Origin: an uncultured Gammaproteobacteria bacterium
Lineage (GTDB): Bacteria > Patescibacteriota > Patescibacteriia > Magasanikbacterales > GWA2-37-8
Length of the DNA stretch: 64,000 bases
Assembly: GCA_964624315.1 (NCBI GenBank)
Contig: CAZUWJ010000001.1
Location: 21,160-85,159 of the forward strand
Direction: 5' to 3'
The notes beneath the pieces were generated by a model. That model saw only the letters and a program-made list of their open reading frames with translations. It was not told the origin of the DNA and made no database searches. Made by a program: the position numbers and the translations under genes. How positions within the stretch are numbered: position 1 is the stretch's first letter; each line of letters starts with the position of its first letter. Below are positions 1 through 64,000 of this stretch, one piece after another.

Positions 1-186
1 AGTTTTGATTGTTATAGTTTCTCCATCAACCAAATCTTTAATTTTTTTAGTTTGACTATAATCTTCATAACGAAAAGGGAAGAAAAACAAAAAATCGCGG
101 ATATTTTTAATACCCAAACGTTTTAATTTATTAGGCACAGTTTTGGCCACTCCTTTTATATCTTTTATTGGAGCGCTAAGATTCAT
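1..186 (-). CDS. recG: ATP-dependent DNA helicase RecG, N-terminal fragment (gene continues beyond window start)
   Basis: Minus-strand translation from ATG at 186 reads MNLSAPIKDIKGVAKTVPNKLKRLGIKNIRDFLFFPFRYEDYS, matching the RecG N-terminal wedge region (LGI..v.DLLf.lPrRYED). It runs off the window edge. Confidence 0.5.
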   Translation of the reverse strand, partial: MNLSAPIKDIKGVAKTVPNKLKRLGIKNIRDFLFFFPFRYEDYSQTKKIKDLVDGETITIKT

Positions 187-188
187 AA

Positions 189-374
189 TTATTTTCTATT
201 CTTACTCTTTTTAACCCAATCCTCAATCACTAATTTATCCCCGACTTTTTTGATAACCACTTTCTGATTTTCTATCCAACCCAATTCTTTGACAAACTCT
301 ATCGGCAAGGCTACGGTATAGGTATACTTGGACTTTTGCAATTTATGAACTGGATTTTTGGCTCTACTTAGCAT
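189..374 (-). CDS. small AbrB/MazE/SpoVT-like DNA-binding protein
   Basis: 61 aa with core VALPIEFVKELGWIENQKVVIKKVGDKLVIE, typical of swapped-hairpin AbrB/MazE domains. A paralog lies at 41418..41591. Confidence 0.4.
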   Translation of the reverse strand: MLSRAKNPVHKLQKSKYTYTVALPIEFVKELGWIENQKVVIKKVGDKLVIEDWVKKSKNRK

Positions 375-587
375 AAATTTAGAGTTAAAATTAAAATAGT
401 ATGGTCGATAGACTAGTCTATTATAACATAAAATAAAAAAACGCTCCAGCAGAACATTTTTTTGTTTTTAATATATCTTTTGTTTCTTCCAGCTGTATTT
501 AGCGATCATTGACCACCGCCTTCTACTATCATATTAAAAAAAACGGCCTAGTAAAATTCTAGACCGTCTATAGGTAAGAGGATATTG

Positions 588-974
588 TTAGGGAATAGAG
601 GCGATTGCCTCGATCTCGACCATAACATCTAGCGGCAGTCGTGCCACCTGAAAGGCAGCCCGAGCCGGAGGATCATTTGGAAAGTATGTGGCATAAACGG
701 CGTTCATTTCCTGGAAACCACCTAGGTCCTGCATAAGAACAGTGGTCTTGACCACCTGATCCATGGAACCACCAGCTTCCTCCAGAATGGCCTTCATATT
801 TTCTAAGGCCCGGCGAGTTTGTTCTTTAATACCACCTTCAACCACCTTGCTGGTAGCAGGATCAACGGGTAGCTGTCCTGAGATGTACACCACACCATCT
901 TTCACTATAGCTTGGCTATACGGACCAATTGCCGATGGTGCTTTATCGGTACTCACTACTTTAAGTTTGCTCAT
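588..974 (-). CDS. ridA: RidA/YjgF/TdcF family reactive-intermediate deaminase
   Basis: 128 aa: TDKAPSAIGPYSQAIVKDGVVYISGQLPVDP ... RAAFQVARLP, full-length RidA signature. GC content is clearly above the window background. Confidence 0.85.
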   Translation of the reverse strand: MSKLKVVSTDKAPSAIGPYSQAIVKDGVVYISGQLPVDPATSKVVEGGIKEQTRRALENMKAILEEAGGSMDQVVKTTVLMQDLGGFQEMNAVYATYFPNDPPARAAFQVARLPLDVMVEIEAIASIP

Positions 975-1167
975 ACAAATCTCCTTGGTTCAAAAGCGTT
1001 TAAGTTAACTTAATAATACACTCTTTTTAGAAAAAGTCAAGGGCTAAAGAAGGAAATAAAAAATATCGCATAACTTAAAAAGGCATCTAGTTTTTTATAG
1101 CAATTGCAATATAACTTGAGGATAAAAAAATAGCGTACTAAAAAACATCGCTTTCACGATGTTTTTT

Positions 1168-1261
1168 GTGCACTTGCTCGGTCTAGAACCAAAGAAGTCT
1201 GGTCAGCCAAGGGCTTTTTCAAAGGTTTAATAAAATTTAGTAATAAGCCTATCGGTCGGGG
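1168..1261. repeat. 94-bp direct repeat DR1 (distal flank of DGR cassette), pseudo-tRNA 3'-half-like
   Basis: The first 59 bp are identical to 4590..4648 and the remainder is near-identical. An AACATCGctttcaCGATGTT hairpin plus T-run lies immediately upstream. Confidence 0.8.
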
Positions 1262-1382
1262 ATATTTTTAAGATTTTAAGGAGTTTTTAGCAATGTCCCA
1301 AGGATAATTATTATTGCCTAAAATAAGCAATTTATAGTGTGGGACAGGATATATGTTACGAATTGTCTTTTTAAAGTTAATA

Positions 1383-1420
1383 GAAAAAAACAGGCACCTA
1401 CTAAAACAGTAGGTGCCCAA
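1383..1420 (-). terminator. rho-independent terminator after DGR target gene
   Basis: Minus-strand hairpin GGGCACCTACTgtttTAGTAGGTGCC followed by a T-run. It is preceded by the GC hairpin CCGCCgaagGCGG (1431..1443). Confidence 0.55.
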
Positions 1421-1505
1421 AAATCTCGACCGCCTTCGGCGGAAAGTCAAAAATCAATTGAAAAAGATTCAAAAGATTCAAGATTTCCAGACCTCAAGAG
1501 TCGAT

Positions 1506-2369
1506 TTACTGCGGGAGAAAGCCAGATGCCGAACCACAGCCGTCGCGGACACCGCCGACATCGCTCGTGCCGAGCCCGACCCCGCCGTCGCCGAAGAAGA
1601 AGTAGAATGCCTCGGAAAAACGGCCACCGGCCTCTGGAGCGAATTCATCACCTGGGCAGTCAATCCAAAGGTCATCGTAATTCATCAGACGTTCGGGGTG
1701 AGTCAAAATCATGATTCCGACAGCGAAACTTCCTAGACCAAACTCACTGGCATTCATAATTTCGCGTGCCCGACGGACGGATTTACCACGATGGTTCAAT
1801 CCAAACTGAGCCGGAACAACGAGAATGTCGTGATCTTTCTGATCATCGCCGAGCTTCTGGAATGAATTGACTGACTTCTGCGACTGACGCAGGTACTGCG
1901 CGCTGAGCTGACCTTCACGGTAGTTGTATAAATTGCCGTCTCTGGTCTGTTTGATCAAGTTGAGTACCTTTTGCACGGCTTCGCCGTAGGTCGGGGCGAT
2001 CTTCTCCCATCTTGGAATGGCGAACCATCCCTCGGCATTTGACGGGATATCTCCGTTGGCAAGAATTTCATCCACTGTGCCAAGTTCCGGGAACAACTGA
2101 TGCAGAGTAGCGACCTGCTCGGCGATATCCTTACCCTTGGGTTTGTAACCCGAAAGGTACTTATAATTGGACTCGACTTCCTCGTGGGCGAACTGGTTGT
2201 TCACGGAGAGTTCACGAATGGCGGAGATGATTATCGCCTGAAACTCGTCACCTTTCTCGATGAGCTTCTGGAGTCCGTCTTTATCGAGACCGACTTCGGT
2301 TAAGGCCTTATCCGCGGAATCTTCAATGAACCTTCTGTACTGTTTCTTCTGTCCTTTGGTGATCGCCAT
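1506..2369 (-). CDS. DGR target (variable) protein; C-terminal 43 codons are encoded by the VR
   Basis: 287 aa, about 50% GC, with an AGGAGG SD upstream. The 3' end is the VR. VR-encoded tail YFFFGDGGVGLGTSDVGGVRDGCGSASGFLPQ corresponds to TR-encoded YFNFNDGKVKLDTNDVDNVNDNYGSASGFIPK (AAC/AAG codons). Confidence 0.75.
   Translation of the reverse strand: MAITKGQKKQYRRFIEDSADKALTEVGLDKDGLQKLIEKGDEFQAIIISAIRELSVNNQFAHEEVESNYKYLSGYKPKGKDIAEQVATLHQLFPELGTVDEILANGDIPSNAEGWFAIPRWEKIAPTYGEAVQKVLNLIKQTRDGNLYNYREGQLSAQYLRQSQKSVNSFQKLGDDQKDHDILVVPAQFGLNHRGKSVRRAREIMNASEFGLGSFAVGIMILTHPERLMNYDDLWIDCPGDEFAPEAGGRFSEAFYFFFGDGGVGLGTSDVGGVRDGCGSASGFLPQ
1509..1637 (-). repeat. DGR variable repeat (VR)
   Basis: 129 bp aligned base by base to TR 2873..3001. 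There are 105 identities and 24 mismatches, and every mismatch is an A in the TR replaced by G, T or C in the VR. Confidence 0.85.
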
Positions 2370-2872
2370 AGCGTCATCCTCCTTCTAAAATTACTGGAAC
2401 CGCTCCAGTAGGCGTTGCCTCTAATGAGGCGAGTGTACTAAATATATTAATATATATCCAATATGCTCGCCTCATTTTATGCAGTAAAATTAATGTTTTT
2501 AAAGAACAATTTAATAGTCTAGTATATCATAAATTGGGAGTTTTGTCAATGTTTGATTTTTAGCGGATGTAAATATGATAATTACTGTTAATTTTATCTT
2601 TTGTATGATAACATAAATTTGAGCATAGGCTAATGTTTGGCAGTTTACGAATTGCCAACGCCGAACTCTCTCTTTAACTAAAACAGCCAGAGTCGTGGCA
2701 ATTAAGGTTGTCATGAGCGTGTTGGTTTAAGGAGATACTGCTTGCTTTTACCTAGTACGGATTTCCATTTGGAATACCATCAAATAAAATACAGGGTTGA
2801 AAATATATAATTCCACAGCCAGTGGAAAGTAAAATTTAAGACCTAGTGATAATAGATGGGTAGAAGTGATAA

Positions 2873-3001
2873 CCAGAAGCCGATGGCCGTTTTTCCAAGG
2901 CATTCTACTTCAACTTCAACGACGGCAAGGTCAAGCTCGACACGAACGATGTCGACAATGTCAACGACAACTATGGTTCAGCATCTGGCTTTATCCCGAA
3001 G
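2873..3001 (+). repeat. DGR template repeat (TR)
   Basis: Invariant partner of the VR. It is A-rich at variable sites (AAC/AAG codons in the VR reading frame) and has no long ORF. The six-frame ORFs 2856..3125 and 1478..1675 are artefacts of this repeat. Confidence 0.85.
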
Positions 3002-3014
3002 TCTCTCCTTATTA

Positions 3015-3043
3015 AAAAGAGTATCCACTAAACGGATACTCTT
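3015..3043. terminator. hairpin between convergent TR and avd
   Basis: AAAGAGTATCCactaaacGGATACTCTTT inverted repeat lying between the TR end and the avd stop codon. Confidence 0.35.
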
Positions 3044-3390
3044 TAAAATTTTACTGATTTTATCCAACCGCCCAACATTCGTCCGATTTCATCAACTATA
3101 CTTTCTAAAGCGACGTACTTTTTAATATCAATTGTTTTAGTGTCTTTCATTAGGCGTATAAAAACACGTAACATGTTTAATTTTATACTACACTTCTCAA
3201 GTGTGGGTAGTTTGTTAGCTTTTTGTTCACCACTGGCTTTAATAATGCTTTCAATTATATCTAAGATTAATTTATCTCCGCGTTCAAAAATTGTATATCT
3301 ATCTTGTTTGGACACAATCTTGCGATATCCATGGAAAAGTTTATATAAATCGTAAGATTTTTTAAAAATTGGAATATCGAAGTCGTTCAT
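3043..3390 (-). CDS. avd: DGR accessory variability determinant (Avd; four-helix-bundle family)
   Basis: 115 aa. C-terminus DEIGRMLGGWIKSVKF matches the Bordetella bAvd C-terminal motif (aEvGRiLGsWiarv). Its size and position between TR and RT fit Avd. It lies on the strand opposite to TR and RT. Confidence 0.6.
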   Translation of the reverse strand: MNDFDIPIFKKSYDLYKLFHGYRKIVSKQDRYTIFERGDKLILDIIESIIKASGEQKANKLPTLEKCSIKLNMLRVFIRLMKDTKTIDIKKYVALESIVDEIGRMLGGWIKSVKF

Positions 3391-3413
3391 AAAATGTTTT
3401 AACTAATTTATTT

Positions 3414-4463
3414 ATGAGAATTTACCGTAATTTATTTGATAAAATTATTTCTCTAGAAAATTTAATGTTGTCTTGGGAAAAATTTCGTCGTGGAAAAACC
3501 GGAAAACCTGATGTACAAAAATTTGAGTTTAATTTAGAAGAAAATATTTTTAATCTTCATCGGGAATTGAAAAATAAGACATATATACATGGCAAATACA
3601 CTGGATTTTATATTACTGACCCAAAGACTCGACATATACATAAGGCAACTGTGAAAGACAGGGTATTACACCACGCTATTTTTAGAATTTTAAACCCTGT
3701 TTTTGAAGAGACTTTTATCTCTAACTCATTTTCTTGTAGAGTAAATAAAGGAAGTCATTTGGGAGTTGAGAAACTTGCTAGTATGATTAGGTCTGAAAGT
3801 AAAAATTATACTTCACCATGTTTTGTTTTAAAGTGCGATGTTAAAAAGTTTTTTGATTCAGTTGATCATCATATACTTTTGAAAATTATTAAAAGAAGAA
3901 CATGTAATAATAGCACGAGTTGGCTAGTGGGTCAAGTGATAAAAAGTTATTCAGCCAAGCAAACCGACCTTTTTAACCGACAGGGAATACCAATAGGTAA
4001 TTTAACTTCTCAATTGTTTGCCAATATTTATTTAAACGAGCTTGATCAGTATATTAAAAACAAATTAAAGGTAAAATATTATGCCAGATATACAGATGAT
4101 TTTGTTATAGTTTCCAAGAATAAAAAATATTTAAGAGGGCTGTTAGACCCTCTTAAAGAAATGCTATTTGAAAAATTAAAATTAGAACTTCATCCGCAAA
4201 AAGTTTCCATTGAAAATATTAATAGCGGGATAGATTTTTTAGGTTATGTTATTTTTCCACACCATACTCTGATTCGTCAAAAAACTAAACGTCGAATGTT
4301 TAAAAAACTAAAAAGAGCAGTTAAACAATACAAACAGAAAGAAATTAGTCAGGAAACTTTAGAACAAAGTTTACAATCCTACTTAGGAGTTTTATCTCAC
4401 GCCAACGCTTACAAATTAAGTCAAGATTTAAAAAATATGTATTGGTTTTGGTTGAATGAGTAA
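3414..4463 (+). CDS. DGR reverse transcriptase
   Basis: 349 aa. YARYTDDFVIV (YxDD) catalytic motif, QGIPIGNLTSQLFANIYLNELD motif ([I/L]GxxxSQ, diagnostic of DGR RTs versus group II QGxxxSP) and N-terminal LENLMLSWEKFRRGK. Confidence 0.85.
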   Translation: MRIYRNLFDKIISLENLMLSWEKFRRGKTGKPDVQKFEFNLEENIFNLHRELKNKTYIHGKYTGFYITDPKTRHIHKATVKDRVLHHAIFRILNPVFEETFISNSFSCRVNKGSHLGVEKLASMIRSESKNYTSPCFVLKCDVKKFFDSVDHHILLKIIKRRTCNNSTSWLVGQVIKSYSAKQTDLFNRQGIPIGNLTSQLFANIYLNELDQYIKNKLKVKYYARYTDDFVIVSKNKKYLRGLLDPLKEMLFEKLKLELHPQKVSIENINSGIDFLGYVIFPHHTLIRQKTKRRMFKKLKRAVKQYKQKEISQETLEQSLQSYLGVLSHANAYKLSQDLKNMYWFWLNE

Positions 4464-4589
4464 AATTATTTTTTAATTCAAAGTCAATCAAAAAAACACC
4501 ATAAATTGGTGTTTTTTTGATGTATCTCGGTCACTAGCTGTAATTACTAGAGGGTCAACCCTCGTCGCTAGAAACCGTGCACTAGAGTG

Positions 4590-4682
4590 TGCACTTGCTC
4601 GGTCTAGAACCAAAGAAGTCTGGTCAGCCAAGGGCTTTTTCAAAGGTCTTCTGAAATTTTGCAATAAGCCTCTCGGTCGGGG
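4590..4682. repeat. direct repeat DR2 (proximal flank of DGR cassette), pseudo-tRNA 3'-half-like
   Basis: Copy of 1168..1261. Its reverse complement parallels the 3' half of tRNA-Arg 7652..7723 segment by segment (anticodon-stem, variable loop, T-arm, acceptor; ends in GTGCA). Confidence 0.8.
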
Positions 4683-4683
4683 T

Positions 4684-5676
4684 TTAAATTTGTGAACTAA
4701 ACGGCAAAGTCTGGATAAAGTTTGTCATAAAATTCCAGTCTGGTTTACCGTTTTTAGTTGGGAGTTTTATTTTAATATCACCAGTTCTTTTGCTGGCAAC
4801 TCTACCATAATTAAAACGATATTTTTCTTTATTTATTATTGTTGCAATAAAAAGTAATATTGCCGTATTTACATTATCAAATTTTGCAATTAATGCTTTC
4901 GTTCGTGTTCCTAAATAATAATTTTGTGGTTGAGTGGTAGCAAAGAAATTACCCCTATCTGCAAGAGTTAAAGAATTTTCATGATTATATAATTTATAGT
5001 TGGGTAATTCACTTGTGTGGGCGACAACTCCGTTGTTGATAGCACTGTGTCCAATAACTGGATTTTTACCAATTAAACTCGAATAATATAACAAATCTTT
5101 TCCAGTTTCTATGTTAAATAAATCACTTAATTTGTAAATTTTCCATTTATTTATATTTAATTGTGGTGTTGCTAAGTTTTTATTTGGTTTTTTAGCATAT
5201 TGATAATTGTGCGTGTGTTCGCCAATAAACTTTTCCATAAAATTCCAGTCTGGTTTACCATTTTTAATTGGGAGTTTTATAGAACATGATTTTAAACGTT
5301 CTTGACTGGCTTTTCGTCCGTAATTATAGCGGTATTGTTCTCGATTTATAATTGTCAATAAAAACATCGCAATATTTTTTGTCATTTCAAACTTTGGAAT
5401 TAGCTTTTCTACATGGTCGCTGGCAGAAAAATCAGTATCTTGATAAGAACAATAGCCAAGCACAGCACTGTCAATGATCAAAACACCGCCTTTTTCAGTG
5501 GAGAAATTATAAAAACCTTCAACGCCGTTATTTGTGGCTTGAGTGGTTACAAATGGATTTTTTCCGATTCCGTATTCTTGTAATTCTAGAATAGGTGTTG
5601 TTTTACTTCCTTTAATTTTAAACAAATCGGAAAGATTAAAACTTTGCCAGTTTGTTGTATTAATTTTATTTATCAT
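4684..5676 (-). CDS. Type IIB (BcgI-like) restriction-modification specificity subunit with two target-recognition domains
   Basis: 330 aa. Two internal repeats share the motif NYGR.AS.R...IKLP.KNGKPDWNFM (a duplicated TRD). It overlaps the upstream R-M gene by 11 bp. Confidence 0.6.
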   Translation of the reverse strand: MINKINTTNWQSFNLSDLFKIKGSKTTPILELQEYGIGKNPFVTTQATNNGVEGFYNFSTEKGGVLIIDSAVLGYCSYQDTDFSASDHVEKLIPKFEMTKNIAMFLLTIINREQYRYNYGRKASQERLKSCSIKLPIKNGKPDWNFMEKFIGEHTHNYQYAKKPNKNLATPQLNINKWKIYKLSDLFNIETGKDLLYYSSLIGKNPVIGHSAINNGVVAHTSELPNYKLYNHENSLTLADRGNFFATTQPQNYYLGTRTKALIAKFDNVNTAILLFIATIINKEKYRFNYGRVASKRTGDIKIKLPTKNGKPDWNFMTNFIQTLPFSSQI

Positions 5677-7540
5677 CTTTTATTCCTAATTTGAATAATG
5701 TGAATTGTTTTATTGTATTAGCAAAATCATCAACAGATAAATCAGAATAATTAGTTTCCATATATGCTTCAGCGCACCATTCATTATCAGCGGTAATTTT
5801 TTTAAGGATAGACAAACCAGCAATATCTTTGTGGTTTCGATAATTTGTAATCCAATTATATTTTATACCATCTTTATAATTGTTTTCTGTAGCACCTTCA
5901 AACTTACCAAATAAGTCAATCCTACCTTTGTTTTTTCGTTTAACAAAACCATCGTCTTTGTAATAGCCAAGATAAACTTCTTTATCGGATGGATGTGGAC
6001 GTTTGGCGGTGAAAACCATTATACAAGACACCACCCCGACTTTAGAATTAAAGAATAATTCATCAGGCATTGAAAAAACCGCTTCCAATGTATGGTATTT
6101 TAAAATTTTTTTCTTGTAGTCGTATACTTTACCACTAGTGGCTAATGCTTCTTGCATTGGGACAATTGCTGCGCATAAACCGCCTTGTGATAAACAATCG
6201 AGATTGTTTAAAATAAATTCATATTCATCAATATCTGTCTTTTTATCATTTTTATATGGGGGGTTTAGTAATCCAACATTTGGCTTTTTTTCTTTAACGG
6301 ATTTAATAATATCTTTATCAAAACAACTACCGTGATTAATGTTGGTTTTACCATCTTGGTGAATGAACATGTTTGAGCAAGCGAGAGGAAATATTTTATC
6401 AGACTGTTCTGTGCCAATCAGTTGTTTTGATTTAATTGATTTTATTTTTTCTTCATCACCTTGGGCATTTTTAATCATAATATTCATTGCAGAAACTAAG
6501 AAGCCACCAGTTCCTGTACAATTATCATACACAACACTATCTTTGTTTACTTGAACTAATTCTGCCATGAATTCGGTTATGTGTGGAGGAGTTAGAACAA
6601 TACCTAAGCCTTTGTCGGAATTGGCATAACGTAAAAATTCAATATAAAGCTGTCCTAGAGCATCAAAATATTCATGGGTTTTAATAAAATCTTGAATATT
6701 TTCTTTTATATCAGTGATAATATCTCGTAAATCAGTATTATTTTTATTAGTTAAAGCTGTATTGCCAACAATTAATTTGAAGCGGTTTTCCAAAATTTTT
6801 AATTTAGTCTCACCAATTTTACCAGTTTCAAACATGTTATGGGTTGTTAAAATCAGAAAATCGGCAAGTTGCTTGGCATCAGAGTAGTTAATATAAGTTG
6901 TTGCAAAGCTATTGTTTTCAAGAGCGATTAAAATACAAGCAATCAGTAAGGCTCTTTCGTCTTCAGCAATTTTTAGTTGATGAAGTTTTTTGTTAAGTTT
7001 TTGTGAGAAAGCAAGTAATGATTGATAATCTTGACGGAACTTCTCTGGACTTTTGATATATCCATTTAAATAATCATTGAGCGGTAAAAGTTTGTCATCA
7101 AAAATTGGTGTGGCAATTTGTTCACCTTTAAGTTGTAAAAAATGAGAAATTTTTAATTCATTTGGTCTTTCACCGCTTATAGCAATAGCAAGAACATCAA
7201 AACTTTTAGATAGAAATGAACTATAAAGTTTGATACCGTCTATTGCATAGTCAGCATATTTATCAGATGTTTTGCTTTTGTGTTTGGAGGTGTTTCCTTT
7301 GCACTCTACGGCAATAATAAAATTAGGGTTGTTGCGATTTTGAATAATAAAATCTGGACGACCTTTACCAGAGCCGTCTTTTTTAGATGCGTTAGATAAC
7401 ATTTTGTTGATTTTGTCATTTCTGGAAGTTTGACGTTCATAAATCCAGTCATGTTTATTTGTATCAAGAGCCACCGCGTCAGCATACTTTTTTACAAAAT
7501 CTTCAAAAATTGTTTCTGTATTTGTTTCGTTTACTGTCAT
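5666..7540 (-). CDS. Type IIB (BcgI A-like) bifunctional restriction endonuclease / N6-adenine DNA methyltransferase
   Basis: 624 aa. N-terminal PD-(D/E)xK (GRPDFII ... IAVECK), then MTase motif I VYDNCTGTGGFL and motif IV NPPY (gamma-class order). Confidence 0.7.
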   Translation of the reverse strand: MTVNETNTETIFEDFVKKYADAVALDTNKHDWIYERQTSRNDKINKMLSNASKKDGSGKGRPDFIIQNRNNPNFIIAVECKGNTSKHKSKTSDKYADYAIDGIKLYSSFLSKSFDVLAIAISGERPNELKISHFLQLKGEQIATPIFDDKLLPLNDYLNGYIKSPEKFRQDYQSLLAFSQKLNKKLHQLKIAEDERALLIACILIALENNSFATTYINYSDAKQLADFLILTTHNMFETGKIGETKLKILENRFKLIVGNTALTNKNNTDLRDIITDIKENIQDFIKTHEYFDALGQLYIEFLRYANSDKGLGIVLTPPHITEFMAELVQVNKDSVVYDNCTGTGGFLVSAMNIMIKNAQGDEEKIKSIKSKQLIGTEQSDKIFPLACSNMFIHQDGKTNINHGSCFDKDIIKSVKEKKPNVGLLNPPYKNDKKTDIDEYEFILNNLDCLSQGGLCAAIVPMQEALATSGKVYDYKKKILKYHTLEAVFSMPDELFFNSKVGVVSCIMVFTAKRPHPSDKEVYLGYYKDDGFVKRKNKGRIDLFGKFEGATENNYKDGIKYNWITNYRNHKDIAGLSILKKITADNEWCAEAYMETNYSDLSVDDFANTIKQFTLFKLGIKDDK

Positions 7541-7651
7541 ATGATTACATTATACCATAATTATTTAAAATTGAGTAATAATTAATAGTTAACAAAAAAC
7601 ATCGTTTTTCACGATGTCTCTCGGTTGCATATGAGGTCTCACTAGCGTGTG

Positions 7652-7723
7652 CACCCACTAGGAATCGAACCTAGATCGTCGGCTCCGCAAGCCAATGTTC
7701 TATCCATTAAACTATGGATGCTT
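7652..7723 (-). tRNA. tRNA-Arg (anticodon GCG by manual folding)
   Basis: Manual cloverleaf on the minus strand. Acceptor GCATCCA/TGGGTGC, D-stem GTTT/GAAC, anticodon stem TTGGC/GCCGA with loop TTGCGGA, T-arm CTAGG-TTCGATT-CCTAG, discriminator A. CCA is not encoded. Confidence 0.7.
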
Positions 7724-7788
7724 ATGTATTTAAAACGGAGTTTATAATAACATAAACTCCGTAAGATATCAAGTCTTTAACATTTTAC

Positions 7789-8292
7789 TTATAAATTAAA
7801 CATTCTAGACAAACGATCAGACAACGGCTCTTCTTCTTCATCTAAATTTTCTTCTAAAAACTGCTCCAAATAATCTCGCACGGGTCTAGGATCATTATCT
7901 AACAAAGGAATACTTATCCTGTTTTTTAAAACACTTTTAGTAATTAAATACAAATTTTTGACATAGGGAGGATCATAAATTATCCAATACTGATCTAATT
8001 CTGAAAAACGATAGAATTTTTTACCTACCAAAACCCCGGTCTCAGTAACTGCTATATCTAACTCTAATGGCTCTTGAATTTCATGCATAAATAAAACTAT
8101 TCCAAACAACACAATAATTAGAGAAAATAAATAATTGTCAGTAAAAATACTATAAACTAGAAGTAACACCGTAATAACCCCCATAATCATATACCACCGT
8201 CTATCGCGAGGAGTTTTTTCATATTCTCTAATTTTCCAGCCAAACATGACATCTCCCAAATTAACATCTCTTTTTGTAATATCTTGAGGCAT
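7789..8292 (-). CDS. hypothetical membrane protein (two N-terminal TM helices, acidic C-terminus)
   Basis: 167 aa ORF with hydrophobic segments MIMGVITVLLLVYSIF and LFSLIIVLFGIVLF. No recognisable catalytic motif. Confidence 0.3.
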   Translation of the reverse strand: MPQDITKRDVNLGDVMFGWKIREYEKTPRDRRWYMIMGVITVLLLVYSIFTDNYLFSLIIVLFGIVLFMHEIQEPLELDIAVTETGVLVGKKFYRFSELDQYWIIYDPPYVKNLYLITKSVLKNRISIPLLDNDPRPVRDYLEQFLEENLDEEEEPLSDRLSRMFNL

Positions 8293-8383
8293 ATATTTAG
8301 ATTATTTATAATTTAGAGTTAAAACTAGCAAAAAACCATACCTTAATTATACAAAATTTATGACAAAAAATCAAATCAACTGG

Positions 8384-8413
8384 GTTTGATATTATAGGAC
8401 TTTTGTGTTATAA
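8384..8413 (+). promoter_or_regulatory. sigma70-like promoter of the LCP gene
   Basis: TTGATA, 18-bp spacer, TATAAT. This places the real start codon at 8436. Confidence 0.45.
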
Positions 8414-8435
8414 TCTGGTTGTATTTTATATTGTT

Positions 8436-9893
8436 ATGAATAGAACCCAAATTAACTTTTTAAAACCAATTGAACCCCCAAATCCTAATAACAAACCGCC
8501 ACAAAAGAAGCGGTTAATTATTTATATATTGCTAATTTTTATATTTTTAATGTTAGCTAGTACTCTAGCTAAAGCAATTATAAAAAAGCATGAAAATACA
8601 AAAATTGAAAATGGAATAACTTTAGAATCAAAAAGAGTCGGATTATTACAAACTGTTAAAAATTTTTTATTTAAAGATGAGGTAGTCATTGGTCAAGATG
8701 AAAGAATAAATATACTACTTCTAGGTATGGGTGGTGAAGGTCACGATGGCCCTTATTTAACAGATACAAATATTTTACTTAGTATTAAACCCCTAACCAA
8801 TGAAGTGGCCATGATCTCGGTCCCTAGGGATATGGGAGCAGAAATAGAAGGCTATGGCTTAACCAAAATAAACCATGCGAACGCCGCGGGAGAAAACAAA
8901 TACCCAAGACAAGGCGGAGAATATGCTCGTCAAGTTTTTGAAAAAACTTTTGATATTGATATCCCCTATTATATCCGCATAAATTTTAAAGCTTTTAAAG
9001 AAATGATAGATATTGTAGACGGAGTAAATATATATGTAAAAAGTGCTTTTGTTGACAATGCTTATCCAGCTAATAACTACGCTTATCAAACGGTTATTTT
9101 TAAATCCGGAGAACAAACCATGCATGGAGAGACCGCTCTAAAATTCGCCCGTTCCCGCCACGGTAATAATGGCGAAGGGTCTGATTTTTCCAGAGCCAGA
9201 AGACAACAGCAAGTAATTAATGCTCTCAAAGAAAAACTATTATCTAGCGGAACTTATACTAACCCGGCCAAGATAAAACAAATTTATGATTCATTATCAG
9301 AAAATGTCAGTACTAATTTAAACTTTGGGCAAATAATGTATTTGTCAGGATTAGCCAAAGAAACTAATTTAAACAATGTCAAAAATTTAACTTTGGACAG
9401 TGGTGAAGATGGATATTTATATTCCACTATGTCTAACGGAGTTTACCTACTTATGCCTAACAGCGGAGACTATGGAGAAATTTCTCAAGCCATGCAAAAC
9501 ATTTTTAATCCTGATTTTGAAATTAAAACAGAATATATCACCCCTGCTCAAACTCAAATTTTTCCAGAAGCTCAAATAGAAATACAAAACGGAACTTGGC
9601 AAGCAGGTTTAGCCTCTCGAGCCAAACAAAATCTAGAAGAAATAGGTTTTGTTATAAGCAGTGTTGGTAATACCCCAGAAAGACCAGTGAGCACTTCTTT
9701 AATATATTTAATTAATGAAAATTCACCGACTGAAATAACTACTGCCTTATCCCAGCAGCTTGGACTACCCACTACTACTTACTTGGCAAGTTCAACCACC
9801 TCAAGTACAATATATAGTACGAGTACAATAAATATAAATTTTGAAGATAATACAGAAATTTTAATAATTTTAGGAGAAGACTATTTAGAATAA
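8436..9893 (+). CDS. LytR-CpsA-Psr (LCP) family cell-envelope phosphotransferase with C-terminal LytR_C-like domain
   Basis: N-terminal TM segment, then ERINILLLGMGGEGHDGPYLTDTNILLSI ... ISVPRDM ... KINHA ... FKAFKEMIDIVDGVNIYV ... SDFSRARRQQQVI. Confidence 0.75.
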   Translation: MNRTQINFLKPIEPPNPNNKPPQKKRLIIYILLIFIFLMLASTLAKAIIKKHENTKIENGITLESKRVGLLQTVKNFLFKDEVVIGQDERINILLLGMGGEGHDGPYLTDTNILLSIKPLTNEVAMISVPRDMGAEIEGYGLTKINHANAAGENKYPRQGGEYARQVFEKTFDIDIPYYIRINFKAFKEMIDIVDGVNIYVKSAFVDNAYPANNYAYQTVIFKSGEQTMHGETALKFARSRHGNNGEGSDFSRARRQQQVINALKEKLLSSGTYTNPAKIKQIYDSLSENVSTNLNFGQIMYLSGLAKETNLNNVKNLTLDSGEDGYLYSTMSNGVYLLMPNSGDYGEISQAMQNIFNPDFEIKTEYITPAQTQIFPEAQIEIQNGTWQAGLASRAKQNLEEIGFVISSVGNTPERPVSTSLIYLINENSPTEITTALSQQLGLPTTTYLASSTTSSTIYSTSTININFEDNTEILIILGEDYLE

Positions 9894-9894
9894 T

Positions 9895-11262
9895 ATGAAA
9901 AAAGCAGAACTAATTGAAAGCAATCTACCTAAAGTCGTCTTGGTCGGTAGAACAAATGTAGGTAAATCTACCATATTCAATCGTTTGATTGAGAAAGATA
10001 TGGCTTTAATTTCTAATATAGCTGGAACAACTAGAACAAGCAACGTTGGAATTGTAAGTTGGAGAGGAAAAAACTTTGAATTAATCGATACAGGTGGCTT
10101 AACTTTTGATGATAAAGTAATTTTAGAAGAAGAAATAATCAAACAAACTGAAAAATCATTAAAAATAGCGGATTTAATAGTTTTTGTAATTGATATTCAA
10201 ACTGACCCCCTGCCCCAAGAAAAAGAACTAATACAACTAATAAAAAGAAAATACCAAAATAAACCATTAATTTTTGTGGCTAATAAAGCTGACAACCCAT
10301 CTTGGCAGGCTCAAACAAGCTCTCCTTCAATTTATAAACTGCAATTAGGGGAGCCAATGCCTATATCAGGCTCCAACGGAACTAACTTGGGAGATATGTT
10401 AGATTTGATTTTTAAAAATTTAAACAAACTACCCAAAAGACCAAAGACACTAAAAGAACTAGACCCAATAAATGTGGCTATTGTTGGAAAACCAAACGTA
10501 GGCAAATCAGCTCTTTTTAACAAAATAATCGGGCAAGACAAAGTTATAGTAAGTGATATGGCCCATACTACCAGAGAGCCATACGACACCTTGGTTGAAT
10601 ATGATAAAAAACCTATACTTTTTATTGATACCGCTGGCATTAGAAAAAAATCAAGAGTAAGCGGTTTGTTAGAAATACTTGGCATTAGTAAAAGCATTAA
10701 ATCAATCAAAAAATCAGACGTTACTCTACTAGTTTTGGATGCTACCGAACCAGTGACTGATCAAGATCAACAGCTAGCTGGGTTACTGCGTCAACAAACC
10801 AAGAGCGTAATTATTATTATTAATAAATGGGATAAAGCTGAAGATAATACGGACAACTTTAGAAATAAAGTCAAAGAGAATATGTATGGTTTATTCCCTC
10901 ATTTAAAATACGCTCCAATATTATTTACTTCAGCAAAAACAAAATACAGAATCCATCAAATCTTTCCGCTTATTTTACGGGCTTTTGAAGAAAGATATAC
11001 TGAAATATCTGGGGAAGACCTAGAGGATTTCTTGCAAAAAATAATGAAAAAAAGATTACCGCTTCGTGGAAAAGGTGTAAGACATCCAAAAGTTTTGGGA
11101 TTAAGTCAGCTTAATTCTGCTCCACCTATTTTTCAATTAGCAGTTAAAAACAGAACATCTGTCCATCCTTCTTACTTACATTATATTGGCAACAGATTAC
11201 GAGAAAATTTTAGTTTTTTTGCTTGTCCAATAATAGTAAAAATTAAAAAAATTAAAAAATAA
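9895..11262 (+). CDS. der: ribosome-associated GTPase Der/EngA (tandem GTPase domains plus KH)
   Basis: Two P-loops (GRTNVGKST and GKPNVGKSA), DTGG/DTAG motifs and NKxD motifs. Confidence 0.85.
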   Translation: MKKAELIESNLPKVVLVGRTNVGKSTIFNRLIEKDMALISNIAGTTRTSNVGIVSWRGKNFELIDTGGLTFDDKVILEEEIIKQTEKSLKIADLIVFVIDIQTDPLPQEKELIQLIKRKYQNKPLIFVANKADNPSWQAQTSSPSIYKLQLGEPMPISGSNGTNLGDMLDLIFKNLNKLPKRPKTLKELDPINVAIVGKPNVGKSALFNKIIGQDKVIVSDMAHTTREPYDTLVEYDKKPILFIDTAGIRKKSRVSGLLEILGISKSIKSIKKSDVTLLVLDATEPVTDQDQQLAGLLRQQTKSVIIIINKWDKAEDNTDNFRNKVKENMYGLFPHLKYAPILFTSAKTKYRIHQIFPLILRAFEERYTEISGEDLEDFLQKIMKKRLPLRGKGVRHPKVLGLSQLNSAPPIFQLAVKNRTSVHPSYLHYIGNRLRENFSFFACPIIVKIKKIKK

Positions 11263-11263
11263 C

Positions 11264-11803
11264 ATGAAATTAATAGTCGGTTTAGGAAATCCAGGTAAAC
11301 AATATGAAAAAACTAGGCACAATGCTGGCTGGATGGTTTTAAACGAAATAATTAAAAAATATAACCCACAAAAAAGTTGGTCAAATAGCAAAAAAGCCAA
11401 AGCTGAATTTTTAAAATTACAAATTAACAATCAAGAAGTGGAGCTCTTAAAGCCAACAAACTTTATGAACAACTCTGGTTTTTCTGTTCAATATGCAGTC
11501 AAAAAGCATAGCTTAAAACCAGAGGATATAATAGTTATACACGATGACAAGGATATAAATTTAGGAGAAATAAAAGTACAGTTTGATAAAAACTCAGCTG
11601 GACACAACGGAGTACAATCTATTATTAATCACTTAAAAACAAAAGAATTCTACCGCGTCAGAGTAGGAGTAGCCCCAGAAAATAAAAACCATATCGGAGA
11701 CACAACCCATTTTGTTTTAAAAAAATTTGGCTTATTTGAAAAAAAGAAAATTAATCAAGGTATAAATAAAGCCACGGAAGAAATAGAAAAATTAATTGTT
11801 TAA
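11264..11803 (+). CDS. pth: peptidyl-tRNA hydrolase
   Basis: MKLIVGLGNPGKQYEKTRHNAGW ... NNSGFS ... HDD ... GHNGV signature. Confidence 0.85.
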   Translation: MKLIVGLGNPGKQYEKTRHNAGWMVLNEIIKKYNPQKSWSNSKKAKAEFLKLQINNQEVELLKPTNFMNNSGFSVQYAVKKHSLKPEDIIVIHDDKDINLGEIKVQFDKNSAGHNGVQSIINHLKTKEFYRVRVGVAPENKNHIGDTTHFVLKKFGLFEKKKINQGINKATEEIEKLIV

Positions 11804-11806
11804 TCT

Positions 11807-12886
11807 ATGGACATACATCAAACCGCTTTGGCACATTTTGAAAAATTAACTCCGCGACGCTATCAAAATATGATAGCGTATTTTCATACTCCAAAAAATA
11901 TTTGGGAAGCAAAATTAAAAGATCTAATACAAACAAAAGTTGAACCTAGTATTATTGAGGAATACATCAAGTGGAGAAATAAAACTAATATAGAAAAAAT
12001 ACTATCCAACCTAGAACAAGATAAAATAAAAGTAGTCCACTTGGGAGATCCGGAATATCCTTATTTTTTATCAGAAATTTTTGATCCACCCCAGACTTTG
12101 TTTTTTAAAGGCACTCTGCCTGGCGCAGAAGAATATACCATATCAATAGTCGGAACTAGAAAATATACGACCTACGGCAAACAGGTAACCGAACATTTTG
12201 CTGATAAATTATCTCGCGAATCACTAACCATTGTATCTGGACTAGCTTTGGGCATAGACACTATCGCTCATACCTCAGCTGTAAAAAATAATAATAAAAC
12301 TGTGGCTGTTTTAGGCTCAGGTTTATCTGATGAATTTATTTACCCAAGATGTAATTTTAATTTATCTAAAAAAATAATAGAGACAGGTGGAACACTAATC
12401 TCTGAATACCCACCTGATTTTAAAGCCACCCTCTATTCTTTTCCAGCCCGCAATCGTATTATTGCTGGTTTGAGTCGAGCGGTTTTAATAACAGAAGCTC
12501 CTATCAAATCAGGAGCTCTCATAACTGGACGTAGCGCTATTGATTATAACCGCGAAGTTTTTATTGTTCCTCATCCCATTTTTTCTGCCCAAGGAGAAGG
12601 TAATAATCATTTTATAAAAAATGGAGCGACACCAGTCACCGACCCTCAAGAAATACTTGATGAATTAGGTATAAAAAATAAAATCCAAGAAAATAAAAAA
12701 ACAAACTTGCCAATAACTGAAATTGAGGGTAAAATACTTGGCCTCTTGAGTAAAGAACCAAAACACATTGATCAAATTGCCAAAGAAACTAATTCTAATA
12801 GCTCTCAAATCAACACTAGTCTGGCAATGCTTGAAATTAAAAACCTAATTAAAAACATCGGCAATATGATGTTTATTAAAAATTAA
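11807..12886 (+). CDS. dprA: DNA processing protein DprA/Smf
   Basis: Rossmann-like core SGLALGIDTIAHTSA ... AVLGSGLS ... GGTLISEYPP ... RNRIIAGLS. C-terminal winged-helix-like tail. Confidence 0.8.
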   Translation: MDIHQTALAHFEKLTPRRYQNMIAYFHTPKNIWEAKLKDLIQTKVEPSIIEEYIKWRNKTNIEKILSNLEQDKIKVVHLGDPEYPYFLSEIFDPPQTLFFKGTLPGAEEYTISIVGTRKYTTYGKQVTEHFADKLSRESLTIVSGLALGIDTIAHTSAVKNNNKTVAVLGSGLSDEFIYPRCNFNLSKKIIETGGTLISEYPPDFKATLYSFPARNRIIAGLSRAVLITEAPIKSGALITGRSAIDYNREVFIVPHPIFSAQGEGNNHFIKNGATPVTDPQEILDELGIKNKIQENKKTNLPITEIEGKILGLLSKEPKHIDQIAKETNSNSSQINTSLAMLEIKNLIKNIGNMMFIKN

Positions 12887-12980
12887 TTAATTTTAACAGC
12901 TAGATAAAAATAACTTAATACTCATAACTGACTCAATGTACCTGTCTGGTGAACTAAAAAAGACAAAAACCTTTAAATAA

Positions 12981-13009
12981 TTGACAATTTACCTATTTTT
13001 GGCTATTAT
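12981..13009 (+). promoter_or_regulatory. sigma70-like promoter upstream of topA
   Basis: TTGACA, 17-bp spacer, TATTAT. Confidence 0.4.
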
Positions 13010-13053
13010 TAAATTACGCTTTAAGCGAAATTTTTTGTTTATTTAAAAAACTT

Positions 13054-15099
13054 ATGGGAAAAACATTAGTAATAGTAGAGTCTCCAGCCAAGGCTAAGAC
13101 TATAAATAAATTTTTAGGGACAAACTATATAGTTAAGTCTTCTTTTGGTCATTTAAGAGATCTGCCAAAATCAAAAATGGGGATTGATATTGAGAATAAT
13201 TTTGAACCTCATTACATAAATAACCGAGCCAAAACCAAGGTTATTAAAGAATTAAAAGATAATGCTAAAAAAACAGATTCAATCCTGTTCGCTACTGATG
13301 AAGACAGAGAAGGAGAAGCTATCGCCTGGCATTTATCAAAAATACTCGATGTTCCCGAAGACCAAGCTAAAAGAATTGTATTTCATGAAATTACTAAGAA
13401 TGCTATTTTAGATGCTATCAAAAACCCAAGAATGATTGATATGGAATTAGTAAACGCCCAACAAGCTAGACGTATTTTAGATAGATTGGTGGGATATGAA
13501 CTCTCTCCATTCTTGTGGAAAAAAGTAATCAAAGGACTATCGGCTGGGAGAGTCCAGTCAGTGGCCGTCAGATTGGTTGTAGAAAAAGAAAAAGAAATAC
13601 AAAATTTTAAACCTCAAGAATATTGGAATGTTGAAGGTCTTTTTGAAAAAGAAAAGATAGATTTTACTGCCAAATTAATAAAACAAGATGGCAAGAAAAT
13701 AGACAAACTAACTGTGGAAAATAAAAAGCAAGCCGACGAAATTTCAAAAGATTTAAAGGGAGAAAAATATTTTGTTGAAAATATAGAAGAGAAACAAACA
13801 AAGAAAAACCCCCTACCCCCCTTTACTACTTCTACCCTGCAACAAACAGCCAATAATCGACTTGGGTTTTCTGCTAAACAAACCATGCGTTTAGCTCAAC
13901 AATTATATGAAGGTGTTGATATTGGTACTGATGGCTCAGTCGGTCTTATTACCTACATGCGTACTGACTCGCTCAATCTGTCAAAAGAATTTTTAGGTAA
14001 TACTACCAAATATATTAAACAGGAACTAGGTGAAAAATACTTAGCTGAAAAAACTAGGCTTTTTAAATCAAAAAGTAAAAACGCTCAAGAAGCTCACGAA
14101 GCTATCCGCCCTACCCATGTTGAATATGCTCCTGAAAAAATAAAAAACCACCTAGACAAAAATCAACTAAAGCTATACACCTTAATTTGGCAAAGAGCTA
14201 TCGCCACTCAAATGGCTCCAGCTATAATGAACAAAATATCACTAGACATAAAAACCAAAACTAAAGAATACGTTTTCAGGGCCAACGGTCAAAGTATAAA
14301 TTTTGATGGCTATTTAAAAATTTACACAACTAGCACTAAAGAAAATATTTTACCAAATTTTGAAAAGGGTGAAGATGTAAATTGTAAAAAAATGAATATT
14401 GAGCAACATTTTACAGAACCACCAGCCAGATATTCAGACGCTAGCTTAATTAAAATTTTAGAAGAATATGGAGTAGGCCGACCTTCTACTTATGCTCCGA
14501 CTTTGGCAACCATAGAAGCCAGGGGATATGTGAAAAAAAATGATCAAAAAAGATTTGAGCCAAACGAAACTGCTTTTATGGTAATCGACATACTAGTAAA
14601 GCATTTTCCACAAGTAGTAGATTACCAGTTCACTGCTAAAATGGAAGACGATTTGGATAAAATCGCAGAAGGCAAACAAAAATGGCAACCCCTCATAGCT
14701 GAATTTTATTTTCCTTTCAAAGAAAATCTAGAAAAAAAATATGAAGAAGTTAAAAAACTTGAACTAGATGAAAAAACAGATGAAATTTGTGATAAATGCG
14801 GAAAACCAATGATAATAAAAACCGGCCGATTTGGTAAATTTTTAGGATGTAGTGGTTTTCCAGAATGTAAAAATATTAAATCCGTACCCGGAACCGACAA
14901 AGACAAAAACGGACAACCGGATAGTGAACAAGTACAAAAATTACAAGAAAAATTTGAAGGTGAAGTTTGTGAAAAATGTGGAACAAAAATGGCTGTTAAA
15001 GTTGGGCGCTATGGACCATTTCTAGCTTGCACTGCTTTCCCGAAATGTAGAAACATTAAAAAAATTCCAAAAGAAGATAAGAAACCAGAAGATAAATAA
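13054..15099 (+). CDS. topA: DNA topoisomerase I with C-terminal zinc-ribbon repeats
   Basis: TOPRIM start LVIVESPAKAKTI ... GHLRDLP, catalytic-region Tyr (YMRTDS), and two CxxC...CxxC zinc-ribbon repeats at the C-terminus. Confidence 0.9.
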   Translation: MGKTLVIVESPAKAKTINKFLGTNYIVKSSFGHLRDLPKSKMGIDIENNFEPHYINNRAKTKVIKELKDNAKKTDSILFATDEDREGEAIAWHLSKILDVPEDQAKRIVFHEITKNAILDAIKNPRMIDMELVNAQQARRILDRLVGYELSPFLWKKVIKGLSAGRVQSVAVRLVVEKEKEIQNFKPQEYWNVEGLFEKEKIDFTAKLIKQDGKKIDKLTVENKKQADEISKDLKGEKYFVENIEEKQTKKNPLPPFTTSTLQQTANNRLGFSAKQTMRLAQQLYEGVDIGTDGSVGLITYMRTDSLNLSKEFLGNTTKYIKQELGEKYLAEKTRLFKSKSKNAQEAHEAIRPTHVEYAPEKIKNHLDKNQLKLYTLIWQRAIATQMAPAIMNKISLDIKTKTKEYVFRANGQSINFDGYLKIYTTSTKENILPNFEKGEDVNCKKMNIEQHFTEPPARYSDASLIKILEEYGVGRPSTYAPTLATIEARGYVKKNDQKRFEPNETAFMVIDILVKHFPQVVDYQFTAKMEDDLDKIAEGKQKWQPLIAEFYFPFKENLEKKYEEVKKLELDEKTDEICDKCGKPMIIKTGRFGKFLGCSGFPECKNIKSVPGTDKDKNGQPDSEQVQKLQEKFEGEVCEKCGTKMAVKVGRYGPFLACTAFPKCRNIKKIPKEDKKPEDK

Positions 15100-15101
15100 A
15101 T

Positions 15102-16595
15102 ATGAACAACGAAATTGTTATACCAAGCAATTTAAATATTGAAGATCTGATAACAGAGGCTAAAACTTATGTTAAAAAATCTGATTTAGACTTAATCAGG
15201 TTAGCTTTTGATTTTGCTGACAAAGCTCATGAAGGGCAAAAAAGAAAAACTGGTGAACCTTACATAATCCACCCTCTATCAGCTGCTTATATTTTGGCTA
15301 AAATGAAAATAGAAGTTACTATCATTGTAGCAGCTTTAATGCATGATGTGCCAGAAGATACAGAAGTCACTTTAGAGGATATTGAAAAGAACTTTGGAAA
15401 AGATACTGCTTCTATGATTAGGGGTATTACTAAATTAGGAAAATTAAAATATAGAGGAGTAGAAAGATACATAGAAAATCTACGTAAAATGTTTGTGGCT
15501 ATGGCTGAAGATGTTAGAGTAATGATTATTAAATTTGCTGATCGCACTCACAACCTGATGACTCTTGATGCCCAGCCCCCTAACAAACAATACCGTATTG
15601 CCTTGGAAAGTTTAGAAATTTACGCCCCAATAGCCAATCGTCTAGGCATGGGTGAATTTAAAGGAATGATGGAAGACCTAGCTTTTCCATATATTAATCC
15701 TAAAGAATTTAAAAAAACAAAGGAAATAAGAAATAAAGGTTTAGAAGTGGCTTCTGGAGAATTAGACAATATCATGATCAAAGCAAAGGAAGAACTAAAA
15801 AAAGCTCGCATACCTTTTAACGATGTTCACGGACGAGAAAAAAGATTATACAGTCTTTATCAAAAATTACTACGCAAAGAATGGGGTTCAGATAAAATAT
15901 ATGATATGGTGGCAATTCGCATAATTTTACCAAGCATAGCTGATTGTTATGCTGCTCTCGGAGTTTTACACAAACTATGGAAACCGCTAAAAGGAAGAAT
16001 AAAAGATTACATCGCTCAACCAAAACCAAATGGTTATAAATCATTACACACAACCGTATTTTGTGAAGGTGGCAAAACAGTGGAATTCCAAATCAGAACC
16101 AAAGACATGCACGATGAAGCTGAGTACGGTGTGGCAGCCCACTGGCATTATGATGAAAAAGGTGTTCGTTCAAATGTAAATAAACATATTTCTTGGGCCA
16201 AAGAATTAGCTAATATCCAAAACGAAGTCTTGAACAACTTATCTGATTTAGAAGAAATGAAATTAGACTTTTTTCAAAGCCGAATATTTGTTTTTACTCC
16301 CCAAGGTGATGTTATTGATTTGCCTGAAAATGCTACTCCGATTGATTTTGCCTATGCTATTCACACGGACGTAGGTAATAAATGTAACGGAGCCAAAGTT
16401 AATGACCAACTCATAAGTTTAGACACTTCTCTAAAGAACGGAGACGTGATTGAAATTATCACAGATAAAAACAGAAAAGGGCCAAGTCCAGATTGGTTAA
16501 AAACAGTTAAAACTCATGGGGCCAAAACAAAAATTAGAACAGAACTAAATAAAATGAAGGGGCCAGTCTGGCTGAAAACAATATTTAAAAAATAA
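15102..16595 (+). CDS. rel: RelA/SpoT-homolog (p)ppGpp synthetase/hydrolase (HD + synthetase + TGS; no ACT domain)
   Basis: HD motif HEGQKRKTGEPYIIHPL, synthetase-domain GRIKDYIAQPKPNGYKSLHT, and TGS-like FVFTPQGDVIDLP. Confidence 0.8.
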   Translation: MNNEIVIPSNLNIEDLITEAKTYVKKSDLDLIRLAFDFADKAHEGQKRKTGEPYIIHPLSAAYILAKMKIEVTIIVAALMHDVPEDTEVTLEDIEKNFGKDTASMIRGITKLGKLKYRGVERYIENLRKMFVAMAEDVRVMIIKFADRTHNLMTLDAQPPNKQYRIALESLEIYAPIANRLGMGEFKGMMEDLAFPYINPKEFKKTKEIRNKGLEVASGELDNIMIKAKEELKKARIPFNDVHGREKRLYSLYQKLLRKEWGSDKIYDMVAIRIILPSIADCYAALGVLHKLWKPLKGRIKDYIAQPKPNGYKSLHTTVFCEGGKTVEFQIRTKDMHDEAEYGVAAHWHYDEKGVRSNVNKHISWAKELANIQNEVLNNLSDLEEMKLDFFQSRIFVFTPQGDVIDLPENATPIDFAYAIHTDVGNKCNGAKVNDQLISLDTSLKNGDVIEIITDKNRKGPSPDWLKTVKTHGAKTKIRTELNKMKGPVWLKTIFKK

Positions 16596-16636
16596 TCCCG
16601 TAGATGGGGTTATTTTTTTATACTTTTTTAAATTTT

Positions 16637-17467
16637 CTATTTTAATTTATCTAACAAACTTTCAAATTCTTCTTTGGAATAAAAATCAATTATTATACTA
16701 CCCCTTTCTCCTTTTTGTTTGATATTCACCTTTGTTCCAAGCGACTCTCTTAATTCATTTTCTAAATAAGCAATATTAGGATCTTTTTTTGATTGTTTGT
16801 ATCCAGTCTTAACCCTTACACTTCTTTCTATTTCTCTTACAGAAATCTTTTCTCCAAGCATGGAAGATAACATACTTAATTGTTCTGCTTCATCTTTTAG
16901 GCCAAGCAAAGCCCTGGCTTGACCACTATTTATTTTTTTATTTATCAAAGCATTTTGAATTTGATCTGGCAATTCTAAAAGTCTAATACTATTAGCAATA
17001 GCCGAACGACTCTTACCAACTTTTTGGGAAACTTCTTCTTGGGTTAAACCAAACTCTTCAATTAATCTTTTATAAGAAAAAGCCTCTTCAATTGGATCCA
17101 AATCTTCTCTTTGAATATTTTCTATCAAAGCAACTTCCAACTTCTGTTGCTCTTTCATTTTTTTAACTACAGCTGGAACAGTAGTTAGACCAGCCAATTT
17201 AGAAGCTCTAGCTCTGCGCTCTCCAGCTACCAATTCATAACCTCCATCTTTACTCTCTACCACTACTACTGGTTGTAATACCCCGTGTTCTTTTATGGAA
17301 TTTGCCAAATCAATCAAAGATTTTTCTTCAAAATTTTGACGAGGTTGATGACTATTGGCAATAATTTTTGACAGTGGAATTTGCCAAATTCTACCTTCAA
17401 AATTATCTTCTTTTTTATTATTATTTGTGGGAGTAATAAGAGCCCCCAAACCTTTACCTAATGCCAT
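16637..17467 (-). CDS. parB: chromosome partitioning protein ParB
   Basis: LVAGERRARA ParB box, HTH region, convergent with parA. Confidence 0.85.
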   Translation of the reverse strand: MALGKGLGALITPTNNNKKEDNFEGRIWQIPLSKIIANSHQPRQNFEEKSLIDLANSIKEHGVLQPVVVVESKDGGYELVAGERRARASKLAGLTTVPAVVKKMKEQQKLEVALIENIQREDLDPIEEAFSYKRLIEEFGLTQEEVSQKVGKSRSAIANSIRLLELPDQIQNALINKKINSGQARALLGLKDEAEQLSMLSSMLGEKISVREIERSVRVKTGYKQSKKDPNIAYLENELRESLGTKVNIKQKGERGSIIIDFYSKEEFESLLDKLK

Positions 17468-17471
17468 AATT

Positions 17472-18245
17472 TTATTCTAAAGAATCAATATAATCACTTA
17501 CTTCCCTGGCTAAACGAGTGTAAGATTTTGCTCCTTTACCACGAGGTTCATAGTGAAAAATACTTTTACCAAAACTTGGCGCCTCGGCCAAGCGAACTGT
17601 TCTAGGGATAACTGTCCTAAAAATACTGCTAGGAAAATATTTGTATAATTCATCTAAAATTTCTGATGACAAACGAGTTCTAGCATCATACATAGTCATA
17701 ACAGCCCCTAAAACTTGAAGTTCAGGTTTAATATTTTCTTTAACTAATTCAATGGTTTTCAAAAGTTGCCCCAAACCTTCCAAAGCATAATATTCAGCTT
17801 GAACTGGTATCAAAATTTTATCAGCGGCCACTAGCCCATTCAAAGTCAAAATACCTAAAGAAGGGGGACAGTCAACAATAACATAATCATAAGCATGTTT
17901 GACCTCTCCTAAAATATCAGATAATTTCATCTCTCGGCCTTCAATATTTACTAATTCTACATTAGCTCCTGCTAAATCAGCGGTAGCTGGGACAACTCTT
18001 AGACCTTCGTGAGCGGTATTAAGAACGACATCGTGCAAACGATGTTCACCCATCAAAGCATGATATAATCCCTTTTCTAATTCATTGTGTTTAATGCCTA
18101 ATCCAGAAGTAGCGTTGCCTTGGGGATCCAAATCAACTAATAAAACAAATTTGCCTTGTTCTGCCAAACCGGCTGCTAAATTTACCGCTGTAGTTGTTTT
18201 ACCTACACCACCTTTTTGGTTTACGACAGATATTATATTTGACAT
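17472..18245 (-). CDS. parA: chromosome partitioning ATPase ParA/Soj
   Basis: Deviant Walker A NQKGGVGKTTTAVNLA. Start taken at ATG 18245 (MSNII). The six-frame start at 18254 is TTG. Confidence 0.85.
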   Translation of the reverse strand: MSNIISVVNQKGGVGKTTTAVNLAAGLAEQGKFVLLVDLDPQGNATSGLGIKHNELEKGLYHALMGEHRLHDVVLNTAHEGLRVVPATADLAGANVELVNIEGREMKLSDILGEVKHAYDYVIVDCPPSLGILTLNGLVAADKILIPVQAEYYALEGLGQLLKTIELVKENIKPELQVLGAVMTMYDARTRLSSEILDELYKYFPSSIFRTVIPRTVRLAEAPSFGKSIFHYEPRGKGAKSYTRLAREVSDYIDSLE

Positions 18246-18318
18246 ATAAAACAACCTAAACTAGGTTAAATTTTTTATTAAACTAAAAAATTTACTTAAT
18301 ATACCTATAACAAACACC

Positions 18319-18440
18319 TGTCATCCCGAGCTTGTCGAGGGATCTTTCTTGGTACTTACTTATAAATAGCTACACAAAAAGATTCCTCCACTCCGCTCTG
18401 CCCCTCCTCCTCGTCGGGACGAGCTACGGTCGGAATGACA
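18319..18440. repeat. MITE-like palindromic repeat, GC-rich-core subfamily
   Basis: Termini TGTCATCCCGAG ... CGGAATGACA. Internal GC-rich segment CCGCTCTGCCCCTCCTCCTCGTCGGGACGAGCTACGGTC is shared with 22626..22762 and, in reverse complement, with 53420..53547. Confidence 0.7.
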
Positions 18441-18509
18441 ATTTATTTGAGGCTTTATTTTGTAAAAAAACTTGATACACACTCAAACTAATATAATTAT
18501 ATCATAGAA

Positions 18510-18539
18510 TTGACAAAAGACCAATAATTTTGTATAATG
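18510..18539 (+). promoter_or_regulatory. sigma70-like promoter upstream of the tRNA-Leu / GIY-YIG locus
   Basis: TTGACA, 18-bp spacer, TATAAT, followed by hairpin CTGCCtctctGGCAG. Confidence 0.45.
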
Positions 18540-18634
18540 TAATGGCAAAATTAAGCAATCTGCCTCTCTGGCAGACAAAATAAATAAAAAAATTAATTTT
18601 GACTCTGAAAAATTACGTCAACTTATATTATATA

Positions 18635-18697
18635 TATTAGAACTAATGCTTCGAAAAACGTTAATAATATAAGCCGAAGTGGTGAAACTGGTAGACA
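18635..18697 (+). repeat. partial duplicate of tRNA-Leu(CAA): 27 bp of upstream sequence plus tRNA nt 1-35
   Basis: 63 bp matching 19012..19074 with two mismatches. Homology ends inside the anticodon (..CGACTCA|). It is followed by two hairpins (18698..18760) and the AAGGAG SD of the GIY-YIG gene. Confidence 0.75.
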
Positions 18698-18786
18698 CGC
18701 ACGACTCACCCCAAGCAGAGCAAAGCTCGCTTTGGGGTGTCCCAAACTGAGCTTTGCTCTAGTTGGGACAAAATCTAAGGAGAATT

Positions 18787-19038
18787 ATGTATTATGTATA
18801 TATATTAAAACTTTCAAATAATGATCTATATACTGGTAGAACAAACGACCTAAAAAGAAGGTATAATGAACATTTAAATAAAAAAGTAAAATCAACAGGT
18901 AAATATTGCCCATTAAAATTACTGCATTATGAAGCGTTTCTAGATAAAGAAGATTCTGTGAGAAGAGAAAACTATCTCAAAACTAGTACTGGCAAAAGAA
19001 TGTTAAAACTAATGCTTCGAAAAACATTACTAATATAA
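18787..19038 (+). CDS. small GIY-YIG nuclease-domain protein (URI/YhbQ-like)
   Basis: MYYVYILKLSNNDLYTGRTNDLKRRYNEH fits GIY-x10-YIG plus the conserved R and H/N. An AAGGAG SD lies 6 nt upstream, so 18787 is preferred over the track start 18763. The last 9 codons lie inside the repeat shared with 18635..18661. Confidence 0.7.
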   Translation: MYYVYILKLSNNDLYTGRTNDLKRRYNEHLNKKVKSTGKYCPLKLLHYEAFLDKEDSVRRENYLKTSTGKRMLKLMLRKTLLI

Positions 19039-19120
19039 GCCGAAGTGGTGAAACTGGTAGACACGCACGACTCAAAATCGTGTGGAGCAATCCTTGAGGG
19101 TTCGAGTCCCTCCTTCGGCA
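19039..19120 (+). tRNA. tRNA-Leu (anticodon CAA), class II with long variable arm
   Basis: Acceptor GCCGAAG/CTTCGGC, anticodon stem CACGA/TCGTG with loop CTCAAAA, long variable arm, T-arm GAGGG-TTCGAGT-CCCTC, discriminator A. Confidence 0.85.
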
Positions 19121-19190
19121 CAAGACCTACGGACGATAAACCCTCCTTCGGCACAAAACCCACTTTAACAATAGGGGTATCAATAACCTA

Positions 19191-20171
19191 TTGATACCGT
19201 ATCGATACCCTATGAACTACCTTCACATAATAATTTACGGTTTGACAGCTCTGGCCGTCTTTTTAATTTTTGTTTTTTTAAAAGATACTAAAAATCCAAA
19301 AACTTTTGCTTCAAAAAATAAAAATTTAACTTACGTTTTGATAGCTTTTTTGCTTACTATCTCTTTTGCTGGATTATATACCAGATTCATAGAACCAAAC
19401 ATTTTAATTACCAAAACTCAGTCTATAGATTTATCTAACATGGAGCAACCAATCAAAATATCTTTTATAGCTGATATACAAATCGGCAAATATAAAAAAG
19501 AAAAATGGATGAATAAAATAGTTAAAGAGGTAAAAAAAATAAAACCTGACTTAATACTATTTGGCGGGGACCTAATTTCTAATGAAGGCACGCTGGACGA
19601 TATTAAATATTTAGATACCCTATCTATTTTAACAAAAAACTACCCAACTTACTACATATTAGGAAACCATGAATACGGCTTGGGAGGGATGAACATTTCT
19701 CCAAACAAAAGCACTGGGGACAGAAGCTTAGAAACTATTCTACAAATGAATAAAATCGGAGCTAAATTACTAAGAAACAACTTCGATTGTTTAAGCTTAA
19801 ATAATCAAAAGCTTTGTTTATTTGGCATAGATGATTTATGGGGAGGGGAAATAAATTTTGAAGAATTAAAAAATTGGGATAAAAATGCAACCTTAATATA
19901 TTTAACTCACAATCCTGATGGCATATCCTACTGGCCAAACGATATTAAAAAACCAGATCTAGTTTTGTCCGGCCATACTCACGGAGGTCAAATTTATTTG
20001 CCAATTATTGGACCACTTGGCAATCCAGATGTAAAACTACCAAAAAAATATTGGAGAGGACTAAATTACTTTGACGATATTCCGCTCTATACTTCTTGTG
20101 GGGCCGGAGAATCAGGGGCAAACATACGCTTTCTTACTCCGCCAAGCATTGATGAAATAATATTAAAATAA
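19191..20171 (+). CDS. membrane-anchored calcineurin-like metallophosphoesterase
   Basis: N-terminal TM segment, then FGGDLIS, GNHEY and SGHTHGGQI metallophosphatase motifs. Confidence 0.6.
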   Translation: MIPYRYPMNYLHIIIYGLTALAVFLIFVFLKDTKNPKTFASKNKNLTYVLIAFLLTISFAGLYTRFIEPNILITKTQSIDLSNMEQPIKISFIADIQIGKYKKEKWMNKIVKEVKKIKPDLILFGGDLISNEGTLDDIKYLDTLSILTKNYPTYYILGNHEYGLGGMNISPNKSTGDRSLETILQMNKIGAKLLRNNFDCLSLNNQKLCLFGIDDLWGGEINFEELKNWDKNATLIYLTHNPDGISYWPNDIKKPDLVLSGHTHGGQIYLPIIGPLGNPDVKLPKKYWRGLNYFDDIPLYTSCGAGESGANIRFLTPPSIDEIILK

Positions 20172-20196
20172 AAAATGTAGTCCTAAATAATCTGCT

Positions 20197-20248
20197 GTCA
20201 TCCTGAGTGAAACGAAGGATCTAGATTCTTCGATACCTCAGAATGACA
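20197..20248. repeat. MITE-like palindromic repeat, short 52-bp form
   Basis: TGTCATCCTGAGTGAAACGAAGGATCT / AGATTCTTCGATACCTCAGAATGACA near-perfect palindrome between convergent genes. Confidence 0.7.
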
Positions 20249-20324
20249 ACACCATACTCAACATGACGGCTATAAAAAAATCAACGAATTAATTCGTTGA
20301 TTTTTTTATTATTTTATTTTAATA

Positions 20325-21620
20325 TTAAGGTCTCAACCTAGTAATAGTTCTTGGGAATGGAATACACTCACGAATATGTTCTACCCCGGCTATCCAACGC
20401 ACCGTTCTTTCTAGTCCAATACCAAATCCGCTATGAGGAACACTACCATATTTTCTTATATCCAAATACCATTTAAAATCTTCTAAATTTAGATTATCTT
20501 TTTTAATTTTTTCTAACAAAAGATCATAATCATCTTCACGCTCGGAACCACCTATCAATTCACCTGACCCCTCTATCCCTATCAAATCACTATTCAAAAC
20601 AATATCTGGGTTCTCCGGGTCTTCTTTCATGTAAAATGGCTTAATACTCTTGGGCCATTTTTCAATAAAGACAGGTACATCACTATCCTTTGTTAATAAT
20701 CCCTCATCATCATTTCCCAAATCTTCTCCATATTTTATATCACTCCCAAGTTCATTTAATTTTTTAATCGCTTGAGTATAGGTTAACCTGGTAAAATCTT
20801 TTTCTACAACTATTTGCAAAGGTTTAATATCTCTTTCTAAAACTTCTAATTCTTTCTGGCAATGTTCTAAACAATATTTAGCAATATACTGCACTAAGCC
20901 TTGTTGAATATCCAAATTTTCATCGTGCCCAATAAAAGCAGCTTCAGCGTCCATCATCCAAAATTCAGTCAAATGTCTTTTGGTTTTACTTTTTTCAGCA
21001 CGAAAAACTGGACCAAAATCGTAACAGCGCCCAACTGATTGTACGGCAGCCTCTAAATACAACTGACCTGACTGAGACAAATAAGCTTGTCCTAAATCAA
21101 AATAATCAACTGAAAAAAGAGTAGTTGTGCCCTCACAAGCATTGGGAGTAAAAATTGGAGAATCAACTTTTATAAAATCTTCCTTATGCAAATATTCATT
21201 AATAGCCATAATAACGGCATCTCTAACGCGTAATATCGCCCACTGTTTGGAGCTACGAAGCCATAGATGACGATTGTCCATTAAGAAATCAGGCCCATGT
21301 TCTTTGTTGGCTATTGGATAGTCTACGGAATCACTAATTACTTTAAAATTTTGCATTTGTAATTCATAAACTCCTGGTTTTTTGGGATGTTCCACTACTT
21401 TACCAACCGCTTCTACCGAGCACTCCTGTGAGCTTTGTTCTATTTGAGCCCAGCCGTCTTCACCCACATCGTTTAAACTAGCAACTCCCTGAACAAAACC
21501 AGTCCCATCACGCAACTCTAAAAAAGCTATCTTACCAGACGATCGTTTATTATAGAGCCAGCCTTTTATTTCGACTATTTCCCCCACATACTCGCTTAAT
21601 TTTTCTATATATACATGCAT
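20325..21620 (-). CDS. asnS: asparaginyl-tRNA synthetase
   Basis: Class IIb aaRS. N-terminal OB anticodon-binding domain, motif 2 FRAEKSKTKRHLTEFWMMDAE, and C-terminal YGSVPHSGFGIGLERTV, which is AsnRS-like rather than AspRS GxPPHGG. Confidence 0.75.
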   Translation of the reverse strand: MHVYIEKLSEYVGEIVEIKGWLYNKRSSGKIAFLELRDGTGFVQGVASLNDVGEDGWAQIEQSSQECSVEAVGKVVEHPKKPGVYELQMQNFKVISDSVDYPIANKEHGPDFLMDNRHLWLRSSKQWAILRVRDAVIMAINEYLHKEDFIKVDSPIFTPNACEGTTTLFSVDYFDLGQAYLSQSGQLYLEAAVQSVGRCYDFGPVFRAEKSKTKRHLTEFWMMDAEAAFIGHDENLDIQQGLVQYIAKYCLEHCQKELEVLERDIKPLQIVVEKDFTRLTYTQAIKKLNELGSDIKYGEDLGNDDEGLLTKDSDVPVFIEKWPKSIKPFYMKEDPENPDIVLNSDLIGIEGSGELIGGSEREDDYDLLLEKIKKDNLNLEDFKWYLDIRKYGSVPHSGFGIGLERTVRWIAGVEHIRECIPFPRTITRLRP

Positions 21621-21656
21621 ATTTTATAATTTACTATTTTATTAATCTTAACAAAA

Positions 21657-22220
21657 TTAACTAAAACTTTCAAGGCTTGCCCAATCCCCCATATCGTATT
21701 CTAATACACCTCTTACTTTTTCATAAATAAGTTTATGCTGTAAAACTCTGTTGTGATCAGACCATTTTTTGATATCCGTACTAAAATCATACAACCCTAA
21801 CACTTTGAGAAACTTTATAAAAAATAAATCAATAATCTTTGTTTTATCTTTCAAATTATTTTGTTCTAAATATGTTAAAAAATCATAGAGTAATTTAAAT
21901 AACTCTTCATCTCTATGCTGTTCTTTGACGGTTTTACCAAATACTTTAATAACAAACTTTACCACCAATATTTTATCAAAATTTGTCCGAATATTTTTAT
22001 AATATTCTAAACCCAGAACTTTAGTTACACGATTAAATTCTTTTCCTTTTTCTATATCAATCTCTACAAAAGAACACGGCTCCAGATAGGCCGCATTTTT
22101 TGAAACTATTTTTTTAGCACCCGTAGCTATTGCCTCTATTTTTCCTTGCTCTAAAGTATAAAGACTGATAGATTTATCATTTTCTCTAAAATCACGACAG
22201 GACAAAATTATACCTAACAT
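21657..22220 (-). CDS. recO: DNA repair protein RecO (short form)
   Basis: N-terminal OB-fold pattern MLGIILSCRDFRENDKSISLYTLEQGKIEAIATGAKK ... AAYLEP resembles RecO. Adjacent to ruvX. Weakly supported. Confidence 0.45.
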   Translation of the reverse strand: MLGIILSCRDFRENDKSISLYTLEQGKIEAIATGAKKIVSKNAAYLEPCSFVEIDIEKGKEFNRVTKVLGLEYYKNIRTNFDKILVVKFVIKVFGKTVKEQHRDEELFKLLYDFLTYLEQNNLKDKTKIIDLFFIKFLKVLGLYDFSTDIKKWSDHNRVLQHKLIYEKVRGVLEYDMGDWASLESFS

Positions 22221-22227
22221 ATTTAAA

Positions 22228-22599
22228 TTATTTCCTATTTTTACTTACTAAAAAAGATTCCAAAATAACCATTGCTGATTTTTCATCTCTTGTTGCTATC
22301 CCACCCATTACATCTGCCTGCTGAGAAGAAAATCTCTCATCATAAAACTCTAAGGGCGCTTGAATTTCTTTTTTTAATTTTTCAGCAAACTTTCTTACTC
22401 TTTTTGCATTGGCCTGCTCTGTACCATCTAATCCTAAAGGCAAACCCAAAACAACCTTCTCAACCTTTTCTTCTTTTATTACTTTTACTATATCATCTAA
22501 GCTATGAACTACTCCAAAAGGCAAAACCACCCCAATATCTGTATCAGACCAGGCTAAACCAAAATTTTTTGTACCAAAATCAATTCCTAGAATATTCAT
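22228..22599 (-). CDS. ruvX: Holliday-junction resolvase-like YqgF/RuvX
   Basis: MNILGIDFGTKNFGLAWSD ... VVLGLPL RNase-H-like signature. Confidence 0.8.
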   Translation of the reverse strand: MNILGIDFGTKNFGLAWSDTDIGVVLPFGVVHSLDDIVKVIKEEKVEKVVLGLPLGLDGTEQANAKRVRKFAEKLKKEIQAPLEFYDERFSSQQADVMGGIATRDEKSAMVILESFLVSKNRK

Positions 22600-22625
22600 A
22601 AACGCTAAATCTAAAATAATACACC

Positions 22626-22762
22626 GTCATCCTGATCCGCCAAATGGCGGAGAAGGATCTTTACTACAGATTACATACAAAAAAGTAATGATAGCAACTA
22701 AAGATTCCTCCACTTCGCTCTACCCCGCCTCCTCGGCGGGTTGAGCTACGGTCGGAATGACA
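22626..22762. repeat. MITE-like palindromic repeat, GC-rich-core subfamily
   Basis: CGTCATCCTGATCCGCCAAATGGCGGAGAAGGATCT ... CGGCGGGTTGAGCTACGGTCGGAATGACA, homologous to 18319..18440. Confidence 0.7.
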
Positions 22763-22767
22763 ACGGT

Positions 22768-23601
22768 TTAAAATCTTTCCTTATTCTCATCCGGTCTCCT
22801 GGTAACTACTTCACAACCACTATCAGTAATAATTATTGTATGCTCAAAATGGCCAGACAAAGAATTGTCAGCTGTCTCAATAGTCCACCCATCACTAGCA
22901 GTTTTTATTTTATAAGTTCCAAGTGTTATCATCGGTTCAATCGCAATTACTACACCCGGTTCCAATATCCATTTTTCTAATTCTTTTTCATAATAATTTG
23001 TTACGCGAGGTTGCTCATGAACTTCATGGCCAACGCCGTGACCAACTAAATCACGCACAATCCCATAATTTCCTTGAGATTTTACATACTTTTCAATAGA
23101 GGCCCCGATATCAGCGACAGTGTTGCCCGGTTTGCAAACTTTTATACCAGCTTTTAGAGCCCCCCTGGTTGTCTTTAGTAATTTTTTTGTTTTTGAATCA
23201 ATGCTCCCAATAGGAAAAGTAATCGCTGTATCTGTAAACCAGCCTCGAACTCTTTCTTTTTTATTTTTACTACCAGAATATACTGGCCATTCCATCCCAA
23301 TATCAATGCTAAAAATATCACTTTCTTTTAAAACGACATCTTTACGAGCGATACCATGAACTATGCCTTCGTTTATAGAAGCACAGATAGCTGTTGGAAA
23401 AGGTATATCACCCGCTCCAGACACGTAGCCTTTGAAAGATGGTTTACCTCCGACTGCTTTTATTTTTTCTTCAGCTAGCTCACTTATCTCCCAGGTAGAA
23501 ACTCCGGCTTTTGAAGCTTTTACTAACTCAGATAAAATACGACCCAAAATTTTTCCACCAGCCTTAATTTGTTTTAATTCTTCTTTTTCTTTTATATACA
23601 T
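22768..23601 (-). CDS. map: methionine aminopeptidase type I
   Basis: Pita-bread metal ligands: DIGASIEKYV ... GHGVGHEVHE ... metal-binding D/H/E residues. Confidence 0.9.
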   Translation of the reverse strand: MYIKEKEELKQIKAGGKILGRILSELVKASKAGVSTWEISELAEEKIKAVGGKPSFKGYVSGAGDIPFPTAICASINEGIVHGIARKDVVLKESDIFSIDIGMEWPVYSGSKNKKERVRGWFTDTAITFPIGSIDSKTKKLLKTTRGALKAGIKVCKPGNTVADIGASIEKYVKSQGNYGIVRDLVGHGVGHEVHEQPRVTNYYEKELEKWILEPGVVIAIEPMITLGTYKIKTASDGWTIETADNSLSGHFEHTIIITDSGCEVVTRRPDENKERF

Positions 23602-23602
23602 A

Positions 23603-24265
23603 TTAATTTTTTAAAATTTGGTCAATATCAGACTCTACTTCTTCAATAGTTTTTTGACCATCAACTTTTTTTAATACACCCAAATTATCATAAAAATCTA
23701 AAATAGGTTTCAAAGGGACATTGCCTTGTTTATCTATCCTCTCCTTAATGACTTCTTCACTGTCATCTGCTCTCACTTCTAAGTCTCCACCACATTTTAG
23801 ACATTTATCTATGTTGTAATATTTCGGAAGCCAAGGAATTATTTCTCCACAACTTTTACAAACTCTTCTTTTGGTTAATCTATTAAAACTTTCTTCATCA
23901 GACAAAGACACTTCAATCGCTTTTACCTCGTCAGCTAAGTTTTTGCTAACAAAAAAATCTTGATATTTTTCAGCTTGAGCAACATTTCGTATAGCTCCGT
24001 CTAATAGAACTCCTTGACCAGCATCCAAATATTTTTCAATTTCTGCAAAAGCCAGCTTGTATATCAAATCATCAGACACGAGTTTGCCGGTTTTCATCTC
24101 TTCTAGCTTCTTTTTATCTTCTGAGTCAGCGTTCGGATCACTCGCTAATGCACGCAAAAGATCACCAGTTGAAATATGGCCATATTTATGTTTTTCAACT
24201 AATTTTTTAGCCTGAGTGCCCTTTCCGCTTCCTGGCGGGCCAATTAAAATGATTATTTTTTGCAT
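23603..24265 (-). CDS. adk: adenylate kinase with zinc-binding lid
   Basis: P-loop IILIGPPGSGKGTQA and CKSCG ... CLKCGG lid cysteines. Confidence 0.9.
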   Translation of the reverse strand: MQKIIILIGPPGSGKGTQAKKLVEKHKYGHISTGDLLRALASDPNADSEDKKKLEEMKTGKLVSDDLIYKLAFAEIEKYLDAGQGVLLDGAIRNVAQAEKYQDFFVSKNLADEVKAIEVSLSDEESFNRLTKRRVCKSCGEIIPWLPKYYNIDKCLKCGGDLEVRADDSEEVIKERIDKQGNVPLKPILDFYDNLGVLKKVDGQKTIEEVESDIDQILKN

Positions 24266-24322
24266 AAATTTGATTTTTTCCGCTTAAATTAGGCAAAATT
24301 AGTATAACATAAAGCTAGGGGC

Positions 24323-24351
24323 TTGACAAGAAGGTTAAAATGTGGTATAAT
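24323..24351 (+). promoter_or_regulatory. consensus sigma70 promoter of lipoprotein cassette 1
   Basis: TTGACA, 17-bp spacer, TATAAT. Confidence 0.55.
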
Positions 24352-24616
24352 AATCTGTTAAATAAATACTGTTAGAGAGAGCGGTATTTTACACAAAACT
24401 CTTGTTTTATGTAAAATTCCCCTCTTTATCCAAGAGGGGTTTGTTCTTTAAAATTAAGGGTTATTTAAAAAGATTTGTTGTTTTCTTCCTAGCTATTGTT
24501 CTAAGCATTTATTTACTAAATACTTATTGGTAAATGGATGTTTAGAACAATAACACTGACAGTGCTTAGTGCCTAGCTTAGGGCCTTATAAAGTAAGTAG
24601 GAACAATGAGAAGACC

Positions 24617-25186
24617 ATGAAAAATTTTAAAACCATAGCAGGAGACCTGGCCTTCCTAATGGCCATCGCGATTTTCACCGCCACCTTCATGGGGTGTGGC
24701 GATGGTATTAGCGAAATCATGACCCAAGAAGACCTAATGGAAGGTATTGTGCCTTCTTTTGGCGATGGTGTCATGACCTCCCTCCCAGAGGGTTATTATG
24801 GACAGGTGTTCGCCTGTTACGACACCCCACACACTGATCGGATTCAAGATCCCTCCAATGTCCTTTTCGAGAATAAAAACTTGAAAGGATACTACGACAA
24901 GTGGTCTGGAAAGGTTTACCTCCAGAAAAAAGACGGGGAACAAAACAAAATCGTAATACAGTGTAGAGGGGAAGAAGTGCAAGAAGTGCACTATGTTGCC
25001 GAAGCATGGGAGGGACGATCCTCCGGAAGTATGAAATGCTACTACATCGTCGACGGCTGTCGTAACACGGAAAACATCTGTTTCCGCTACGAACAAGACG
25101 GAAGCAGCTCCACCACTTTCTCTCCAACAACAGCCCGAAGGGCTGAGTTGGATAGCCTTTGTATGGGCTTCCAAAATTTCAAATAA
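24617..25186 (+). CDS. GC-rich secreted cysteine-rich lipoprotein (hypothetical), paralog A
   Basis: Start MKNFKTIAGDLAFLMAIAIFTATFMGCG (signal peptide plus lipobox). About 50% GC, 10 Cys. Antisense six-frame ORFs 24734..25174 and 24771..25130 are artefacts. Confidence 0.5.
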   Translation: MKNFKTIAGDLAFLMAIAIFTATFMGCGDGISEIMTQEDLMEGIVPSFGDGVMTSLPEGYYGQVFACYDTPHTDRIQDPSNVLFENKNLKGYYDKWSGKVYLQKKDGEQNKIVIQCRGEEVQEVHYVAEAWEGRSSGSMKCYYIVDGCRNTENICFRYEQDGSSSTTFSPTTARRAELDSLCMGFQNFK

Positions 25187-25205
25187 CCCTTTTTTCTCTT
25201 ACTAC

Positions 25206-25242
25206 CCCTCGGCACAATTCGTGCTTGGGGGTGTTTTTTTTA
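25206..25242 (+). terminator. rho-independent terminator of cassette 1
   Basis: CCCCTCGGCACAATTCGTGCTTGGGGG plus a T-run. Near-identical to the terminator at 25899..25931. Confidence 0.6.
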
Positions 25243-25259
25243 TTATCCTTCTATCCCCC

Positions 25260-25289
25260 TTGACAAAACCCTGAAAATATGATATAATA
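25260..25289 (+). promoter_or_regulatory. consensus sigma70 promoter of lipoprotein cassette 2
   Basis: TTGACA, 18-bp spacer, TATAAT. Confidence 0.55.
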
Positions 25290-25453
25290 GCTTGTTGTAA
25301 AAACTGTTCTTTAAAATTAAGGGTTATTTAAAAAATACAATCATTCCAAGAAGATTAAAGCTAATACATTGGCTTTGGTTTTCTTGGAATGATACGAAAA
25401 TTGGAACGAACCTATTGACGCTCACCGTGGAACGGTGGGCAGGAGAATGAACA

Positions 25454-25891
25454 ATGCAACTCATGGCCAAAGCTACGATGTTTGCCATTCTTATTTCTAT
25501 TTTCGCAATCGCCTTTGGGGGTTGCGGACATGAAGAAACATGGGATCAAGATGCGACCCTGCCCATCCAATCCCTCTTAGAAGAAGAAGGGGGCTGGATA
25601 GGTATGGGTAGTAATGAGCTTGACCAAACGATTTATTATAAAGATGCATACTACCACTTTGAGAAGGGAGACCAGCATCTCAAGGTGAAGTGTTATCCTC
25701 TAAAATATAAGGGTAAGCTCAACCACCTCTTTAATTACCTCGTATACACGCCCAGAGGGGAAGACGAACGCGAGGAGTTTATTTTTTGTGAGGGCCTACT
25801 GCCATGTAGGTGGCAGCAACATGACTTTAACGTCCGGTTTTATCTAAAACCAGGCACAAGGGCCATCCTGGAAAATATCTGTTCAATGTAA
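25454..25891 (+). CDS. GC-rich secreted cysteine-rich lipoprotein (hypothetical), paralog B
   Basis: MQLMAKATMFAILISIFAIAFGGCG signal peptide plus lipobox. AGGAGA SD. Shares the ENIC motif and Cys spacing with paralog A. Confidence 0.5.
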   Translation: MQLMAKATMFAILISIFAIAFGGCGHEETWDQDATLPIQSLLEEEGGWIGMGSNELDQTIYYKDAYYHFEKGDQHLKVKCYPLKYKGKLNHLFNYLVYTPRGEDEREEFIFCEGLLPCRWQQHDFNVRFYLKPGTRAILENICSM

Positions 25892-25898
25892 TAACCCT

Positions 25899-25931
25899 TT
25901 TTCTTACCGCCCCCGGCACAGTTGTGCTGGG
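25899..25931 (+). terminator. rho-independent terminator of cassette 2
   Basis: CCCCCGGCACAGTTGTGCTGGGGG plus a T-run. Confidence 0.6.
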
Positions 25932-25964
25932 GGTATTTTTTTATTAACTGCTAATTAAAACAAA

Positions 25965-26232
25965 CTGTCATCCTGAGGAACCGAAGGATCTAATACCACA
26001 GCTCTAGATCCTTCGATTCCTCAGGATGACAATGCCCTACCTAGAAAGATATTGTACCACAGCTCTAGATCCTTCGATTCCTCAGAATGACAATGCCCTA
26101 CCTAGAAAGATATTGTACCACAACTTTAGATTCTTCTCCGCCACCCGGCGGATCAGAATGACAACACTCCCTTTGTAGGTAGGCAAACCCGCTTTCGCGG
26201 GGATAACACTATATTTTTTGTTTAATATAAAA
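25965..26232. repeat. tandem array of MITE-like repeat units and half-units
   Basis: One full palindromic unit, then two tandem roughly 60-bp units ATGCCCTACCTAGAAAGATATTGTACCACAGCTCTAGATCCTTCGATTCCTCAG(G/A)ATGACA, then two degenerate units ending in AGAATGACA and CCCGCTTTCGCGGGGATAACA. Confidence 0.7.
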
Positions 26233-26372
26233 TAAAGAAACTATAGTTTTAACTACAGTTTAAACTATAGTTTCTTTTACTCTTAAAATTTAAAAACCTC
26301 TCCGTAAAGAAAGGTTTTTTATTTGATTATTAGATCCTTCGGTTCCTCAGGAGGACAATGCTACAAGAAAAT

Positions 26373-27671
26373 TTATATCCTATCGTATTCATGCATTGTT
26401 ACCTGTGCTTCAATCTGTTTCGCTATATCAATTGCAACAGCTACTACGATCAATATACTAGTACCACCGATAGATAAGCTCTGTACCCCAAGTATACCAC
26501 GCAACACAAGCGGTAAAATAGCAATACCAGCCAAGAATGATGCTCCGGTTAAGTTAATCCTAGTCATTGTTCTGTTAAGATAACTTTCTGTTTCTTTACC
26601 AGGACGAATACCAGGAATAAAACCACCTTGACGTTGTAAATTCTCAGCGATTTTCTGAGGATGAAATATAACAGCAGTATAAAAATATGTAAAACCAAAT
26701 ACCAAGACAAAATATAATACTGCGTAAAAAACTTGATTTTGAAATACTTTAACAACACCCATAGCCAGACTCGCCATCCAAGCACTCTGCGCATTTATAA
26801 AAAACTGAGCAATCATCGGTGGAAATAAAATCAAAGAAATAGCAAAGATAATTGGAATAACACCAGCAAGATTCACACGCAACGGTAAATGGGTATTTGA
26901 TCCACCATACATTTTATTACCTCTAATTTGTTTCGCATAACTAACTGGAATATTTCTCTGACCTTCGTTTATAAACACAACTCCAACGATAGTAAAAACA
27001 GTAATTCCTCCAAATAAGATTAGTGTATATAAATCAGATGGATTATAGTTAACTATTAAATTTCTAACAACAGTTGGCAAACCTGTAACGATACCAGCAA
27101 AGATCAAAAGCGAAATACCATTACCCACTTTCTTTTCAGTTATCATCTCACCGATCCACATCAAAAATATAGTACCAGCTGTAATTGTTAAAATCATAAT
27201 TAAAAATCTGAAAGCATCAACTCCCACCAAAAGAGGAACTTGAGATTGAGAATTCAAAAGCTTTATCATGCTATATGATTGTAAAAAAGCCAATGGTACA
27301 GTTAAAAAACGAGTATACATGTTTATTTTTTGCTGACCAGATTCACCTTCTTTTTGAATTTCTTCTAACTTTGGCACAATCATGGTTAACAACTGAAATA
27401 TAATAGATGCAGTAATATAAGGGGCAATACCAAGCATAACTACTGAAAAGTTCTGCATAGTTCCACCTGAAAAAACATTTAACATCCCAAGCATTTGATT
27501 GCCAGCTAACATTTTTTGTAAAGCTCCAGCATCTACACCTGGCACAGGAATGTGAGCTACTAATCTAAAAATAACCAACATCAAAACAACAAATAAGATA
27601 TTTTTTCTTAAATCTTTTATTTTCCAAATTTGTCTAACTTTATCTGACCACATATTTTTTAAATTAATCAA
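26373..27671 (-). CDS. secY: preprotein translocase SecY
   Basis: 432 aa, 10 TM segments, conserved GGTSILI and plug/TM2 motifs. Positioned after rplO as in the spc operon. Confidence 0.9.
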   Translation of the reverse strand: MINLKNMWSDKVRQIWKIKDLRKNILFVVLMLVIFRLVAHIPVPGVDAGALQKMLAGNQMLGMLNVFSGGTMQNFSVVMLGIAPYITASIIFQLLTMIVPKLEEIQKEGESGQQKINMYTRFLTVPLAFLQSYSMIKLLNSQSQVPLLVGVDAFRFLIMILTITAGTIFLMWIGEMITEKKVGNGISLLIFAGIVTGLPTVVRNLIVNYNPSDLYTLILFGGITVFTIVGVVFINEGQRNIPVSYAKQIRGNKMYGGSNTHLPLRVNLAGVIPIIFAISLILFPPMIAQFFINAQSAWMASLAMGVVKVFQNQVFYAVLYFVLVFGFTYFYTAVIFHPQKIAENLQRQGGFIPGIRPGKETESYLNRTMTRINLTGASFLAGIAILPLVLRGILGVQSLSIGGTSILIVVAVAIDIAKQIEAQVTMHEYDRI

Positions 27672-27705
27672 TAACCCTAAAATATAATGCTCTGAGAGTT
27701 ATAAT

Positions 27706-28146
27706 TTATTTGATCTCCCCACCGACTGCTTTTATCTTTTCTCCTACAGACTTGGTGGATCCTACCCCATCTAAAATTATTTTTTTGGTTAATTCTCCTC
27801 TCAAAACTACTTTAGCGGATTTTACAGTTTTATTTATCAATCTTTTTTCTTTTAAAGTAACCATACTAACCACTTCCCCATCTGCAAATTTCTTTTCAAT
27901 ATTGCCCAAAATTATGGTAGCTGGTTTAGTAGCTAGACTTTTAAAACCTCTGAGCTTTGGAGTTGATTGGATAATATTTTTTGCACCTTTTATTTTCAAA
28001 CCACTCTTACCACCAGAACGAGAACGCTGTCCTTTCATACCACGGGCAGAATAATTACCTTTACCAGATGCATTACCACGCCCAACTCTCTTGCTTTTTC
28101 TTTTTGAGCCTTTGGCTGGCTTAATTGTATTTGGTTGCATTATCAT
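27706..28146 (-). CDS. rplO: 50S ribosomal protein L15
   Basis: KRVGRGNASGKGNYSARGMKGQRSRSGG signature. Confidence 0.9.
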   Translation of the reverse strand: MIMQPNTIKPAKGSKRKSKRVGRGNASGKGNYSARGMKGQRSRSGGKSGLKIKGAKNIIQSTPKLRGFKSLATKPATIILGNIEKKFADGEVVSMVTLKEKRLINKTVKSAKVVLRGELTKKIILDGVGSTKSVGEKIKAVGGEIK

Positions 28147-28151
28147 ATTTT

Positions 28152-28880
28152 TTATTTTTTATCCACCACAGCTTTAGTGACGGCGGGATCTTCTTTTTTG
28201 TCCACTACAGCTTTCTCGACCGCTACAACTTTTTTAACCGCAGTAACTTTAGCGGGGGAGGTAGCAGGGACAGTAGCAGGCTCTCTTTTAACAAATTTTT
28301 TGAAAGGGGCTTTTCTATCACTAGGCTTATAACTTTTCTTAAAAGCCGGTCTTGCATTTTCTTCTTTTTTTAATGGAGGTCTTTTTGTTTTCTTTACTAA
28401 TTCTTCATAATTTTTAAAAGATTGCAAAGCTTTCAAAGTAGCTCTAGCAATGGAAATTTTATTTTTTGTTTTACCTAAAATTTTTGCAGAAACATTAGGT
28501 ACACCAGCTAATTCTAAAATAACACGAACAGAACCACCGGCAATAACTCCAGAACCAGTCGGGGCTGGTTTTAATAAAATTTTTGCAGCTTTAAATTTAG
28601 TTTCAACAACATGAGGAATAGTATCCTTCATTACTGGAACATGAATTATATTTTTCTTAGCTTGTTTAACAGCTTTATCAACGGCTATTTGAACATCTTT
28701 ACCTTTTGATAAACCCATGCCGACACGACCATTTTTATCACCCAAAACAACACAAGCTCTAAAACTCAACTGTTTACCACCTTTGGTAACACGAGTTACA
28801 CGAGCTAAATCTAAAATCTGGCGATTAAATTCTTCGCGTTCTTTATTACGGTTATTACTTCTGCGTGGATTTTTTTTCAT
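28152..28880 (-). CDS. rpsE: 30S ribosomal protein S5 with roughly 90-aa K/A/V-rich C-terminal extension
   Basis: S5 dsRBD plus C-terminal domain (VTRVTKGGKQLSFRACVVLGD ... GSGVIAGG). Directly followed by rplO with no rpmD (L30) between them. Confidence 0.9.
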   Translation of the reverse strand: MKKNPRRSNNRNKEREEFNRQILDLARVTRVTKGGKQLSFRACVVLGDKNGRVGMGLSKGKDVQIAVDKAVKQAKKNIIHVPVMKDTIPHVVETKFKAAKILLKPAPTGSGVIAGGSVRVILELAGVPNVSAKILGKTKNKISIARATLKALQSFKNYEELVKKTKRPPLKKEENARPAFKKSYKPSDRKAPFKKFVKREPATVPATSPAKVTAVKKVVAVEKAVVDKKEDPAVTKAVVDKK

Positions 28881-28904
28881 AAAAACAATTGTTTAACAAA
28901 AATT

Positions 28905-29276
28905 TTAAATTTTTAAACCATTTTCTTTGGCACCATCAGCCACTGCTTTCACTCTACCGTGGAATTGATAACCACCTCTATCAAAAACAGCTTGTTCTAT
29001 CTTTTTTTCTTTAGCTTTTTCAGCTAATAATTTTCCAACTAAATAAGCTTTAGCTACTTTACCATTTAGGCTATCAGTTTTATCTTCTTTTATTTCTTTG
29101 GTATTAACAGCACATAATGTTTTACCACTAATATCATCTATTAACTGTACATTAAGACTACACAAACCTCTAAAAACAGACAAACGAGGGACGGTAGCTG
29201 TGCCTTTTAATCTCTTTCTAATCCTAGTATGTCTTAACTGTCTATTTTTATTTTTTGAATCTATTTTTCTTTTCAT
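28905..29276 (-). CDS. rplR: 50S ribosomal protein L18
   Basis: RLSVFRGLCSLNVQLIDD ... FDRGGYQFHGRVKA. Confidence 0.9.
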   Translation of the reverse strand: MKRKIDSKNKNRQLRHTRIRKRLKGTATVPRLSVFRGLCSLNVQLIDDISGKTLCAVNTKEIKEDKTDSLNGKVAKAYLVGKLLAEKAKEKKIEQAVFDRGGYQFHGRVKAVADGAKENGLKI

Positions 29277-29287
29277 ATTTTTAAATT

Positions 29288-29830
29288 TTATGCGGAAGCG
29301 GCAGTTTTACCAGCTTTACGACGTATAATTTCATCAGTATATTTAATACCTTTACCTTTGTAAGGTTCTGGTTTTCTAATTGATCTAATATTAGCAGCTA
29401 CTTCACCCACTACTTGCTTATCAATACCTTCAATAGTAACAACATTCTTTTCAACTGTAAAAGTTATATCTGGAACAACTTTAACATCTACTGGATGAGA
29501 ATAACCGGCTTCTACTTTTAAATCTTTACCATTCAAAGTAATTTTATAACCAACTCCGTTTATCTCTAGCTGTTTTTTAAAACCTTCAGTAACTCCGATT
29601 ATCATGTTTTGCAAAAGGCTAGAATATGTTCCCCACAAAGCACGCTCTGTCTTATCGGTTTCTTTTTTAACAACAACTTTAGCCTCTTGTCCATTTATAT
29701 CTATACTAACAAGAGAATTTAATTTTTGTTTTAATTCACCTTTTGGGCCTTTAACAATCAAAACACCATCTTTTACTTCCAAAGTAACTCCAGCAGGGAT
29801 TTGTCTAATTGTTTTTCCTATACGTGACAT
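29288..29830 (-). CDS. rplF: 50S ribosomal protein L6
   Basis: Two-domain L6: MSRIGKTIRQIPAGVT ... GYSHPV ... PEPYKGKGI. Confidence 0.9.
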   Translation of the reverse strand: MSRIGKTIRQIPAGVTLEVKDGVLIVKGPKGELKQKLNSLVSIDINGQEAKVVVKKETDKTERALWGTYSSLLQNMIIGVTEGFKKQLEINGVGYKITLNGKDLKVEAGYSHPVDVKVVPDITFTVEKNVVTIEGIDKQVVGEVAANIRSIRKPEPYKGKGIKYTDEIIRRKAGKTAASA

Positions 29831-29844
29831 AATTTATAAATTAA

Positions 29845-30234
29845 TTACCAAACTTCACAGATTAACTCTCCACCCAGTTGTTGTTTGCGAGCATCTCTGG
29901 TGGTCATAACACCTTTTGGAGTAGAAATTATAGCCATACCATAGCCATTTAAAACTCTTTCAATATCTTTGGCTTTTATATAACGACGATGGCCTGGCTT
30001 ACTTATTCTTTTAAGACTAGTAATGGTTGAACTTTTTCCTTTGTATCTCAAAACCACCTGCAAATCAGCATGTTTGCCTTCAATTTTGCTTATCTCTCCG
30101 ATATAACCTTCTTTGGCTAAAATATCTAAAATAGATTTTTTAGTTTTAGAATAAGGAATAACCACTTCTTTTTTGTGGGCCATAAAGGCATTTCGGATTC
30201 TGGTTAACATGTCAGCTATTGGGTCTGTCATCAT
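29845..30234 (-). CDS. rpsH: 30S ribosomal protein S8
   Basis: MTDPIADMLTRIRNA ... STPKGVMT. Confidence 0.9.
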   Translation of the reverse strand: MMTDPIADMLTRIRNAFMAHKKEVVIPYSKTKKSILDILAKEGYIGEISKIEGKHADLQVVLRYKGKSSTITSLKRISKPGHRRYIKAKDIERVLNGYGMAIISTPKGVMTTRDARKQQLGGELICEVW

Positions 30235-30302
30235 AGGTGTTTATTATTTTGTTTATTATTTTTTATTATTTTTAAATAGTTTATCAATGCGCCTTAAATG
30301 AA

Positions 30303-30488
30303 CTACCAACTGGATTTTCTTACTCCAGGGATTTTACCATCATTGGCAAGCTCTCTAAAACAGATACGGCATAAACCGAATTTTCTCATAAATCCTCGTT
30401 TGCGACCACACTTCCAACAACGTCTAACAATTCTGGTAGAGTATTTTGGTGTTTTCTTTGATTTTGCTATTTGTGCTTTAGTAGCCAT
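30303..30488 (-). CDS. rpsZ: 30S ribosomal protein S14 type Z (zinc-binding)
   Basis: 61 aa with [10 protein letters not shown] ... CRICFRE, the C-x2-C ... C-x2-C pattern. Confidence 0.9.
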
Positions 30489-30497
30489 AATAAATAC

Positions 30498-31040
30498 TTA
30501 TTTTACAAATGGGAAACCTAATTTTTTAAGCAAAGCTTTAGCTTCTTCTTTATTTTTTGCATTAGTGCTAATAACTACTTCTAAACCATGTATTTTATCT
30601 ATCTCATCAGCTTTCACTTCTGGAAAAGATAAATTTTCTCTGAAACCATAAGAAAAATTACCTTGTCTATCAAAACCCTTGTCAGTTATTCCTCTAAAAT
30701 CACGAATACGAGGGTAAGCAATTTTCACTAATTTTTCTAAAAAATCATACATTCTCTTCCCGCGTAAGGTAACTTTTACACCCACATCCATACCTTCTCT
30801 TAGCTTAAAATTTGAAATAGCTTTTTTAGCTTTAGTTCTAACTGTTTTTTGACCAGTAATTTTTTGTAAAGTTTTTTCTACTGTTTCAATAAAATTAGCT
30901 TCTTTTGCCATTTTACCAACACCAGAATTAACAGTCACTTTTAAAATCTTTGGTACTTGCATTACATTCTTATAACCAAATTCTTCTTTTAAGGCTGATA
31001 CTACTTCTTTTTTATATTGTTTATATAAATTATTTTCCAT
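30498..31040 (-). CDS. rplE: 50S ribosomal protein L5
   Basis: L5 signature NVMQVPKILKVTVNSGVG ... GMDVGVKVTLRG. Confidence 0.9.
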   Translation of the reverse strand: MENNLYKQYKKEVVSALKEEFGYKNVMQVPKILKVTVNSGVGKMAKEANFIETVEKTLQKITGQKTVRTKAKKAISNFKLREGMDVGVKVTLRGKRMYDFLEKLVKIAYPRIRDFRGITDKGFDRQGNFSYGFRENLSFPEVKADEIDKIHGLEVVISTNAKNKEEAKALLKKLGFPFVK

Positions 31041-31044
31041 ATTA

Positions 31045-31353
31045 TTAGTCTATTACTTCTTTACATTTACCACAAACTCTTTTTTTATCTTCACCTTCTT
31101 TTTTAAAACCAATTCTAGCTGGCACCCCACATTTTGGGCAAACAAGCATTACATTACTAATATTAATTGGTGCTGACAATTCAATAATTTGTCCTTTTTC
31201 CCCAGCTTTTGAAGCACGTAAATGTTTCTTCATGATATTTAAACCTTCAACAACCACTCTATCAATTTTTGGGAAAACCTGAATAACCTTTCCAGTTTTA
31301 CCTGCATCTTTACCAGTTGTAACTTTTACTTTATCATTTGTTTTGATTTTCAT
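31045..31353 (-). CDS. rplX: 50S ribosomal protein L24 with C-terminal CxxC ... CxxC zinc-ribbon tail
   Basis: KOW motif KVKVTTGKDAGKTGKV, then CPKCGVPARIGFK ... CGKCKE. Confidence 0.85.
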   Translation of the reverse strand: MKIKTNDKVKVTTGKDAGKTGKVIQVFPKIDRVVVEGLNIMKKHLRASKAGEKGQIIELSAPINISNVMLVCPKCGVPARIGFKKEGEDKKRVCGKCKEVID

Positions 31354-31368
31354 AAAACTATATTTATT

Positions 31369-31740
31369 TTACAAAACTTCTGGAGCCAAAGAAACTATCT
31401 TTTGAAAACCTTTAACTCTTAATTCTCTGGCAACAGGCCCAAAAATACGTGTACCTTTAGGCTCTTTTGTCTTACGATCAATAATCACAGCTGCATTTTC
31501 ATCAAATCTTACATAAGTTCCATCTTTTCTACCAATTTCTTTTTTTTGTCTAACTATAACAGCATGTATTACTTCACCTTTTTTAACTTGCCCACGAGGA
31601 GCAGCTTCTTTTACAGCACAAGTAACAACATCGCCTATTCTAGCATAGCGTTTTTTATAACCTCCAAGTACCCTAATACACTGCAATTTTTTTGCACCAC
31701 TGTTATCGGCTACTTTTATCATTGAACGATGTTGTATCAT
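31369..31740 (-). CDS. rplN: 50S ribosomal protein L14
   Basis: [18 protein letters not shown] ... full-length L14. Confidence 0.9.
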
Positions 31741-31763
31741 ATTAACAATTTACTATACAATAA

Positions 31764-32018
31764 TTATTTTGACAAAACTTTAGTTAAATACCATTTTTTT
31801 GTTTTTGAAAGAGGACGACATTCAGTAAATTCTACCATATCACCAACTTTGGCTATTCCCTTTTCATCATGAACATGATATTTATGACTAACTTTGATAG
31901 CTTTTTGGTATTTTTTAATAGGCTTCATCCTATTAACATTAACAGTAATAGTCTTTTCCATTAAAGTTGAAATTACTTCACCTGTGAATACTCTTTTAAT
32001 TATTTTACTATTTTCCAT
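31764..32018 (-). CDS. rpsQ: 30S ribosomal protein S17
   Basis: OB-fold S17 with GDMVEFTECRPLSKTKKWYL. Confidence 0.9.
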   Translation of the reverse strand: MENSKIIKRVFTGEVISTLMEKTITVNVNRMKPIKKYQKAIKVSHKYHVHDEKGIAKVGDMVEFTECRPLSKTKKWYLTKVLSK

Positions 32019-32028
32019 AAAATTATAC

Positions 32029-32235
32029 TTATTTGCTTTCTTTCAAAGCAGTTAAGACTCTTGAAATATCTCTTTTTATTTGCTTTATTTTATGCACCTG
32101 TTTCAACTGGTGACTAAAAGCACTAAAACGTAAATTCCTCAACCCTTCTCTTTTTTCCAAAAGCATTTCATTTAAATCTTTCTTTGTTTTATTTTTTAAA
32201 TCAATGTAATCCATATATTTAATTCTTTTCTGCAA
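32029..32235 (-). CDS. rpmC: 50S ribosomal protein L29
   Basis: 68-aa helical protein between rplP and rpsQ. Has the LRFSAFSHQL motif. Confidence 0.8.
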   Translation of the reverse strand: MQKRIKYMDYIDLKNKTKKDLNEMLLEKREGLRNLRFSAFSHQLKQVHKIKQIKRDISRVLTALKESK

Positions 32236-32632
32236 AAGTTGCTTTAACGCTCAATTTATAACCAGCTAATTTAATAGCTTCTTGAGCAGTTTTTTTATCA
32301 ATGCCTGATAGTTCAAACAACACTGTACCTGGTTTCACAACACAGACATAGTGATCCGGTGCACCCTTACCAGAACCCATAGGGGTTTCATTACCTTTTT
32401 TTGTTACTGGTTTATCAGGAAAAATTCTAATCCACATCTTACCTGTTTTACGAACATAACGAGTCAAAACACGACGAGTAGCTTCTATTTCTCTACTACT
32501 AAGCCAACCATAACCAAGACTTTTAATAGCAAATTCACCAAAAGATACTTTGTTAGCACGGGTAGCCACGCCTTTTTGGCGACGACGTCCTTTGTGCCAT
32601 TTTCTGTGTTTTACTTTCTTAGGTAACAACAT
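32219..32632 (-). CDS. rplP: 50S ribosomal protein L16
   Basis: MLLPKKVKHRKWHKGRRR ... MGSGKGAP. Confidence 0.9.
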   Translation of the reverse strand: MLLPKKVKHRKWHKGRRRQKGVATRANKVSFGEFAIKSLGYGWLSSREIEATRRVLTRYVRKTGKMWIRIFPDKPVTKKGNETPMGSGKGAPDHYVCVVKPGTVLFELSGIDKKTAQEAIKLAGYKLSVKATFAEKN

Positions 32633-32637
32633 ATTGA

Positions 32638-33309
32638 TTATTTATTCTCTTCTTTTTTAAATTTTTCTTTTCTGCCAAAAGTTTCACCATGATAAACCCA
32701 AACTTTAACACCAATCTTACCAAAAATAGTTTGAGCTTCTACAAAAGCATAGTCCACATCACTACGTAAAGTGATTAAGGACATTTTACCAGCACTTAAT
32801 TTTTCAGTTCTGGCAATCTCAACTCCATTTAAACGACCAGCCATACAAATCTTCACTCCTTTAGCACCAGCATTCATAACTCTATCAATAGCTTGTTTCA
32901 TTACTCTTCTAAACGGAATACGTCTTTCTATCTCTAAAGCAGTAGTTGTAGCTATAACTTTAGCAGACAAAGCTGGCTGTTTTAAAGCCTGAACATTCAT
33001 TCTCACTTTTATTTTAAACTGTAAAATATTTTTCTCAATGTGTTTTCTTAATTCTTCCAAACCTTGACCATTACGTCCAATAATCATACCTGGTTTAGCA
33101 GCTAAAATAGTAATTGACACATCCCTCAAAGTTCTTTCAATACCAATAGCATCAATACCAGATTCTTTTAATTTTTTTTCTAAATATTCACGTATTTTAA
33201 TATCTTGCTCTAATAACAAAGCTCCTTTGTTCTTTTTGGCGAACCATTTTGAATCCCAAGTAAAAACTATAGGAGTTCTGTAAATTTTAGGATGTACTTT
33301 ATGACCCAT
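32638..33309 (-). CDS. rpsC: 30S ribosomal protein S3
   Basis: MGHKVHPKIYR plus KH and C-terminal domains. Confidence 0.9.
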   Translation of the reverse strand: MGHKVHPKIYRTPIVFTWDSKWFAKKNKGALLLEQDIKIREYLEKKLKESGIDAIGIERTLRDVSITILAAKPGMIIGRNGQGLEELRKHIEKNILQFKIKVRMNVQALKQPALSAKVIATTTALEIERRIPFRRVMKQAIDRVMNAGAKGVKICMAGRLNGVEIARTEKLSAGKMSLITLRSDVDYAFVEAQTIFGKIGVKVWVYHGETFGRKEKFKKEENK

Positions 33310-33318
33310 AAAATTATG

Positions 33319-33783
33319 TTATTTCTTATCTTCTTTTTTAGTAGTTTTTTTAACAGCTTCTTTCTTCTCTGGATCTTTATCTTTTTTAACAGGCTCTTCC
33401 TTTTCTGAGGCTTTTTCTTTTTTAACAGCCTTTTTCTTCTCTGGAGCTTCTCCTAATAGAAAAATATTAATATGAGAAGTTCTTTTTCTTATACTAGTAG
33501 CTCTACCCTGAGCACGTGGCATCCATCTTTTTAAAATCGGGCCTTCGTCAACTGTAATTTTTGTAATTACCAAATCTTCTTTTTTCATTTCATAGTTATG
33601 TTCAGCATTAGCAATAGCTGATAACATTAATTTCAAAACTGGACGAGCGGCTTTTTTATTTAAAACACGCAAAATATTTTCAGATTCGACTACTTGTCTG
33701 CCTCTAATTAAATCAGCAACCAAACGAACCTTACGTGGGCCTATTCTTAAAAATCTTAATTTTGCTTTTACTTCTTGTTGCAT
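33319..33783 (-). CDS. rplV: 50S ribosomal protein L22 with K/E-rich C-terminal extension
   Basis: L22 core ([17 protein letters not shown] ... ) plus roughly 45-aa [10 protein letters not shown] tail. Confidence 0.85.
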
Positions 33784-33788
33784 ATTGA

Positions 33789-34076
33789 TTATTTACCTTT
33801 AGCTTGAACCTTAGCCATTCTACCACCATGACTTACAAATTTACGAGTAGGTGAAAATTCTCCTAAACGATGGCCTACCATATTTTCTTCTACATAGACA
33901 GAAATAAAATCCCTACCATTGTGTACTAAAAAAGTAACACCAACCATCTCAGGAGAAATAACACAAGCACGAGACCAAGTTTTGATCGGAGTTTTTTTAC
34001 CTTCGACCTTAGCTTTTTCTACTTTTTGTAATATTCTCGGGTCAACGTAAGGACCTTTTTTAAGACTTCTACTCAT
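33789..34076 (-). CDS. rpsS: 30S ribosomal protein S19
   Basis: [12 protein letters not shown] ... [11 protein letters not shown] ... [13 protein letters not shown]. Confidence 0.9.
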
Positions 34077-34085
34077 ATTTTTATT

Positions 34086-34934
34086 TTATTTTCTCTTTTT
34101 AGTTCTTTTTTGGATAATTAATTTTCCAGTCCATTTCTTTTTATTTCTAGTCTTTACACCCAAAGCTGTCTTGCCATAAATATTTTGTGGACCACGTTTC
34201 TGACCAATCGGACTATGACCTTCACCACCACCATGAGGATGATCACAAGGGTTCATATTCTTACCTTTAACAGTCGGACGAACACCCATAAGTCTCTTTC
34301 TACCAGCCTTGCCCCAACGAATCAATCTATAATCAGCGTTACCAACAGTACCAACAGAGGCCATATTAGACTTTAGAATTGAACGTATTTCTCCTGAGGG
34401 CAATTTTATTTGAGCATATTTTCCTTCAATACCTAATAATTGAGCTCCAACACCGGCTCCACGAGCCAACTGACCACCTTTACCAGGAGATACTTCTATG
34501 CTGTAAATCAATAAACCAACTGGAATATTTTCTAAAGGCATACGAGCAGCAGTAGTAGCTTCTATCTTATTTTTAGAAGACATTACTTTATCTCCTACTT
34601 TTAAGCCTTGCGGACATAAAATATAGGATTTAGTTCCATCAGCATACTCAATCAAAGCAACTCTTGGACCACGATTCGGATCATATTCTATTGCTGTCAC
34701 TTCTGCTTCTTCATCCAGTTTGGCAACTCTCTTAAAATCAACTACCCTGTAATATCTTTTAACTCCACCACCTTTATGCCTAACTGTTATTTTACCTTGA
34801 TTATTTCTACCTGATTTTATTTTTATAATTTTAACCAAACTTTTTTCCGGTTCTGTTTTTGTAATATCATCAAAAGCGTCAACACTTGATTTGCGACGTC
34901 CCGGAGTTGTTGGTTTATAAACTTTAATAGCCAT
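34086..34934 (-). CDS. rplB: 50S ribosomal protein L2
   Basis: SGRNNQGKITVRHKGGG ... CDHPHGGGEG. Confidence 0.9.
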   Translation of the reverse strand: MAIKVYKPTTPGRRKSSVDAFDDITKTEPEKSLVKIIKIKSGRNNQGKITVRHKGGGVKRYYRVVDFKRVAKLDEEAEVTAIEYDPNRGPRVALIEYADGTKSYILCPQGLKVGDKVMSSKNKIEATTAARMPLENIPVGLLIYSIEVSPGKGGQLARGAGVGAQLLGIEGKYAQIKLPSGEIRSILKSNMASVGTVGNADYRLIRWGKAGRKRLMGVRPTVKGKNMNPCDHPHGGGEGHSPIGQKRGPQNIYGKTALGVKTRNKKKWTGKLIIQKRTKKRK

Positions 34935-34942
34935 ATTTGAAA

Positions 34943-35350
34943 TTAAACGCCTTCATGAATAGTAATGGTCTTGCCTTTTGGTAATGTTACAATAGCCTTT
35001 TTATAAGCTGACCTACGGCCACTCAACTTACCATATCTTTTTTTCTTTCCTTCAACATTAACAGTTCTAATATTAATCGTTTTCACTCCGTAAGTTTCTA
35101 AAATAGCTTTTTTAACATCTGTTTTGCTAGCCTTAATTGAAACAATAAAACTATATTTATTTTGTGATTCTGCAGTAGCGCTCTTTTCAGTAACTAAAGG
35201 ACGAACTAAAACTTTATAAGAGATATTACCACCTTTTACATTTTTAGTTTTAGAAACTGTTTTTACTTCCTTTTCATCAGTTGCTTTAACTGCTTTCTTT
35301 TCTTCTACAGCTTTATCTTTATTTTTTTTTATTTTTCCTAGCAAACCCAT
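34943..35350 (-). CDS. rplW: 50S ribosomal protein L23 with K-rich N-terminal extension
   Basis: L23 core VLVRPLVTEKSA ... KKKRYGK preceded by a roughly 40-aa K/E-rich segment. Confidence 0.8.
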   Translation of the reverse strand: MGLLGKIKKNKDKAVEEKKAVKATDEKEVKTVSKTKNVKGGNISYKVLVRPLVTEKSATAESQNKYSFIVSIKASKTDVKKAILETYGVKTINIRTVNVEGKKKRYGKLSGRRSAYKKAIVTLPKGKTITIHEGV

Positions 35351-35351
35351 A

Positions 35352-35981
35352 TTATTTACTTAAGTTTTCTTCTAATTTATTAACACCCTCTTTAGAAATA
35401 ATCACACCTTGATTATTCAAAAGATCCATTAAATTTACATCTTCTGCTCTAACAGTCTTAATCTGTTGTAAATTATTAGTCATTTTTAAAACTTTATCAT
35501 CTTTGCCTTCAGTTAAAACTATAAATCTTTTATTTTTAGCTGGCAAATCTTTTAAAAATTTATCAAATGCTTTTGTTTTTTGTTCAGAAAAATCAAAGTT
35601 GTCTATTACCCAGAAAGCTTCATGAGTAACTTTATCAGACAAACACATCTTGATGGCTGCCTTTTTCATTTTTTTATTGATTTTATCTTTATAATTTCTA
35701 AGATTCAAAGGGCCAAAAGTGACACCGCCGCCTACCCACAAAGGTGAACGAATAGAACCATGACGAGCACGGCCAGTACCTTTTTGTTTCCAAGGTTTCT
35801 TACCACCGCCTCTAACCTCACTTTTATCTTTTGAGTGAGCCCATGGTTGTCTTTGGTTATTAGTTAAAGAAATAAACACTTGATGTACTACTTCAGGTTT
35901 AATTTCAACAGCAAAAACTTCGTCTTTCAAATCAATCTCGCCTGTTTCTTTGCCTAATAAATTATAAACTTTAGTTTTCAT
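35352..35981 (-). CDS. rplD: 50S ribosomal protein L4
   Basis: L4/L1e signature. Start taken at the internal Met (MKTKVYNL ...) 4 bp after the rplC stop, rather than the track start 36047 that overlaps rplC. Confidence 0.8.
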   Translation of the reverse strand: MKTKVYNLLGKETGEIDLKDEVFAVEIKPEVVHQVFISLTNNQRQPWAHSKDKSEVRGGGKKPWKQKGTGRARHGSIRSPLWVGGGVTFGPLNLRNYKDKINKKMKKAAIKMCLSDKVTHEAFWVIDNFDFSEQKTKAFDKFLKDLPAKNKRFIVLTEGKDDKVLKMTNNLQQIKTVRAEDVNLMDLLNNQGVIISKEGVNKLEENLSK

Positions 35982-35985
35982 AAAA

Positions 35986-36807
35986 TTATTTACTTTCTTC
36001 AACTGCCTCAGCCTTAGCTTCAGCTGGTTTTTCTGCCACAACTTCATCAGAAGCAGGGACTTTTTCTTCTTCTTTTTTTACCCCAGTACTAGACTCTTTG
36101 CCAGCTGGCAAATCGTCAGTGCGGGACTTCGCTTCGCTCGCTTCCTGTTTTTCTTGTTTAATTTTCAAATCGCCTTCAGCAAAAATTTCTAAATATCCTT
36201 GTTTTGCACCTGGAACAGCTCCTCTAACATACAAGGCATTATCTTCAAAATCGATTTTTATAATTTCTAAATTTTTAACAGTAACTTGATCACCACCCAT
36301 ACGTCCGCCCATTTTCATACCTTTGAAAACTTTTTGTGGACCAGTAGCACCAATTGAACCAGGCATTCTATTTTGATGTTTTTGACCATGTGATGCTGGG
36401 CCACATTTAAAATTATAACGTTTCATAACACCAGCAAAGCCTTTTCCTTTTGAAACACCAGTAATAGCGATCTTTTCACCCTCAACAAAAGCACTCAAAT
36501 CTACATAATCACCCTTTTTAAAACTATCAGTTTTTTCAACTTTAAATTCTCTTAATCTTCTAACTGGTTCCAAATCTTTCAAATGTCCTGATTTTGGTTT
36601 GTTTAAACGAAAACTTTTGGTTTTTCCGAAACCAACTTGAAGGGCATTATCTTTAATTTGTGTTATTTGACACGGACCAGCTTGAACTTTGGTAACAGCA
36701 ACTGCTTCACCATTATCTTTGAAGATCTGTGTCATGCCTAATTTTTTACCTAAAATAAATTTCATATTTTTTGCCATTGGTCCAATAGGACTTAACTTTT
36801 TTAACAA
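35986..36807 (-). CDS. rplC: 50S ribosomal protein L3 with roughly 70-aa acidic/K-rich C-terminal extension
   Basis: L3 core KKLGMTQIF ... FKCGPASHGQKHQNRMPGSIG. True start is probably an internal Met (about 36765-36777). The C-terminal tail carries the repeat shared with rpsA. Confidence 0.85.
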   Translation of the reverse strand: MLKKLSPIGPMAKNMKFILGKKLGMTQIFKDNGEAVAVTKVQAGPCQITQIKDNALQVGFGKTKSFRLNKPKSGHLKDLEPVRRLREFKVEKTDSFKKGDYVDLSAFVEGEKIAITGVSKGKGFAGVMKRYNFKCGPASHGQKHQNRMPGSIGATGPQKVFKGMKMGGRMGGDQVTVKNLEIIKIDFEDNALYVRGAVPGAKQGYLEIFAEGDLKIKQEKQEASEAKSRTDDLPAGKESSTGVKKEEEKVPASDEVVAEKPAEAKAEAVEESK

Positions 36808-37083
36808 AAAAACTAGAAGCAGTAGAATAAAATATTAGTCTCTTGCTTCTAGCCTTTTTGACGATTAATCAAAATTGGCTTATTACTTTTAAATTTCAAT
36901 AGTTTTCTCCTAAATTATTTTTCGCTTCGTACAAATGTTTTCCTACCGTTAACTAACGGGTTATGGATCTTATTTGTCAAGCAATAATAACCTTTTTTTA
37001 AAGTGCCCTAATTATAACAGAAAATAAATATACTGTCAATACTCTAAACAATGGAATTGTCCACTGTTTATTAACTTTTCAAT

Positions 37084-37431
37084 TTACATTTTTATTTCGA
37101 CATCTACGCCAGCTGGTAAACTCAAATTCATCAACGCATCAACACATTTAGGAGTAGCTTCTACAATATCTATCAATCTTTTATGGGTACGTATTTCAAA
37201 TTGTTCACGAGCAGTTTTGTGTACAAAAGTTGAACGATTAACAGTAACTTTGTTCTTTTCAGTTGGCAAAGGTACTGGACCGACTACTTTAGCACCATTT
37301 CTCAAAGCAGTGTCAATAATAGTTTTGGTAGCTTGATCAATAATACGGTTATCGTATGCTCTAATTTTAATTCTAATACGTGTACCTTCTCCTTCTTTTT
37401 CTTTTTCTTTTTTGTTATTTTCTACTGTCAT
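37084..37431 (-). CDS. rpsJ: 30S ribosomal protein S10
   Basis: [15 protein letters not shown] ... S10 core with short N-terminal K/E extension. Confidence 0.85.
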
Positions 37432-37503
37432 AGTGATTAAAGAACTTTATTAAATATCTCTGCCCCACCCGCCGTGGCGGACAGGGCAGATATATTTTTA
37501 GAT

Positions 37504-38694
37504 TTATTTAATAATTTTTGTTACAACACCAGCTCCTACTGTACGACCACCTTCGCGGATAGCAAAGTTCATATTTTCTTCCATAGCTACTGGTACAATT
37601 AATTTACACTTTAAATTTACTGTATCACCAGGCATAACCATTTCTGTGCCTTCAGGTAAAGTAACTTCACCAGTAACATCCGTAGTACGAATGTAAAACT
37701 GTGGTTTGTAGCCAGCAAAGAATGGTTTATGACGTCCACCTTCTTCTTTAGTCAAGATATAAACTTTGGTCTCAAATTCAGTATGAGGAGTAATCGTGCC
37801 AGGTTTAGCCAAAACCATACCACGTTCTACTTCATCTTTTTTTGTACCACGAAGAAGTATTCCTGCATTATCACCTGCTTGACCTTCTTTTAATTGCTTG
37901 TTAAACATTTCAATACCAGTAACAATTGTTTTTGAAGGCTCTTCTTTTAAACCTACCATTTCAACTTCGTCGTTGATATGTATAATACCACGATCAATAC
38001 GACCGGTTACCACTGTACCACGACCTTCAATTGAAAATACGTCTTCAATAGGCATTAAAAATTCTTTATCAGTAGCGCGTTCTGGTTCTGGAAAATATTC
38101 ATCCATTGTGTTTAATAATTCCATAATAGGCTTTGTAGCTTCTTCATCTTCTGGATTTTCTAAAGCTTTTAAAGCTGAACCACGAATAATAGGGGTTTTA
38201 TCTCCAGAAAATTTGTATTTTGTTAACAAATCTCTAATTTCTTCTTCAACTAAGTCAATAAGTTCTGGATCAGAAACTTGATCAACTTTATTCAAAAATA
38301 CTATAATATTAGGCACGCCTACTTGATAAGCAAGCAAGATGTGTTCACGAGTTTGAGGCATTGGACCGTCAGCAGCAGAAACTACTAAAACAGCACCGTC
38401 CATTTGGGCAGCACCAGTAATCATGTTTTTGACATAGTCAGCATGACCTGGGCAATCAACATGAGCATAATGACGTTTTTCTGTTTCATATTCTACATGA
38501 GCTGTAGAAATAGTAATACCACGCTCTTTTTCTTCTGGAGCGGAATCGATCTCATCTACATTTTTAGTTTGAGCGATCAAACCTTTTGCAGCAGCTACCT
38601 TTAAAATAGCAGCCGTAAGAGTAGTCTTACCATGGTCAACGTGGCCGATAGTACCAACGTTAACATGTGGCTTATTACGTAAAAACTCAGCCAT
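37504..38694 (-). CDS. tuf: elongation factor Tu
   Basis: [27 protein letters not shown] and NKVD G-domain motifs. 396 aa. Confidence 0.95.
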
Positions 38695-38802
38695 ACGAAC
38701 TTAGGTTATTGGCGGCTCTACTCTTGAGTGGTCAAGGCAGATTTGTAATCCAGCCGCTTTCATTTTATATATTAAAAGCACTTCAATTAAGAAGCGCTGT
38801 AT

Positions 38803-38831
38803 ATTATACAAAAAAAACTTAGATAAGTCAA
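38803..38831 (-). promoter_or_regulatory. sigma70-like promoter of tuf
   Basis: Minus strand TTGACT, 17-bp spacer, TATAAT, about 110 nt upstream of the tuf ATG. Confidence 0.45.
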
Positions 38832-38894
38832 TAGGCAAATATGGGGATAAAGTGTGCTTAAAAAGCCAACAAAACCTTTTGTTAAAAATCCTAT

Positions 38895-39431
38895 TTATTC
38901 AAGTGGCTCAATATAAAATTTATCCTCCTCAACATCGTCTTCTGGCAAGTCATCCAAAGGCTCTTCATCTATGATATTATCTACCAATGGCAAACTCTCG
39001 TCTCTTATTTCAGTTAATTCTTCTATTTTGATTTCTTCACTTTTTTCGCTATTTTTAGGCAAATTTTCCATATCAGCTACTGGTAAAATACCATCTTTAA
39101 TCTCTTCTGGCTCTACTTCTTTATTATGATCTTCAAAATCTTTACCATAATCATTGTGAATACCGTTGGCTTGTTTCCAGCGAGTAATATCATCGTCTAT
39201 CTTTTCAAATAATTCTTCTTCACTCAATCCTGTTAATGGATCTGTGCCTTCGTCCTCATCATCCTCATCATCAAAGTCAGGTTCAAAATCATAGGCATCG
39301 TCATGCATTAATTCATAATCTTCTAAATCTAAAATTGCAAAAGCCCGATCTGTTTCTTTATCTAAGACAATAAATTTATCTCCAGTTTTATCAACTAGTT
39401 TTAAGATTCTATTTAGTTGTTCATTTTTCAT
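38895..39431 (-). CDS. highly acidic hypothetical protein (D/E-rich; possible DNA-mimic)
   Basis: 178 aa with runs DFDDEDDEDEGTD, EEPLDDLPEDDVEED. No catalytic motifs. Immediately downstream of the helicase gene on the same strand. Confidence 0.3.
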   Translation of the reverse strand: MKNEQLNRILKLVDKTGDKFIVLDKETDRAFAILDLEDYELMHDDAYDFEPDFDDEDDEDEGTDPLTGLSEEELFEKIDDDITRWKQANGIHNDYGKDFEDHNKEVEPEEIKDGILPVADMENLPKNSEKSEEIKIEELTEIRDESLPLVDNIIDEEPLDDLPEDDVEEDKFYIEPLE

Positions 39432-39550
39432 ATTTTATTTTTTAAGCAATTAAATTATAGCAGTATAAGGTTTTAAGTGTCAAGAAAAAAGAAACTGACG
39501 ACGTACGTACGAACGTACGTACGACGGAAGCACGAAATCTTCCTATTTTT

Positions 39551-41272
39551 TTATTTTTTATTTATAAACAACAAACTCAACTTTATATCTTCGTAAGAAA
39601 CTTTTTCTTTTAAATATTTAAAGACTGATCGCAGTTTTATATTTCCACTTTCCAACAAATCAATCTTTCTATTTTTTATTTTAATATCCTTGACTGCTTT
39701 TTTAACTTTTTTAAAAATCTCTGCTTTTGGTTTAAAATATTCAATATCCAAATCAGGCGAAGACAGAACAATCTTTTGAATATGTTTTAAAATTGTATCT
39801 CTGGAACATCCCCTCTCTTTGACAATCTCCTCAATAGATTTCTTTTTTTCTAATAATTCTTTTGTCTCCTGCAGAGTCCCTACTTTCTTTTTTACTTTCT
39901 TTTTTTTCTTGAGCTTTACTGCGTTTCTTTTTATATCATCTTTTTTAAGTGTTCCATCATTTTTTAGAATAAACCCTTCAAACATTTTCGTCTTTTCCGA
40001 ATCACTAAACGAACCAAACTTTAAAACATTTAGATCTGAAGATTTTTTGATATGTTTATCAACTGCTGAAACTAAATTATCAACAGTCAAAGCTATATCG
40101 TTTAAACCCATCAAACGTAAACCAGAAATAGATTTTATCCTACTCAAAGCCACATAACCCTGCCCTGTTTCAAAAGTTTTTGACAAATCAATCTCGGCAG
40201 CGTCAAGCGTCATTCCCTGCGACTTATGCACTGTTAAGGCCCAAGCTAAGCGCAAAGGAACCTGTCTGATCTGAGCCACAATTGTACCTTTAGTATTTTC
40301 AAATTCCCAACTTTCTTTTTCGGCTGAGATTGTTTGACCTGAAAAAATCTTTACAACTGGAGCGCCAGTTATGCTATTAAAATCTATTATCTTGCCAAGA
40401 GTTCCATTTACATATCCTTTTTCATAATTATTTTTTATAAAAATAACTACTGCCCCTAATTTTAATTTTAATTCTTCTCTCACCAAAGAAGATTTAAATA
40501 TTTTCTCAACATTTTTCTTGGTGCCAGTATTGTCTGAAATAAATACTCTAGTTGGAGAACTAATCTTATTTAACTCTTCTTCATTTATTCTATCCACGTC
40601 TATGTTGTGAGTATATAGTTTTGTTATTTCAAAATCAGTTGGTAATTCTTTTCCCCGACACTCCTTGAATATTTCCATTGATTTAGCCGAAACTTTACCA
40701 GACCTGATTTCATCCAAAATATTTATCAACACTTCATCACTTTGCCTAAATTTTTCTTGCAAATAACAACTTCTAAAATCAACTTGTTTCCAAGATTCTG
40801 TTTGCCAAGCAAATTTTATTTCTCGTTTAGCTTTTGAAACTGGAGGAAGTTGAAAAAAATCTCCTGAAACTATGAGTTGTACCCCACCAAAAGGTTTGTC
40901 TACTTGTTTAAAACCTCGCAAGGCTCTATCCATAGTTGAAAAAATATCAGGCGAAACCATAGACACCTCATCTACTATCAAAACTTTTACTTTACTCAAA
41001 CGTTTATATAAAAATTCTTTTTGCAACAAACTGTCTATCATATACTCGTCGTAATAGTCTCTGATGCCAATGCCAAAAAAAGAATGGATAGTCATTCCTC
41101 CGATGTGAGAAGCGGCGATACCAGTTGGGGCAACAATAGAGGGTTTTATCCCCCTTTCTTTCAAATAGTCTATATACATATTTAAAAGATGCGTTTTACC
41201 TGTCCCGGCTGATCCGGTCAAAAAAACATTTCTCCCTGATTTTAATATTCCAAAAGCTATTTCTTGGTTCAT
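39551..41272 (-). CDS. PIF1/RecD-family (AAA_30) ATP-dependent DNA helicase with C-terminal HTH-like tail
   Basis: Walker A LTGSAGTGKTHLL, Walker B VLIVDEVSMV, GGVQLIVSGDFFQLPPV motif and a basic KKKKKVKKK linker. Confidence 0.6.
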   Translation of the reverse strand: MNQEIAFGILKSGRNVFLTGSAGTGKTHLLNMYIDYLKERGIKPSIVAPTGIAASHIGGMTIHSFFGIGIRDYYDEYMIDSLLQKEFLYKRLSKVKVLIVDEVSMVSPDIFSTMDRALRGFKQVDKPFGGVQLIVSGDFFQLPPVSKAKREIKFAWQTESWKQVDFRSCYLQEKFRQSDEVLINILDEIRSGKVSAKSMEIFKECRGKELPTDFEITKLYTHNIDVDRINEEELNKISSPTRVFISDNTGTKKNVEKIFKSSLVREELKLKLGAVVIFIKNNYEKGYVNGTLGKIIDFNSITGAPVVKIFSGQTISAEKESWEFENTKGTIVAQIRQVPLRLAWALTVHKSQGMTLDAAEIDLSKTFETGQGYVALSRIKSISGLRLMGLNDIALTVDNLVSAVDKHIKKSSDLNVLKFGSFSDSEKTKMFEGFILKNDGTLKKDDIKRNAVKLKKKKKVKKKVGTLQETKELLEKKKSIEEIVKERGCSRDTILKHIQKIVLSSPDLDIEYFKPKAEIFKKVKKAVKDIKIKNRKIDLLESGNIKLRSVFKYLKEKVSYEDIKLSLLFINKK

Positions 41273-41417
41273 TTGAGTTTGCTTTATTTACAAAATAGAA
41301 ACCTATTATACCCCGCCTCTCTGCCCACTGCAACTCCACCCAAGAATACGACACCAAAAACTCGGCGAACAAGTAAAAAATCGCCGAGGTGGCGATTTTT
41401 TGATTTTTTATATATCC

Positions 41418-41591
41418 TTACTTCTTCCAATCACTAACATTAAAACTTTTACCTTTTTTCTTAATCACTACCTTTTGTTTTTCACGCCATCCAAATTCTC
41501 TCATTATCTCAATTGGGATAGTTATACAATAACTATCTCCACTTTTTGTTATTTTTCGGATAAGCTTGTCCTCTAATTTTCTTCTAGACAT
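41418..41591 (-). CDS. small AbrB/MazE/SpoVT-like DNA-binding protein (57 aa; absent from the ORF track because <60 aa)
   Basis: MSRRKLEDKLIRKITKSGDSYCITIPIEIMREFGWREKQKVVIKKKGKSFNVSDWKK. Paralog of 189..374 (shared IPIE ... GW ... QKVVIKK). Confidence 0.4.
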   Translation of the reverse strand: MSRRKLEDKLIRKITKSGDSYCITIPIEIMREFGWREKQKVVIKKKGKSFNVSDWKK

Positions 41592-41707
41592 ATATTTTTT
41601 TATTTAAAAAGAAATCATGATTTAAATACTGATTTAAATCAGTATTTCTATTATATCACAAAACTACAGTGTTAAGGTAGTTTTGGGGTGTGTGATTATT
41701 TTTTGTT

Positions 41708-42655
41708 TTAATGTCTATTAATTTTAGAGATGTGTTTTCTGAATGCTTTATCCATTCTTACTGCACTATCAATTAAAAATTCATTCATTTTTCCCCAATC
41801 ATCTTTATTAGACACATCAACTCCATCTAGCTGATTTTTAATTCTAGAAGTTACATTATCCTCCATCCTTTCCCAAATTAATTCATTTCCGAAATCAGTT
41901 TCTATCTTCTCTTTTTGTGTAAAGAAATAATCAAATATTTTTTTATTTTCTTCTTGAGTACCTCTATTAATATAAATTTCTGCTCTAGCATATTTTTTAG
42001 ATATAACAATATTTACACTTACCCCACCCATACCAATTGCTATCGGAAGCCAATTTTCTGTTCCCGGGTTAACATTACTACACATTGAATTTGTTTTATT
42101 TATTTCGTTGATAAATTGTGTCCAAAATTCTTTTCTTATAATATGTCTTTGTGCGTATTCCTTCTTTTCAGCTCCAATTTGTTTAATTTTTACACTTGGC
42201 CTTTTAACAACAGTAAAAAGAGGGCCTGCTATTGGTTCATTTCCAATTTTTATCGCCTCTAGCTGTATTAAATAAAATGAAATATCATCAGGAGTAGTTT
42301 CGTTTAACCAATCAATCGCCTTCTTATGTTCCTCTACGGGATGGCTTGAAATCCAAATAGCAGTTTTTGCTTCAAGATTTGTTAAATACGTAATTATTTG
42401 TCCAAGATGCGTATGGTCTGTTTTCTCTAATTGATTTTCAATGATTACTTTATTTCCGTAGTTATCTTCTCCATACAAATCAACACGAAAAGGTCCCACA
42501 TTTTCTTCTCGTGATTCAATACTTATATCAAAACCTATAACATCATTGAGATAATCTATATTTTCTTCAAGCCATCTAGTAAAATCTTTATCTTCTTTTT
42601 TCCAAAGTTCTCGTAATGGTACTTTTTTTATTTTTCCAATTAAATTATTTTGCAT
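41708..42655 (-). CDS. DUF4268-like protein with N-terminal nuclease-like E-x-Q ... D-H-x-H-x-GQ motif
   Basis: 315 aa. FRVDLYGEDNYGNKVIIENQLEKTDHTHLGQIITYL resembles the ExQ/HLGQ motif of PD-(D/E)xK-related DUF4268 proteins. Confidence 0.35.
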   Translation of the reverse strand: MQNNLIGKIKKVPLRELWKKEDKDFTRWLEENIDYLNDVIGFDISIESREENVGPFRVDLYGEDNYGNKVIIENQLEKTDHTHLGQIITYLTNLEAKTAIWISSHPVEEHKKAIDWLNETTPDDISFYLIQLEAIKIGNEPIAGPLFTVVKRPSVKIKQIGAEKKEYAQRHIIRKEFWTQFINEINKTNSMCSNVNPGTENWLPIAIGMGGVSVNIVISKKYARAEIYINRGTQEENKKIFDYFFTQKEKIETDFGNELIWERMEDNVTSRIKNQLDGVDVSNKDDWGKMNEFLIDSAVRMDKAFRKHISKINRH

Positions 42656-42660
42656 AGTTT

Positions 42661-42768
42661 TTAGATTATATAATATAAATATTTTTTAGTTAATCTTAGT
42701 GGAATTATTTGTCCACCATATTCACCAAAATAACCTCCGGCATTTGGTTTATTATTTACTTTGTTCAT
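42661..42768 (-). pseudogene. possible relic of trpB N-terminus (35-codon ORF)
   Basis: Encodes MNKVNNKPNAGGYFGEYGGQIIP ..., which resembles the TrpB N-terminal motif YFGEFGGQYVPE. No continuation. Confidence 0.2.
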
Positions 42769-43082
42769 ATATTTTATGTTTATTTTAAATTTAAATACAA
42801 TAACACTCACAAATTACTCCGCCAACTAAAGGTTGCTTTGTTGTAATATAAATATCTCATAAATTTCAATAATAAAAACTGCCCAACATACGAAGATGAT
42901 GAGCAGTTTTTAAAAAATTACAAAACCCTACTCAGCACCGTGAGTAGCCCAACAACTGTTATTTTGTAAATTATGTAATTCCATGTATTTATTTTAGCAT
43001 AGAAAATGAAATTTGACAATAGTTTTTATTTAAAAAAAATACGAGATTAAATCCCGTATTTACATATCCTTAAAAGGGCAGT

Positions 43083-43583
43083 TTAGAGAGCTCGGTAAAC
43101 GATTTTTTCAGCGAACTCGCCATAGTCTATGCCAAGCTTAAGTACAATACGCTTGCAAAAAGCCTCCCAAACCTCATCATCCAAACCTTTTGGGCGGAGG
43201 TCGTCATATCCATCAGTCGGTTGAAATGCTTCTACCAAGGTAGCCTTGGCATACAGTTCATTTGCATCAAAACCATGGACCTCCACAAGATCGCGGAGTA
43301 TCTGTAGACTAGCCGTGGTAGAGTCTCCGTCTATATCACGGGGAATAGTCATCATGGAATCCATGACAATTACTTCAAGGTCGTTGAAATTCTTAATAAT
43401 AGATTCAATAACACCGTGATAGTCCCCCATAAAACCGATGTAACTATCCTTGTTATCGAACATATCACCCCAGCTTAACACATGGTCAGCCGGAATCTTG
43501 CCTTTGTCTTTTAACCTCTTTGCGATCTCGTTGGCCAAAAGCTCGGGAAATGGTCGTGAAGTATCCACTATCAAAATTTTCAT
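43083..43583 (-). CDS. hypothetical protein, GC-atypical orphan
   Basis: 166-aa ORF at roughly 46% GC versus about 30% in its flanks. Strong AGGAGCAGGAGAGAG SD. No recognisable motif. Confidence 0.35.
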   Translation of the reverse strand: MKILIVDTSRPFPELLANEIAKRLKDKGKIPADHVLSWGDMFDNKDSYIGFMGDYHGVIESIIKNFNDLEVIVMDSMMTIPRDIDGDSTTASLQILRDLVEVHGFDANELYAKATLVEAFQPTDGYDDLRPKGLDDEVWEAFCKRIVLKLGIDYGEFAEKIVYRAL

Positions 43584-43792
43584 GGTCTCTCTCCTGCTCC
43601 TAGGTTGGATAGGTTGGGTCTGAATAAAAGCTTTGTTTAATTATTTTTAACATAAATTGTAAATAAAGTCAATATTAATAAGAGGGGTTTTAAATAACCA
43701 AATCAAAAAACCTGCCATTACAGCAGGTTTTTTGATTTAAAGTATTTTTTCATCGTTCGCCATAGCTTTAAAGCGAAGGCGAATTTTCCATA

Positions 43793-45175
43793 CTACTTCT
43801 CTTCCCCAACACTAGACTCTTCGTCAGTGTGGGACTTCGCTTCGCTCGCTTTTACTTCAGCCTCTGGTTCTTCTACTTTAGTTTCCTCTTTTTTCTTTTT
43901 TTTCTTTTCTTTCTTCTCTTTTTTTACTTCAGCCTTTGGCTTTTCTTCCCCGACACTAGACTCTTCGCCAACTGGCAAATCGTCAGTGTGAGACTTCGCT
44001 TCGCTCACTTTTTCAACTTTCTTTTCTTTTACTTCCTTTTCTTCCTTGTCCGCAGTAACTTTAGCGGAGGTGGATTTGCCTTTTACTCCTGCCAAACGAA
44101 GACCTAATCTGTGTTCAGCTGGCTCCATTGAAACTATTTCAAAATCTAGTTCTTGTCCAATTGTGAATTCTTTATTAATATCACCCATCGGTTTATTTGA
44201 TAGTTCACTAACATGAGCTAAGCCATGGATATCACTGTCTAGCGCTACCATCAAACCAAAACCTTCAACTTTCAAAATCTTTCCTTTTACCACACTACCT
44301 ACTTTATATTTTTCTTTTACACCTTTCCAAGGATCTTCAACATTTCTTTTGATAGATAGATAAATTTTTGATTTATCAAGTTGAATAATTTGAGCTTTTA
44401 CTTTATCGCCTACTTTCAAAATATCTCTTGGGTGATCAATTCTTTGCCAAGCGATTTCTGAAATATGGACCAAACCTTCTAAACCTTCGCCGAAACGAAT
44501 AAAGGCACCAAATGAAGTTAGAGCATTTACTTCGCCCTCTACAACATCGCCTACTTTATAAGATTCTAACACAGCTTTTTGAGAATCTTCCCAAACAGCT
44601 CTCTCAGATACTATTAATTTTTCATCATTTTCATCAGCATCAATCACTTTTACTTCTACTTCTCCACCTATTAAACTTTGTAATTTTTCTAAAATTCTAT
44701 TTTTATCTCCACCTGAAACACGAGGATAGTTTTCTGGACTTAATTGAGAAACAGGCATAAAACCTGACAAAGCATCAACTTTCATCATTAAACCACCTTT
44801 ATTAGCTGCTAAAATCTTAGCTTTAACAGTCAAACCGTCTTTCATTAATTTTTTAACAGCGTCCCAAGCACGCTTAAACCCAGCAATACGGAAAGAAAGT
44901 TCCATCTCACCATTTTCATTTTCTGATTCTATTACTGTGGCTTCAGCTTCAGTACCTACTTTCAAATCTGTATATTCACTTGATTCAGCAAATAACTCTG
45001 GTCCACGAACAACACCAACAGTCATACCTTCAATATCAAGATGAATTTGACCTTTTTCAACACTAATAATATTACCTTTAACAACATCACCAACTTTTGG
45101 TAATTGGTTAAAAAAGTCTTTTAGCAGATCTTTAAAATCCTCTGCTTTTTTGTCTAATATTTTGTCTTCAGACAT
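43793..45175 (-). CDS. rpsA: 30S ribosomal protein S1 (four S1 domains) with K/E-rich repetitive C-terminal tail
   Basis: Repeated S1/OB motifs (GDVVKG ... , GDVVEGEV ... , GSVVKGKI ...). The tail contains two copies of the SEAKSHTD(D)(LPVG)EESSVGEEK repeat. Confidence 0.85.
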   Translation of the reverse strand: MSEDKILDKKAEDFKDLLKDFFNQLPKVGDVVKGNIISVEKGQIHLDIEGMTVGVVRGPELFAESSEYTDLKVGTEAEATVIESENENGEMELSFRIAGFKRAWDAVKKLMKDGLTVKAKILAANKGGLMMKVDALSGFMPVSQLSPENYPRVSGGDKNRILEKLQSLIGGEVEVKVIDADENDEKLIVSERAVWEDSQKAVLESYKVGDVVEGEVNALTSFGAFIRFGEGLEGLVHISEIAWQRIDHPRDILKVGDKVKAQIIQLDKSKIYLSIKRNVEDPWKGVKEKYKVGSVVKGKILKVEGFGLMVALDSDIHGLAHVSELSNKPMGDINKEFTIGQELDFEIVSMEPAEHRLGLRLAGVKGKSTSAKVTADKEEKEVKEKKVEKVSEAKSHTDDLPVGEESSVGEEKPKAEVKKEKKEKKKKKKEETKVEEPEAEVKASEAKSHTDEESSVGEEK

Positions 45176-45261
45176 AAAAAAAATACCTATTTAGCCCCTC
45201 CTAAGATTAATTAGGAAAGAGTGTTCCTCTCTAAGTTGGAGAAACTTTGATTATAAATTTT

Positions 45262-45292
45262 AAGTACCTAGAGTATACCAGATTTTTAAAAG
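45262..45292 (-). promoter_or_regulatory. consensus-like promoter of rpsA
   Basis: Minus strand TTGACA, 17-bp spacer, TATACT, about 90 nt upstream of the rpsA ATG with an AGGAGG SD. Confidence 0.5.
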
Positions 45293-45705
45293 AATGTCAA
45301 TAAAAAGAAAAACCGCTAGCCAACGGACTTTCTAAAGATAATGAAGGTTACTGGGCCTTTTTACTTTTCAAGGCAACCTACACGTTGGCTAGCGACTTTA
45401 TACTAAAGAATATATCTAAGACACGTCATAGGACGCACCTCCTTTATATCTAAAGAATTGTTAAGAAACGATCCAACCGGCTATTTTGCGGTTGGGACAA
45501 AGAAAGGAGCCTCCTTTCTCCTTCATACAGAAGGACCAAACTGGTCCAACAAAAATATCACAAATCAACAAAATTGTCAACTTACACCCCTTTTTAAAAC
45601 CCAGCCACATCTTGCCTAACTCGGAATAATATGATAAAATATATGCGTTGTTAAAAACATAAACAATCTAAAGGAGTGTTTATTGTTATTTACTAATTAA
45701 AAAAT

Positions 45706-46320
45706 ATGCATATATCATGGCTCGGGCAAACTTGCATTAAGCTACAAACAAAAAAATTAAATGACGATGTTGTTGTATTGATAGACCCCTACAAACCAGA
45801 AAAAGGGACATTTCCTAGAAATTTAGCCCCTCAAATAGCAGTGTTATCCAAGGGGCGAAAAAACACTATTACCCTAAGTCAAGATTCATTTATCATTGAT
45901 TCACTGGGAGAAATAGAAGTAAAAAATGTGATGATTTATTCTTACCCGGCAGAAAAACAATCAGTCTTTAAAATCAATGCTGAAGGACTAAACATTGTTC
46001 ACTTGTCTGATATTAATAAAAAACCACCTCAATCCACTATGGATAAAATCGCTGATCCTGATATTTTAATAATTCCTGTGGGAGATAATGAAAAATATTT
46101 AAATACCAAAGAAGCTAACGCCATTATCGGCGAATTAGAACCAAAAATTATAATACCAATGGCTTACAAATGTGATAGTGACCCAACTGCCAAAGGTTTA
46201 GAAGATTTTATAAAAGAAATCGGATTAGCTCCAAAAACTACTGATAAAAAAGTAATCATAAAGCAAAAAGATTTACCTCAAGATAGAATGGAACTAATCG
46301 TTTTAGAAAAAAGCGTTTAA
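45706..46320 (+). CDS. metallo-beta-lactamase-fold metal-dependent hydrolase (UPF0173-like)
   Basis: MHISWLGQTCIKLQ ... VVVLIDPY ... typical start of MBL-fold UPF0173 proteins. Confidence 0.5.
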   Translation: MHISWLGQTCIKLQTKKLNDDVVVLIDPYKPEKGTFPRNLAPQIAVLSKGRKNTITLSQDSFIIDSLGEIEVKNVMIYSYPAEKQSVFKINAEGLNIVHLSDINKKPPQSTMDKIADPDILIIPVGDNEKYLNTKEANAIIGELEPKIIIPMAYKCDSDPTAKGLEDFIKEIGLAPKTTDKKVIIKQKDLPQDRMELIVLEKSV

Positions 46321-46330
46321 AATATAAACT

Positions 46331-46690
46331 ATGTCAAACAAATATAAAATTCCAGAAAGATACAACCATGAAAAAAAGATAAAAAAATGGATGTGGGTAG
46401 GAGTTGTTACTTTTGTTTTAATAATTTTATTTTTTTGGGCCTTAGCTGCTAAAATGAAACTAGGTAATGTTGACTGGGGTAATATTCAAGAAAAAAACCT
46501 AATAGAAAATACTGCCCAAAACTGGGATGAAGTTTTTATAGAAGAAAAAGAAAAACAACTAGCCAAAGACAAGGAAGAAGTTAAAGAAAAAATACAAAAT
46601 ATAATAGAGATACTAGACACTGCTACTTCAAGCGTTAGTAGTACCCCTGACACAACCACTACAACAATTTTAACAACTACAACAAAATAA
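46331..46690 (+). CDS. hypothetical single-TM protein with T-rich C-terminus
   Basis: 119 aa. One TM helix ([21 protein letters not shown]), an E/K-rich middle and a [11 protein letters not shown] tail. Confidence 0.3.
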
Positions 46691-46692
46691 AT

Positions 46693-49158
46693 ATGCCACA
46701 AGATTCATTATTGCCAAAAAATCAAATAGGAGAACTAAGAGACATCCCTATCGTAGAAGAAATGGAACGATCATATTTAGAATATGCTATGAGCGTTATT
46801 GTTTCACGTGCCTTACCAGATGTTCGCGATGGCTTGAAACCAGTGCACAGACGTATTCTATATGCTATGTGGGAAATCGGTTTAAGACATAATGCCAAAT
46901 TCAGAAAATCAGCTCATGTAGTCGGTGCAGTGATGGCCAAATATCATCCGCATGGAGATAGTGCTATTTATGATTCTATGGTACGTATGGCCCAAGATTT
47001 TTCCATGCGTGCTCAGATGGTAAACGGTCAAGGTAACTTTGGTTCAATGGACGGAGATAGTGCTGCGGCTATGCGTTATACAGAAGCCAAACTTCGAGCT
47101 ATTGCCGAAGAAATGTTATTTGACATAGAAAAAGACACTGTCAATTTTGTACCCAACTACGATGAGTCCACCAAAGAACCATCAGTTTTACCAGCCAAAT
47201 TACCTCAACTACTTTTAAATGGTAGTACTGGTATCGCCGTTGGTATGGCCACTTCTATTCCTCCCCATAATTTGGGAGAAATTTGTGACGCGGTAACTGC
47301 TTTAATAGACAACCCAGATACTGGTATCGAAGAAATGGTTAATATTATCAAAGGACCAGACTTCCCTACTGGCGGTATTATTTATAATAAAAAAGATATA
47401 CTAGAAGCTTTGGCTACTGGTAGAGGCGGCGTTGTGGTAAGAGCTAAAACAGATATTCAAGAAAAAAAGAGCGGACAATTTCAAATAATCGTAACCGAGG
47501 TTCCCTACCAAGTAAACAAAGCTAATCTTTTAGAAAAAATTGCCAACCTTGTTCAAGAAAAAAAGATAGAAGGTATCAGAGATTTGCGTGATGAATCTAA
47601 TAAAGATGGTGTTCGTGTGGTGATAGAACTAAAAAAAGATGCTTTCCCTAAAAAAGTTTTAAACAGGCTATTCAAACTAACTGATTTACAAACAACTTTT
47701 CATTATAATACTTTAGCTTTGATAGACGGTATCCAACCCAGAATATTAAATGTCAAAAATATTTTAGAAGAGTTTATAAAACACAGAAAAGAAGTAGTCA
47801 AAAGAAGAACTGCGTTTGATCTAAATAAAGCCAAGGAAAGAGCTCATATTTTAGAAGGTCTTAAAAAAGCACTTGATAAAATAGACGCTGTTATCAAAAC
47901 TATTAAAGCTTCCAAGGATAAAGAAGTCGCCCGAACAAATTTAATGAAGACATTTAAATTTACCGAGAGACAAGCTGTGGCTATTTTGGAAATGCGTTTG
48001 CAACAATTAGCAAACTTAGAAAGTAAAAAGATTGAAGATGAATTAAAAGAAAAACAAACCATCATAAAAGAGTTAGGAACTTTGCTGGCCTCTGATAAAA
48101 AAATATTAAAACTTATAAAAACCGAGACTCTAGAGATGAAAGAAAAATATGCTGATAAAAGAAGGACTCAAATAATCCCTCATGGAGTAAAAGAATTTAA
48201 AATTGAAGATTTGGTTCCTAATGAACCAACCTTAGTAATGATTACTACTGATGGATACATAAAACGTTTACCACCTGATACTTTCCGTCAACAATCACGC
48301 GGAGGCAAAGGAGTTATCGGAACAAATTCAAAAGAAGAAGAGAGCGTTGATGAGTTATCTTTGATTAATACTCATGATGACATCATGTTCTTTACTAACA
48401 GAGGACGCGTCTTCAAACTAAAGGCCTACGACATCCCACAGGCTAGTCGCACTGCCAAAGGACAGGCATTAGTAAACTTCTTACAACTTGGCCCAGCAGA
48501 AACTACGACTGCCTTTTTAGCTTTTTCTAATACCAAAAATATCAAAAACCTAGTAATGGTAACTAAAAAAGGATTAATAAAGAAAACTCCTTTAGAAGAT
48601 TTCACTAATGTCAGGAGAGGTGGTTTAATAGCTATCAAATTAAAAGAAGAAGATCATCTAGAATGGGTTGAACCATCATCTGGCAACGACGAGATAATGA
48701 TTGCCACCAAAAAAGGACAGGCAATAAGATTCAAAGAAAAGAACGCTCGCCCAATGGGCAGATCAGCCAGTGGTGTTAGAGCTATCAAATTAAAAAGTAC
48801 TGACGAAGTAATTGCTATGGATGTTGTTGACCCAAAAAATAAAAATCTTGAACTTTTAACTATTTCTGAAAACGGTTTGGGTAAGCGCACTAAAATCTCT
48901 CAATACAAAGTCCAAGGCAGAGGCGGTAGTGGTATCAAAACTATTGATATGACCAAAAAAACTGGTGAACTAATCTTTGCTAAAGCAGTTGACTCTAGCG
49001 AGAAAGCTGACAGCGATGTATTACTCATGTCTACAAAAGGACAAGTAATACGATTGCCTTACAAATCTGTTTCCACTTCTGGTCGCGCCACTCAAGGTGT
49101 GAGACTAATGAGATTCAAAGCAGGTGGAGATAAAGTTTCAGGCGTAGCAATGATATAA
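46693..49158 (+). CDS. gyrA: DNA gyrase subunit A
   Basis: [27 protein letters not shown] catalytic-Tyr region and a QQSRGGKG GyrA-box in the C-terminal beta-pinwheel. Confidence 0.9.
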
Positions 49159-49166
49159 AATAAATA

Positions 49167-49203
49167 CAAATAAAAAATACATATCCGCCAACTGGCGGAT
49201 ATG
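49167..49203 (+). terminator. rho-independent terminator after gyrA
   Basis: ATACATATCCGCCAACTGGCGGATATGTAT hairpin plus T7. Confidence 0.6.
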
Positions 49204-49238
49204 TATTTTTTTTAGTTGTATTATAACGTGACGTTCAC

Positions 49239-49317
49239 TGTCATTCCCGCGAAAGCGAGAATCCAGAAACGTTTTATTGGTAAATTCTCCTGGATCCCCG
49301 CTTTCGCGGGGATGACA
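49239..49317. repeat. MITE-like palindromic repeat, CCCGCGAAAGCG-core variant
   Basis: TGTCATTCCCGCGAAAGCGAGAATCCAG ... CTGGATCCCCGCTTTCGCGGGGATGACA. Confidence 0.7.
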
Positions 49318-49336
49318 ATCCATTTTTGCTTACTTA

Positions 49337-50734
49337 TTAAAATATTTTATCTACAAAAACTATCGTACTAAAAAACCCAAAGAACAAAAATATTAAGAGA
49401 ATAATTATTCTTCGCCAAAGTCTAGGCTGGCATTCTTTTGGTAATAATTTATAATTTGTCCAATTAACAAGTCCGACATGCACGAACATAGCTACGGCAT
49501 TAATCACTGCTCCTAATATTATTAAAGTTTTTGGTTCATAAATATTAAACAAAAACAGAAGTACCCCAAAGGTAATCTGCGCCCAAACAAAAATAAAATA
49601 AATTTTTGAAAGTTCTAAAGTAGATTCAGGATTATTATGCAATTTTTTGATAGCTACATTTTCAGCCATAATCCTACTAGTAGAATCCATTACCCCTAGC
49701 TGGGTTTGAAAAAGCATTATTGACACTACGGTTAAAAAGAAAGTTCCCAACACCGGAAACAAGGCCTTGCCTATAACCATGCCTTCGCTAATAACAAAAT
49801 TTATCCCTTCACCATTTCCGACCTGCCCAAAAGTCGTAACGTATGACAGGAGCATTAAAAAACACATTGATAACAGCCCTATAAACCAAAACACAAACAG
49901 ATGTTCTAAGGAAATTAACTTCCACCATTTTTTAAAATTACTCAAATTTTCTTCTGTAATCTCAAAATCTTCACCTGATAATTTTAATTTTTGTTTTTTC
50001 TTTAAATTAGCAAAGAGTCCAGCAATTTTTTGAGAGTAAAACCCCATGCCATATCCTTTTTCTTTAATATAGATTGATTGGGTAAGATTTAAATTCCCAC
50101 CTGCTCCAGAATAAGCAAAAGCAGCCAAAAAAGTAGCCAAAGCTATGCCCCGAGGTAAAAACCAAAACCCGTCACCCTTGCCCACCAAACCTTGAAGTAA
50201 AATTCCCCAATCAATTTTAGTAGCCAATATAACAGTTAGAATAAAAATAAATGGCACGCCTAATAAAATAATAGTTCTAGTTAATTTTTCCATTAATCCA
50301 TAAACAGTTTTGCCAGAGGACAAAACCACTCCGATTAAAAGTAAAAAGCCAATGGCTAGCCATTTAAAACTTTCTATTCCAAGTACTACGGAAAAAACTT
50401 TGGCTGAGGCAGCAATAATCCCCGGCAAACCAAAACCAATAAACGTTGAAATTATAAACCAGTACGGAGCACGTTTAAAAATTTTTGCGATACCTACAAA
50501 AACGCTCTCACCTTTTACTAGAGCATAGCGCTCTATCTCCATGTTTATAAAATATTGGAATGTAATACCGAGCATCGCCCCCCAAGCTATCCCCAGGCCG
50601 TAATTTGAAGCCATATAAGGCCACAAGATAACTTCACCAGATCCAAGACCAAGGGCTAAGATAATAAAACTCGGACCAATCAATTTTTTAAATTTTGGTG
50701 GACGAGGAAATGGTTTGTAATTTTTATCTGACAT
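49337..50734 (-). CDS. NRAMP-family-like divalent cation transporter (divergent)
   Basis: 465 aa, 11-12 TM. TM1 region LIGPSFIILALGLGSGEVILWPYMASNYGLGIAW parallels Nramp GPGfLvA.gyiDPGN.aT ..., with GSGE in place of DPGN. Confidence 0.4.
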   Translation of the reverse strand: MSDKNYKPFPRPPKFKKLIGPSFIILALGLGSGEVILWPYMASNYGLGIAWGAMLGITFQYFINMEIERYALVKGESVFVGIAKIFKRAPYWFIISTFIGFGLPGIIAASAKVFSVVLGIESFKWLAIGFLLLIGVVLSSGKTVYGLMEKLTRTIILLGVPFIFILTVILATKIDWGILLQGLVGKGDGFWFLPRGIALATFLAAFAYSGAGGNLNLTQSIYIKEKGYGMGFYSQKIAGLFANLKKKQKLKLSGEDFEITEENLSNFKKWWKLISLEHLFVFWFIGLLSMCFLMLLSYVTTFGQVGNGEGINFVISEGMVIGKALFPVLGTFFLTVVSIMLFQTQLGVMDSTSRIMAENVAIKKLHNNPESTLELSKIYFIFVWAQITFGVLLFLFNIYEPKTLIILGAVINAVAMFVHVGLVNWTNYKLLPKECQPRLWRRIIILLIFLFFGFFSTIVFVDKIF

Positions 50735-50750
50735 AATTTAAAAGTAAAAT

Positions 50751-51803
50751 CTAAAACATCCTTCTCACTTTTCTCAAAAATTTGTAAAACAAATACTTTT
50801 TATTATTTAAGATAATATCCACTGTTCCTGCGTCTTCTTTATATTCTCCTCCAAACCCAAGTTTGAATCTAGTTACACCAGCGTATTGATGGTCTTTGTT
50901 ATATTCAAATTCTTTTTTAGATCCTTCGCTCCGCTCAGGATGACAAGAGGGCTCAGGATGACAAGAAAAGTCAGGATGGCAGTTAACACAAGGCGCTATC
51001 CCAAAAAAATCATAATATTTATAACCCAACTCTTTACCAAACTTTATTGCTCCCCATTGTAGTAAATTCGGAGCCATTAACTTCCTATATTCATAATCAG
51101 ACGCCCCATAAAGATAGGTAAAAGTATCGCCAAAGCCAATAAATACGCCTGTCGCCACTACCCCGTCATCTTTATAGGCATTTAACTGGTAACTCAAATC
51201 AAATTCTAAAATTTCTTTATAATGTTTTTTATCATGCAGTCTAAAACCATCTCTTTGTCCAGTTTCTTGCATCAAATTAAAAAATTTATCAAAATCTTTT
51301 TCTTTTTTTACAACCACACCTTTCCTTTCAGACAATCCAATATTATACCTAGTCTTTGAATGCATGTTTTGCAAAATTTCTTCTTCATTTTTTGATATAT
51401 CTAATACTAAAGTAGACTTAGGATTAATATCTTTAGAAAATATAAATTTAAAATCCGAAGCCTGTATTTGCTCTTTTGGTTCAATACGTAAAAATATACA
51501 CTTTTTTTCTATAAAATAATCACTCAAGGTTCTCAAAACTTCTGTTTTCTCATCATCACCATCAATAAAAACAGGGCCTTTGGGACAAAAAGCATATTTT
51601 AATCCAAAAAACAGATCACTATACACAACCTGACATTCAGCTTTTATCTCCTCACCATCTAAAACCGCTAACCTTTCCACTTTTTTACCTTCATTTTCTA
51701 AAATTTTACCCCATCTTGAGCTTTGAGAAAAAGAAGAAAAACAGCTATTTTCTACTAGCCATTCATCCCAGCTGTCATTATTTTGTATTTTTTTAACTTC
51801 CAT
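50751..51803 (-). CDS. FemAB/FemX-family peptidoglycan branch aminoacyltransferase-like protein with in-frame repeat insertion
   Basis: Fem-like N-terminus (FSQSSRWGKI). The central segment CVNCHPDFSCHPEPSCHPERSEGS is encoded by a MITE end at 50919..50981. Confidence 0.5.
   Translation of the reverse strand: MEVKKIQNNDSWDEWLVENSCFSSFSQSSRWGKILENEGKKVERLAVLDGEEIKAECQVVYSDLFFGLKYAFCPKGPVFIDGDDEKTEVLRTLSDYFIEKKCIFLRIEPKEQIQASDFKFIFSKDINPKSTLVLDISKNEEEILQNMHSKTRYNIGLSERKGVVVKKEKDFDKFFNLMQETGQRDGFRLHDKKHYKEILEFDLSYQLNAYKDDGVVATGVFIGFGDTFTYLYGASDYEYRKLMAPNLLQWGAIKFGKELGYKYYDFFGIAPCVNCHPDFSCHPEPSCHPERSEGSKKEFEYNKDHQYAGVTRFKLGFGGEYKEDAGTVDIILNNKKYLFYKFLRKVRRMF
50919..50981. repeat. MITE-like repeat fragment (three tandem CTCAGGATGACA termini) embedded in coding sequence
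   Basis: AGATCCTTCGCTCCGCTCAGGATGACA AGAGGGCTCAGGATGACA AGAAAAGTCAGGATGGCA on the plus strand. Translated in-frame on the minus strand as the CHPx repeats. Confidence 0.7.
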
Positions 51804-51956
51804 AATACTAATGATAATTTAAAACAGCTTAAAAAGCAAGAAAACCTACATATATACAAACGTATGTGCGCCAATTTGTTAAATTATCTAAACATTGACA
51901 ATAAAGATAAAAAATGATAAAGTATCAACGTTATTTTTAAATTAAACTAATTTAAT

Positions 51957-52172
51957 ATGCCACATCCAAAAAAGAAAAGTACTAAAACTAGCAAAAAGAA
52001 CCGCGCATCACATTTTGCTTTGAAAAATCCAAATCCAATCAAATGTGAAAAATGCGGAGAACCAACAGCGCCACACAGAGCTTGCTCAAATTGTGGCACA
52101 TATAAAGGTAAAGCTGTTCTAGATACTGACAAAAGAATAAAGAGAGCCCAAAGAAGCAAGGGTAAAAAATAA
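51957..52172 (+). CDS. rpmF: 50S ribosomal protein L32
   Basis: MPHPKKKSTKTSKKNRASH ... CEKCG ... CSNCGTYKG zinc-ribbon L32. The antisense 148-aa ORF 51947..52393 is an artefact. Confidence 0.85.
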   Translation: MPHPKKKSTKTSKKNRASHFALKNPNPIKCEKCGEPTAPHRACSNCGTYKGKAVLDTDKRIKRAQRSKGKK

Positions 52173-52193
52173 TTCTTTAACTTTCTTAAAAAT

Positions 52194-52628
52194 ATGTCAT
52201 CACGCCACGTAGCCAGAAGTATAGCCATGCAATCCCTCTTTGAATGGGACTTTAACGGCCAGCCAACCGCTGGTTTACCGGTCATTGTAGAGCATAATCT
52301 AGTAGAATTTGGCTCTGGGTTAGATGACACAGAATTTACTCGTAAAACCATCGGTGGAGTTATAGAAAATTTGGCAAAGATAGATAAACTCATTGTCTCT
52401 TACGCTCCAGAGTGGCCAATCGAACAAATTACTATCATTGATAGGAATATTTTGCGTATTGGAGTTTACGAATTAAAATTCAACAAAGATATTCCACCGA
52501 AAGTAGCCATTAATGAAGCTATTGAACTAGCCAAGAGTTACGGAGGACCATCTTCAGGCAAATTCGTAAATGGTGTCTTGGGTTCAATGTATAAAGATTT
52601 AGAAAAAGAAAAAACAAATTCTAAATAA
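52194..52628 (+). CDS. nusB: transcription antitermination factor NusB
   Basis: [17 protein letters not shown] ... INEAIELAK ... all-helical NusB. Confidence 0.8.
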
Positions 52629-52650
52629 ATATCTCAATTAAATTTAAACT

Positions 52651-53409
52651 ATGGAAATTAGCGAATTAAAAGAAAAAAACTTTGACTTACTGCAAAAAAA
52701 AATTGACGTCAAATTTAATGATGAAAAAATTTTATTACAAGCCTTTATACATCGTTCATACATAAATGAACACCGAGATTTTCCTATCAACCACAACGAA
52801 CGTTTAGAATTTTTAGGTGATGCTGTTTTGGAGCTAATAGTAACGGATTACTTATATAATGAATATTCTAATCCAGAAGGAGAATTAACTAACTGGAGGG
52901 CAGCTTTGGTAAATGCAAAAATGCTAGCTAGCATTGCGTATGAGATAGGAGCTGAACCATATTTATTTTTAAGTCACGGTGAATCAAAAGATGCTGGCAC
53001 CAAAGCAAGGGACTATATAATGGCCAATGCTATGGAAGCGATTATTGGAGCCATCTATTGTGATCAAGGATATGATGTGACTAAAAAATTTATAACTCGT
53101 TGGGTTATATCAAAATTACCACATGTATTAGAGCATGGACTTTACATGGATTCAAAAAGTAGATTCCAAGAATCAGCCCAAGAAACAGTCGGAGTAACTC
53201 CAACTTACAAAGTTTTAGAAGAAACCGGTCCAGATCATGATAAACAATTTAAAATCGGAGTATTCTTAGAAAAAGAAATGGTAGCCGAAGGAGTTGGAAC
53301 TAGCAAACAAGAAGCTCAAACTGATGCTGCTGAAAATGGTTTAAAAGTAAAAAAATGGAAAGGCCCTAAAGTAAATATAATTAAAAGAGATCCTAAAGAT
53401 CTTGTTTAA
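52651..53409 (+). CDS. rnc: ribonuclease III
   Basis: RNase III signature NERLEFLGDAVLELIVTDYLY plus C-terminal dsRBD (DHDKQFKIGVFLEKEMVAEGVGTSKQEAQTDAA). Confidence 0.9.
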   Translation: MEISELKEKNFDLLQKKIDVKFNDEKILLQAFIHRSYINEHRDFPINHNERLEFLGDAVLELIVTDYLYNEYSNPEGELTNWRAALVNAKMLASIAYEIGAEPYLFLSHGESKDAGTKARDYIMANAMEAIIGAIYCDQGYDVTKKFITRWVISKLPHVLEHGLYMDSKSRFQESAQETVGVTPTYKVLEETGPDHDKQFKIGVFLEKEMVAEGVGTSKQEAQTDAAENGLKVKKWKGPKVNIIKRDPKDLV

Positions 53410-53419
53410 AAAAACTAAT

Positions 53420-53547
53420 TGTCATTCCGACCGTAGTCCGCCGAAGGAGGCGGACGAAGCGGAGGAATCTTTCTGTATAATTACCAAAAAAGATCTCTCC
53501 ATTTCGTTCGTATCCACTCACTTCAGTCGAGATGACAGTATTATCAC
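53420..53547. repeat. MITE-like palindromic repeat, GC-rich-core subfamily, inverted orientation
   Basis: TGTCATTCCGACCGTAGTCCGCCGAAGGAGGCGGACGAAGCGGAGGAATCTT ... CAGTCGAGATGACA is the reverse-complement form of 18319..18440. Confidence 0.7.
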
Positions 53548-53565
53548 AAACTGATAATTTAACCT

Positions 53566-53638
53566 GGGTCGCTAGCTCAGTTGGTAGAGCAGGTCCCTCT
53601 TAAGGACAAGGTCCAGGGTTCGATCCCCTGGCGACCCA
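53566..53638 (+). tRNA. tRNA-Lys (anticodon CTT)
   Basis: Acceptor GGGTCGC/GCGACCC, D-arm GCTC-AGTTGGTA-GAGC, anticodon loop CTCTTAA, T-arm CAGGG-TTCGATC-CCCTG. Confidence 0.85.
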
Positions 53639-53646
53639 CACTAATA

Positions 53647-53718
53647 GCCCCTGTAGTGAAATGGATATCATGCTTGGCTTCGGACTAAGTGTTCCGGGTT
53701 CGAATCCTGGTGGGGGCA
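53647..53718 (+). tRNA. tRNA-Arg (anticodon TCG)
   Basis: Acceptor GCCCCTG/TGGGGGC (two GU pairs), anticodon stem CTTGG/CTAAG with loop CTTCGGA, T-arm CCGGG-TTCGAAT-CCTGG, short variable loop. Confidence 0.75.
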
Positions 53719-53791
53719 CAAAATATTAAAAATAAAAAATACTCCAGCAAATGGAGTATTTTTTATTTCGAGACATCTTCCCCAAATTATA

Positions 53792-54541
53792 TTATTTTAC
53801 AAACCCGACTAATTCAACCTGATCTTTATACTCAACCACCAAATCTTTTAATTCATTTTTTAATTCTTTTAATTGAGTTTCATCATTTGCGACAACTATA
53901 ACTAAAAATGGATTATCATTTGTAAATAATTCTCCAAACCCATGACCGCCCAAAGCAATTTCAATCGCGATTTTTACATTTGCAACACTGTGATCAATAT
54001 CAAATGCCCAACGACTAACTACAAATCCGCTTGGCATATCTGTTAAGCTAATAGGGTTAACACCGCCCACACCATCATAATAAACAGATCTAGCAGTATG
54101 TAATTCTTTTGGTCTTAACATCTCCGCCTTATCCATATGGCGATGTTTAATATCTTCGCCTGACAAATCCTTCATTTTATTTACCAACTCCAAAGCAAAA
54201 TCGCGACCATAGTCATCTGATTTTTCTAATTCTTTATTATTTAATTTAGTCCAAATACCCGCTGCTCCACACCAGTCATGACTAGTAACTTCTGTTACGC
54301 CAGCTTGTAACATTTTCTCAGCTACATAATCTAAACCTTTATCGTGCAATATACCAGAACCACCTATTCTAACTTTTCCATATGAGCAACCTTCGTCCAT
54401 ACAAGTGCAATCAACCCTATCTAAATCAGAAAACAAACTATTTTTATTTTCTAATTTAAAAAAATAACTTTGGCTTCCCTCACTTAAGATATTTTTTATC
54501 TTTTGATTTTCTTCTTCAAAAAATTCTTTTTTATTTTCCAT
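53792..54541 (-). CDS. hypothetical protein with beta-carbonic-anhydrase-like Cys/His zinc-site arrangement
   Basis: 249 aa. DCTCMDEGC (C-x-D) ... GGSGIL ... DYVAEKMLQAGVTEVTSHDWCGAAG (H-x-x-C-G-A) echoes the beta-CA CxDxR ... HxxCG pattern. No Arg in the first motif, so the assignment is tentative. Confidence 0.25.
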   Translation of the reverse strand: MENKKEFFEEENQKIKNILSEGSQSYFFKLENKNSLFSDLDRVDCTCMDEGCSYGKVRIGGSGILHDKGLDYVAEKMLQAGVTEVTSHDWCGAAGIWTKLNNKELEKSDDYGRDFALELVNKMKDLSGEDIKHRHMDKAEMLRPKELHTARSVYYDGVGGVNPISLTDMPSGFVVSRWAFDIDHSVANVKIAIEIALGGHGFGELFTNDNPFLVIVVANDETQLKELKNELKDLVVEYKDQVELVGFVK

Positions 54542-54805
54542 AAAAAAATTTAAAAATTATATTTTCATACTACTCTTATTTTTTTTTGAAGTCAACTTTT
54601 GAAAATAAAAACTAAAATTAAAAAACTGTGCATAACTTTTCATAAAACTATTTCTTTTTTTGTAAAAAAAACTTATAATACATATGTCGAAAGTTTTTTT
54701 ACATAAATGCTTGTGTGTAAAAACTTCAAGAAAATTTTGAAGATATGCCCTAGGGTATTTTCAAAATAAATTCTTGTTTTAAATCTCAACTTATTAAGGA
54801 AGGAG

Positions 54806-55042
54806 GTGAACACTATGCCACCTAAGAAAAAACCAGCAAAAAGAAAAGTAACTAAGAAAAAAGTTGCTAAAAGAAAAGTTACAAAAAGGAAACCGGCTAA
54901 AAAGAAAGCTGCTCCTAAAAGAAAAGTAGCTAAGAAAAAACCGGCAAAGAAAAAAGCTGCTAAAAGGAAACCGGCTAAAAAGAAAGCTGCTCCTAAAAGA
55001 AAAGTAGCTAAGAAAAAACCGGCTAAACGTAAGAAAAGATAA
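54806..55042 (+). CDS. histone H1-like lysine/alanine/proline-repeat nucleoid protein
   Basis: 78 aa, more than 50% K/R. Tandem KKKPAKKKAAPKRKVAKKKPAKRK repeats. GGAGGTG SD. Own terminator at 55056..55091. Confidence 0.5.
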   Translation: MNTMPPKKKPAKRKVTKKKVAKRKVTKRKPAKKKAAPKRKVAKKKPAKKKAAKRKPAKKKAAPKRKVAKKKPAKRKKR

Positions 55043-55055
55043 TCTTACAAAAATA

Positions 55056-55091
55056 AAATTACCCCGCTTTTGGCGGGGTAATTTTATTTTT
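55056..55091 (+). terminator. rho-independent terminator after the histone-like gene
   Basis: TACCCCGCTTTTGGCGGGGTA hairpin plus T-run. Confidence 0.55.
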
Positions 55092-55095
55092 GTAA

Positions 55096-56361
55096 TTAAT
55101 CTAACTCTAAACCAACTTGTACAAAATCCCCTCTATCTTTTTTATCTTTAAAAACTTTTACAATACCAAACTCTCCATCATAGCCAGGTATCACATAAAC
55201 ATTACCCTCCCTCACTCTTTTGATAGCCTCGACAATTTTTTTGTCAGTTACATTTTTAATATCTTCTAAACTAACATCTAACAATATACCAAATTCATTC
55301 CCTAATTTTGATATCATCTCATCATACTGTAACTTAACTTTTTTTGTATTTACTCCGCACCCAAAAGTATCAGCCAAAATTTCAGGTAAAGGCACTAAGC
55401 TTTTATATGGGATTCTGTCTACACCGCTATTATCATTTTTATCAGACAACTCATTTATTCTATTTAAAACCCCAACTGTCAGTTTCTTTTTACATTTTGG
55501 GCAAATACCTTTTAATTTTTTTGTTTCTTCTGGCTCGCAAGAAAAATGACAATTGCGACAACCATCTGTATGATACTTTCCTTCTTCTGGATAAAATTCT
55601 ATTGTGTATAAAAATTTCTTTTTGTCTCCTGTTCTAAATATTCTCATTATTTCATTATAATTTATATCTTTTTCATCTTTAAAATCTAAAACATTTGCTT
55701 CTCTACCTAGTTTTTGCAAACTATGGGCATCAGAATTTGAAACCAACGTAATATTATCTAACATTGGCACTTGCCAATTCATCAGAGGGTCAGATGACAA
55801 ACCAGTCTCAATTGCAAAAATATGAGGAGTTAACTCTTCAAACGCATCTTCTAAACTATCATAACCACCTTTAGATCCTAAAATACCAAACCAAGGCGTC
55901 CAAGCGTGCGCTGGAATCATCACCATGCGATCATCAACCCCTAATATCAACTCCAAAAGTTGTTTAGCAGTTAAACCTATAATAGGACGCCCGTCTGATT
56001 TTAAATTAAAACCATCTTTTTCTAATTTTTTATTAAATTTTTCTGCAATTTCTATATTAGGAGCAAAAACACATAAATGAACGCGTCTAGTTTTATCTTT
56101 ATGTTTTTTGATAACTGCTAATTCTGTTCCAATAATGAATTTTGTTGGGCTTGACCCATCTTTTAATTTATAAATTCCAGAAGTATCCTCTACTAGATTT
56201 TCTTTTATATGTTCAAACCAGCCCGGATGAGTAAAGTCCCCGGTTGAAACTATATCTATTCCCCTTACCTCGCAAGCTTTAGCAATTTTGGGCAATACCA
56301 ACTCTGGGGAACAAGCTCGAGAATATTTTGAATGGATATGAAGGTCTAGGATTTTTTTCAT
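55096..56361 (-). CDS. PHP-domain nuclease, endonuclease Q-like
   Basis: 421 aa. N-terminal DLHIHSKYSRA PHP motif, further His/Asp ligands (IPAHAW, SNSDAH) and a C-terminal zinc finger (CRNCHFSC ... CPKCKKK), as in archaeal EndoQ. Confidence 0.45.
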   Translation of the reverse strand: MKKILDLHIHSKYSRACSPELVLPKIAKACEVRGIDIVSTGDFTHPGWFEHIKENLVEDTSGIYKLKDGSSPTKFIIGTELAVIKKHKDKTRRVHLCVFAPNIEIAEKFNKKLEKDGFNLKSDGRPIIGLTAKQLLELILGVDDRMVMIPAHAWTPWFGILGSKGGYDSLEDAFEELTPHIFAIETGLSSDPLMNWQVPMLDNITLVSNSDAHSLQKLGREANVLDFKDEKDINYNEIMRIFRTGDKKKFLYTIEFYPEEGKYHTDGCRNCHFSCEPEETKKLKGICPKCKKKLTVGVLNRINELSDKNDNSGVDRIPYKSLVPLPEILADTFGCGVNTKKVKLQYDEMISKLGNEFGILLDVSLEDIKNVTDKKIVEAIKRVREGNVYVIPGYDGEFGIVKVFKDKKDRGDFVQVGLELD

Positions 56362-56365
56362 AAAA

Positions 56366-56695
56366 CTATAAATTTATTCTAAATTCTTTTCCATAATCCT
56401 CAAAGCCTAAACCTAAATAAAGTTTATGGACTTTTTCTCTTTCATAACGACTAGTGCCAATCAATTTATAACATCCTTGTTTTTTGGCTTCTTCTACCGC
56501 AGCTCTTATAATTTCTTTACCACGACCCTGGCCACGATGTACTTCTGACACAAAAACATCTTCCAACAAAGCATACGGCTCATTGTGTAAACCATTAAAA
56601 ATAATATAAATATAAGCACGAGCGATTTCCACCCCTTCATTTTTAATAAAAATTTTTATTGCTCGACTGGTTTTTTCAGTTGTTTTATAACTCAT
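56366..56695 (-). CDS. GNAT family N-acetyltransferase
   Basis: Acetyl-CoA motif A: VHRGQGRGKEIIRAAVEEAKKQGCYKL. Confidence 0.7.
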   Translation of the reverse strand: MSYKTTEKTSRAIKIFIKNEGVEIARAYIYIIFNGLHNEPYALLEDVFVSEVHRGQGRGKEIIRAAVEEAKKQGCYKLIGTSRYEREKVHKLYLGLGFEDYGKEFRINL

Positions 56696-56699
56696 ATTT

Positions 56700-57650
56700 T
56701 TATATTATTATTTCTTTTAAAATTTTACCCAATTTATTCGGATCCAAACCACCTTCTTCTTTTTCAAAATCTTTAAAAACCAATCTACTCTTATCTATAT
56801 TTTCTAAATCAAAATCTACTAAATACCATTTTTTTTCTTCATACTTCTTTTTGACATCACTATCCAAAATAGTATCATTAGCAATAACCACATCTATTTT
56901 TCTTGGTAAATACATCTCTAATTCACCTACAAAATCACTCAATTTTGTTGGGCCAGTTTCTCCGACACCTTCATAGGCATTGCCTACTACTTGAATTAAT
57001 TTAGCATTTGATTTATTTATCGCTTCTTTTATTCCTAAAGGCAAAATAGAAGCCACTATACTGGTATAAAGACTACCCGGACCAAGTATAATATAATCAG
57101 CTTCTCCAATAACTTTTACCGCTTCTTCCGAAGCTTCAACCCGTGGCTCAAGACCTAATTTTTTAATTCGCAAACTCCTATCATATTCAGGGCGATCGAT
57201 TAAACCTTCTGTTTTTACAATATCACCATTATCAAGTTCAGCTATTAAATCAGAAACTCCGAGGCTAGCCGGGTAAACATGTCCAGCAGCTTCCACAGCT
57301 TGCTCTAAAGCTCTGACAGCCGACATCCAATCACCGGCATACTGTTCTGCTAAAACTAAAAATATATTGCCTAAATCATGATTGTCTAATTTACCGGCAC
57401 CACTAAAACGGTTGCTATAAAAAATTTGTTTTAAAAATGTATAATCATATTTTGACATAGCTAATATTGCTCGCAAAATATCACCCGCTGGTAAAGTATT
57501 AAATTCTTTTCGTAAACTTCCTGAAGATCCAGTAGAATCACTCATAGAAATAACAGCTGACAATTCAATATTATCTATATTTTGTTTCAAGGCGTTAATT
57601 GATATGGCACTACCGTTGCCTCCGCCTATAACGACAATTTTTTTTTTCAT
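56700..57650 (-). CDS. YvcK/CofD-family (UPF0052) gluconeogenesis-factor-like protein
   Basis: KIVVIGGGNGSAISINAL N-terminal motif, LPAGDILRA, and size about 316 aa. Confidence 0.6.
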   Translation of the reverse strand: MKKKIVVIGGGNGSAISINALKQNIDNIELSAVISMSDSTGSSGSLRKEFNTLPAGDILRAILAMSKYDYTFLKQIFYSNRFSGAGKLDNHDLGNIFLVLAEQYAGDWMSAVRALEQAVEAAGHVYPASLGVSDLIAELDNGDIVKTEGLIDRPEYDRSLRIKKLGLEPRVEASEEAVKVIGEADYIILGPGSLYTSIVASILPLGIKEAINKSNAKLIQVVGNAYEGVGETGPTKLSDFVGELEMYLPRKIDVVIANDTILDSDVKKKYEEKKWYLVDFDLENIDKSRLVFKDFEKEEGGLDPNKLGKILKEIII

Positions 57651-57662
57651 ATTTTTTTAGTT

Positions 57663-59486
57663 TTATTCAACAGTCACACTCTTCGCCAAATTACGAGGTC
57701 TGTCTACATCTCTCTTAAGCATAACTGCAACATGGTAGGCAAACATCTGCAAAGGTATGGTATTTAAAAGTGGTTCCAAAAGCTCCATTGTATTTGGTAC
57801 ATAAATTACATCCTCCGACAATTCTTTTACTTTTTCATCACCATCGGTAGCAAGTAAAATTAACGGAGACTTACGAGCTTTTACTTCTTCTATATTACTT
57901 CTCATTTTTTCATAGAGCTGATCTTTTACCATAATACCAAACACAGGAAAATCTTCTGAGAGCAGAGCAATCGGACCATGTTTTAATTCTCCACCCGGAT
58001 AACCTTCGCTATGAATATAAGAAATTTCTTTTAACTTTAGAGATCCTTCAAGAGCAACTGGAAAATTTATTCCTCGCCCTAAAAAAAACATATTTTTTGA
58101 ATCTTTATATTTTTTGGCAATTTCTTTTATTCTATCATTTTGTTCAAAAATTTTATTCATCTTTTCTGGGATTTCGAGTAATGCGCTAATTAATCTTTGT
58201 CCGGTTGCCAAAGTGACGCGCTTTAGACGGCCCAGCTGAATAGCATACAAAATCATAATAGCCACCATATTGGTGTAGGCTTTTGTAGAAGCTACTGCCA
58301 ACTCTGGACCAGCATGAATATAGCTTCCACCCTCAGTCTCTCGTGCAATGGTAGAACCCACTACATTTACAATTCCCCGCACAAAAACACCTTTGCGCTT
58401 TGCTTCTCTTACAGCTGCCAAAGTATCAGCAGTTTCTCCAGACTGAGAAATAGCAAACACCAAAGTCTTTTTGTTAATTATTGGATCACGATAACGAAAT
58501 TCTGAGGCAACATCTACTTCGCAAGGAATACCAGCTAAACGTTCAAACGCATATTTACCGGCCATCGCTGCATAACTAGCTGTGCCACAGGCAATAATAA
58601 CAATACGCTCCACAGATCTCATCTCCTCATCTGTCATATTAAGTCCACCAAGATGAGCAGTTCCTTCTTCCATATTTATACGACCGCGAATAGCATCTTC
58701 AAATACAGTTGGCTGGTCATGTATTTCTTTTAACATAAAATGTTCATAACCCAATTTCTGTGCCTGACTTTCATCCCAGTTAATTTCTTCTACACATTTA
58801 ACAATATTTTCATCTTTCAAATTAAAAGTTTCCAAACTACCTGCCTTAATCACCGCTAATTCACCATCATCTAAAAATATAACTTTTTTAGTATAAGCGA
58901 GCATCGGAGAAGCATCCGAAGCAATATAATATCCGTCATCTCCCATGCCGATTACTATTGGACTTCCTAAACGGGCTACCACTAACTCATCCGGATGATC
59001 TTCATGCAAAGCTACCAAACCATATGTACCCCGAACTAAAGCCAAAGCTTTTAAAACTGCTTCATGTAAATCACCAGTATAATTTTTGTCTATTAAATGT
59101 GCTAGCACTTCAGTATCGGTTTCTGTTTTGAATTCTACGTCTCCCAAAAATTCTTCTTTTAAATCACGATAATTTTCTATAATACCATTGTGAACAATAG
59201 ATAACTTACCAGAAAAACCAAAATGAGGGTGAGCATTTTCTTCGGTCACCCCGCCATGCGTAGCCCAACGAGTATGAGCAATACCAATATGACTCTCCGA
59301 AATTTGGCCATTTAATTTTTTTGATAATTCTTCTATCTTTCCAACAGCCCTCACCCTTACCAATTTTTTATCATCAATCAAAGCAACTCCAGCACTGTCA
59401 TAGCCACGATATTCTAAACGTTCTAAACCTTTTATTAAAATAGGTAAAGCTTGTTTTTGACCAATGTAACCTATAATTCCACACAT
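57663..59486 (-). CDS. glmS: glutamine--fructose-6-phosphate aminotransferase (GlcN-6-P synthase)
   Basis: N-terminal MCGIIGYIG (Ntn Cys), two SIS domains, C-terminal ... SVTVE. Confidence 0.9.
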   Translation of the reverse strand: MCGIIGYIGQKQALPILIKGLERLEYRGYDSAGVALIDDKKLVRVRAVGKIEELSKKLNGQISESHIGIAHTRWATHGGVTEENAHPHFGFSGKLSIVHNGIIENYRDLKEEFLGDVEFKTETDTEVLAHLIDKNYTGDLHEAVLKALALVRGTYGLVALHEDHPDELVVARLGSPIVIGMGDDGYYIASDASPMLAYTKKVIFLDDGELAVIKAGSLETFNLKDENIVKCVEEINWDESQAQKLGYEHFMLKEIHDQPTVFEDAIRGRINMEEGTAHLGGLNMTDEEMRSVERIVIIACGTASYAAMAGKYAFERLAGIPCEVDVASEFRYRDPIINKKTLVFAISQSGETADTLAAVREAKRKGVFVRGIVNVVGSTIARETEGGSYIHAGPELAVASTKAYTNMVAIMILYAIQLGRLKRVTLATGQRLISALLEIPEKMNKIFEQNDRIKEIAKKYKDSKNMFFLGRGINFPVALEGSLKLKEISYIHSEGYPGGELKHGPIALLSEDFPVFGIMVKDQLYEKMRSNIEEVKARKSPLILLATDGDEKVKELSEDVIYVPNTMELLEPLLNTIPLQMFAYHVAVMLKRDVDRPRNLAKSVTVE

Positions 59487-59509
59487 AAATTTAATTTTTA
59501 ATTTCTAAT

Positions 59510-59989
59510 TTATTTTAAACCCATTTCAAAAGCTTTTTTATTTTCTTCCCAGTTTGGTTTTGTGGATAATTTTTCTTCCAAAAGTTTAAAAGCATTCTCC
59601 AATATATCAATTTTATTTTCTTTTAATTTTTTTAAAATTACCCCTAGAAAAAATATATTAAAACTAAACAATGAAATACTTTGTTCTTTTAGTCTATCTT
59701 TAAAATCTAAAATATCTATTTTTTCTGTTTTATCTCCGATATAATTTTTTATTCTTTCTCTCGCTTGGTCTGACAAAATTAAAACAACATCAGCCTGGCT
59801 AAATTTTGGATAGACAATCTCATCTTCTGAAATTTTTATAAAAGATAAAGAGACGCCACCTCTTTGTTCCAAGCCATAATTTGGAATTTGCATGATATCC
59901 AAACCACTCTCAAAAACACTGTTCGATAAAATCTTTGAAATAAGTTGTACACCTTGTCCGCCGTCTCCGGCAAGTAAAATTTTTAACAT
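59510..59989 (-). CDS. 2-oxoacid:ferredoxin oxidoreductase gamma subunit
   Basis: MLKILLAGDGGQGVQLISKIL, the POR/KOR gamma-subunit start. Confidence 0.65.
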   Translation of the reverse strand: MLKILLAGDGGQGVQLISKILSNSVFESGLDIMQIPNYGLEQRGGVSLSFIKISEDEIVYPKFSQADVVLILSDQARERIKNYIGDKTEKIDILDFKDRLKEQSISLFSFNIFFLGVILKKLKENKIDILENAFKLLEEKLSTKPNWEENKKAFEMGLK

Positions 59990-60014
59990 AAGTTTATAAT
60001 AATTTTAATATAAC

Positions 60015-60091
60015 TGTCATCCTGAGTGAAACGAAGGATCTTAATTCCGCTACTAGATTCTTCGCTCCACTCAGAATGACAACCTGATTAT
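60015..60091. repeat. MITE-like palindromic repeat, GAACGAAGGATC-core subfamily
   Basis: TGTCATCCTGAGTGAAACGAAGGATCT ... GATTCTTCGCTCCACTCAGAATGACA between the gamma and beta subunit genes. Confidence 0.7.
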
Positions 60092-60771
60092 ATCTCCCCC
60101 AACTTAAACACTTCTTTTAGACTGTTTAATTTATTAATAGTATCTACCCCTTTGGTTTTCCAGTTAGTCGGACACATCGACAATATCTCAACACAAGCAA
60201 AATGACCAGACTTTTGAGTTTCAACTGCTTTTTCAATATAACTTTTTAAATTCCCCACATCATTTACGGCAGTTCTAGCTAAAAATGCTTTTTCACTAGC
60301 TACTTCACGTAAAAGTTTTATACCGTCTAATGGCTCTGCTTCCACACCTTCTGGGGTAGTATCTGTTTTTTGCCCTTTTAAAGTTGTTGGAGCCGTTTGC
60401 CCTCCAGTCATTGCATAAATAGTATTATTAACCACCAAAATTGTAACAGGCTCATCACGCCTAGCTGCCCACAGTAAACTTTGCAATCCAATAGCATAAG
60501 CTCCGCCGTCTCCAGTTAATCCAATGACGGTTGAATCTTTTTTGGCTCTTTTAAAACCCATGATAGTTGGGGTCACCCGACCGTGATGAGTCTGAAAAGT
60601 ATTAATAGGCAAAAAATTCCAAGCCAAAAGTGAACAACCAATATCAAGCCCTAAAACTGATTTTTCTTTTATACCCATATCAGACAAAACTTTTTCTAAA
60701 ATCATTAAAACTATGGGGTAGCCACAGCCAGGACAAAATTTACAGGCACTATTATTTATTTCTTTATTCAT
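60088..60771 (-). CDS. 2-oxoacid:ferredoxin oxidoreductase beta subunit (TPP-binding)
   Basis: CPGCGYP ... GLTGDGGAYAIG ... TPP-binding GDG motif. Confidence 0.7.
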   Translation of the reverse strand: MNKEINNSACKFCPGCGYPIVLMILEKVLSDMGIKEKSVLGLDIGCSLLAWNFLPINTFQTHHGRVTPTIMGFKRAKKDSTVIGLTGDGGAYAIGLQSLLWAARRDEPVTILVVNNTIYAMTGGQTAPTTLKGQKTDTTPEGVEAEPLDGIKLLREVASEKAFLARTAVNDVGNLKSYIEKAVETQKSGHFACVEILSMCPTNWKTKGVDTINKLNSLKEVFKLGEI

Positions 60772-60780
60772 ATTAATTTT

Positions 60781-61806
60781 TTATAAGTTAGAAATTTTAT
60801 CCATAATTTCTTCCGCCTCAATCCCTACGGCTGGTTTTTGTAAATAATGAAAACTAACATTAGAACAATCTTCTATTCCATCTTTGACTAATTTGGACAA
60901 TTGCCCAAAACTTGATTCTACAATTAAAACTTTTTTAACTTTATTTAAATTTTTATTTAAACTCTCGATATCTAACGGTCGCAAAGTTATAGGACGCCAT
61001 AGTCCAACTTTTTTATTCTCTTTTCTTAATTTTTTTACAGCTAATTTAGCCGCTGCCCCGACTATACCGTGAGCAATAATTAAAATTTCAGCGCCCTCTG
61101 TTTCAAATTCTTCAGACTCCACAACTTCAACTGACATCTTTTCAAAATCCGATTTTGTTTTTTCTAATTCCTCAAATAATTCTTCTTCAAAAGTAAAAAT
61201 ATTCCTCCAATGTTTTATTTCCCCTTCTTTAACCAAAGGATATGGTTTTTCATTTTCTAAATTTTCAAACTTAGAAAAATCGACCACTCCTTTTGTTTTT
61301 AAAAGATAACCATCAGTCAAAATAATAGTTGGAAACCTATATTTCCAAGCATTGTTAAACGCCAACCGAGCCATAAAATATAGTTCTTCCAAATTAGAAG
61401 CAGAATAAACCAGGCGCATCCCTTCGCCGTTACCACCATAACAAGCCAGCGTAACTTCTTGTTGAGAATAAATCACCGTACCAGAAGAAGGTCCACCTCT
61501 TTGAGCCACAACTGTTACGAACGGCAAACGCATCCCTTCGGCCATAGACAACCCGTCCTGCATCAAAACATGACCTGGGCCAGCAGTAGCTGTAAACGTT
61601 TTTTGCCCAGCAATAGCCGCTCCACACACAGCAAAGCCAGCCGCTATTTCATCTTCGGTCTGTAAATATTTTTTACCACTCCCAATCCAGCCAGTAAAAA
61701 CTTCTGTCCCCGGGGTTATGGGATAACCATACATCATCTCTGCCCCAGCGTCTATTACTCCTCTGACTACGACTTCGGAGCCAGTTAAAAAATGTTTTTT
61801 ATTCAT
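60781..61806 (-). CDS. 2-oxoacid:ferredoxin oxidoreductase alpha subunit
   Basis: GYPITPGTEV ... transketolase-like Pyr domain. Forms a 3-gene operon with the beta and gamma subunits. Confidence 0.7.
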   Translation of the reverse strand: MNKKHFLTGSEVVVRGVIDAGAEMMYGYPITPGTEVFTGWIGSGKKYLQTEDEIAAGFAVCGAAIAGQKTFTATAGPGHVLMQDGLSMAEGMRLPFVTVVAQRGGPSSGTVIYSQQEVTLACYGGNGEGMRLVYSASNLEELYFMARLAFNNAWKYRFPTIILTDGYLLKTKGVVDFSKFENLENEKPYPLVKEGEIKHWRNIFTFEEELFEELEKTKSDFEKMSVEVVESEEFETEGAEILIIAHGIVGAAAKLAVKKLRKENKKVGLWRPITLRPLDIESLNKNLNKVKKVLIVESSFGQLSKLVKDGIEDCSNVSFHYLQKPAVGIEAEEIMDKISNL

Positions 61807-62569
61807 ATTTTTTTAAATCATTAGCTTTTTGTAATTCTTCATTTGTATTTATGCCACACCACTCGGCCGAATCTTTTAATTCTACCAAATTAGTTTTTTC
61901 ATTTTGTCTGTTAGCTATATCAACCATGCTTGGCAAACCATATTCTCCTAAACCCGGTATCGCTCCAATTTTTTGATAATTGGCCTCAAACCAGTCTCTC
62001 TCAAATATAAATGTGCCAGTAGAAATCTCTTTTATTTTTTTATCTTCATCACTTAAATTTTCTTTTTCTTTAATCTCAAACCTACCACCCTTTTTCAAAA
62101 CTCGTCCATATTGATGATATTGTAAATTATCAGCTATTTCTGAAATTAATAAAGTCAAAATAGCTCCGGAATCCAACTGTTTTTCTACCAAATCTTTCAA
62201 AGTATCAACTTTATAAAAAAGGCTGTCGTCCCCTCCTAACACTAAAACATGTTTTATGTTATCTCCTAAAACTTTTATACCTACATAGGCTGCGTGGGCA
62301 GTTCCTAGTCGTTCCTCTTGAAAAGCGTAAGTTACTTCACTGCCAAAATAATCAACTACCTTTTCTTTTTTAAAACCTATTACCAAACAAATTTGTTCAG
62401 GAGTCAAACCTAAACCTTTTAAAGTTTCTATAGTATAATAAACCATCGGCTTACCCGATACTTCTAACATTACTTTTGGTTTGTCCACGCAATTCAAGCG
62501 AGTCCCTTTGCCAGCTGACAAAACTACTGCCCCTAAATTTTCTAAATTAATGACTGACATACTCTGCAA
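61799..62569 (-). CDS. sugar-phosphate nucleotidyltransferase (NTP_transferase fold)
   Basis: AVVLSAGKGTRL ... VDKPK signature of GlmU/RmlA-like nucleotidyltransferases. Confidence 0.5.
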   Translation of the reverse strand: MQSMSVINLENLGAVVLSAGKGTRLNCVDKPKVMLEVSGKPMVYYTIETLKGLGLTPEQICLVIGFKKEKVVDYFGSEVTYAFQEERLGTAHAAYVGIKVLGDNIKHVLVLGGDDSLFYKVDTLKDLVEKQLDSGAILTLLISEIADNLQYHQYGRVLKKGGRFEIKEKENLSDEDKKIKEISTGTFIFERDWFEANYQKIGAIPGLGEYGLPSMVDIANRQNEKTNLVELKDSAEWCGINTNEELQKANDLKKYE

Positions 62570-63176
62570 TATCTAGTAAATTATAAAAATACGGTAGGCG
62601 CGCTAAATCATATTTAACTTTTAAAACATGCTCATTGGCTTTTATAACAGTTCTTAATTTAGTATAAATTCTATTCATTTGAACCGCCTGCTTTATTTCA
62701 TTGTCTATAAACCAAACATGTTTATCTTCAGTTTTTTCTAAAAGTTCACCAATGACATGCTGTTTGGTATCATCAACAAAAAACAATCTATCAAAATATT
62801 TATCTACCCCAGACAATTTTACTTTAAACTCTTGAAAGCTAGGCTCTCCCAAACTTAAAAGTACCAAACTATCACCTGTTTGTTTTAATTTTTCCAAAAA
62901 ATTAAATACTTCAGGAAATAATATTTCTGGCATTTTTTTATTAACTTCATCTAATTTTGCTAAAACTTCTTTTTTTACAAAACCATATTTATAATGCAAA
63001 ATATCAGCATGACGTTTATCGCAGTATGTTGAAATATTCTCATCATCGTAACGCGCCTCACTATAGGAATTCCAGTAAATTTCTTCGCTCACACCTAAAG
63101 ATAACAAAGCTTTCATTCTTTCTTTTTTGAATTTCTGCGTATCTAATAAAGTGTCGTCAAAATCTATAATATACAT
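62547..63176 (-). CDS. HAD-superfamily hydrolase
   Basis: Motif I MYIIDFDDTLLDT (DxD) at the N-terminus. Confidence 0.5.
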   Translation of the reverse strand: MYIIDFDDTLLDTQKFKKERMKALLSLGVSEEIYWNSYSEARYDDENISTYCDKRHADILHYKYGFVKKEVLAKLDEVNKKMPEILFPEVFNFLEKLKQTGDSLVLLSLGEPSFQEFKVKLSGVDKYFDRLFFVDDTKQHVIGELLEKTEDKHVWFIDNEIKQAVQMNRIYTKLRTVIKANEHVLKVKYDLARLPYFYNLLDIAEYVSH

Positions 63177-63194
63177 ATTTATAATTCATGATTT

Positions 63195-63261
63195 TGTCAT
63201 CCTGAGTGGAACGAAGGATCTAACAACGTACTTAAAATTCTTCGCTCCACTCAGAATGACA
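63195..63261. repeat. MITE-like palindromic repeat, GAACGAAGGATC-core subfamily
   Basis: TGTCATCCTGAGTGGAACGAAGGATCT ... ATTCTTCGCTCCACTCAGAATGACA. Closest relative of 60015..60091. Confidence 0.7.
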
Positions 63262-63268
63262 TTTTGTT

Positions 63269-64000
63269 TTAAAGGCTCTTCCAAAGATTATCAAAAATTA
63301 ATCTTTGCATTTTATAAACTCCCTGGTTTTCTATCACCACCCCCACTGGTTCACTTTTAGCATCGAGTGAAATATAGGCGGTTTTACCTGGATAAATAAA
63401 AATATATGTTGGCGTGTCATTTTCAGACGCTTCCAGCCATTTTCTTTCGTCCATTCCACGTAATTCCCCGCCCTGACCCAAGGCAATGGCTTTTACTTTT
63501 ATGCCTTTTGATATTCTAACATCTGAAAAAGTTTCAAAATCATTATAAAGGAACTCTCTAATACCAGCAGTTGAATATACCCTGTATTCTTTTTCAATAG
63601 TATCATCACAAACACCAAGCACGTCTTCTAATATCTTATAGATTTCTTTCTTACCATAATATCTAGAAATTGGCTTATTTCCCCCACTATGATGGAGTGA
63701 CTTTAATTCAGGGATAAATCTTTCTAATTTTTTATCTACCTCTCCTAGCTCTAAAGAACGATTTTTAACCAAATCATGTAATTTTACTGGATCTTCAGCC
63801 ACAAAGTACTGTTTTTTATTCTTTTCATAAAAAGAAACCAAACCTTTTTCTTTTAATTCTTTCAAAAGATCATAAACTGTCCCCCTGTTAATTTGGCTAT
63901 ATTCAGCCAAAGCACGAACAGAAGAAGGCCCTAATTCTAATAAATTAAGATATATTTTAGCGCTTTTGTCAGAAAAACCTAATTTTTTAAATAATGTTAT
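63269..64000 (-). CDS. TrmB-like winged-helix transcriptional regulator (N-terminus beyond window end)
   Basis: ORF continues past 64000. The extended translation ... SAKIYLNLLELGPSSVRALAEYSQINRGTVYDLLKELKEKGLV is a TrmB-type wHTH. Confidence 0.45.
   Translation of the reverse strand: MTLFKKLGFSDKSAKIYLNLLELGPSSVRALAEYSQINRGTVYDLLKELKEKGLVSFYEKNKKQYFVAEDPVKLHDLVKNRSLELGEVDKKLERFIPELKSLHHSGGNKPISRYYGKKEIYKILEDVLGVCDDTIEKEYRVYSTAGIREFLYNDFETFSDVRISKGIKVKAIALGQGGELRGMDERKWLEASENDTPTYIFIYPGKTAYISLDAKSEPVGVVIENQGVYKMQRLIFDNLWKSL

What the first reader, a model, noticed from the sequence alone, without database searches (positions are those of the whole stretch)
24300..25945. Two paralogous GC-rich lipoprotein cassettes inserted inside the spc ribosomal cluster between secY and adk
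secY and adk are normally adjacent and co-directional. Here about 2 kb on the opposite strand is wedged between them: two tandem modules, each with a consensus TTGACA-17/18-TATAAT promoter, a conserved 28-bp leader box TTCTTTAAAATTAAGGGTTATTTAAAAA (24441..24472 and 25294..25326), a long structured 5' UTR, a roughly 50%-GC gene for a small Cys-rich signal-peptide/lipobox protein (FMGCG and FGGCG, shared ENIC motif), and near-identical terminators (CCCCyGGCACArTTGTGCtGGGGG). The composition is foreign to the genome and the expression signals are strong and duplicated. The site is next to a MITE array (25965..26232). This looks like a recently acquired and amplified surface-protein module, plausibly host-interaction related in an episymbiont.
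Basis: partly seen in the sequence, partly recalled or inferred. Interest (0 to 1): 0.65.

Follow-up and report, generated by a model that had tools for sequence, protein, structure and literature searches.

The report
Swappable surface-protein expression modules beside adk
Between secY and adk this candidate-phylum bacterium keeps two ready-made expression units (strong promoter, BoxA-like leader resembling those of ribosomal RNA operons, long RNA hairpin, terminator) whose non-coding frame is conserved in relatives, while the GC-rich secreted or lipoprotein gene inside differs from genome to genome.

Summary
Two opposite-strand modules lie between secY and adk. Each has a perfect extended -10 promoter, an exactly repeated 30-nt box, a 25-26-bp leader hairpin, a GC3-rich ORF with a lipoprotein signal peptide, and a strong terminator.

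The non-coding scaffold is paralogous; the proteins are not. ORF1 has no homologue among 1.84 billion representatives, and ORF1 and ORF2 are unrelated outside the signal peptide.

Related Magasanikbacteria contigs carry one to three modules with the same scaffold (90-97% identical). Counting the window, that makes six unrelated cargo proteins. Homology ends a few codons into the CDS and resumes at the stop codon. A sister genome with a 94%-identical backbone has a different module order and a different cargo.

The box starts with TGTTCTTTAAAA, a perfect match to the published BoxA (NusB/S10) consensus. The same motif leads a third GC-rich gene in the window, the target of a diversity-generating retroelement.

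Best reading: a long-standing expression site for surface proteins that turn over between species, not a recent amplified acquisition. BoxA function, 5'-3' pairing and the exchange mechanism are inferred, not shown.

The parts
23603..24265 (-). adk, left border of the locus
   Evidence: ORF list; PF00406 ADK on the identical protein
24301..24329 (-). adk's own promoter (TTGTCA-17-TATACT with TG). It stands back-to-back with module 1's promoter; the two -35 hexamers overlap in CTTGACAAG
   Evidence: the same arrangement and upstream sequence recur in relatives
24323..24351 (+). Promoter P1 of module 1, TTGACA-17-TGgTATAAT (12/12)
   Evidence: 93% identical in L115 and L101
24386..24439 (+). L1 leader: hairpin 24386-24417 and a G+C-rich hairpin 24419-24439 followed by UUUGUUCUUU. 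The second hairpin is terminator-like, or boxB-like since it sits directly before BoxA
   Evidence: z = -4.2; 93-97% conserved in L115 and L101
24442..24471 (+). 30-nt box, copy 1. Contains the BoxA-like TGTTCTTTAAAA (24442-24453) and AAGGGTTATT (24456-24465), which is complementary to the 3' motif
   Evidence: consensus GYTCTTTAANA (PMC5725501); identical 11-mer is a functional boxA in Legionella (PMC7862264)
24494..24552 (+). Leader hairpin of type I5, 26 pairs
   Evidence: 100% paired in 3 genomes, 2 pairs changed on both sides, invariant U.G pairs that form only in the sense RNA
24617..25186 (+). Cargo ORF1, 189 aa. Lipoprotein-type signal peptide (Cys27), 6 further Cys, GC3 0.53, no homologue anywhere
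25182..25194 (+). 3' motif AATAACCCTTTTT, copy 1. Its TAA is ORF1's stop codon
   Evidence: (D6, I9)
25203..25242 (+). Intrinsic terminator T1 with its T-run
   Evidence: -19.2 kcal/mol
25260..25288 (+). Promoter P2 of module 2, TTGACA-17-TGaTATAAT (12/12)
25305..25334 (+). 30-nt box, copy 2. BoxA-like part 25305-25316, AAGGGTTATT 25319-25328. Begins about 10 nt after the expected transcription start
25340..25393 (+). Leader hairpin of type I6, 25 pairs
   Evidence: 98% paired in 4 modules
25454..25891 (+). Cargo ORF2, 145 aa. Lipobox Cys24, 4 conserved Cys, GC3 0.49. One orthologue family (50-55% identity), dN/dS about 0.2
25890..25902 (+). 3' motif AATAACCCTTTTT, copy 2
25909..25944 (+). Intrinsic terminator T2 with its T-run. 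The stretch 25890-25942 is 100% identical to the 3' end of a different cargo gene in L115
25966..26357 (.). MITE copies (TGTCATCCTGAGG...GATC family), a 21-bp-arm palindrome at 26234-26277, and the secY terminator. Right border of the variable region
26373..27671 (-). secY, right border
2497..2549 (-). Third leader of the same design: TTGACA-17-TGaTATACT (2549-2521), 12 nt, then TGTTCTTTAAAA (2508-2497), followed by a long hairpin. It drives the GC-rich DGR target gene 1506..2369(-)

Best explanation
The secY-adk spacer of this Candidatus Magasanikbacteria genome is an expression site, not a scar of recent insertion. It holds two self-contained modules built on one conserved, AT-rich, native-looking non-coding scaffold. 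Each module runs as follows:

- a consensus extended -10 sigma-70 promoter;
- a 5' leader that begins with a BoxA-type sequence (TGTTCTTTAAAA);
- a 25-26-bp hairpin, long enough for RNase III;
- a ribosome-binding site, the start codon and the first codons of a signal peptide;
- the cargo;
- a short 3' motif (AATAACCC) that often supplies the stop codon;
- a strong intrinsic terminator.

The cargo is the variable part. These are unrelated, GC3-rich ORFs that mostly encode lipoproteins or signal-anchored proteins, and they differ between modules and between genomes.

Shown: the architecture, its conservation, the cargo replacement between closely related genomes, purifying selection on ORF2, and the sequence identity of the box start to published BoxA elements.

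Inferred:
1. The BoxA part recruits NusB/S10 and makes transcription of these codon-aberrant, long-leader genes resistant to premature (Rho-type) termination, as in rRNA operons and CRISPR arrays.
2. The hairpin is an RNase III or stability element.
3. The 10-nt complement between box and 3' motif pairs the two mRNA ends.
4. Cargo is exchanged by recombination within the conserved scaffold, on evolutionary rather than phase-variation timescales.
5. The products are exposed on the cell surface and take part in host or phage interaction.
For: Architecture.

Scaffold conserved, cargo not:
- L115/L001/L107 have a backbone 94% identical (SecY fragment 98%, Map 98.6% aa). They carry P1-leader-box-I6 hairpin with an ORF2 orthologue, then P1-leader-box-I5 hairpin with a different 219-aa lipoprotein, ORF3.
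- L101 has three modules next to dnaG. Their cargos are a pentapeptide-repeat protein, a 168-aa lipoprotein and a 152-aa lipoprotein.
- Segment identities of window module 1 against L115 and L101: promoter 0.93/0.93, leader 0.97/0.93, box 0.97/0.93, hairpin 0.95/0.90, first 28 codons 0.43/0.28.
- Homology resumes at the stop codon.
- Cargo proteins are mutually unrelated.

The cargo genes are real and evolve oddly:
- ORF lengths exceed all 5000 shuffles.
- ORF2 has dN/dS about 0.2, four conserved Cys, and dS >1.3 against 0.28-0.43 for adk in the same genome pair.
- Cargo C3 is 0.25-0.37 against 0.10 in 17,293 background codons.

Long-standing site: the gap is 5-4,710 nt in 58 relatives. A strong promoter with a GC3-enriched opposite-strand ORF is seen in L002-L004, L008, L013, L016, L033, L040, L046, L055 and L060.

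BoxA:
- GTTCTTTAAAA matches the published consensus GYTCTTTAANA perfectly.
- It is the same 11-mer as the experimentally active L. pneumophila Lens CRISPR boxA. The Taylorella rrn boxA is TGTTCTTTAACA.
- Of 4 consensus matches in the window, 3 lie in leaders of GC-rich genes just downstream of consensus promoters. One of these is the DGR target leader, which shares only the BoxA part of the box.
- L008 (GTTCTTTGATA) and L003 (GTTCCTTAACA) have BoxA-like sequences at about +10 of the equivalent promoter.
- S10 and RNase III are encoded in the window.

Hairpins: 98-100% paired, with double-sided changes and sense-strand-only U.G pairs.

5'-3' duplex: p = 0.01-0.02 in three modules.
Against: - BoxA is assigned from sequence only. 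[quoted passage not shown]
- The count of consensus matches alone is not significant: 4 against 1.47 expected, with 7 of 100 shuffles reaching 4.
- Modules 1 and 2 are copies of each other, so truly independent occurrences are few.
- Both L115 boxes carry an extra T (GTTCTTTTAAAA), and the L002 and L004 equivalents are degenerate.
- 5'-3' pairing is not significant in L101, L115 module B, the DGR leader or L002-L004, and it shows no compensatory change.
- With 3-4 sequences the hairpin covariation does not beat the shuffle control (111/500 and 251/500).
- No recombination intermediate or variant was seen. The L115-type locus is 100% identical in six samples.
- The cause of the GC3 enrichment is unexplained.
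- No structure or function could be obtained for either protein: pLDDT 37 and 42, and no Pfam, PDB, PHROG or credible PADLOC hit (one sub-threshold PADLOC match, E 0.004).
Confidence: 0.5

Rival explanations
1. A foreign lipoprotein gene was acquired recently by horizontal transfer, inserted between secY and adk, and duplicated in tandem. The two genes are diverged paralogues.
For: GC and GC3 are far above the genome. The promoter, box, 3' motif and terminator are duplicated. MITEs lie next door. Both products have lipoboxes.
Against: - The proteins are unrelated outside the signal peptide.
- The duplicated parts are AT-rich and native-looking. The adk-proximal promoter and its surroundings recur in other species.
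- The spacer is occupied in most relatives.
- The same scaffold carries other cargos elsewhere.
- dS of ORF2 is saturated while the flanks are 91-94% identical.
- There are no donor homologues in 5.8 billion or 1.84 billion proteins.
Confidence: 0.1
2. A site-specific cassette system. The 30-nt box (with the inverted 3' motif) is a recombination site, and cassettes are excised, inserted or shuffled by a recombinase. This would work like integron cassettes or the Mycoplasma vsa/vsp/vpma lipoprotein switches.
For: - Relative to L001/L115, the window has an 863-nt segment bounded by exact 30-nt direct repeats.
- Leader types and hairpin types occur in recombinant combinations that join at the box: P1+I5, P2+I6, P1+I6.
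- An inverted 10-17-nt repeat brackets each hairpin+CDS (I9-I12).
- The array occurs in another genomic context in L101.
Against: - No integrase, invertase or transposase was recognised in the 64-kb window. This rests on my reading of all ORFs plus Pfam on the unknown ones.
- The sites do not fit the attC R''/R' consensus, and the region between them is not palindromic.
- Every module has its own promoter.
- All modules face the same way.
- The L115-type locus is invariant in six samples.
- 30 nt of identity is enough for ordinary homologous recombination.
- The DGR leader shares only the BoxA part of the box.
Confidence: 0.15
3. The modular architecture is as described, but the box is not a BoxA. 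It would instead be another cis element, such as an operator or RNA-binding-protein site, an anti-Shine-Dalgarno or translation-control element, or simply the conserved 5' end needed for mRNA stability. The consensus match would then be a coincidence in an AT-rich genome.
For: - Chance matches to the 11-mer are expected at 1.5 per window.
- UUCUUU can pair with the GGAGAA ribosome-binding site in the predicted fold of module 2.
- In module 1 the box is predicted to pair with upstream AGAGAG.
- L115 has a 1-nt insertion in the motif.
- The whole 30 nt is conserved, not only the first 12 nt.
Against: - All three leader occurrences sit at the same place, just after a consensus promoter, and precede GC-rich genes.
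- The DGR leader keeps exactly the 15 nt ATTGTTCTTTAAAAA and nothing else of the box.
- The motif is identical to a boxA shown to work in Legionella.
- L003 and L008 have BoxA-like variants at the equivalent position.
Confidence: 0.2
4. The GC-rich stretches are not protein genes but structured non-coding RNAs, which is the usual meaning of GC-rich islands in AT-rich genomes. Alternatively, the units are prophage 'moron' remnants.
For: They are GC-rich islands with strong promoters and terminators. A unit of promoter plus gene plus terminator with deviant GC is the textbook description of a moron.
Against: - The ORFs are longer than in 5000 shuffles.
- They have signal peptides with lipoboxes.
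- ORF2 has dN/dS about 0.2 and conserved Cys.
- There is no Rfam match.
- There are no phage genes nearby and no hits in INPHARED, IMG/VR or PHROGs.
Confidence: 0.05

Closest known systems
BoxA/Nus-factor leaders outside rRNA operons (Enterobacteriaceae suhB, CRISPR-array leaders)
   Same: An 11-12-nt BoxA matching GYTCTTTAANA lies in the transcribed leader shortly after the promoter, ahead of a long stretch prone to premature termination. The 11-mer is identical to the Legionella Lens CRISPR boxA.
   Different: Here it precedes translated genes for secreted proteins in a Patescibacteria genome. It is fused to a further conserved 18 nt and a long hairpin, and it is repeated in every module of an array. 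Nus binding is untested.
rRNA operon leader design (boxB hairpin, boxA, flanking complementary strands forming an RNase III stem)
   Same: In module 1 a hairpin sits directly before BoxA. The sequence next to BoxA is complementary to a sequence just after the 'payload'. RNase III is encoded in the genome.
   Different: The payload is an mRNA. The end-to-end complement is only 7-15 nt and has weak statistical support. No processing data exist.
Variable surface lipoprotein loci of Mycoplasma (vsa, vsp, vpma, vlp)
   Same: Clustered lipoprotein genes share a highly conserved 5' non-coding region and start of the signal peptide, while the mature parts are unrelated or highly divergent. The organisms are small-genome and host-dependent.
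   Different: There is no adjacent recombinase, no inverted genes and no single expression site. Each gene has its own promoter and terminator, and the locus is identical in six samples.
Phage 'morons' and integron gene cassettes
   Same: They are autonomous units of one gene each with deviant base composition, arranged in tandem, with swappable content between fixed boundaries.
   Different: There is no prophage, no integrase and no attC-like sites. The promoter and terminator belong to the conserved frame rather than to the mobile gene.

Membership tests
Bacterial lipoprotein precursors (PROSITE PS51257-type signal) | N-terminal K/R, a hydrophobic stretch, then a lipobox [LIVMFWSTAG]2-[LIVMFYSTAGCQ]-[AGS]-C with Cys at residues 15-35 | tested here: met
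   My regex implementation of the rule is met by ORF1 (Cys27, TFMGC) and ORF2 (Cys24, AFGGC). It is also met by L115 ORF3 and L101 B and C.
Bacterial lipoprotein precursors (PROSITE PS51257-type signal) | Lipobox Cys conserved in orthologues | tested here: not met
   The ORF2 orthologue (P0003/P0006) has a signal or anchor sequence but no Cys at that place.
Bacterial lipoprotein precursors (PROSITE PS51257-type signal) | Lgt and LspA present in the genome | not tested
   I did not recognise either among the window's ORFs, which were read by eye and only partly scanned with Pfam. The rest of the genome was not available.
BoxA (NusB/NusE-binding antitermination element) | Sense-strand match to the BoxA consensus inside a transcribed leader | tested here: met
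   GTTCTTTAAAA equals GYTCTTTAANA at 24443, 25306 and 2507(-). All three lie downstream of consensus promoters.
BoxA (NusB/NusE-binding antitermination element) | Same motif in the organism's own rRNA leader or spacer | not testable with these tools
   There is no rRNA in the window or in any fetched locus.
BoxA (NusB/NusE-binding antitermination element) | Conserved in orthologous leaders | tested here: inconclusive
   It is invariant in L101 modules B and C. L101 module A has one change. Both L115 copies have a 1-nt insertion. L003 and L008 have BoxA-like variants, and L002 and L004 are degenerate.
BoxA (NusB/NusE-binding antitermination element) | Nus factors present; binding and antitermination demonstrated | not testable with these tools
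   S10 (NusE) is in the window. nusB and rho were not looked for.
Integron gene cassettes | IntI integrase and attI next to the array; attC with R'' RYYYAAC and R' GTTRRRY flanking an imperfect palindrome; cassettes mostly promoterless | tested here: not met
   No recombinase was recognised in 64 kb. The candidate sites read xAATAAC and GTTATTT, and the interior is a terminator plus a promoter, not a palindrome. Every module has its own promoter.
Mycoplasma-type phase-variable lipoprotein loci | Site-specific recombinase adjacent; genes in both orientations; rearrangements visible within populations | tested here: not met
   No recombinase was found and all modules are co-directional. The L115-type locus is 100% identical over 2,340 nt in the three contigs that span it, and over the covered part in three shorter ones, from six samples in all.
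DGR target genes | A variable repeat matching the template repeat of a nearby DGR | tested here: not met
   The TR (2873-3002) matches only 1508-1637 in gene 1506..2369. Nothing in ORF1 or ORF2 matches it.
Phage morons | A unit of promoter, gene and terminator located inside a prophage | tested here: not met
   The unit structure is met. However, the flanking genes are adk/map and secY/ribosomal proteins, and there are no phage-database hits.

The most novel reading that the evidence does not exclude
Magasanikbacteria, and perhaps other Patescibacteria, possess a previously undescribed kind of gene-cassette system. It would be a fixed, native 'expression vector' modelled on the rRNA operon: consensus promoter, BoxA, RNase III hairpin, end-pairing motif and terminator. 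Coding sequences of foreign codon usage are exchanged precisely between the start-codon region and the stop codon. The same leader also serves the target gene of a DGR. BoxA/Nus antitermination would then be a general device for expressing codon-aberrant accessory surface genes in these reduced genomes.
Probability: 0.2. Interest if true: 0.8.

Novelty: new variant of a known kind. Interest (0 to 1): 0.6.

Why it matters
Candidate-phylum bacteria live attached to other cells, yet almost nothing is known about how they express and vary their surface.

This locus offers a concrete, testable unit. Its non-coding frame is conserved at 90-97% while the protein inside is replaced between genomes that differ by only 6% elsewhere.

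If the leader is a working BoxA, Nus-factor antitermination would extend to protein-coding accessory genes in a lineage far from where it was studied. That could explain how genes with codon usage far from the host's are transcribed to full length.

The frame is also a natural promoter-leader-terminator set that could be used for expression once these organisms become genetically tractable.

If the BoxA reading fails, what remains is a well-documented hotspot of orphan secreted proteins, which is of moderate interest.

Tried and rejected
- Protein function: nothing usable came from Pfam, NCBIfam, PHROGs, PADLOC or PDB sequence search for ORF1 and ORF2.
- Homologues: three searches over 5.8 billion proteins and one exhaustive search over 1.84 billion representatives found only the proteins themselves, plus one orthologue family for ORF2.
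- Structure: AlphaFold2 gave pLDDT 36.9 for ORF2 (two-sequence alignment) and 41.6 for ORF1 (single sequence). No fold search was justified.
- Known RNA families: Rfam found only tRNAs at gathering score and only noise at E<=5 in the locus.
- Phage origin: the scaffold patterns are absent from IMG/VR, the 15-nt pattern gave only chance hits, and tblastn against 50,697 phage records found nothing.
- Metagenome box scan: of 41 hits, only L101, L107 and L115 were true relatives. The rest were chance matches, including three gut contigs sharing 27 nt.
- Hidden homology between cargos: blastn with word size 7 and tblastx found none.
- Leader peptide: the small ORFs in the leaders are not conserved in frame between the window and L001.
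- ORF1/ORF2 as DGR targets: rejected.
- More of the window's own genome: I looked for its rRNA leader and for strain variants. Look-ups by exact protein gave only a 1.6-kb contig that breaks inside the leader and a 27-kb contig covering the DGR side.
- 5'-3' pairing in L002-L004: by eye I saw 7-8-nt complements, but the duplex test against shuffles did not support them.
Full report
**1. What is there**

The window comes from a Candidatus Magasanikbacteria (Patescibacteria) genome. The best SecY matches among 185,579 species genomes are Magasanikbacteria MAGs at 60-76% identity.

secY (26373..27671) and adk (23603..24265) lie on the minus strand, 2,107 nt apart. The spacer holds two plus-strand modules.

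Module 1 consists of:
- promoter 24323-24351, TTGACA-17-TATAAT with a TG extension;
- a leader with two hairpins, 24386-24417 and 24419-24439;
- the box, 24442-24471;
- a 26-pair hairpin, 24494-24552;
- ORF1, 24617..25186;
- the motif AATAACCCTTTTT, 25182-25194;
- terminator T1.

Module 2 consists of:
- promoter 25260-25288, also 12/12 with TG;
- the box, 25305-25334, an exact 30/30 copy;
- a 25-pair hairpin, 25340-25393;
- ORF2, 25454..25891;
- the same 13-nt motif, 25890-25902;
- terminator T2.

Both leaders fold far better than shuffles, with z = -5.9 and -7.6. The ORFs have GC 0.47 and 0.445 against a genome value of 0.34. Their GC3 is 0.53 and 0.49, against 0.24 in secY, adk and map.

**2. 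Are the ORFs genes, and are they paralogues?**

They are genes.
- Both ORFs are longer than in any of 5000 shuffles.
- Both satisfy a PROSITE-type lipoprotein rule.
- ORF2 has an orthologue at 50-55% identity with four conserved cysteines and dN/dS of about 0.2.

They are not detectable paralogues. BLASTP finds only the signal peptides (E = 0.004), and the rest scores E = 0.26.

ORF1 is a complete orphan in 5.8 billion clustered proteins and in an exhaustive HMMER pass over 1.84 billion representatives. No family, solved structure or confident model was obtained for either protein.

**3. The frame is conserved and the content is not**

A metagenome scan for 19 nt of the box found three true relatives among 41 hits.

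L115 is the same genome type as L107, L001 and L260-L265. Its backbone is 94% identical to the window, with Map at 98.6%, Adk at 95.5% and the SecY fragment at 98% amino-acid identity. Its spacer nevertheless reads differently:
- MITE;
- P1-leader-box joined to the I6-type hairpin and the ORF2 orthologue;
- MITE;
- a second P1-leader-box joined to the I5-type hairpin and a 219-aa lipoprotein (ORF3) unrelated to ORF1;
- a 53-nt 3' end identical to the window's T2.

L101 carries three modules next to dnaG rather than adk. Their cargos are a signal-anchored pentapeptide-repeat protein (PF00805), a 168-aa lipoprotein and a 152-aa lipoprotein.

Counting ORF1 and ORF2, the scaffold carries six cargo families, and none resembles another.

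Identity of window module 1 to L115 and L101, by segment:

| Segment | vs L115 | vs L101 |
|---|---|---|
| Promoter | 0.93 | 0.93 |
| Leader | 0.97 | 0.93 |
| Box | 0.97 | 0.93 |
| Hairpin | 0.95 | 0.90 |
| First 28 codons | 0.43 | 0.28 |

Homology covers the ribosome-binding site and one to four codons, then fades through the signal peptide. It returns at the stop codon. In at least three modules the TAA inside (A)ATAACCC is itself the stop codon.

Between the window and L115, ORF2 has dS above 1.3 while the adjacent adk has 0.28-0.43. The cargo alleles are therefore much older than the backbone divergence, or they evolve much faster.

**4. A long-standing site rather than a fresh insertion**

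Across 58 relatives the secY-adk distance ranges from 5 to 4,710 nt, and 40 of them have at least 380 nt. Twenty-five carry a conserved same-strand protein of about 95 aa upstream of adk, which the window lacks.

The three closest species (L002-L004) have the window's layout: adk with its own promoter, a strong promoter pointing the other way, then a single GC-rich opposite-strand ORF, a long 3' hairpin and a terminator. The ORF GC is 0.60-0.61 against 0.42-0.44 in the flanks, and GC3 is 0.67-0.85. The three ORFs are all different.

Strong promoters in front of GC3-enriched opposite-strand ORFs also occur in L008, L013, L016, L033, L040, L046, L055 and L060.

In the window the adk promoter (24329-24301, minus strand) and P1 share the palindromic CTTGACAAG. 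The surrounding sequence is recognisably conserved in several relatives.

**5. The box**

It has two parts.

*BoxA-like part.* The first 12 nt, TGTTCTTTAAAA, contain GTTCTTTAAAA, a perfect match to the BoxA consensus GYTCTTTAANA derived for gamma-proteobacteria (PMC5725501). The same 11-mer is the boxA of the L. pneumophila Lens CRISPR array, which raised precursor crRNA about ten-fold when inserted into a leader (PMC7862264). The Taylorella rRNA spacer boxA is TGTTCTTTAACA (PMC2666751).

The window has four consensus matches against 1.47 expected, which is not significant by itself. Three of the four, however, lie in leaders of GC-rich genes just after consensus promoters. The third precedes gene 1506..2369(-): TTGACA-17-TGaTATACT, 12 nt, TGTTCTTTAAAAA, then a long hairpin.

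That gene is the target of a diversity-generating retroelement. Its VR (1508-1637) matches the TR (2873-3002) at 81.5%, and the element has a bAvd gene (PF22296) and an RT gene (PF00078). This leader shares only the BoxA part of the box, which separates the two halves functionally.

L008 (GTTCTTTGATA) and L003 (GTTCCTTAACA) have BoxA-like sequences about 10 nt into the equivalent transcripts.

Against the BoxA reading, both L115 copies have an extra T, and the L002 and L004 versions are degenerate. I could not obtain any rRNA leader of the lineage.

*Second part.* TTAAGGGTTATT is complementary to the 3' motif: 10 perfect pairs, or 14 of 15 in module 1 (I9-I12). Duplex energies beat shuffles in window modules 1 and 2 and in L115 module A (p = 0.01-0.02). 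They do not in L101, L115 module B, the DGR gene or L002-L004. No compensatory change exists. This pairing remains a possibility only.

**6. The hairpins**

The two hairpin types differ in sequence but not in form. Across genomes 100% (I5) and 98% (I6) of cells pair. There are two and one pairs with changes on both sides, respectively. Several invariant U.G pairs would be A.C mismatches on the other strand, which points to function in the sense RNA. With three or four sequences the shuffle control is not exceeded.

RNase III is encoded in the window. Stems of 25-26 bp are in its substrate range, which I state from established knowledge.

**7. Composition**

Cargo genes in all three genomes, and the DGR target, use C-ending codons heavily:

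| Measure | Cargo | 17,293 background codons |
|---|---|---|
| C at third position | 0.25-0.37 | 0.10 |
| Leu CTC+CTG | 0.53 | 0.06 |
| Ile ATC | 0.50 | 0.12 |

The DGR's RT and Avd genes are at 0.29-0.30 GC while its target is at 0.52. The bias therefore follows the genes that carry this leader, not the mobile element as a whole.

In L003 and L004, where the host is 0.44 GC, cargo GC3 is 0.83-0.85. I cannot decide between three explanations: a shared foreign pool, GC-biased conversion at a recombination hotspot, or selection. This stays unexplained.

One inference links it to BoxA. Genes with codon usage far from the host's are likely to be translated slowly. That exposes nascent RNA to Rho-type termination, which a Nus/BoxA complex suppresses.

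**8. How cargo changes**

Leader and hairpin types occur in three combinations that join at the box:
- P1 with I5: window module 1, L115 module B, L101 module A;
- P2 with I6: window module 2, L101 modules B and C;
- P1 with I6: L115 module A.

The window differs from L001 by an 863-nt segment bounded by the box repeat. Recombination at or near the box has therefore happened.

Thirty identical bases suffice for homologous recombination. I recognised no recombinase in the window. The L115-type locus is 100% identical wherever it is covered in contigs from six samples; three of those contigs span all 2,340 nt. It even keeps an ATC where ORF3's ATG is expected, in the four contigs that reach that site.

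This argues against rapid phase-variation-like switching. It favours rare replacement on the timescale of species divergence.

**9. Verdict**

The finding is real and more interesting than a duplicated foreign gene, but differently from what was proposed.

- Firmly shown: a conserved non-coding expression frame, repeated in tandem and found in at least three genomes and two genomic contexts, with unrelated GC3-rich cargo genes for secreted or lipid-anchored proteins.
- Well-founded lead from sequence, not yet a tested function: the BoxA assignment.
- Open: end-pairing, RNase III processing, the exchange mechanism and the cause of the GC bias.

Noticed in passing
window 1506-4463: A complete diversity-generating retroelement. 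The target gene is 1506..2369(-), 287 aa, GC 0.52, no Pfam hit, with VR at 1508-1637. The TR is at 2873-3002 (81.5% identical to VR). The bAvd gene is 3043..3390(-) and the RT gene is 3414..4463(+). The RT and Avd genes have 0.29-0.30 GC, while the target has 0.52 and carries the same promoter/BoxA-like/hairpin leader as the two lipoprotein modules.
   Followed up: partly
window 24352-24450: The leader of module 1 contains a hairpin followed by a terminator-like hairpin and UUUGUUCUUU, directly before or overlapping the BoxA-like motif. It is 93-97% conserved in L115 and L101 and could yield a short RNA of about 90 nt or act as an attenuator. The fold also pairs AGAGAGCG with the BoxA region.
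   Followed up: partly
window 20197-20247, 22626, 25966-26162, 26328-26357, 50935-50962, 60016-60080, 63196-63260: A family of short palindromic MITE-like elements with ends GTCATYCTGA...TCAGRATGAC. There are 13 half-sites against 0.09 expected. They sit in intergenic spacers, including three tandem copies right after module 2. In L115 copies lie between adk and the first module and between the modules.
   Followed up: partly
window 26234-26277: A near-perfect palindrome with 21-nt arms (AAAGAAACTATAGTTTTAACT / AGTTTAAACTATAGTTTCTTT) lies between the MITEs and the secY terminator. It is also present in L115. Its function is unknown.
   Followed up: no
L006, L008, L013, L017, L029, L033, L036, L040-L042, L045, L047, L049, L051, L053-L056, L062, L065, L066, L071, L076, L077, L081 (between secY and adk): A conserved protein of about 95 aa (MGFFS..KYSQ...GDGKISL) is encoded on the secY/adk strand just upstream of adk in 25 of 58 relatives. 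It is absent from the window and from its closest relatives L002-L004.
   Followed up: no
L115 1279-1281 (minus strand); also L260, L261, L262, L264: The second cargo gene of the sister genome has ATC where the conserved frame has ATG. Gene callers therefore start it downstream and lose the signal peptide. The ATC is identical in four independent assemblies.
   Followed up: partly
L258 (Logan SRR8862237 contig, 1,594 nt): A contig with the window's exact adk ends inside the module 1 leader. This is consistent with assemblers breaking at the repeated leader, so such loci are probably under-represented in short-read assemblies.
   Followed up: no
window 588-974 and 43083-43583: Two further genes have raised GC without the BoxA-type leader. 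One is a RidA/L-PSP gene (GC 0.49, PF01042). The other is a 166-aa orphan (GC 0.43, no Pfam hit).
   Followed up: partly
window 4684-7540: Type I restriction-modification S and M subunit genes (PF01420, and N6_Mtase in L259) lie next to the DGR.
   Followed up: no
L002 7345-7420, L003 6300-6360, L004 2880-2950 (minus strand): In the three closest species the cargo gene is followed by a long hairpin that begins GCTTCTCG and then by a terminator. This is a long stem in the 3' UTR, whereas the window has its long stem in the 5' UTR.
   Followed up: no

Follow-up and report, generated by a model that had tools for sequence, protein, structure and literature searches.

Three copies of a repeat of 46–61 nt, all on the minus (coding) strand, lie within the C-terminal tails of ribosomal proteins L3 and S1 in a 64,000-nt stretch of DNA (the window) from an uncultured Magasanikbacterium (Table 1). 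Comparison of the copies indicates that the conserved feature is a hairpin, not the peptide, and that the constraint would act at the level of the nucleic acid. We put the chances slightly in favour of the repeat being a non-autonomous palindromic nucleic-acid module, copied between K/E-coding tracts and translated incidentally.

Table 1. Features of the L3 and S1 genes and of the repeats within and beside them (window positions).
Feature	Position	Strand	Remarks
rplC (L3) CDS, 259 aa	35986..36765	-	ENA contig call; PF00297 domain, then 57-aa K/E/A-rich tail
Module copy 1 (L3, long form, 61 nt)	36081..36141	-	L3 C-terminal tail; encodes ASEAKSRTDDLPAGKESSTG; covariance-model score 94.4 bits
Imperfect hairpin of copy 1, 46 nt	36081..36126	-	outer stem UCCCGCACUGAC / GUCUAGUACUGGGG
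5′ purine-rich box of copy 1, GAGCGAAGCGAAG	36127..36139	-	13-mer also in intergenic TGTCAT-type palindromes of the genome
Intrinsic terminator hairpin of the S1 gene	43700..43738	-	conserved in the sister species
Untranslated hairpin TTCGCC...TTTAAAGCT...GGCGAA	43756..43783	-	between S1 stop and terminator; read directly from the sequence
S1 protein CDS, 460 aa	43793..45175	-	four S1 domains (PF00575 x4); tail 101 aa
Module copy 3 (S1B, short form, 46 nt)	43804..43849	-	S1 tail; encodes ASEAKSHTDEESSVG; covariance-model score 65.4 bits
Module copy 2 (S1A, long form)	43948..44008	-	S1 tail; encodes VSEAKSHTDDLPVGEESSVG; covariance-model score 92.4 bits
Element 2, short repeat unrelated to the module	44041..44073	-	start of S1 tail; peptide STSAKVTADKE

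An earlier note on this DNA had described a coding repeat of about 60 bp in these two tails, and we find it to be real and to lie where that note placed it. The pairwise identities are 53/61 (87%) for L3 and S1A, 43/46 (93%) for L3 and S1B, and 43/46 (93%) for S1A and S1B; a 27-nt core pattern, with ≤3 mismatches allowed, matched exactly these three sites and gave no match in 100 dinucleotide shuffles. Scanning the entire window with a covariance model and no filters gave no fourth copy, and the three copies in the ~72 kb of the genome that was covered (the window with contigs L053 and L054) are all intragenic. Independent ENA contigs from the same strain carry the same sequence (L002 and L045, 100% and 99.9% identical to the window, respectively), and it is therefore no artefact of one assembly. 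The similarity survives alignment at the nucleotide level, and the repeat is not K/E low complexity, because its GC content is 56–59%, compared with 33–34% locally (33% in the genome), and the residues that it encodes include S, T, D, L, P, G, H and R. It is thus a genuine dispersed repeat. The module peptides are also as first described, with the refinement that S1B is a short form: it lacks 15 nt, encoding DLPVG, through an in-frame deletion between CGA direct repeats, and this deletion took exactly the inner hairpin.

The L3 tail is predicted to be disordered: residues 206–259 had AF2 pLDDT values of 30–36 and no secondary structure. The S1 tail is longer here than in the sister species (70 aa), and in other Magasanikbacteria it is typically 20–40 aa. 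S1A and S1B have flanking CCARAGGCTGAAGTAAAA in common, which suggests a local duplication. Downstream of the S1 gene, the loop of the untranslated hairpin is similar to element 2, and the stretch containing this hairpin is missing in the sister species, where the terminator follows almost directly after the stop codon.

What looks like a sister species, with 91–93% nucleotide identity in conserved genes, lacks the module in its S1 tail (P0122, L003–L006), and the closest available L3 relative (P0002, L001) likewise has no module in its L3 tail. No SEAKS motif was present in the 18 L3 and seven S1 relatives that were read, nor in 29 further S1 tails from related genome loci. The tail DNA flanking the module sites is conserved on both sides relative to the relatives. 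At the L3 site, 51 nt of ancestral tail in L001 correspond to 66 nt with the module, and at the S1 site the module replaces ancestral tail with a gain of ~30 nt relative to L003; in these empty-site alignments 36–51 nt of ancestral tail are replaced, with no clean interruption. No direct repeat indicative of a target-site duplication was found around the four intact copies (those in the window and the one described below), the flanks being AAAA/GGAA upstream and AAGA/TAAA/TTGT downstream, and there is no transposase or RAYT among the ~30 window ORFs annotated directly or through precomputed Pfam matches. As argued from the empty relatives, the module was probably gained recently in both the L3 and the S1 tail.

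Searching beyond the window for the module peptide, as had been suggested, yielded one further protein, whose host gene is not ribosomal. An exhaustive HMM search of 1.84 billion proteins matched this protein, P0241, and no other; JGI metagenomes, scanned independently with a degenerate DNA pattern, gave the P0241 locus only, and a word-index search of 5.8 billion proteins did not find the module peptide. The copy at this locus is 84–87% identical to the L3 and S1 copies and falls within the K/E-rich N-terminal part of an unrelated 425-aa protein, encoded next to PrgI-, TraC-like and VirB4-like genes (a T4SS-like cluster). The four samples that yielded the contigs of this locus are those in which the sister species occurs, and the tetranucleotide signatures of the two are nearly identical (r 0.98–0.99); from this co-occurrence and signature the locus looks like part of the sister-species genome. 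The same gene has, 129 nt upstream, another copy that is degenerate (27 bits). Module copies thus decay and undergo hairpin-mediated deletion. In all, five copies are known (four intact and one decayed) in three genes, with two per gene at most and a spacing of 129–159 nt. All five are intragenic, co-oriented and in the same reading frame, while four of the six frames are open; neither the window scan nor the matches in relatives gave an intergenic copy, or one in the opposite orientation or another frame.

The module consists of the purine-rich box followed by an imperfect hairpin of 18 bp. In copy 1 the hairpin has a tandem G.A internal loop and an inner stem-loop, UUUGCC-AGCU-GGCAAA, and the GA/GA internal loop does not vary among the long copies. 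Folding energies range from −16 to −25 kcal/mol, with modest z-scores (−1.0 to −2.3), and S1A folds at −21.6 kcal/mol in the sense strand, compared with −14.1 kcal/mol in the antisense strand. Across four copies, standard pairs make up 98.5% of the 65 pair cells, compared with 37–55% when the partner was slid, and three pairs show changes on both sides (G-C/A-U, C-G/U-A and U-A/U-G/C-G). The substitutions behind these changes are non-synonymous (R/H, T/V, T/I, S/N, L/S and K/E). The covariation, judged from four sequences, does not attain statistical significance, as 84 of 500 shuffles reach the same level, and quasi-palindrome-templated repair could be another source of compensatory changes, without selection. 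The non-Watson–Crick cells comprise eight G.U in the sense strand and one C.A, which would be G.U in the antisense strand, a bias that represents ~6 independent events (p ~0.1). Rfam 15 gave only tRNAs in the window at the gathering threshold and, at E values up to 10, only chance or terminator matches over the modules.

At the peptide level, comparison of L3 with S1A gave a pN of 0.145 and a pS of 0.136 (pN/pS ~1), and variation in the module peptide falls exactly on the residues that covary in the hairpin. The four intact copies all keep S-E-A-K-S and E-S-S/N-x-G. Neither tail matched any Pfam-A family; when the two long module peptides were joined artificially, Pfam gave only a chance BAGE match (E 0.17), and the PDB gave no match at E values up to 10. 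We infer that the encoded 16–21 residues have no specific function.

The genome also has other palindromic repeats that are translated within real genes. Its intergenic TGTCATCCTGAG...CTCAGGATGACA palindromes, which we take to be of a type present in other CPR and Bacteroidota genomes, contain the module's 13-mer box, GAGCG(A/G)AGCGAAG; with ≤2 mismatches the box has nine matches, compared with 0.62 expected. The terminus motif of these palindromes has 18 matches in the window, compared with 0–1 per sister-species locus (9–21 kb), and in one FemAB-family gene a palindrome accounts for 23 aa inserted in frame, by comparison with the sister ortholog. One end of ENA contig L002 falls within a cluster of these TGTCAT repeats, near window position 26015. 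The module resembles the palindromes in its box, in being missing at the orthologous positions of the sister species and in the in-frame FemAB case, but it has neither the TGTCAT termini nor a mirrored second arm, and its hairpin is unrelated in sequence; common descent of the two is plausible. Element 2 occurs also in the S5 tail (28154–28186 and 28229–28261) and is common to the L3, S5 and S1 tails of other Magasanikbacteria, although it is missing in the sister S1; its copies are more similar within genomes than between them, and its consensus fold is weak (only −3.75 kcal/mol).

On the reading that we prefer, the box and the 18-pair hairpin would have been copied as DNA from one A/G-rich (K/E-coding) tract to another, in unrelated genes within one Magasanikbacteria clade, and the module would be translated for no other reason than its in-frame arrival in disordered segments, where any hydrophilic insert is tolerated. 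It may have spread by trans-mobilization, as for elements of the REP, MITE or RPE type, or by template switching or gene conversion primed by microhomology of the codon-periodic GAA/AAG flanks, which would account for the constant orientation and frame and for the patch-replacement look. A mobile in-frame mini-element was one of two alternatives in the earlier note and is the better supported, in view of the empty relatives, the third gene and the kept hairpin, although strict transposition is not borne out: with neither target-site duplication, transposase nor intergenic copy, and with sites that look like patch replacements, recombination is an equally possible way of copying. Concerted evolution of the ordinary kind among low-complexity tails, through ectopic gene conversion or replication slippage, with the hairpin incidental and no element involved, would fit the replaced patches at both ribosomal sites, the single orientation and frame within GAA/AAG/AAA repeats, the sharing of a weakly structured element 2 among the S5, L3 and S1 tails and the putative local duplication in S1. 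We nevertheless think it improbable, because it leaves unexplained both the persistence of 18 complementary pairs through three double substitutions at 13–16% divergence and the box held in common with a bona fide palindromic family of the genome, and because it does not readily account for the copy that another species has in a non-ribosomal gene. It overlaps with the recombination variant of the preferred reading, from which it differs solely in whether the hairpin matters.

The hairpin may instead be a selected sense-strand RNA element, residing in coding sequence and acquired for its function by the L3, S1 and T4SS-associated mRNAs; it could serve as a stabilizer against 3′ exonucleases, as an RNase III-type processing site or as a protein site at the tandem G.A loop. 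The near-complete pairing with its double changes, the excess of sense-strand G.U pairs, the stronger sense fold of S1A and the invariant internal loop all speak for such an element, as does the view that REPs elsewhere work as RNA elements (PMC3733652). We regard it as possible but unlikely, because the position of the module varies (its end lies 31, 51 and 3 codons before the stop in L3, S1A and S1B, respectively, and it is near the N-terminus in the third gene), the sister S1 ortholog and the closest L3 relative manage without it, one copy has lost the inner hairpin and another has decayed, and the z-scores, the lack of an Rfam match and the few events behind the strand bias all weigh on the same side. 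A broader scenario would make the 3′ ends and tails of ribosomal protein genes (S1, L3 and S5) a sink for hairpin repeats, some captured in frame and continually making new C-termini, and would in addition make the SEAKS module a functional sense-strand RNA hairpin, common to ribosomal protein mRNAs and the T4SS-associated gene, with the G.A loop as protein-binding or processing site; this combination we consider quite doubtful. The other alternative in the earlier note, a shared peptide for binding or surface attachment, gained no support. A short linear motif, SEAKSxTDDLPxGxESSxG, acting on a ribosome-associated factor or in attachment, would be in keeping with five copies in one frame giving a hydrophilic peptide, with two ribosomal proteins among three hosts and with the residues kept in the four intact copies; it is made very improbable by a pN/pS of ~1, by variable residues that are the hairpin-covarying ones, by the loss of DLPVG from one copy and the decay of another in the sister gene, by the non-ribosomal third host, by the empty S1 and L3 tails of the relatives, by the rarity of the peptide among the proteins searched and by a predicted disordered tail without a family or structure match. 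Least credible of all is an old module, inherited vertically in both tails and lost from every sampled relative: K/E tails change rapidly by indels and loss would be easy, but the losses would have to be independent, at two loci of the sister lineage as well as in every outgroup, and the L3 and S1 copies remain 87–93% identical despite lying in unrelated genes.

In-frame palindromic repeats are textbook knowledge only for Rickettsia, with its RPEs, and intragenic REPs are scattered elsewhere. The preferred reading would extend the phenomenon to the Candidate Phyla Radiation, within core ribosomal proteins, and would offer a concrete route by which long K/E-rich extensions of ribosomal proteins grow and diverge between sister species, through accretion and shuffling of short nucleic-acid modules rather than selection on peptide function. 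It also carries a warning, as what looks like a conserved peptide in the disordered tail of a metagenomic protein can be repeat DNA that is translated, and such repeats coincide with assembly breaks, as at one end of L002. Were the hairpin a functional RNA, it would represent a new class of cis-element common to ribosomal protein mRNAs.

Among known systems, PARCELs are likewise coding repeats with dyad-symmetric DNA, spread by horizontal transfer and intragenomic shuffling and sometimes tied to mobile elements, but they are 25-residue amphipathic units in long tandem arrays of membrane-targeted proteins, whereas the module peptide is hydrophilic, 16–21 aa long and single or paired in cytoplasmic ribosomal protein tails. 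MITEs are non-autonomous, have inverted-repeat ends that fold into a hairpin and can make in-frame fusions; the module, at 61 nt, is below their usual 70–300 bp and lacks a cognate IS, and in the L001 and L003 alignments its sites resemble replacements rather than clean interruptions of a target (PMC10969869). Its hairpin arms, UCCCRCACUGAC and GUCUAGUGYYGGGG, could act as TIRs, with the 5′ box outside them.

Closer parallels are the intragenic REPs of the GTAG and CGTC super-families (Di Nocera et al. 2013, PMC3733652), which are short, imperfect palindromes, may sit in genes, often at N- or C-termini, encode ~20–30 aa when dimeric or grouped, have G.T(U) stem pairs that suggest structure in the transcribed strand, and are not always accompanied by a dedicated transposase. 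The stem-loop of the module is longer and composite, with an extra 5′ box; its 5′ end bears no GTAG or CGTC tag, CGTC occurring only antisense, 3′ of the inner stem (the adjoining GACG has the wrong polarity for a REP tag), and its five intragenic, co-oriented copies differ from the predominantly extragenic, often head-to-head dimeric arrangement of REPs. RPEs (Ogata et al. 2000, summarised in PMC10969869 and PMC3733652) are ~100–150 bp long, form about ten families with dozens of copies, and extend, in an alphaproteobacterial endosymbiont, to RNA genes and intergenic DNA. Like them, the module is a palindrome with a stable 18-pair hairpin, read through in frame by unrelated functional proteins, housekeeping ones included (L3, S1 and the 425-aa protein); its presence is patchy among close relatives, and the peptide is thought to be tolerated, not required. 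It differs in its length of 46–61 nt, with no sequence relationship expected, in having three copies in ~72 kb rather than tens per genome with intergenic ones included, and in that the tracts known to contain it so far are all coding, K/E-rich and disordered, in a CPR bacterium. In both RPEs and intragenic REPs, palindromes are inserted in frame into unrelated proteins, frequently at the termini, and G.T pairs in their stems are taken as a sign of transcription (PMC10969869, PMC3733652); by analogy, the module appears to be a shorter counterpart of the two.

The repeat that the earlier note had placed in the C-terminal tails of L3 and S1 was found on the coding strand at all three places (listed in the table), and the copies of this module, referred to as the L3 copy, S1A and S1B, proved to be alike at the nucleotide level, with identities of 87–93%. 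The host genes encode L3 (PF00297) and an S1 protein with four S1 domains, and named homologues assign the organism to Candidatus Magasanikbacteria (Patescibacteria/CPR). Lysine and glutamate codon bias can be ruled out as the source of the similarity, because the module has a GC content of 56–59%, compared with 33–34% in the surrounding region, and encodes residues that include Ser, Thr, Asp, Leu, Pro, Gly, His and Arg. A 27-nt core pattern, allowing up to three mismatches, matched the three module sites only in the window and gave no match in 100 shuffles; a covariance-model scan of the window with filters off revealed no fourth copy, and the approximately 7.5 kb beyond the window ends held no further one, the host genome read amounting to about 72 kb. 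Identical copies are present in two ENA contigs of the same strain, L002 and L045, which are 100% and 99.9% identical to the window.

Positions of the module, of the second shared repeat (element 2) and of the intergenic palindromes
Feature	Position	Strand	Location or host
Module, L3 copy	window 36081-36141	-	L3 tail
Module, S1A	window 43948-44008	-	S1 tail
Module, S1B	window 43804-43849	-	S1 tail
Predicted tail peptide SHTDDLPVGEESSVGEEKPK			ribosomal-protein tails
Element 2	window 44041-44073	-	S1 tail
Element 2	window 28154-28186, 28229-28261	-	S5 tail
Element 2	L009 10730-10768		L3 tail
Element 2	L009 18961-18993		S5 tail
Element 2, two copies	L008 2157-2188, 2279-2312		S1 tail
Intergenic palindromes, complete or partial	window, starts near 18320, 20196, 22700, 25966, 26044, 26309, 49239, 60014, 63194		
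Palindrome extents	window 25966-26104, 49239-49317, 60014-60081, 63194-63261		

The module reads, on the sense strand, G(Y)GAGCGAAGCGAAG-UC(Y)C(R)CACUGAC-GA-UUUGCCAG(Y)UGGC(R)AA-GA-GUCUAGU(R)(Y)(Y)GGGG, and consists of a purine-rich 13-nt box and an imperfect 46-nt hairpin of 18 pairs, the latter containing a symmetric GA/GA internal loop and a 6-bp inner stem closed by a loop of 4 nt. S1B is a shortened copy; the 15 nt that it lacks (peptide DLPVG) are exactly the inner hairpin, and the endpoints of the deletion lie within a CGA...CGA direct repeat, a pattern classically left by slippage over a hairpin in DNA. Standard pairs occupy 98.5% of the 65 pair cells of the four intact copies, and control alignments, in which the 3' partner was slid by 1–3 columns, lowered the paired cells to 37–55%. 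In three pairs both partners have been substituted (G-C/A-U, C-G/U-A, and U-A to U-G to C-G), and the variable stem columns are all paired except for one cell, the substitutions at those positions being non-synonymous (R/H, T/V, T/I, S/N, L/S and K/E); the L3 copy and S1A differ with a pN of 0.145 and a pS of 0.136. The non-Watson–Crick cells of the sense strand comprise eight G.U and one C.A, and this G.U excess, which reflects about six events only, hints at a single-stranded structure of the sense strand, either as mRNA or as non-template DNA. The shuffle control for covariation was not significant (84/500, with four sequences), and the covariation could be mimicked by quasi-palindrome-templated repair; a hairpin constraint on the module is well supported but not proven. 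An alternative 5' hairpin (GYGAG...CYCRC) was rejected, being perfect in S1A only and having three or four of its five pairs in the other copies, and isolated matches to the inner palindrome, at 62506-62522 in the window and at 17718-17737 in the related locus L007, had no flanking similarity and were taken as chance. With Rfam models, the gathering threshold gave tRNAs alone in the window, and relaxing the cutoff to E values up to 10 still left the modules without a match.

We compared both sites with those of close relatives. The S1 protein of the sister species (P0122; loci L003-L006) is 95% identical in its body, with shared genes 91–93% identical at the DNA level, and its 70-residue tail contains no module; nor does the closest available L3 (P0002, locus L001), which has diverged to a similar level. 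At both sites, the tail DNA is conserved on each flank and differs in the middle: 66 nt (QE plus the module) compared with 51 nt in L001 at the L3 site, and about 22 codons compared with about 12 in L003 at the S1 site. Neither site shows a target-site duplication, and the two look like patch replacements. The absence of the module from the sister S1 and the closest L3, with the flanks conserved, indicates that it was gained after the split of the two species. The SEAKS motif of the module peptide was found in none of 25 homologue sequences read, nor in 29 further S1 tails obtained by translating loci of related genomes.

A search of 1.84 billion representative proteins with a hidden Markov model of the three module peptides gave a single match, P0241 (E = 1e-4), containing ASEAKSRIDDSPVGEESNVG, and a degenerate, frame-blind DNA pattern for the hairpin found only the same locus in JGI metagenomes, in three samples. 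The full product of this gene (P0242, 425 residues) has no Pfam domain; two giant ORFs precede it and PrgI-, TraC-like and VirB4-like genes follow. Its module is read in the frame used in L3 and S1 and belongs to an N-terminal region rich in K and E; 129 nt upstream, the covariance model detected another copy, short and degenerate, which shares the ORF and the frame (27 bits; peptide TSEVKLLIKESNKSNAGE). The gene probably belongs to the sister species, or to an element residing in that species, because the P0241 contigs come from the two JGI and two ENA samples in which the sister species also occurs and the tetranucleotide profiles of these contigs correlate with that of the window at 0.98–0.99. 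No further copies were present in other Magasanikbacteria loci totalling about 660 kb. The strict DNA pattern GCGAAGCGAAGTCNNNCACTGAC had no match in GTDB species genomes or JGI metagenomes; this pattern, the only one used for the GTDB scan, is too strict and misses the variant copy in locus L046. A word-index search of 5.8 billion proteins with the concatenated peptide motif returned one candidate, which was not a match, and in viral contigs, queries with three DNA patterns and with the P0241 sequence yielded nothing or chance matches only.

The window also contains intergenic nested palindromes of about 55-80 nt, TGTCATCCTGAG[YGNARCGAAGGATCT]...CTCAGRATGACA, with a GAGYGNARCGAAG box. Their terminus motif, allowing up to two mismatches, occurs 18 times in the window, compared with 0–1 times per sister-species locus of 9–21 kb, and the palindrome-bearing gyrA spacer measures 178 nt, compared with 54 nt in L003. 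The palindromes have a 13-mer box in common with the module (nine matches, 0.62 expected). The FemAB-family gene at 50751-51803 carries, relative to its sister orthologue, an in-frame insertion of 23 residues at 50921-50985 (minus strand; …CHPDFSCHPEPSCHPERSEGS…, CVNCHPDFSCHPEPSCHPERSEGS...) made up of three tandem partial TGTCATCCTGAG termini and a CGGAGCGAAGGATCT arm; here repeat DNA is clearly translated as part of a conserved enzyme. With the intergenic palindromes that share the module box, this insertion shows that translated repeats of palindromic type are a general trait of the genome. The spc operon is interrupted between adk/map and secY (24300-26370, local GC up to 41%) by a TGTCAT palindrome cluster and two opposite-strand ORFs (24569-25186 and 25454-25891) without Pfam or NCBIfam matches; the ENA contig L002 has one of its ends within this cluster, near 26015.

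Nucleotide repeats shared among ribosomal-protein tails also occur in related lineages. Element 2, a second, separate short repeat (consensus about TCCACCGACGTTAAAGCTGTGGTGGACAAGGAAG; peptide STDVKAVVDKE), is found in S1, S5 and L3 tails of several Magasanikbacteria and is absent from the sister-species S1 tail. It was rejected as a conserved hairpin, its consensus fold being weak (-3.75 kcal/mol) and its register shifting among copies; since it is weakly structured and copies from one genome nevertheless resemble each other more than they do copies from other genomes, it shows that sequence exchange between tails happens even without a strong hairpin. In another Magasanikbacterium, L007 (GCA_900089805.1, FLOH01000132.1), the S1 tail contains a different palindrome, present twice in frame (11135-11195 and 11243-11306), GTTCACCCTGTTAAATCTG...GAATTTAACRGGGT, encoding KVHPVKS...EFNxVKEEK, the second copy having a 12-bp outer stem around two inner hairpins. 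The L22 gene of the window (33319-33783) has, at its 3' end, three tandem copies of a 36-nt repeat (33346-33449, minus strand), a 12-residue K/E-rich unit of the C-terminal tail.

Around the S1 gene, an extra untranslated hairpin, TTCGCC...GGCGAA with TTTAAAGCT in its loop, lies between the stop codon and the terminator (43756-43783, minus strand), and about 115 nt in this region, S1B included, have no counterpart in the sister species. The stretch from S1 to a Pif1-like helicase also differs between the species (window 41708-43583; L003 10928-16289), with DUF4268 and a 166-residue ORF of unknown nature in the window and a methyltransferase, DpnI, MazE and others in the sister; the ENA contigs break at about 42834-42841. 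Elsewhere, a small protein very rich in lysine (PAKRKVTKKKVAKRK...), which may be histone-like or a nucleoid protein, is encoded by 15–18-nt tandem repeats at 54794-55057 (plus strand), and a perfect 23-bp terminator palindrome (55045-55095) follows. A 75-nt duplication (18634-18708 and 19000-19074, 95% identical) takes in the 5' half of tRNA-Leu(CAA) (gene 19039-19121); the upstream duplicate, which may be a disrupted or pseudo tRNA, did not receive a tRNA call and has a 27-nt inverted repeat (18710-18767) after it. A reverse transcriptase (3414-4463, plus) and a bAvd-like gene (3043-3390, minus) adjoin a 95-nt repeat pair (1167-1261 and 4588-4682; 93% identical); seven differences were read in the 3' part of the pair, and at five of them the first copy has A. 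The locus looks like a diversity-generating retroelement. A link between such an element and the modules was rejected; the modules have no similarity to the repeat pair, and their copy differences are mostly transitions rather than adenine-specific.

The best-supported interpretation is that the module is a non-autonomous hairpin repeat, which spreads as DNA from one K/E-coding tract to another and whose translation, in disordered segments, is incidental. The main rival, that the hairpin has a selected RNA function, fits poorly with the inconsistent position of the module within genes, with the sister S1 and closest L3 that do without it, and with the visible decay of its copies. Least supported is a peptide motif, for which peptide-level evidence is nil: neither the module peptide nor the tails have a real Pfam or PDB match, and residues 206-259 of L3 lack secondary structure in the AF2 model (pLDDT 30–36).

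For a hairpin repeat spreading as DNA, two copying routes fit the data. In one, the codon-periodic GAA/AAG flanks would nucleate template switching or gene conversion, possibly triggered by fork stalling at the module hairpin; this would account for the constant orientation and frame and for the replacement-type junctions. The other, trans-mobilization of an element like a REP, MITE or Rickettsia palindromic element (RPE), would account for the conserved hairpin, the box in common with the palindromes and the repeat expansion in the genome.

Among known systems, a CGTC-tagged REP was ruled out by tag polarity. PARCELs (PMC2996958) are, like the module, dyad-symmetric coding repeats, although their architecture is different. 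The module behaves as do RPEs and intragenic REPs (PMC10969869; PMC3733652), but does not conform to these known systems in size, in its terminal tags, in extragenic distribution or in target-site duplication, and we therefore class it as an in-frame miniature palindromic repeat of CPR ribosomal-protein tails, a variant of a known phenomenon.

Follow-up and report, generated by a model that had tools for sequence, protein, structure and literature searches.

The site analysed here, 50919-50981, lies in a 64-kb stretch of DNA (the whole of which we call the window); the sole long ORF that the listing gives at this site is 50751..51803 on the minus strand. Its 350-aa translation matched the Pfam family FemAB (PF02388) with E = 1.8e-41 and 142.8 bits against a cutoff of 24, and the GNAT domain Acetyltransf_6 with 1.5e-08. 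From its sequence, the product is a putative aminoacyl-tRNA-dependent peptidoglycan cross-bridge transferase. We found no second FemAB paralogue within the 64-kb window. The gene and the features inside it are listed below, each with the basis of its assignment (P0002 and P0003 are the two closest homologues).

50751..51803, minus strand: putative FemX/FemAB-like gene, intact, 350 aa (ORF, Pfam, AlphaFold and fold search)
50862..50867, minus strand: codons for the invariant Phe313-Lys314 (43-sequence alignment)
50919..50945, minus strand: unit 3, complete 27-nt arm TGTCATCCTGAGCGGAGCGAAGGATCT, encoding CHPERSEGS, aa 287-295 (sequence and arm comparison)
50946..50963, minus strand: unit 2, 18-nt head TGTCATCCTGAGCCCTCT, encoding CHPEPS, aa 281-286 (sequence and arm comparison)
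50964..50981, minus strand: unit 1, diverged 18-nt head TGCCATCCTGACTTTTCT, encoding CHPDFS, aa 275-280 (sequence and arm comparison)
50982..50990, minus strand: TGTGTTAAC, encoding CVN, aa 272-274, extra sequence at the left junction (comparison with P0002 and P0003)

Within the ORF, the plus strand of 50919-50981 reads agatccttcgctccgctcaggatgaca / agagggctcaggatgaca / agaaaagtcaggatggca, and the translation runs across it as ...APCVNCHPDFSCHPEPSCHPERSEGSKKEFEYNKDHQYAGVTRFK... On the coding strand the insert consists of three tandem terminal arms of a TGTCAT-ended palindromic repeat, 18 + 18 + 27 nt long, which are read in frame as CHPDFS-CHPEPS-CHPERSEGS. The original prediction of three in-frame tandem copies of an element terminus was correct to the base, in its coordinates as well as in its peptide. 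Tandem Repeats Finder reported a period of 18 with 2.5 copies and 85% matches at 50934-50978. When the 27-nt unit at 50919-50945 was compared with the arms of three intergenic hairpins of the window (20196-20248, 60015-60081 and 63195-63261), 23-25 of the 27 positions matched. Both 18-nt units start with the same 12 nt and all three units finish in TCT; judged by their letters, the 18-nt units look like the 27-nt arm minus 9 nt. The strongest divergence is seen in the unit at 50964-50981 (TGCCATCCTGAC...), with which reading of the array begins. The ORF stays open because all unit lengths are multiples of three and the arm contains no stop codon in this frame. All three units are of the 'CC...GG' type. 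In the intergenic copies this type forms the 5' (left) arm; in the gene it lies on the minus strand. One arm type is therefore present three times, and the partner arm is absent from the genic segment. Since the opposite arm is missing, the genic insert has no hairpin, and its RNA fold z-score of -0.24 indicates no structure above background. The opposite arm would have been lost or would never have arrived, and with it the strong hairpin of the complete copies would be gone.

The complete copies of the repeat and of its relatives are spread over the intergenic parts of the window, as follows.

18319-18440: sister-family copy with TGTCAT[CT]C tips (sequence comparison)
20196..20248, plus strand: complete intergenic hairpin of the same family as the FemAB insert (fold z = -4.4)
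25966..26136, plus strand: intergenic hairpin (25966-26031) followed by a 61-nt tandem repeat, x2.3 (sequence and Tandem Repeats Finder)
49239..49317, plus strand: intergenic sister-family copy TGTCATTCCCGCGAAAGCG... (sequence comparison)
53420..53537, plus strand: intergenic third-family copy TGTCATTCCGACCG... (sequence comparison)
60015..60081, plus strand: complete intergenic hairpin of the same family as the FemAB insert (fold z = -7.9)
63195..63261, plus strand: complete intergenic hairpin of the same family as the FemAB insert (fold z = -7.0)

With at most 1 mismatch allowed, the window contains 14 occurrences of the 12-mer CTCAGGATGACA, where chance predicts 0.14; this enrichment of about 100-fold in 64 kb was reached in 0 of 100 shuffles. 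It forms the hairpin tip of the intergenic elements, whose layout is TGTCATCCTGAG.G.A.CGAAGGATCT, a short loop and then AGATTCTTCG...CTCAGAATGACA. These intergenic copies are near-perfect 27-nt inverted arms with fold z-scores of -4.4 to -7.9. In the region 25966..26136 the 61-nt repeat unit is made up of the right arm and a 34-nt spacer. The sister families at 18319-18440, 49239-49317 and 53420-53537 have kept the TGTCAT[CT]C tips, while their stems are different. In all, we counted about 10 copies of 53-125 nt in the 64 kb, and the FemAB copy is the only one that lies within a gene. The copies are small, non-coding, dispersed and multicopy, and related ones occur in many related loci. The element had been called a MITE, and a dispersed palindromic repeat element it is; however, no target-site duplication flanks any of the 41 complete copies from the window and the related loci, and no transposase was found among the ORFs scanned. 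For this reason 'palindromic repeat element' is the safer name. The flanks of the 41 complete copies show T at -1 in 30 and A at +1 in 29, with no further consensus. We infer that the elements transpose. An Rfam scan of the whole window returned four tRNAs only and no match on any hairpin copy. In the open-access literature we found no description of the element family or of such inserts in Patescibacteria, and literature matches to the element sequence or its peptide were limited to unrelated primers.

In a collection of 5.8 billion proteins the window protein had 4405 homologues, the best of which were FemA/FemB-family proteins of Patescibacteria and Magasanikbacteria. The stretch from YDFFG[IV]AP to HQYAGVTRFK, which contains the insert and is referred to here as the loop, usually measures 15-20 aa among 120 homologues, against 39 aa in the window protein. 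P0003, which is 66% identical to it overall and 72% outside the loop, has a 16-aa stretch, APLDENKKYNEKHQYA, at this position; because this closest orthologue is without the CHP segment, the segment is an insertion, as had been proposed. In P0002, the other closest homologue, which is likewise 72% identical outside the loop, the loop is occupied by another element, a complete hairpin of 124 nt that belongs to the 53420-type family (fold z = -6.0). An orthologue with the same CHP segment, which would have spoken for an ancestral origin, did not turn up: none of 269 proteins and 80 genomic loci carries the threefold segment. An ancestral origin of the segment in the protein family, or an assembly artefact, is hardly credible, as P0003 and the great majority of the 269 homologues are without it, and comparable in-frame inserts occupy the same loop in independent assemblies from many studies. 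An exact 21-nt anchor of the insert locus had no match in metagenome contigs; the exact window protein had no record in the contig index, and its protein cluster consists of a single member. The extra sequence at the left junction, TGTGTTAAC, has a counterpart in P0002 (TGC GTT GGT) and none in P0003. The whole left junction, CCT TGY GTT RRY TGY CAT, is common to the window gene and to P0002, although the latter carries a different complete element, and therefore unit 1 may, on the evidence of these letters, be the remnant of an older element. The 3-unit array may thus reflect more than one event, with the other two heads having been added later or alongside unit 1.

Arrays of this kind are not restricted to the window. 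By scanning metagenomes for the pattern TGTCATCCTGAG-NNN-TCT-TGTCATCCTGAG we found head arrays on 15 contigs with a G+C content from 40 to 66%, composed of 2-5 heads followed by a full arm, usually without the opposite arm. In two loci (L092 and L097) the heads stand ahead of a complete hairpin. An in-frame array, (CHPELS)2-CHPERSEGS, lies in a PUA-domain protein of L091, which is probably an RlmI-like methyltransferase, and an ArsP_2 heavy-metal exporter in L094 has two in-frame arrays of 4 and 5 heads in His/Cys-rich loops. The triple head in the window is one instance of this recurrent architecture. The triplication may be local: slippage during replication would have expanded one inserted arm into an 18-nt minisatellite, as opposed to a pre-formed array that arrived as such or one built up by successive insertions. 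We rate this at somewhat below an even chance. It would account for the 18-nt period in frame and for the variable copy number at the 15 metagenome loci, most of which lack the opposite arm, and the 61-nt tandem repeat of the other arm is an intergenic parallel within the window itself. However, the complete elements of L092 and L097 are headed by an 18-mer identical to unit 2, which points to mobility of multi-head elements as units, and unit 1 is far more diverged and shares its junction with P0002, which suggests a separate, older event.

We modelled the window protein with AlphaFold2 from a 43-sequence family alignment and obtained a mean pLDDT of 91.6 and a pTM of 0.88. A Foldseek search with this model gave FemX structures as the best matches, with 1xe4 at E = 1e-22 and a TM of 0.69-0.72, and also 6snr and 4ii9; across Weissella viridescens FemX (FemX(Wv)) and the FemX and FemA of Staphylococcus aureus the fold search gave E-values of 1e-22 to 1e-19. 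According to the model, the protein has the double-GNAT fold of the FemABX transferases (FemX(Wv) 1ne9/4ii9, S. aureus FemX 6snr and FemA 1lrz), with which it also shares the Pfam FemAB domain, and in an HMM search the family profile matches 6snr, 1lrz and FemX(Wv) as well. Sequence identity to these enzymes, in contrast, amounts to just 16-20%, and the Patescibacteria subfamily differs from them by its own Y-x-Y-D-x-x-HQYAGVTRFK motif and by the variable loop. Every invariant column of the 43-sequence alignment is kept in the window protein, including H305-Q306-Y307 and F313-K314. The invariant Phe-Lys pair, which the subfamily has in common with the known transferases and which lies downstream of the loop, was aligned by the HMM with the FK of S. 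aureus FemX (6snr) and FemA (1lrz), and Phe313-Lys314 would be equivalent to Phe304/Lys305 of FemX(Wv). In that enzyme the tRNA nucleotide C75 is contacted by Phe304, a residue conserved throughout the Fem transferases, and Lys305 is the catalytic residue (PMC9723616, PMC12945691).

The insert ends about 18 residues before Phe313-Lys314. In the model, a pLDDT below 50 is limited to residues 277-292, and DSSP assigns isolated bridge residues at 272 and 301, which we read as C272 and Y301, the ends of the insert, pairing with each other in a beta-bridge. With this pairing the insert would bulge out without disturbing the double-GNAT fold. The structure check bears out a confident FemX fold, and the insert itself, expected to form a surface loop, is modelled as a low-confidence excursion between 272 and 301. 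That the insertion is tolerated, as had been suggested, is in line with the intact ORF, the family-invariant residues, all of which are kept, and the high mean pLDDT. We therefore consider it very probable that the insert is the in-frame remnant of an element, carried as a tolerated passenger in a permissive loop. It would represent a hairpin-less remnant of a TGTCAT-terminated palindromic repeat, in frame in a predicted surface loop of a FemX-like transferase, in a genome of the Patescibacteria that most resembles Magasanikbacteria, and would not form a functional module. The alternative that had been raised, exaptation of the segment as a Cys/His-containing loop, was not borne out. The pattern CxxCH-x4-CH-x4-CH (4 Cys and 3 His in 17 residues) could in principle form a metal-binding or redox loop that modulates the enzyme, and its richness in Cys and His about 18 residues upstream of the catalytic Phe-Lys speaks for the idea. 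In addition, the heavy-metal exporter in L094, with its two (CHPExS)n arrays, demonstrates that such arrays can sit where metal ligands are expected. Nevertheless, we regard such a function as very unlikely, since the CHP segment is conserved in no homologue and its Cys and His are there because the element tip supplies the codons TGT CAT. In other orthologues the elements are translated differently, as VIPA... or IIPT..., which contain neither Cys nor His, and so there is no family-level sign of a selected Cys/His function. The model also gives the segment a pLDDT below 50, a value that is uninformative without alignment depth. A further candidate, a self-cleaving ribozyme with a hammerhead-like core in the arm (CUGAG...GAA), was rejected on inspection, as positions 8-9 and stem II do not fit.

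The loop has received inserts in many relatives of the window gene. We scanned one genome per species, which gave 80 loci, mostly from Magasanikbacteria, and observed complete hairpins of other families in the same loop of L001, L002, L020, L023, L047, L054, L071 and L072; P0002 has one as well. Those of L002, L020, L047 and L072 belong to the sister family of 49239..49317, and that of P0002 to the third family of 53420..53537; the loop of L047 contains one complete element and part of a second. L005, L009 and L022 have heptanucleotide tandem repeats in the same loop, and so does L071 in its second FemAB paralogue. When 1.84 billion cluster representatives were searched with a profile, the loop inserts of P0123, P0124 and P0128 were added, and distant subfamilies proved to have short loops of 2-8 aa. 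Of 194 non-redundant Patescibacteria orthologues (mostly Magasanikbacteria), 31 have a loop of at least 30 aa. Fitch parsimony on a neighbour-joining tree required at least 27 changes (gains or losses) for these 31 long loops; for the 21 inserts that are clearly of the TGTCAT type it required at least 18. The event count is approximate because the tree is crude. At any other site in the protein, inserts of at least 8 aa were observed in at most 3 sequences.

Closely related sequences illustrate this turnover. L020 and L046, with 96% identity outside the loop, differ in that an insert is present in one and absent from the other; among P0019, P0030, L047 and P0114, at 85-94% identity, four different loop states occur. 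The nearest neighbours of insert carriers are usually without an insert, as in the pairs P0014/P0088 (78% identical) and P0038/P0083 (80%). The inserts belong to several element families and are read in several frames. Left arms alone appear in two frames across the orthologues, CHS... or VIP..., and therefore one ancestral insertion cannot explain the pattern. Elements would have been gained, replaced and eroded repeatedly at the FemX loop across the clade, and the loop would be by far the most permissive or the most targeted site in the protein. We also counted single 8-mer arms, which reach 0.21 per kb in FemAB genes against 0.063 per kb in other ORFs (Fisher p = 0.004). Because the density in other ORFs equals chance expectation, single 8-mer arms are uninformative; the excess in FemAB genes is weak support, and our conclusions were based on paired arms, the lengths of the loops and phylogeny.

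Inspection of 19 TGTCAT-type inserts showed that 12 of them end on the right exactly 2 nt ahead of the conserved Tyr codon, a regularity that pure tolerance does not predict. L002 and L047 have a 74-nt element in common at 93% identity, whereas their flanking coding DNA is 65% identical. The loop tract of L020 resembles that of the distant L002, while the remaining gene is 93-98% identical to L046. The fixed right junction, the shared element and the L020 tract suggest something beyond simple tolerance: new elements may be targeted to remnants of earlier ones, the copies in the loop may evolve in concert with copies elsewhere in the genome, or recombination may exchange the loop. Few ancient gains followed by many losses, or recombinational loop exchange, would also fit some of the data.

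In a stronger form, the loop could be a targeted hotspot, for example next to earlier remnants, or an exchangeable cassette between conserved flanks, possibly with selected variability near the tRNA/substrate site. The concentration of at least 18-27 events at one loop against no more than 3 sequences at any other site speaks for such a mechanism, as do a right junction that is identical in 12 of 19 TGTCAT-type inserts across element families and a left junction that the window protein and P0002 have in common despite their different elements. It would also accommodate the 74-nt element that L002 and L047 share between diverged flanks, the L020 loop tract that is like L002 and unlike its close relative L046, and the accumulation of heptanucleotide tandem repeats in the same loop. 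On the other hand, the flanks of the 41 complete copies hold no consensus beyond the T at -1 and the A at +1, variability has no evident use in a cytoplasmic enzyme, and the similar recurrent loop in TopA (described below) indicates that a general filter for permissive sites explains much. We consider a hotspot or cassette unlikely. The fullest version, with a truly targeted or exchangeable hypervariable site that undergoes fixed-junction insertion of palindromic elements and heptanucleotide repeats, replacement and possibly swapping across species through recombination at the conserved flanks, and whose peptides, including (CHPExS)n, are sometimes recruited, is a little less probable again. 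A diversity-generating retroelement, which came into question because the window contains a reverse transcriptase at 3414-4463, was rejected, as the variation consists of whole repeat elements without A-to-N substitutions and the target is no C-terminal lectin fold.

True in-frame inserts were also observed in other genes of the related loci: in TopA of L020, in an ATP-grasp/citrate-binding protein of L067, in a SAM methyltransferase of L071 and in a PHP-like protein of L072, the uninserted orthologue of which is encoded at 55096-56361 of the window. TopA is affected at one loop, after EEYW.I, where L020 and L002 have element-derived sequence and 13 other orthologues have nothing; the same loop of L046 holds a probable element remnant, so that 2-3 of 16 orthologues are affected. 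Because TopA behaves likewise at one loop, the activity of the repeats combined with a filter for permissive sites would suffice for the pattern in FemX too, with targeting of pre-existing remnants as a possible addition. We infer that active repeats filtered by a few permissive loops explain most of what we observed.

The closest parallel to these inserts are the Rickettsia palindromic elements (RPEs; Ogata et al. 2000, 2002, via PMC10969869). Many RPE copies lie in frame inside ORFs and are predicted to be compatible with the fold and function of the protein (PMC10969869). Both systems combine a small genome with short palindromes that occur in intergenic DNA and also, in frame, within conserved housekeeping genes; the reading frame of the host gene is kept open, and the extra peptide is predicted to sit where the fold can accommodate it. 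The FemX insert is of the RPE type in that it lies in frame in a conserved gene, preserves the ORF and is absent from orthologues, and the same holds for the inserts in TopA, the ATP-grasp protein, the methyltransferase and the PHP-like protein. The likeness is an analogy only, however, as the elements have TGTCAT termini and would form an unrelated family, and the host is from the Patescibacteria. Elements here measure about 53-125 nt against about 100-150 bp for RPEs, and the copy in the window gene is a single arm, tripled as 18-nt heads and without a palindrome. Many independent events at one loop are a further difference, which we did not find emphasised for RPEs in the portions of the literature drawn on.

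Looser parallels are the QMITEs of Coxiella burnetii and the intragenic ERIC and RU elements of enterobacteria (PMC5896051, PMC2759123, PMC10969869). These are reportedly small non-autonomous repeats which are occasionally intragenic and contribute peptide segments, but they belong to other families and other hosts. REP/BIME elements, which RAYT transposases mobilise, are reported to share with the present ones a small extragenic palindromic form, the lack of target-site duplications and clustering in tandem (PMC3733652); REPs, in contrast, measure 20-40 nt and have GTAG or CGTC tags. The elements described here have arms of 27 nt and termini of the form TGTCAT[CT]C, with a TGTCAT tag in place of the REP/RAYT tags.

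Two aspects appear modestly novel, namely a strongly recurrent insertion loop that adjoins the active site of a cell-wall enzyme, and the multi-head array architecture that recurs across phyla. The phenomenon of selfish DNA in coding genes, known from Rickettsia, extends to the very small genomes of the Candidate Phyla Radiation, where a single loop in a cell-wall enzyme would have gained, exchanged and worn down such DNA many times over. The filled and empty sites, together with the decayed ones, form a natural series in which the movement of repeats and the birth of new peptide segments can be followed, as can the accommodation by proteins of 20-60 additional residues beside an active site. 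Peptides translated from repeats, among them CHPERSEGS, VIPA..GNP and ..PQDD, inflate and distort protein families in metagenome-assembled genomes and should be flagged as repeat-derived.

In-frame insertion also recurs at a second loop, the one that follows EEYW.I in topoisomerase I, with element-derived inserts in two related loci, L020 and L002. The insert in L020 reads FCHSDSS-LVIPAP...GNDN and that in L002 reads FCHSDAKM...TEDN, and the loop in a third locus, L046, probably holds an element remnant. The genes concerned are:
L020:11260-13608 (-), topoisomerase I, with insert
L002:6146-8506 (-), topoisomerase I, with insert
L046:11194-13509 (-), topoisomerase I, with probable remnant
In 13 other orthologues, that of the window among them, the loop carries no insert. 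A filled and an empty version were also observed for a PHP-like protein: the one encoded in the related locus L072 (2781-4199) contains an element-derived insert of 43 aa, and the uninserted 421-aa window orthologue (55096-56361, minus strand) confirms this insert as real.

The loop before the invariant Phe-Lys of FemAB-like proteins also accumulates a second kind of repeat, as in-frame heptanucleotide tandem repeats occupy it in four loci:
L005:6015-6074, heptanucleotide repeat
L022:5659-5724, heptanucleotide repeat
L009:10829-10921, heptanucleotide repeat
L071:11943-12002, heptanucleotide repeat
This set comprises (AGAAGTC)n, (AAGGAAC)n, (TCGAAAT)n and (AATYAGG)n, from which peptides with a period of 7 aa result, e.g. 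SEVRSQK. Comparing the FemAB genes of L020 (10001-11047) and L046 (10001-10981), we observed 93-98% DNA identity except in roughly 100 nt that surround the loop; in L020 this tract resembles the one in the FemAB gene of the distant L002 (4912-5946), and it is either recombined or hypermutable.

Arrays of the 18-nt heads were found in unrelated proteins of two metagenome contigs as well. An ArsP_2 'putative 10TM heavy-metal exporter' (L094:241-1575, plus strand, contig JAEIGA010159501.1) carries two in-frame arrays of 4 and 5 heads that read (CHPE[HT]S)n-CHPERSEGS, both located in its His/Cys-rich loops. The exporter is a candidate example of a Cys/His peptide of repeat origin that could be functionally relevant. 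A PUA-domain protein (L091:7504-8103, plus strand, contig JAEIGA010031473.1), probably an RlmI-like methyltransferase, contains (CHPELS)2-CHPERSEGS in frame, and the opposite arm is missing as in most other head arrays.

Between genes of the window, a complete hairpin (25966-26031) is directly followed by a 61-nt tandem repeat (25994-26136; 2.3 copies, 95% matches) in which each unit consists of the right arm of the element and a 34-nt spacer; therefore element arms are able to multiply in tandem outside genes too. Another hairpin element (53420-53537, 118 nt) belongs to the TGTCATTCCGACCG family, which also occupies the FemAB loop of P0002, a close homologue of the window FemX-like protein, and has two tRNA genes directly downstream of it:
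53566-53638, tRNA gene
53647-53718, tRNA gene

Two further regions of the window were recorded. A 349-aa reverse transcriptase (Pfam RVT_1, 1.3e-25), which could be defence-associated or come from a retron or diversity-generating retroelement, adjoins a type I restriction-modification specificity subunit:
3414-4463 (+), reverse transcriptase ORF
4684-5676 (-), ORF of this neighbourhood
5666-7540 (-), ORF of this neighbourhood
The 78-aa ORF at 54806-55042 (plus strand) consists almost entirely of Lys, Ala, Pro and Arg (KKPAKKKAA...), is underlain by a 78-nt tandem repeat (2.4 copies, 89% matches) and could encode a protein of the histone-like or nucleoid type, or else be a non-coding repeat.
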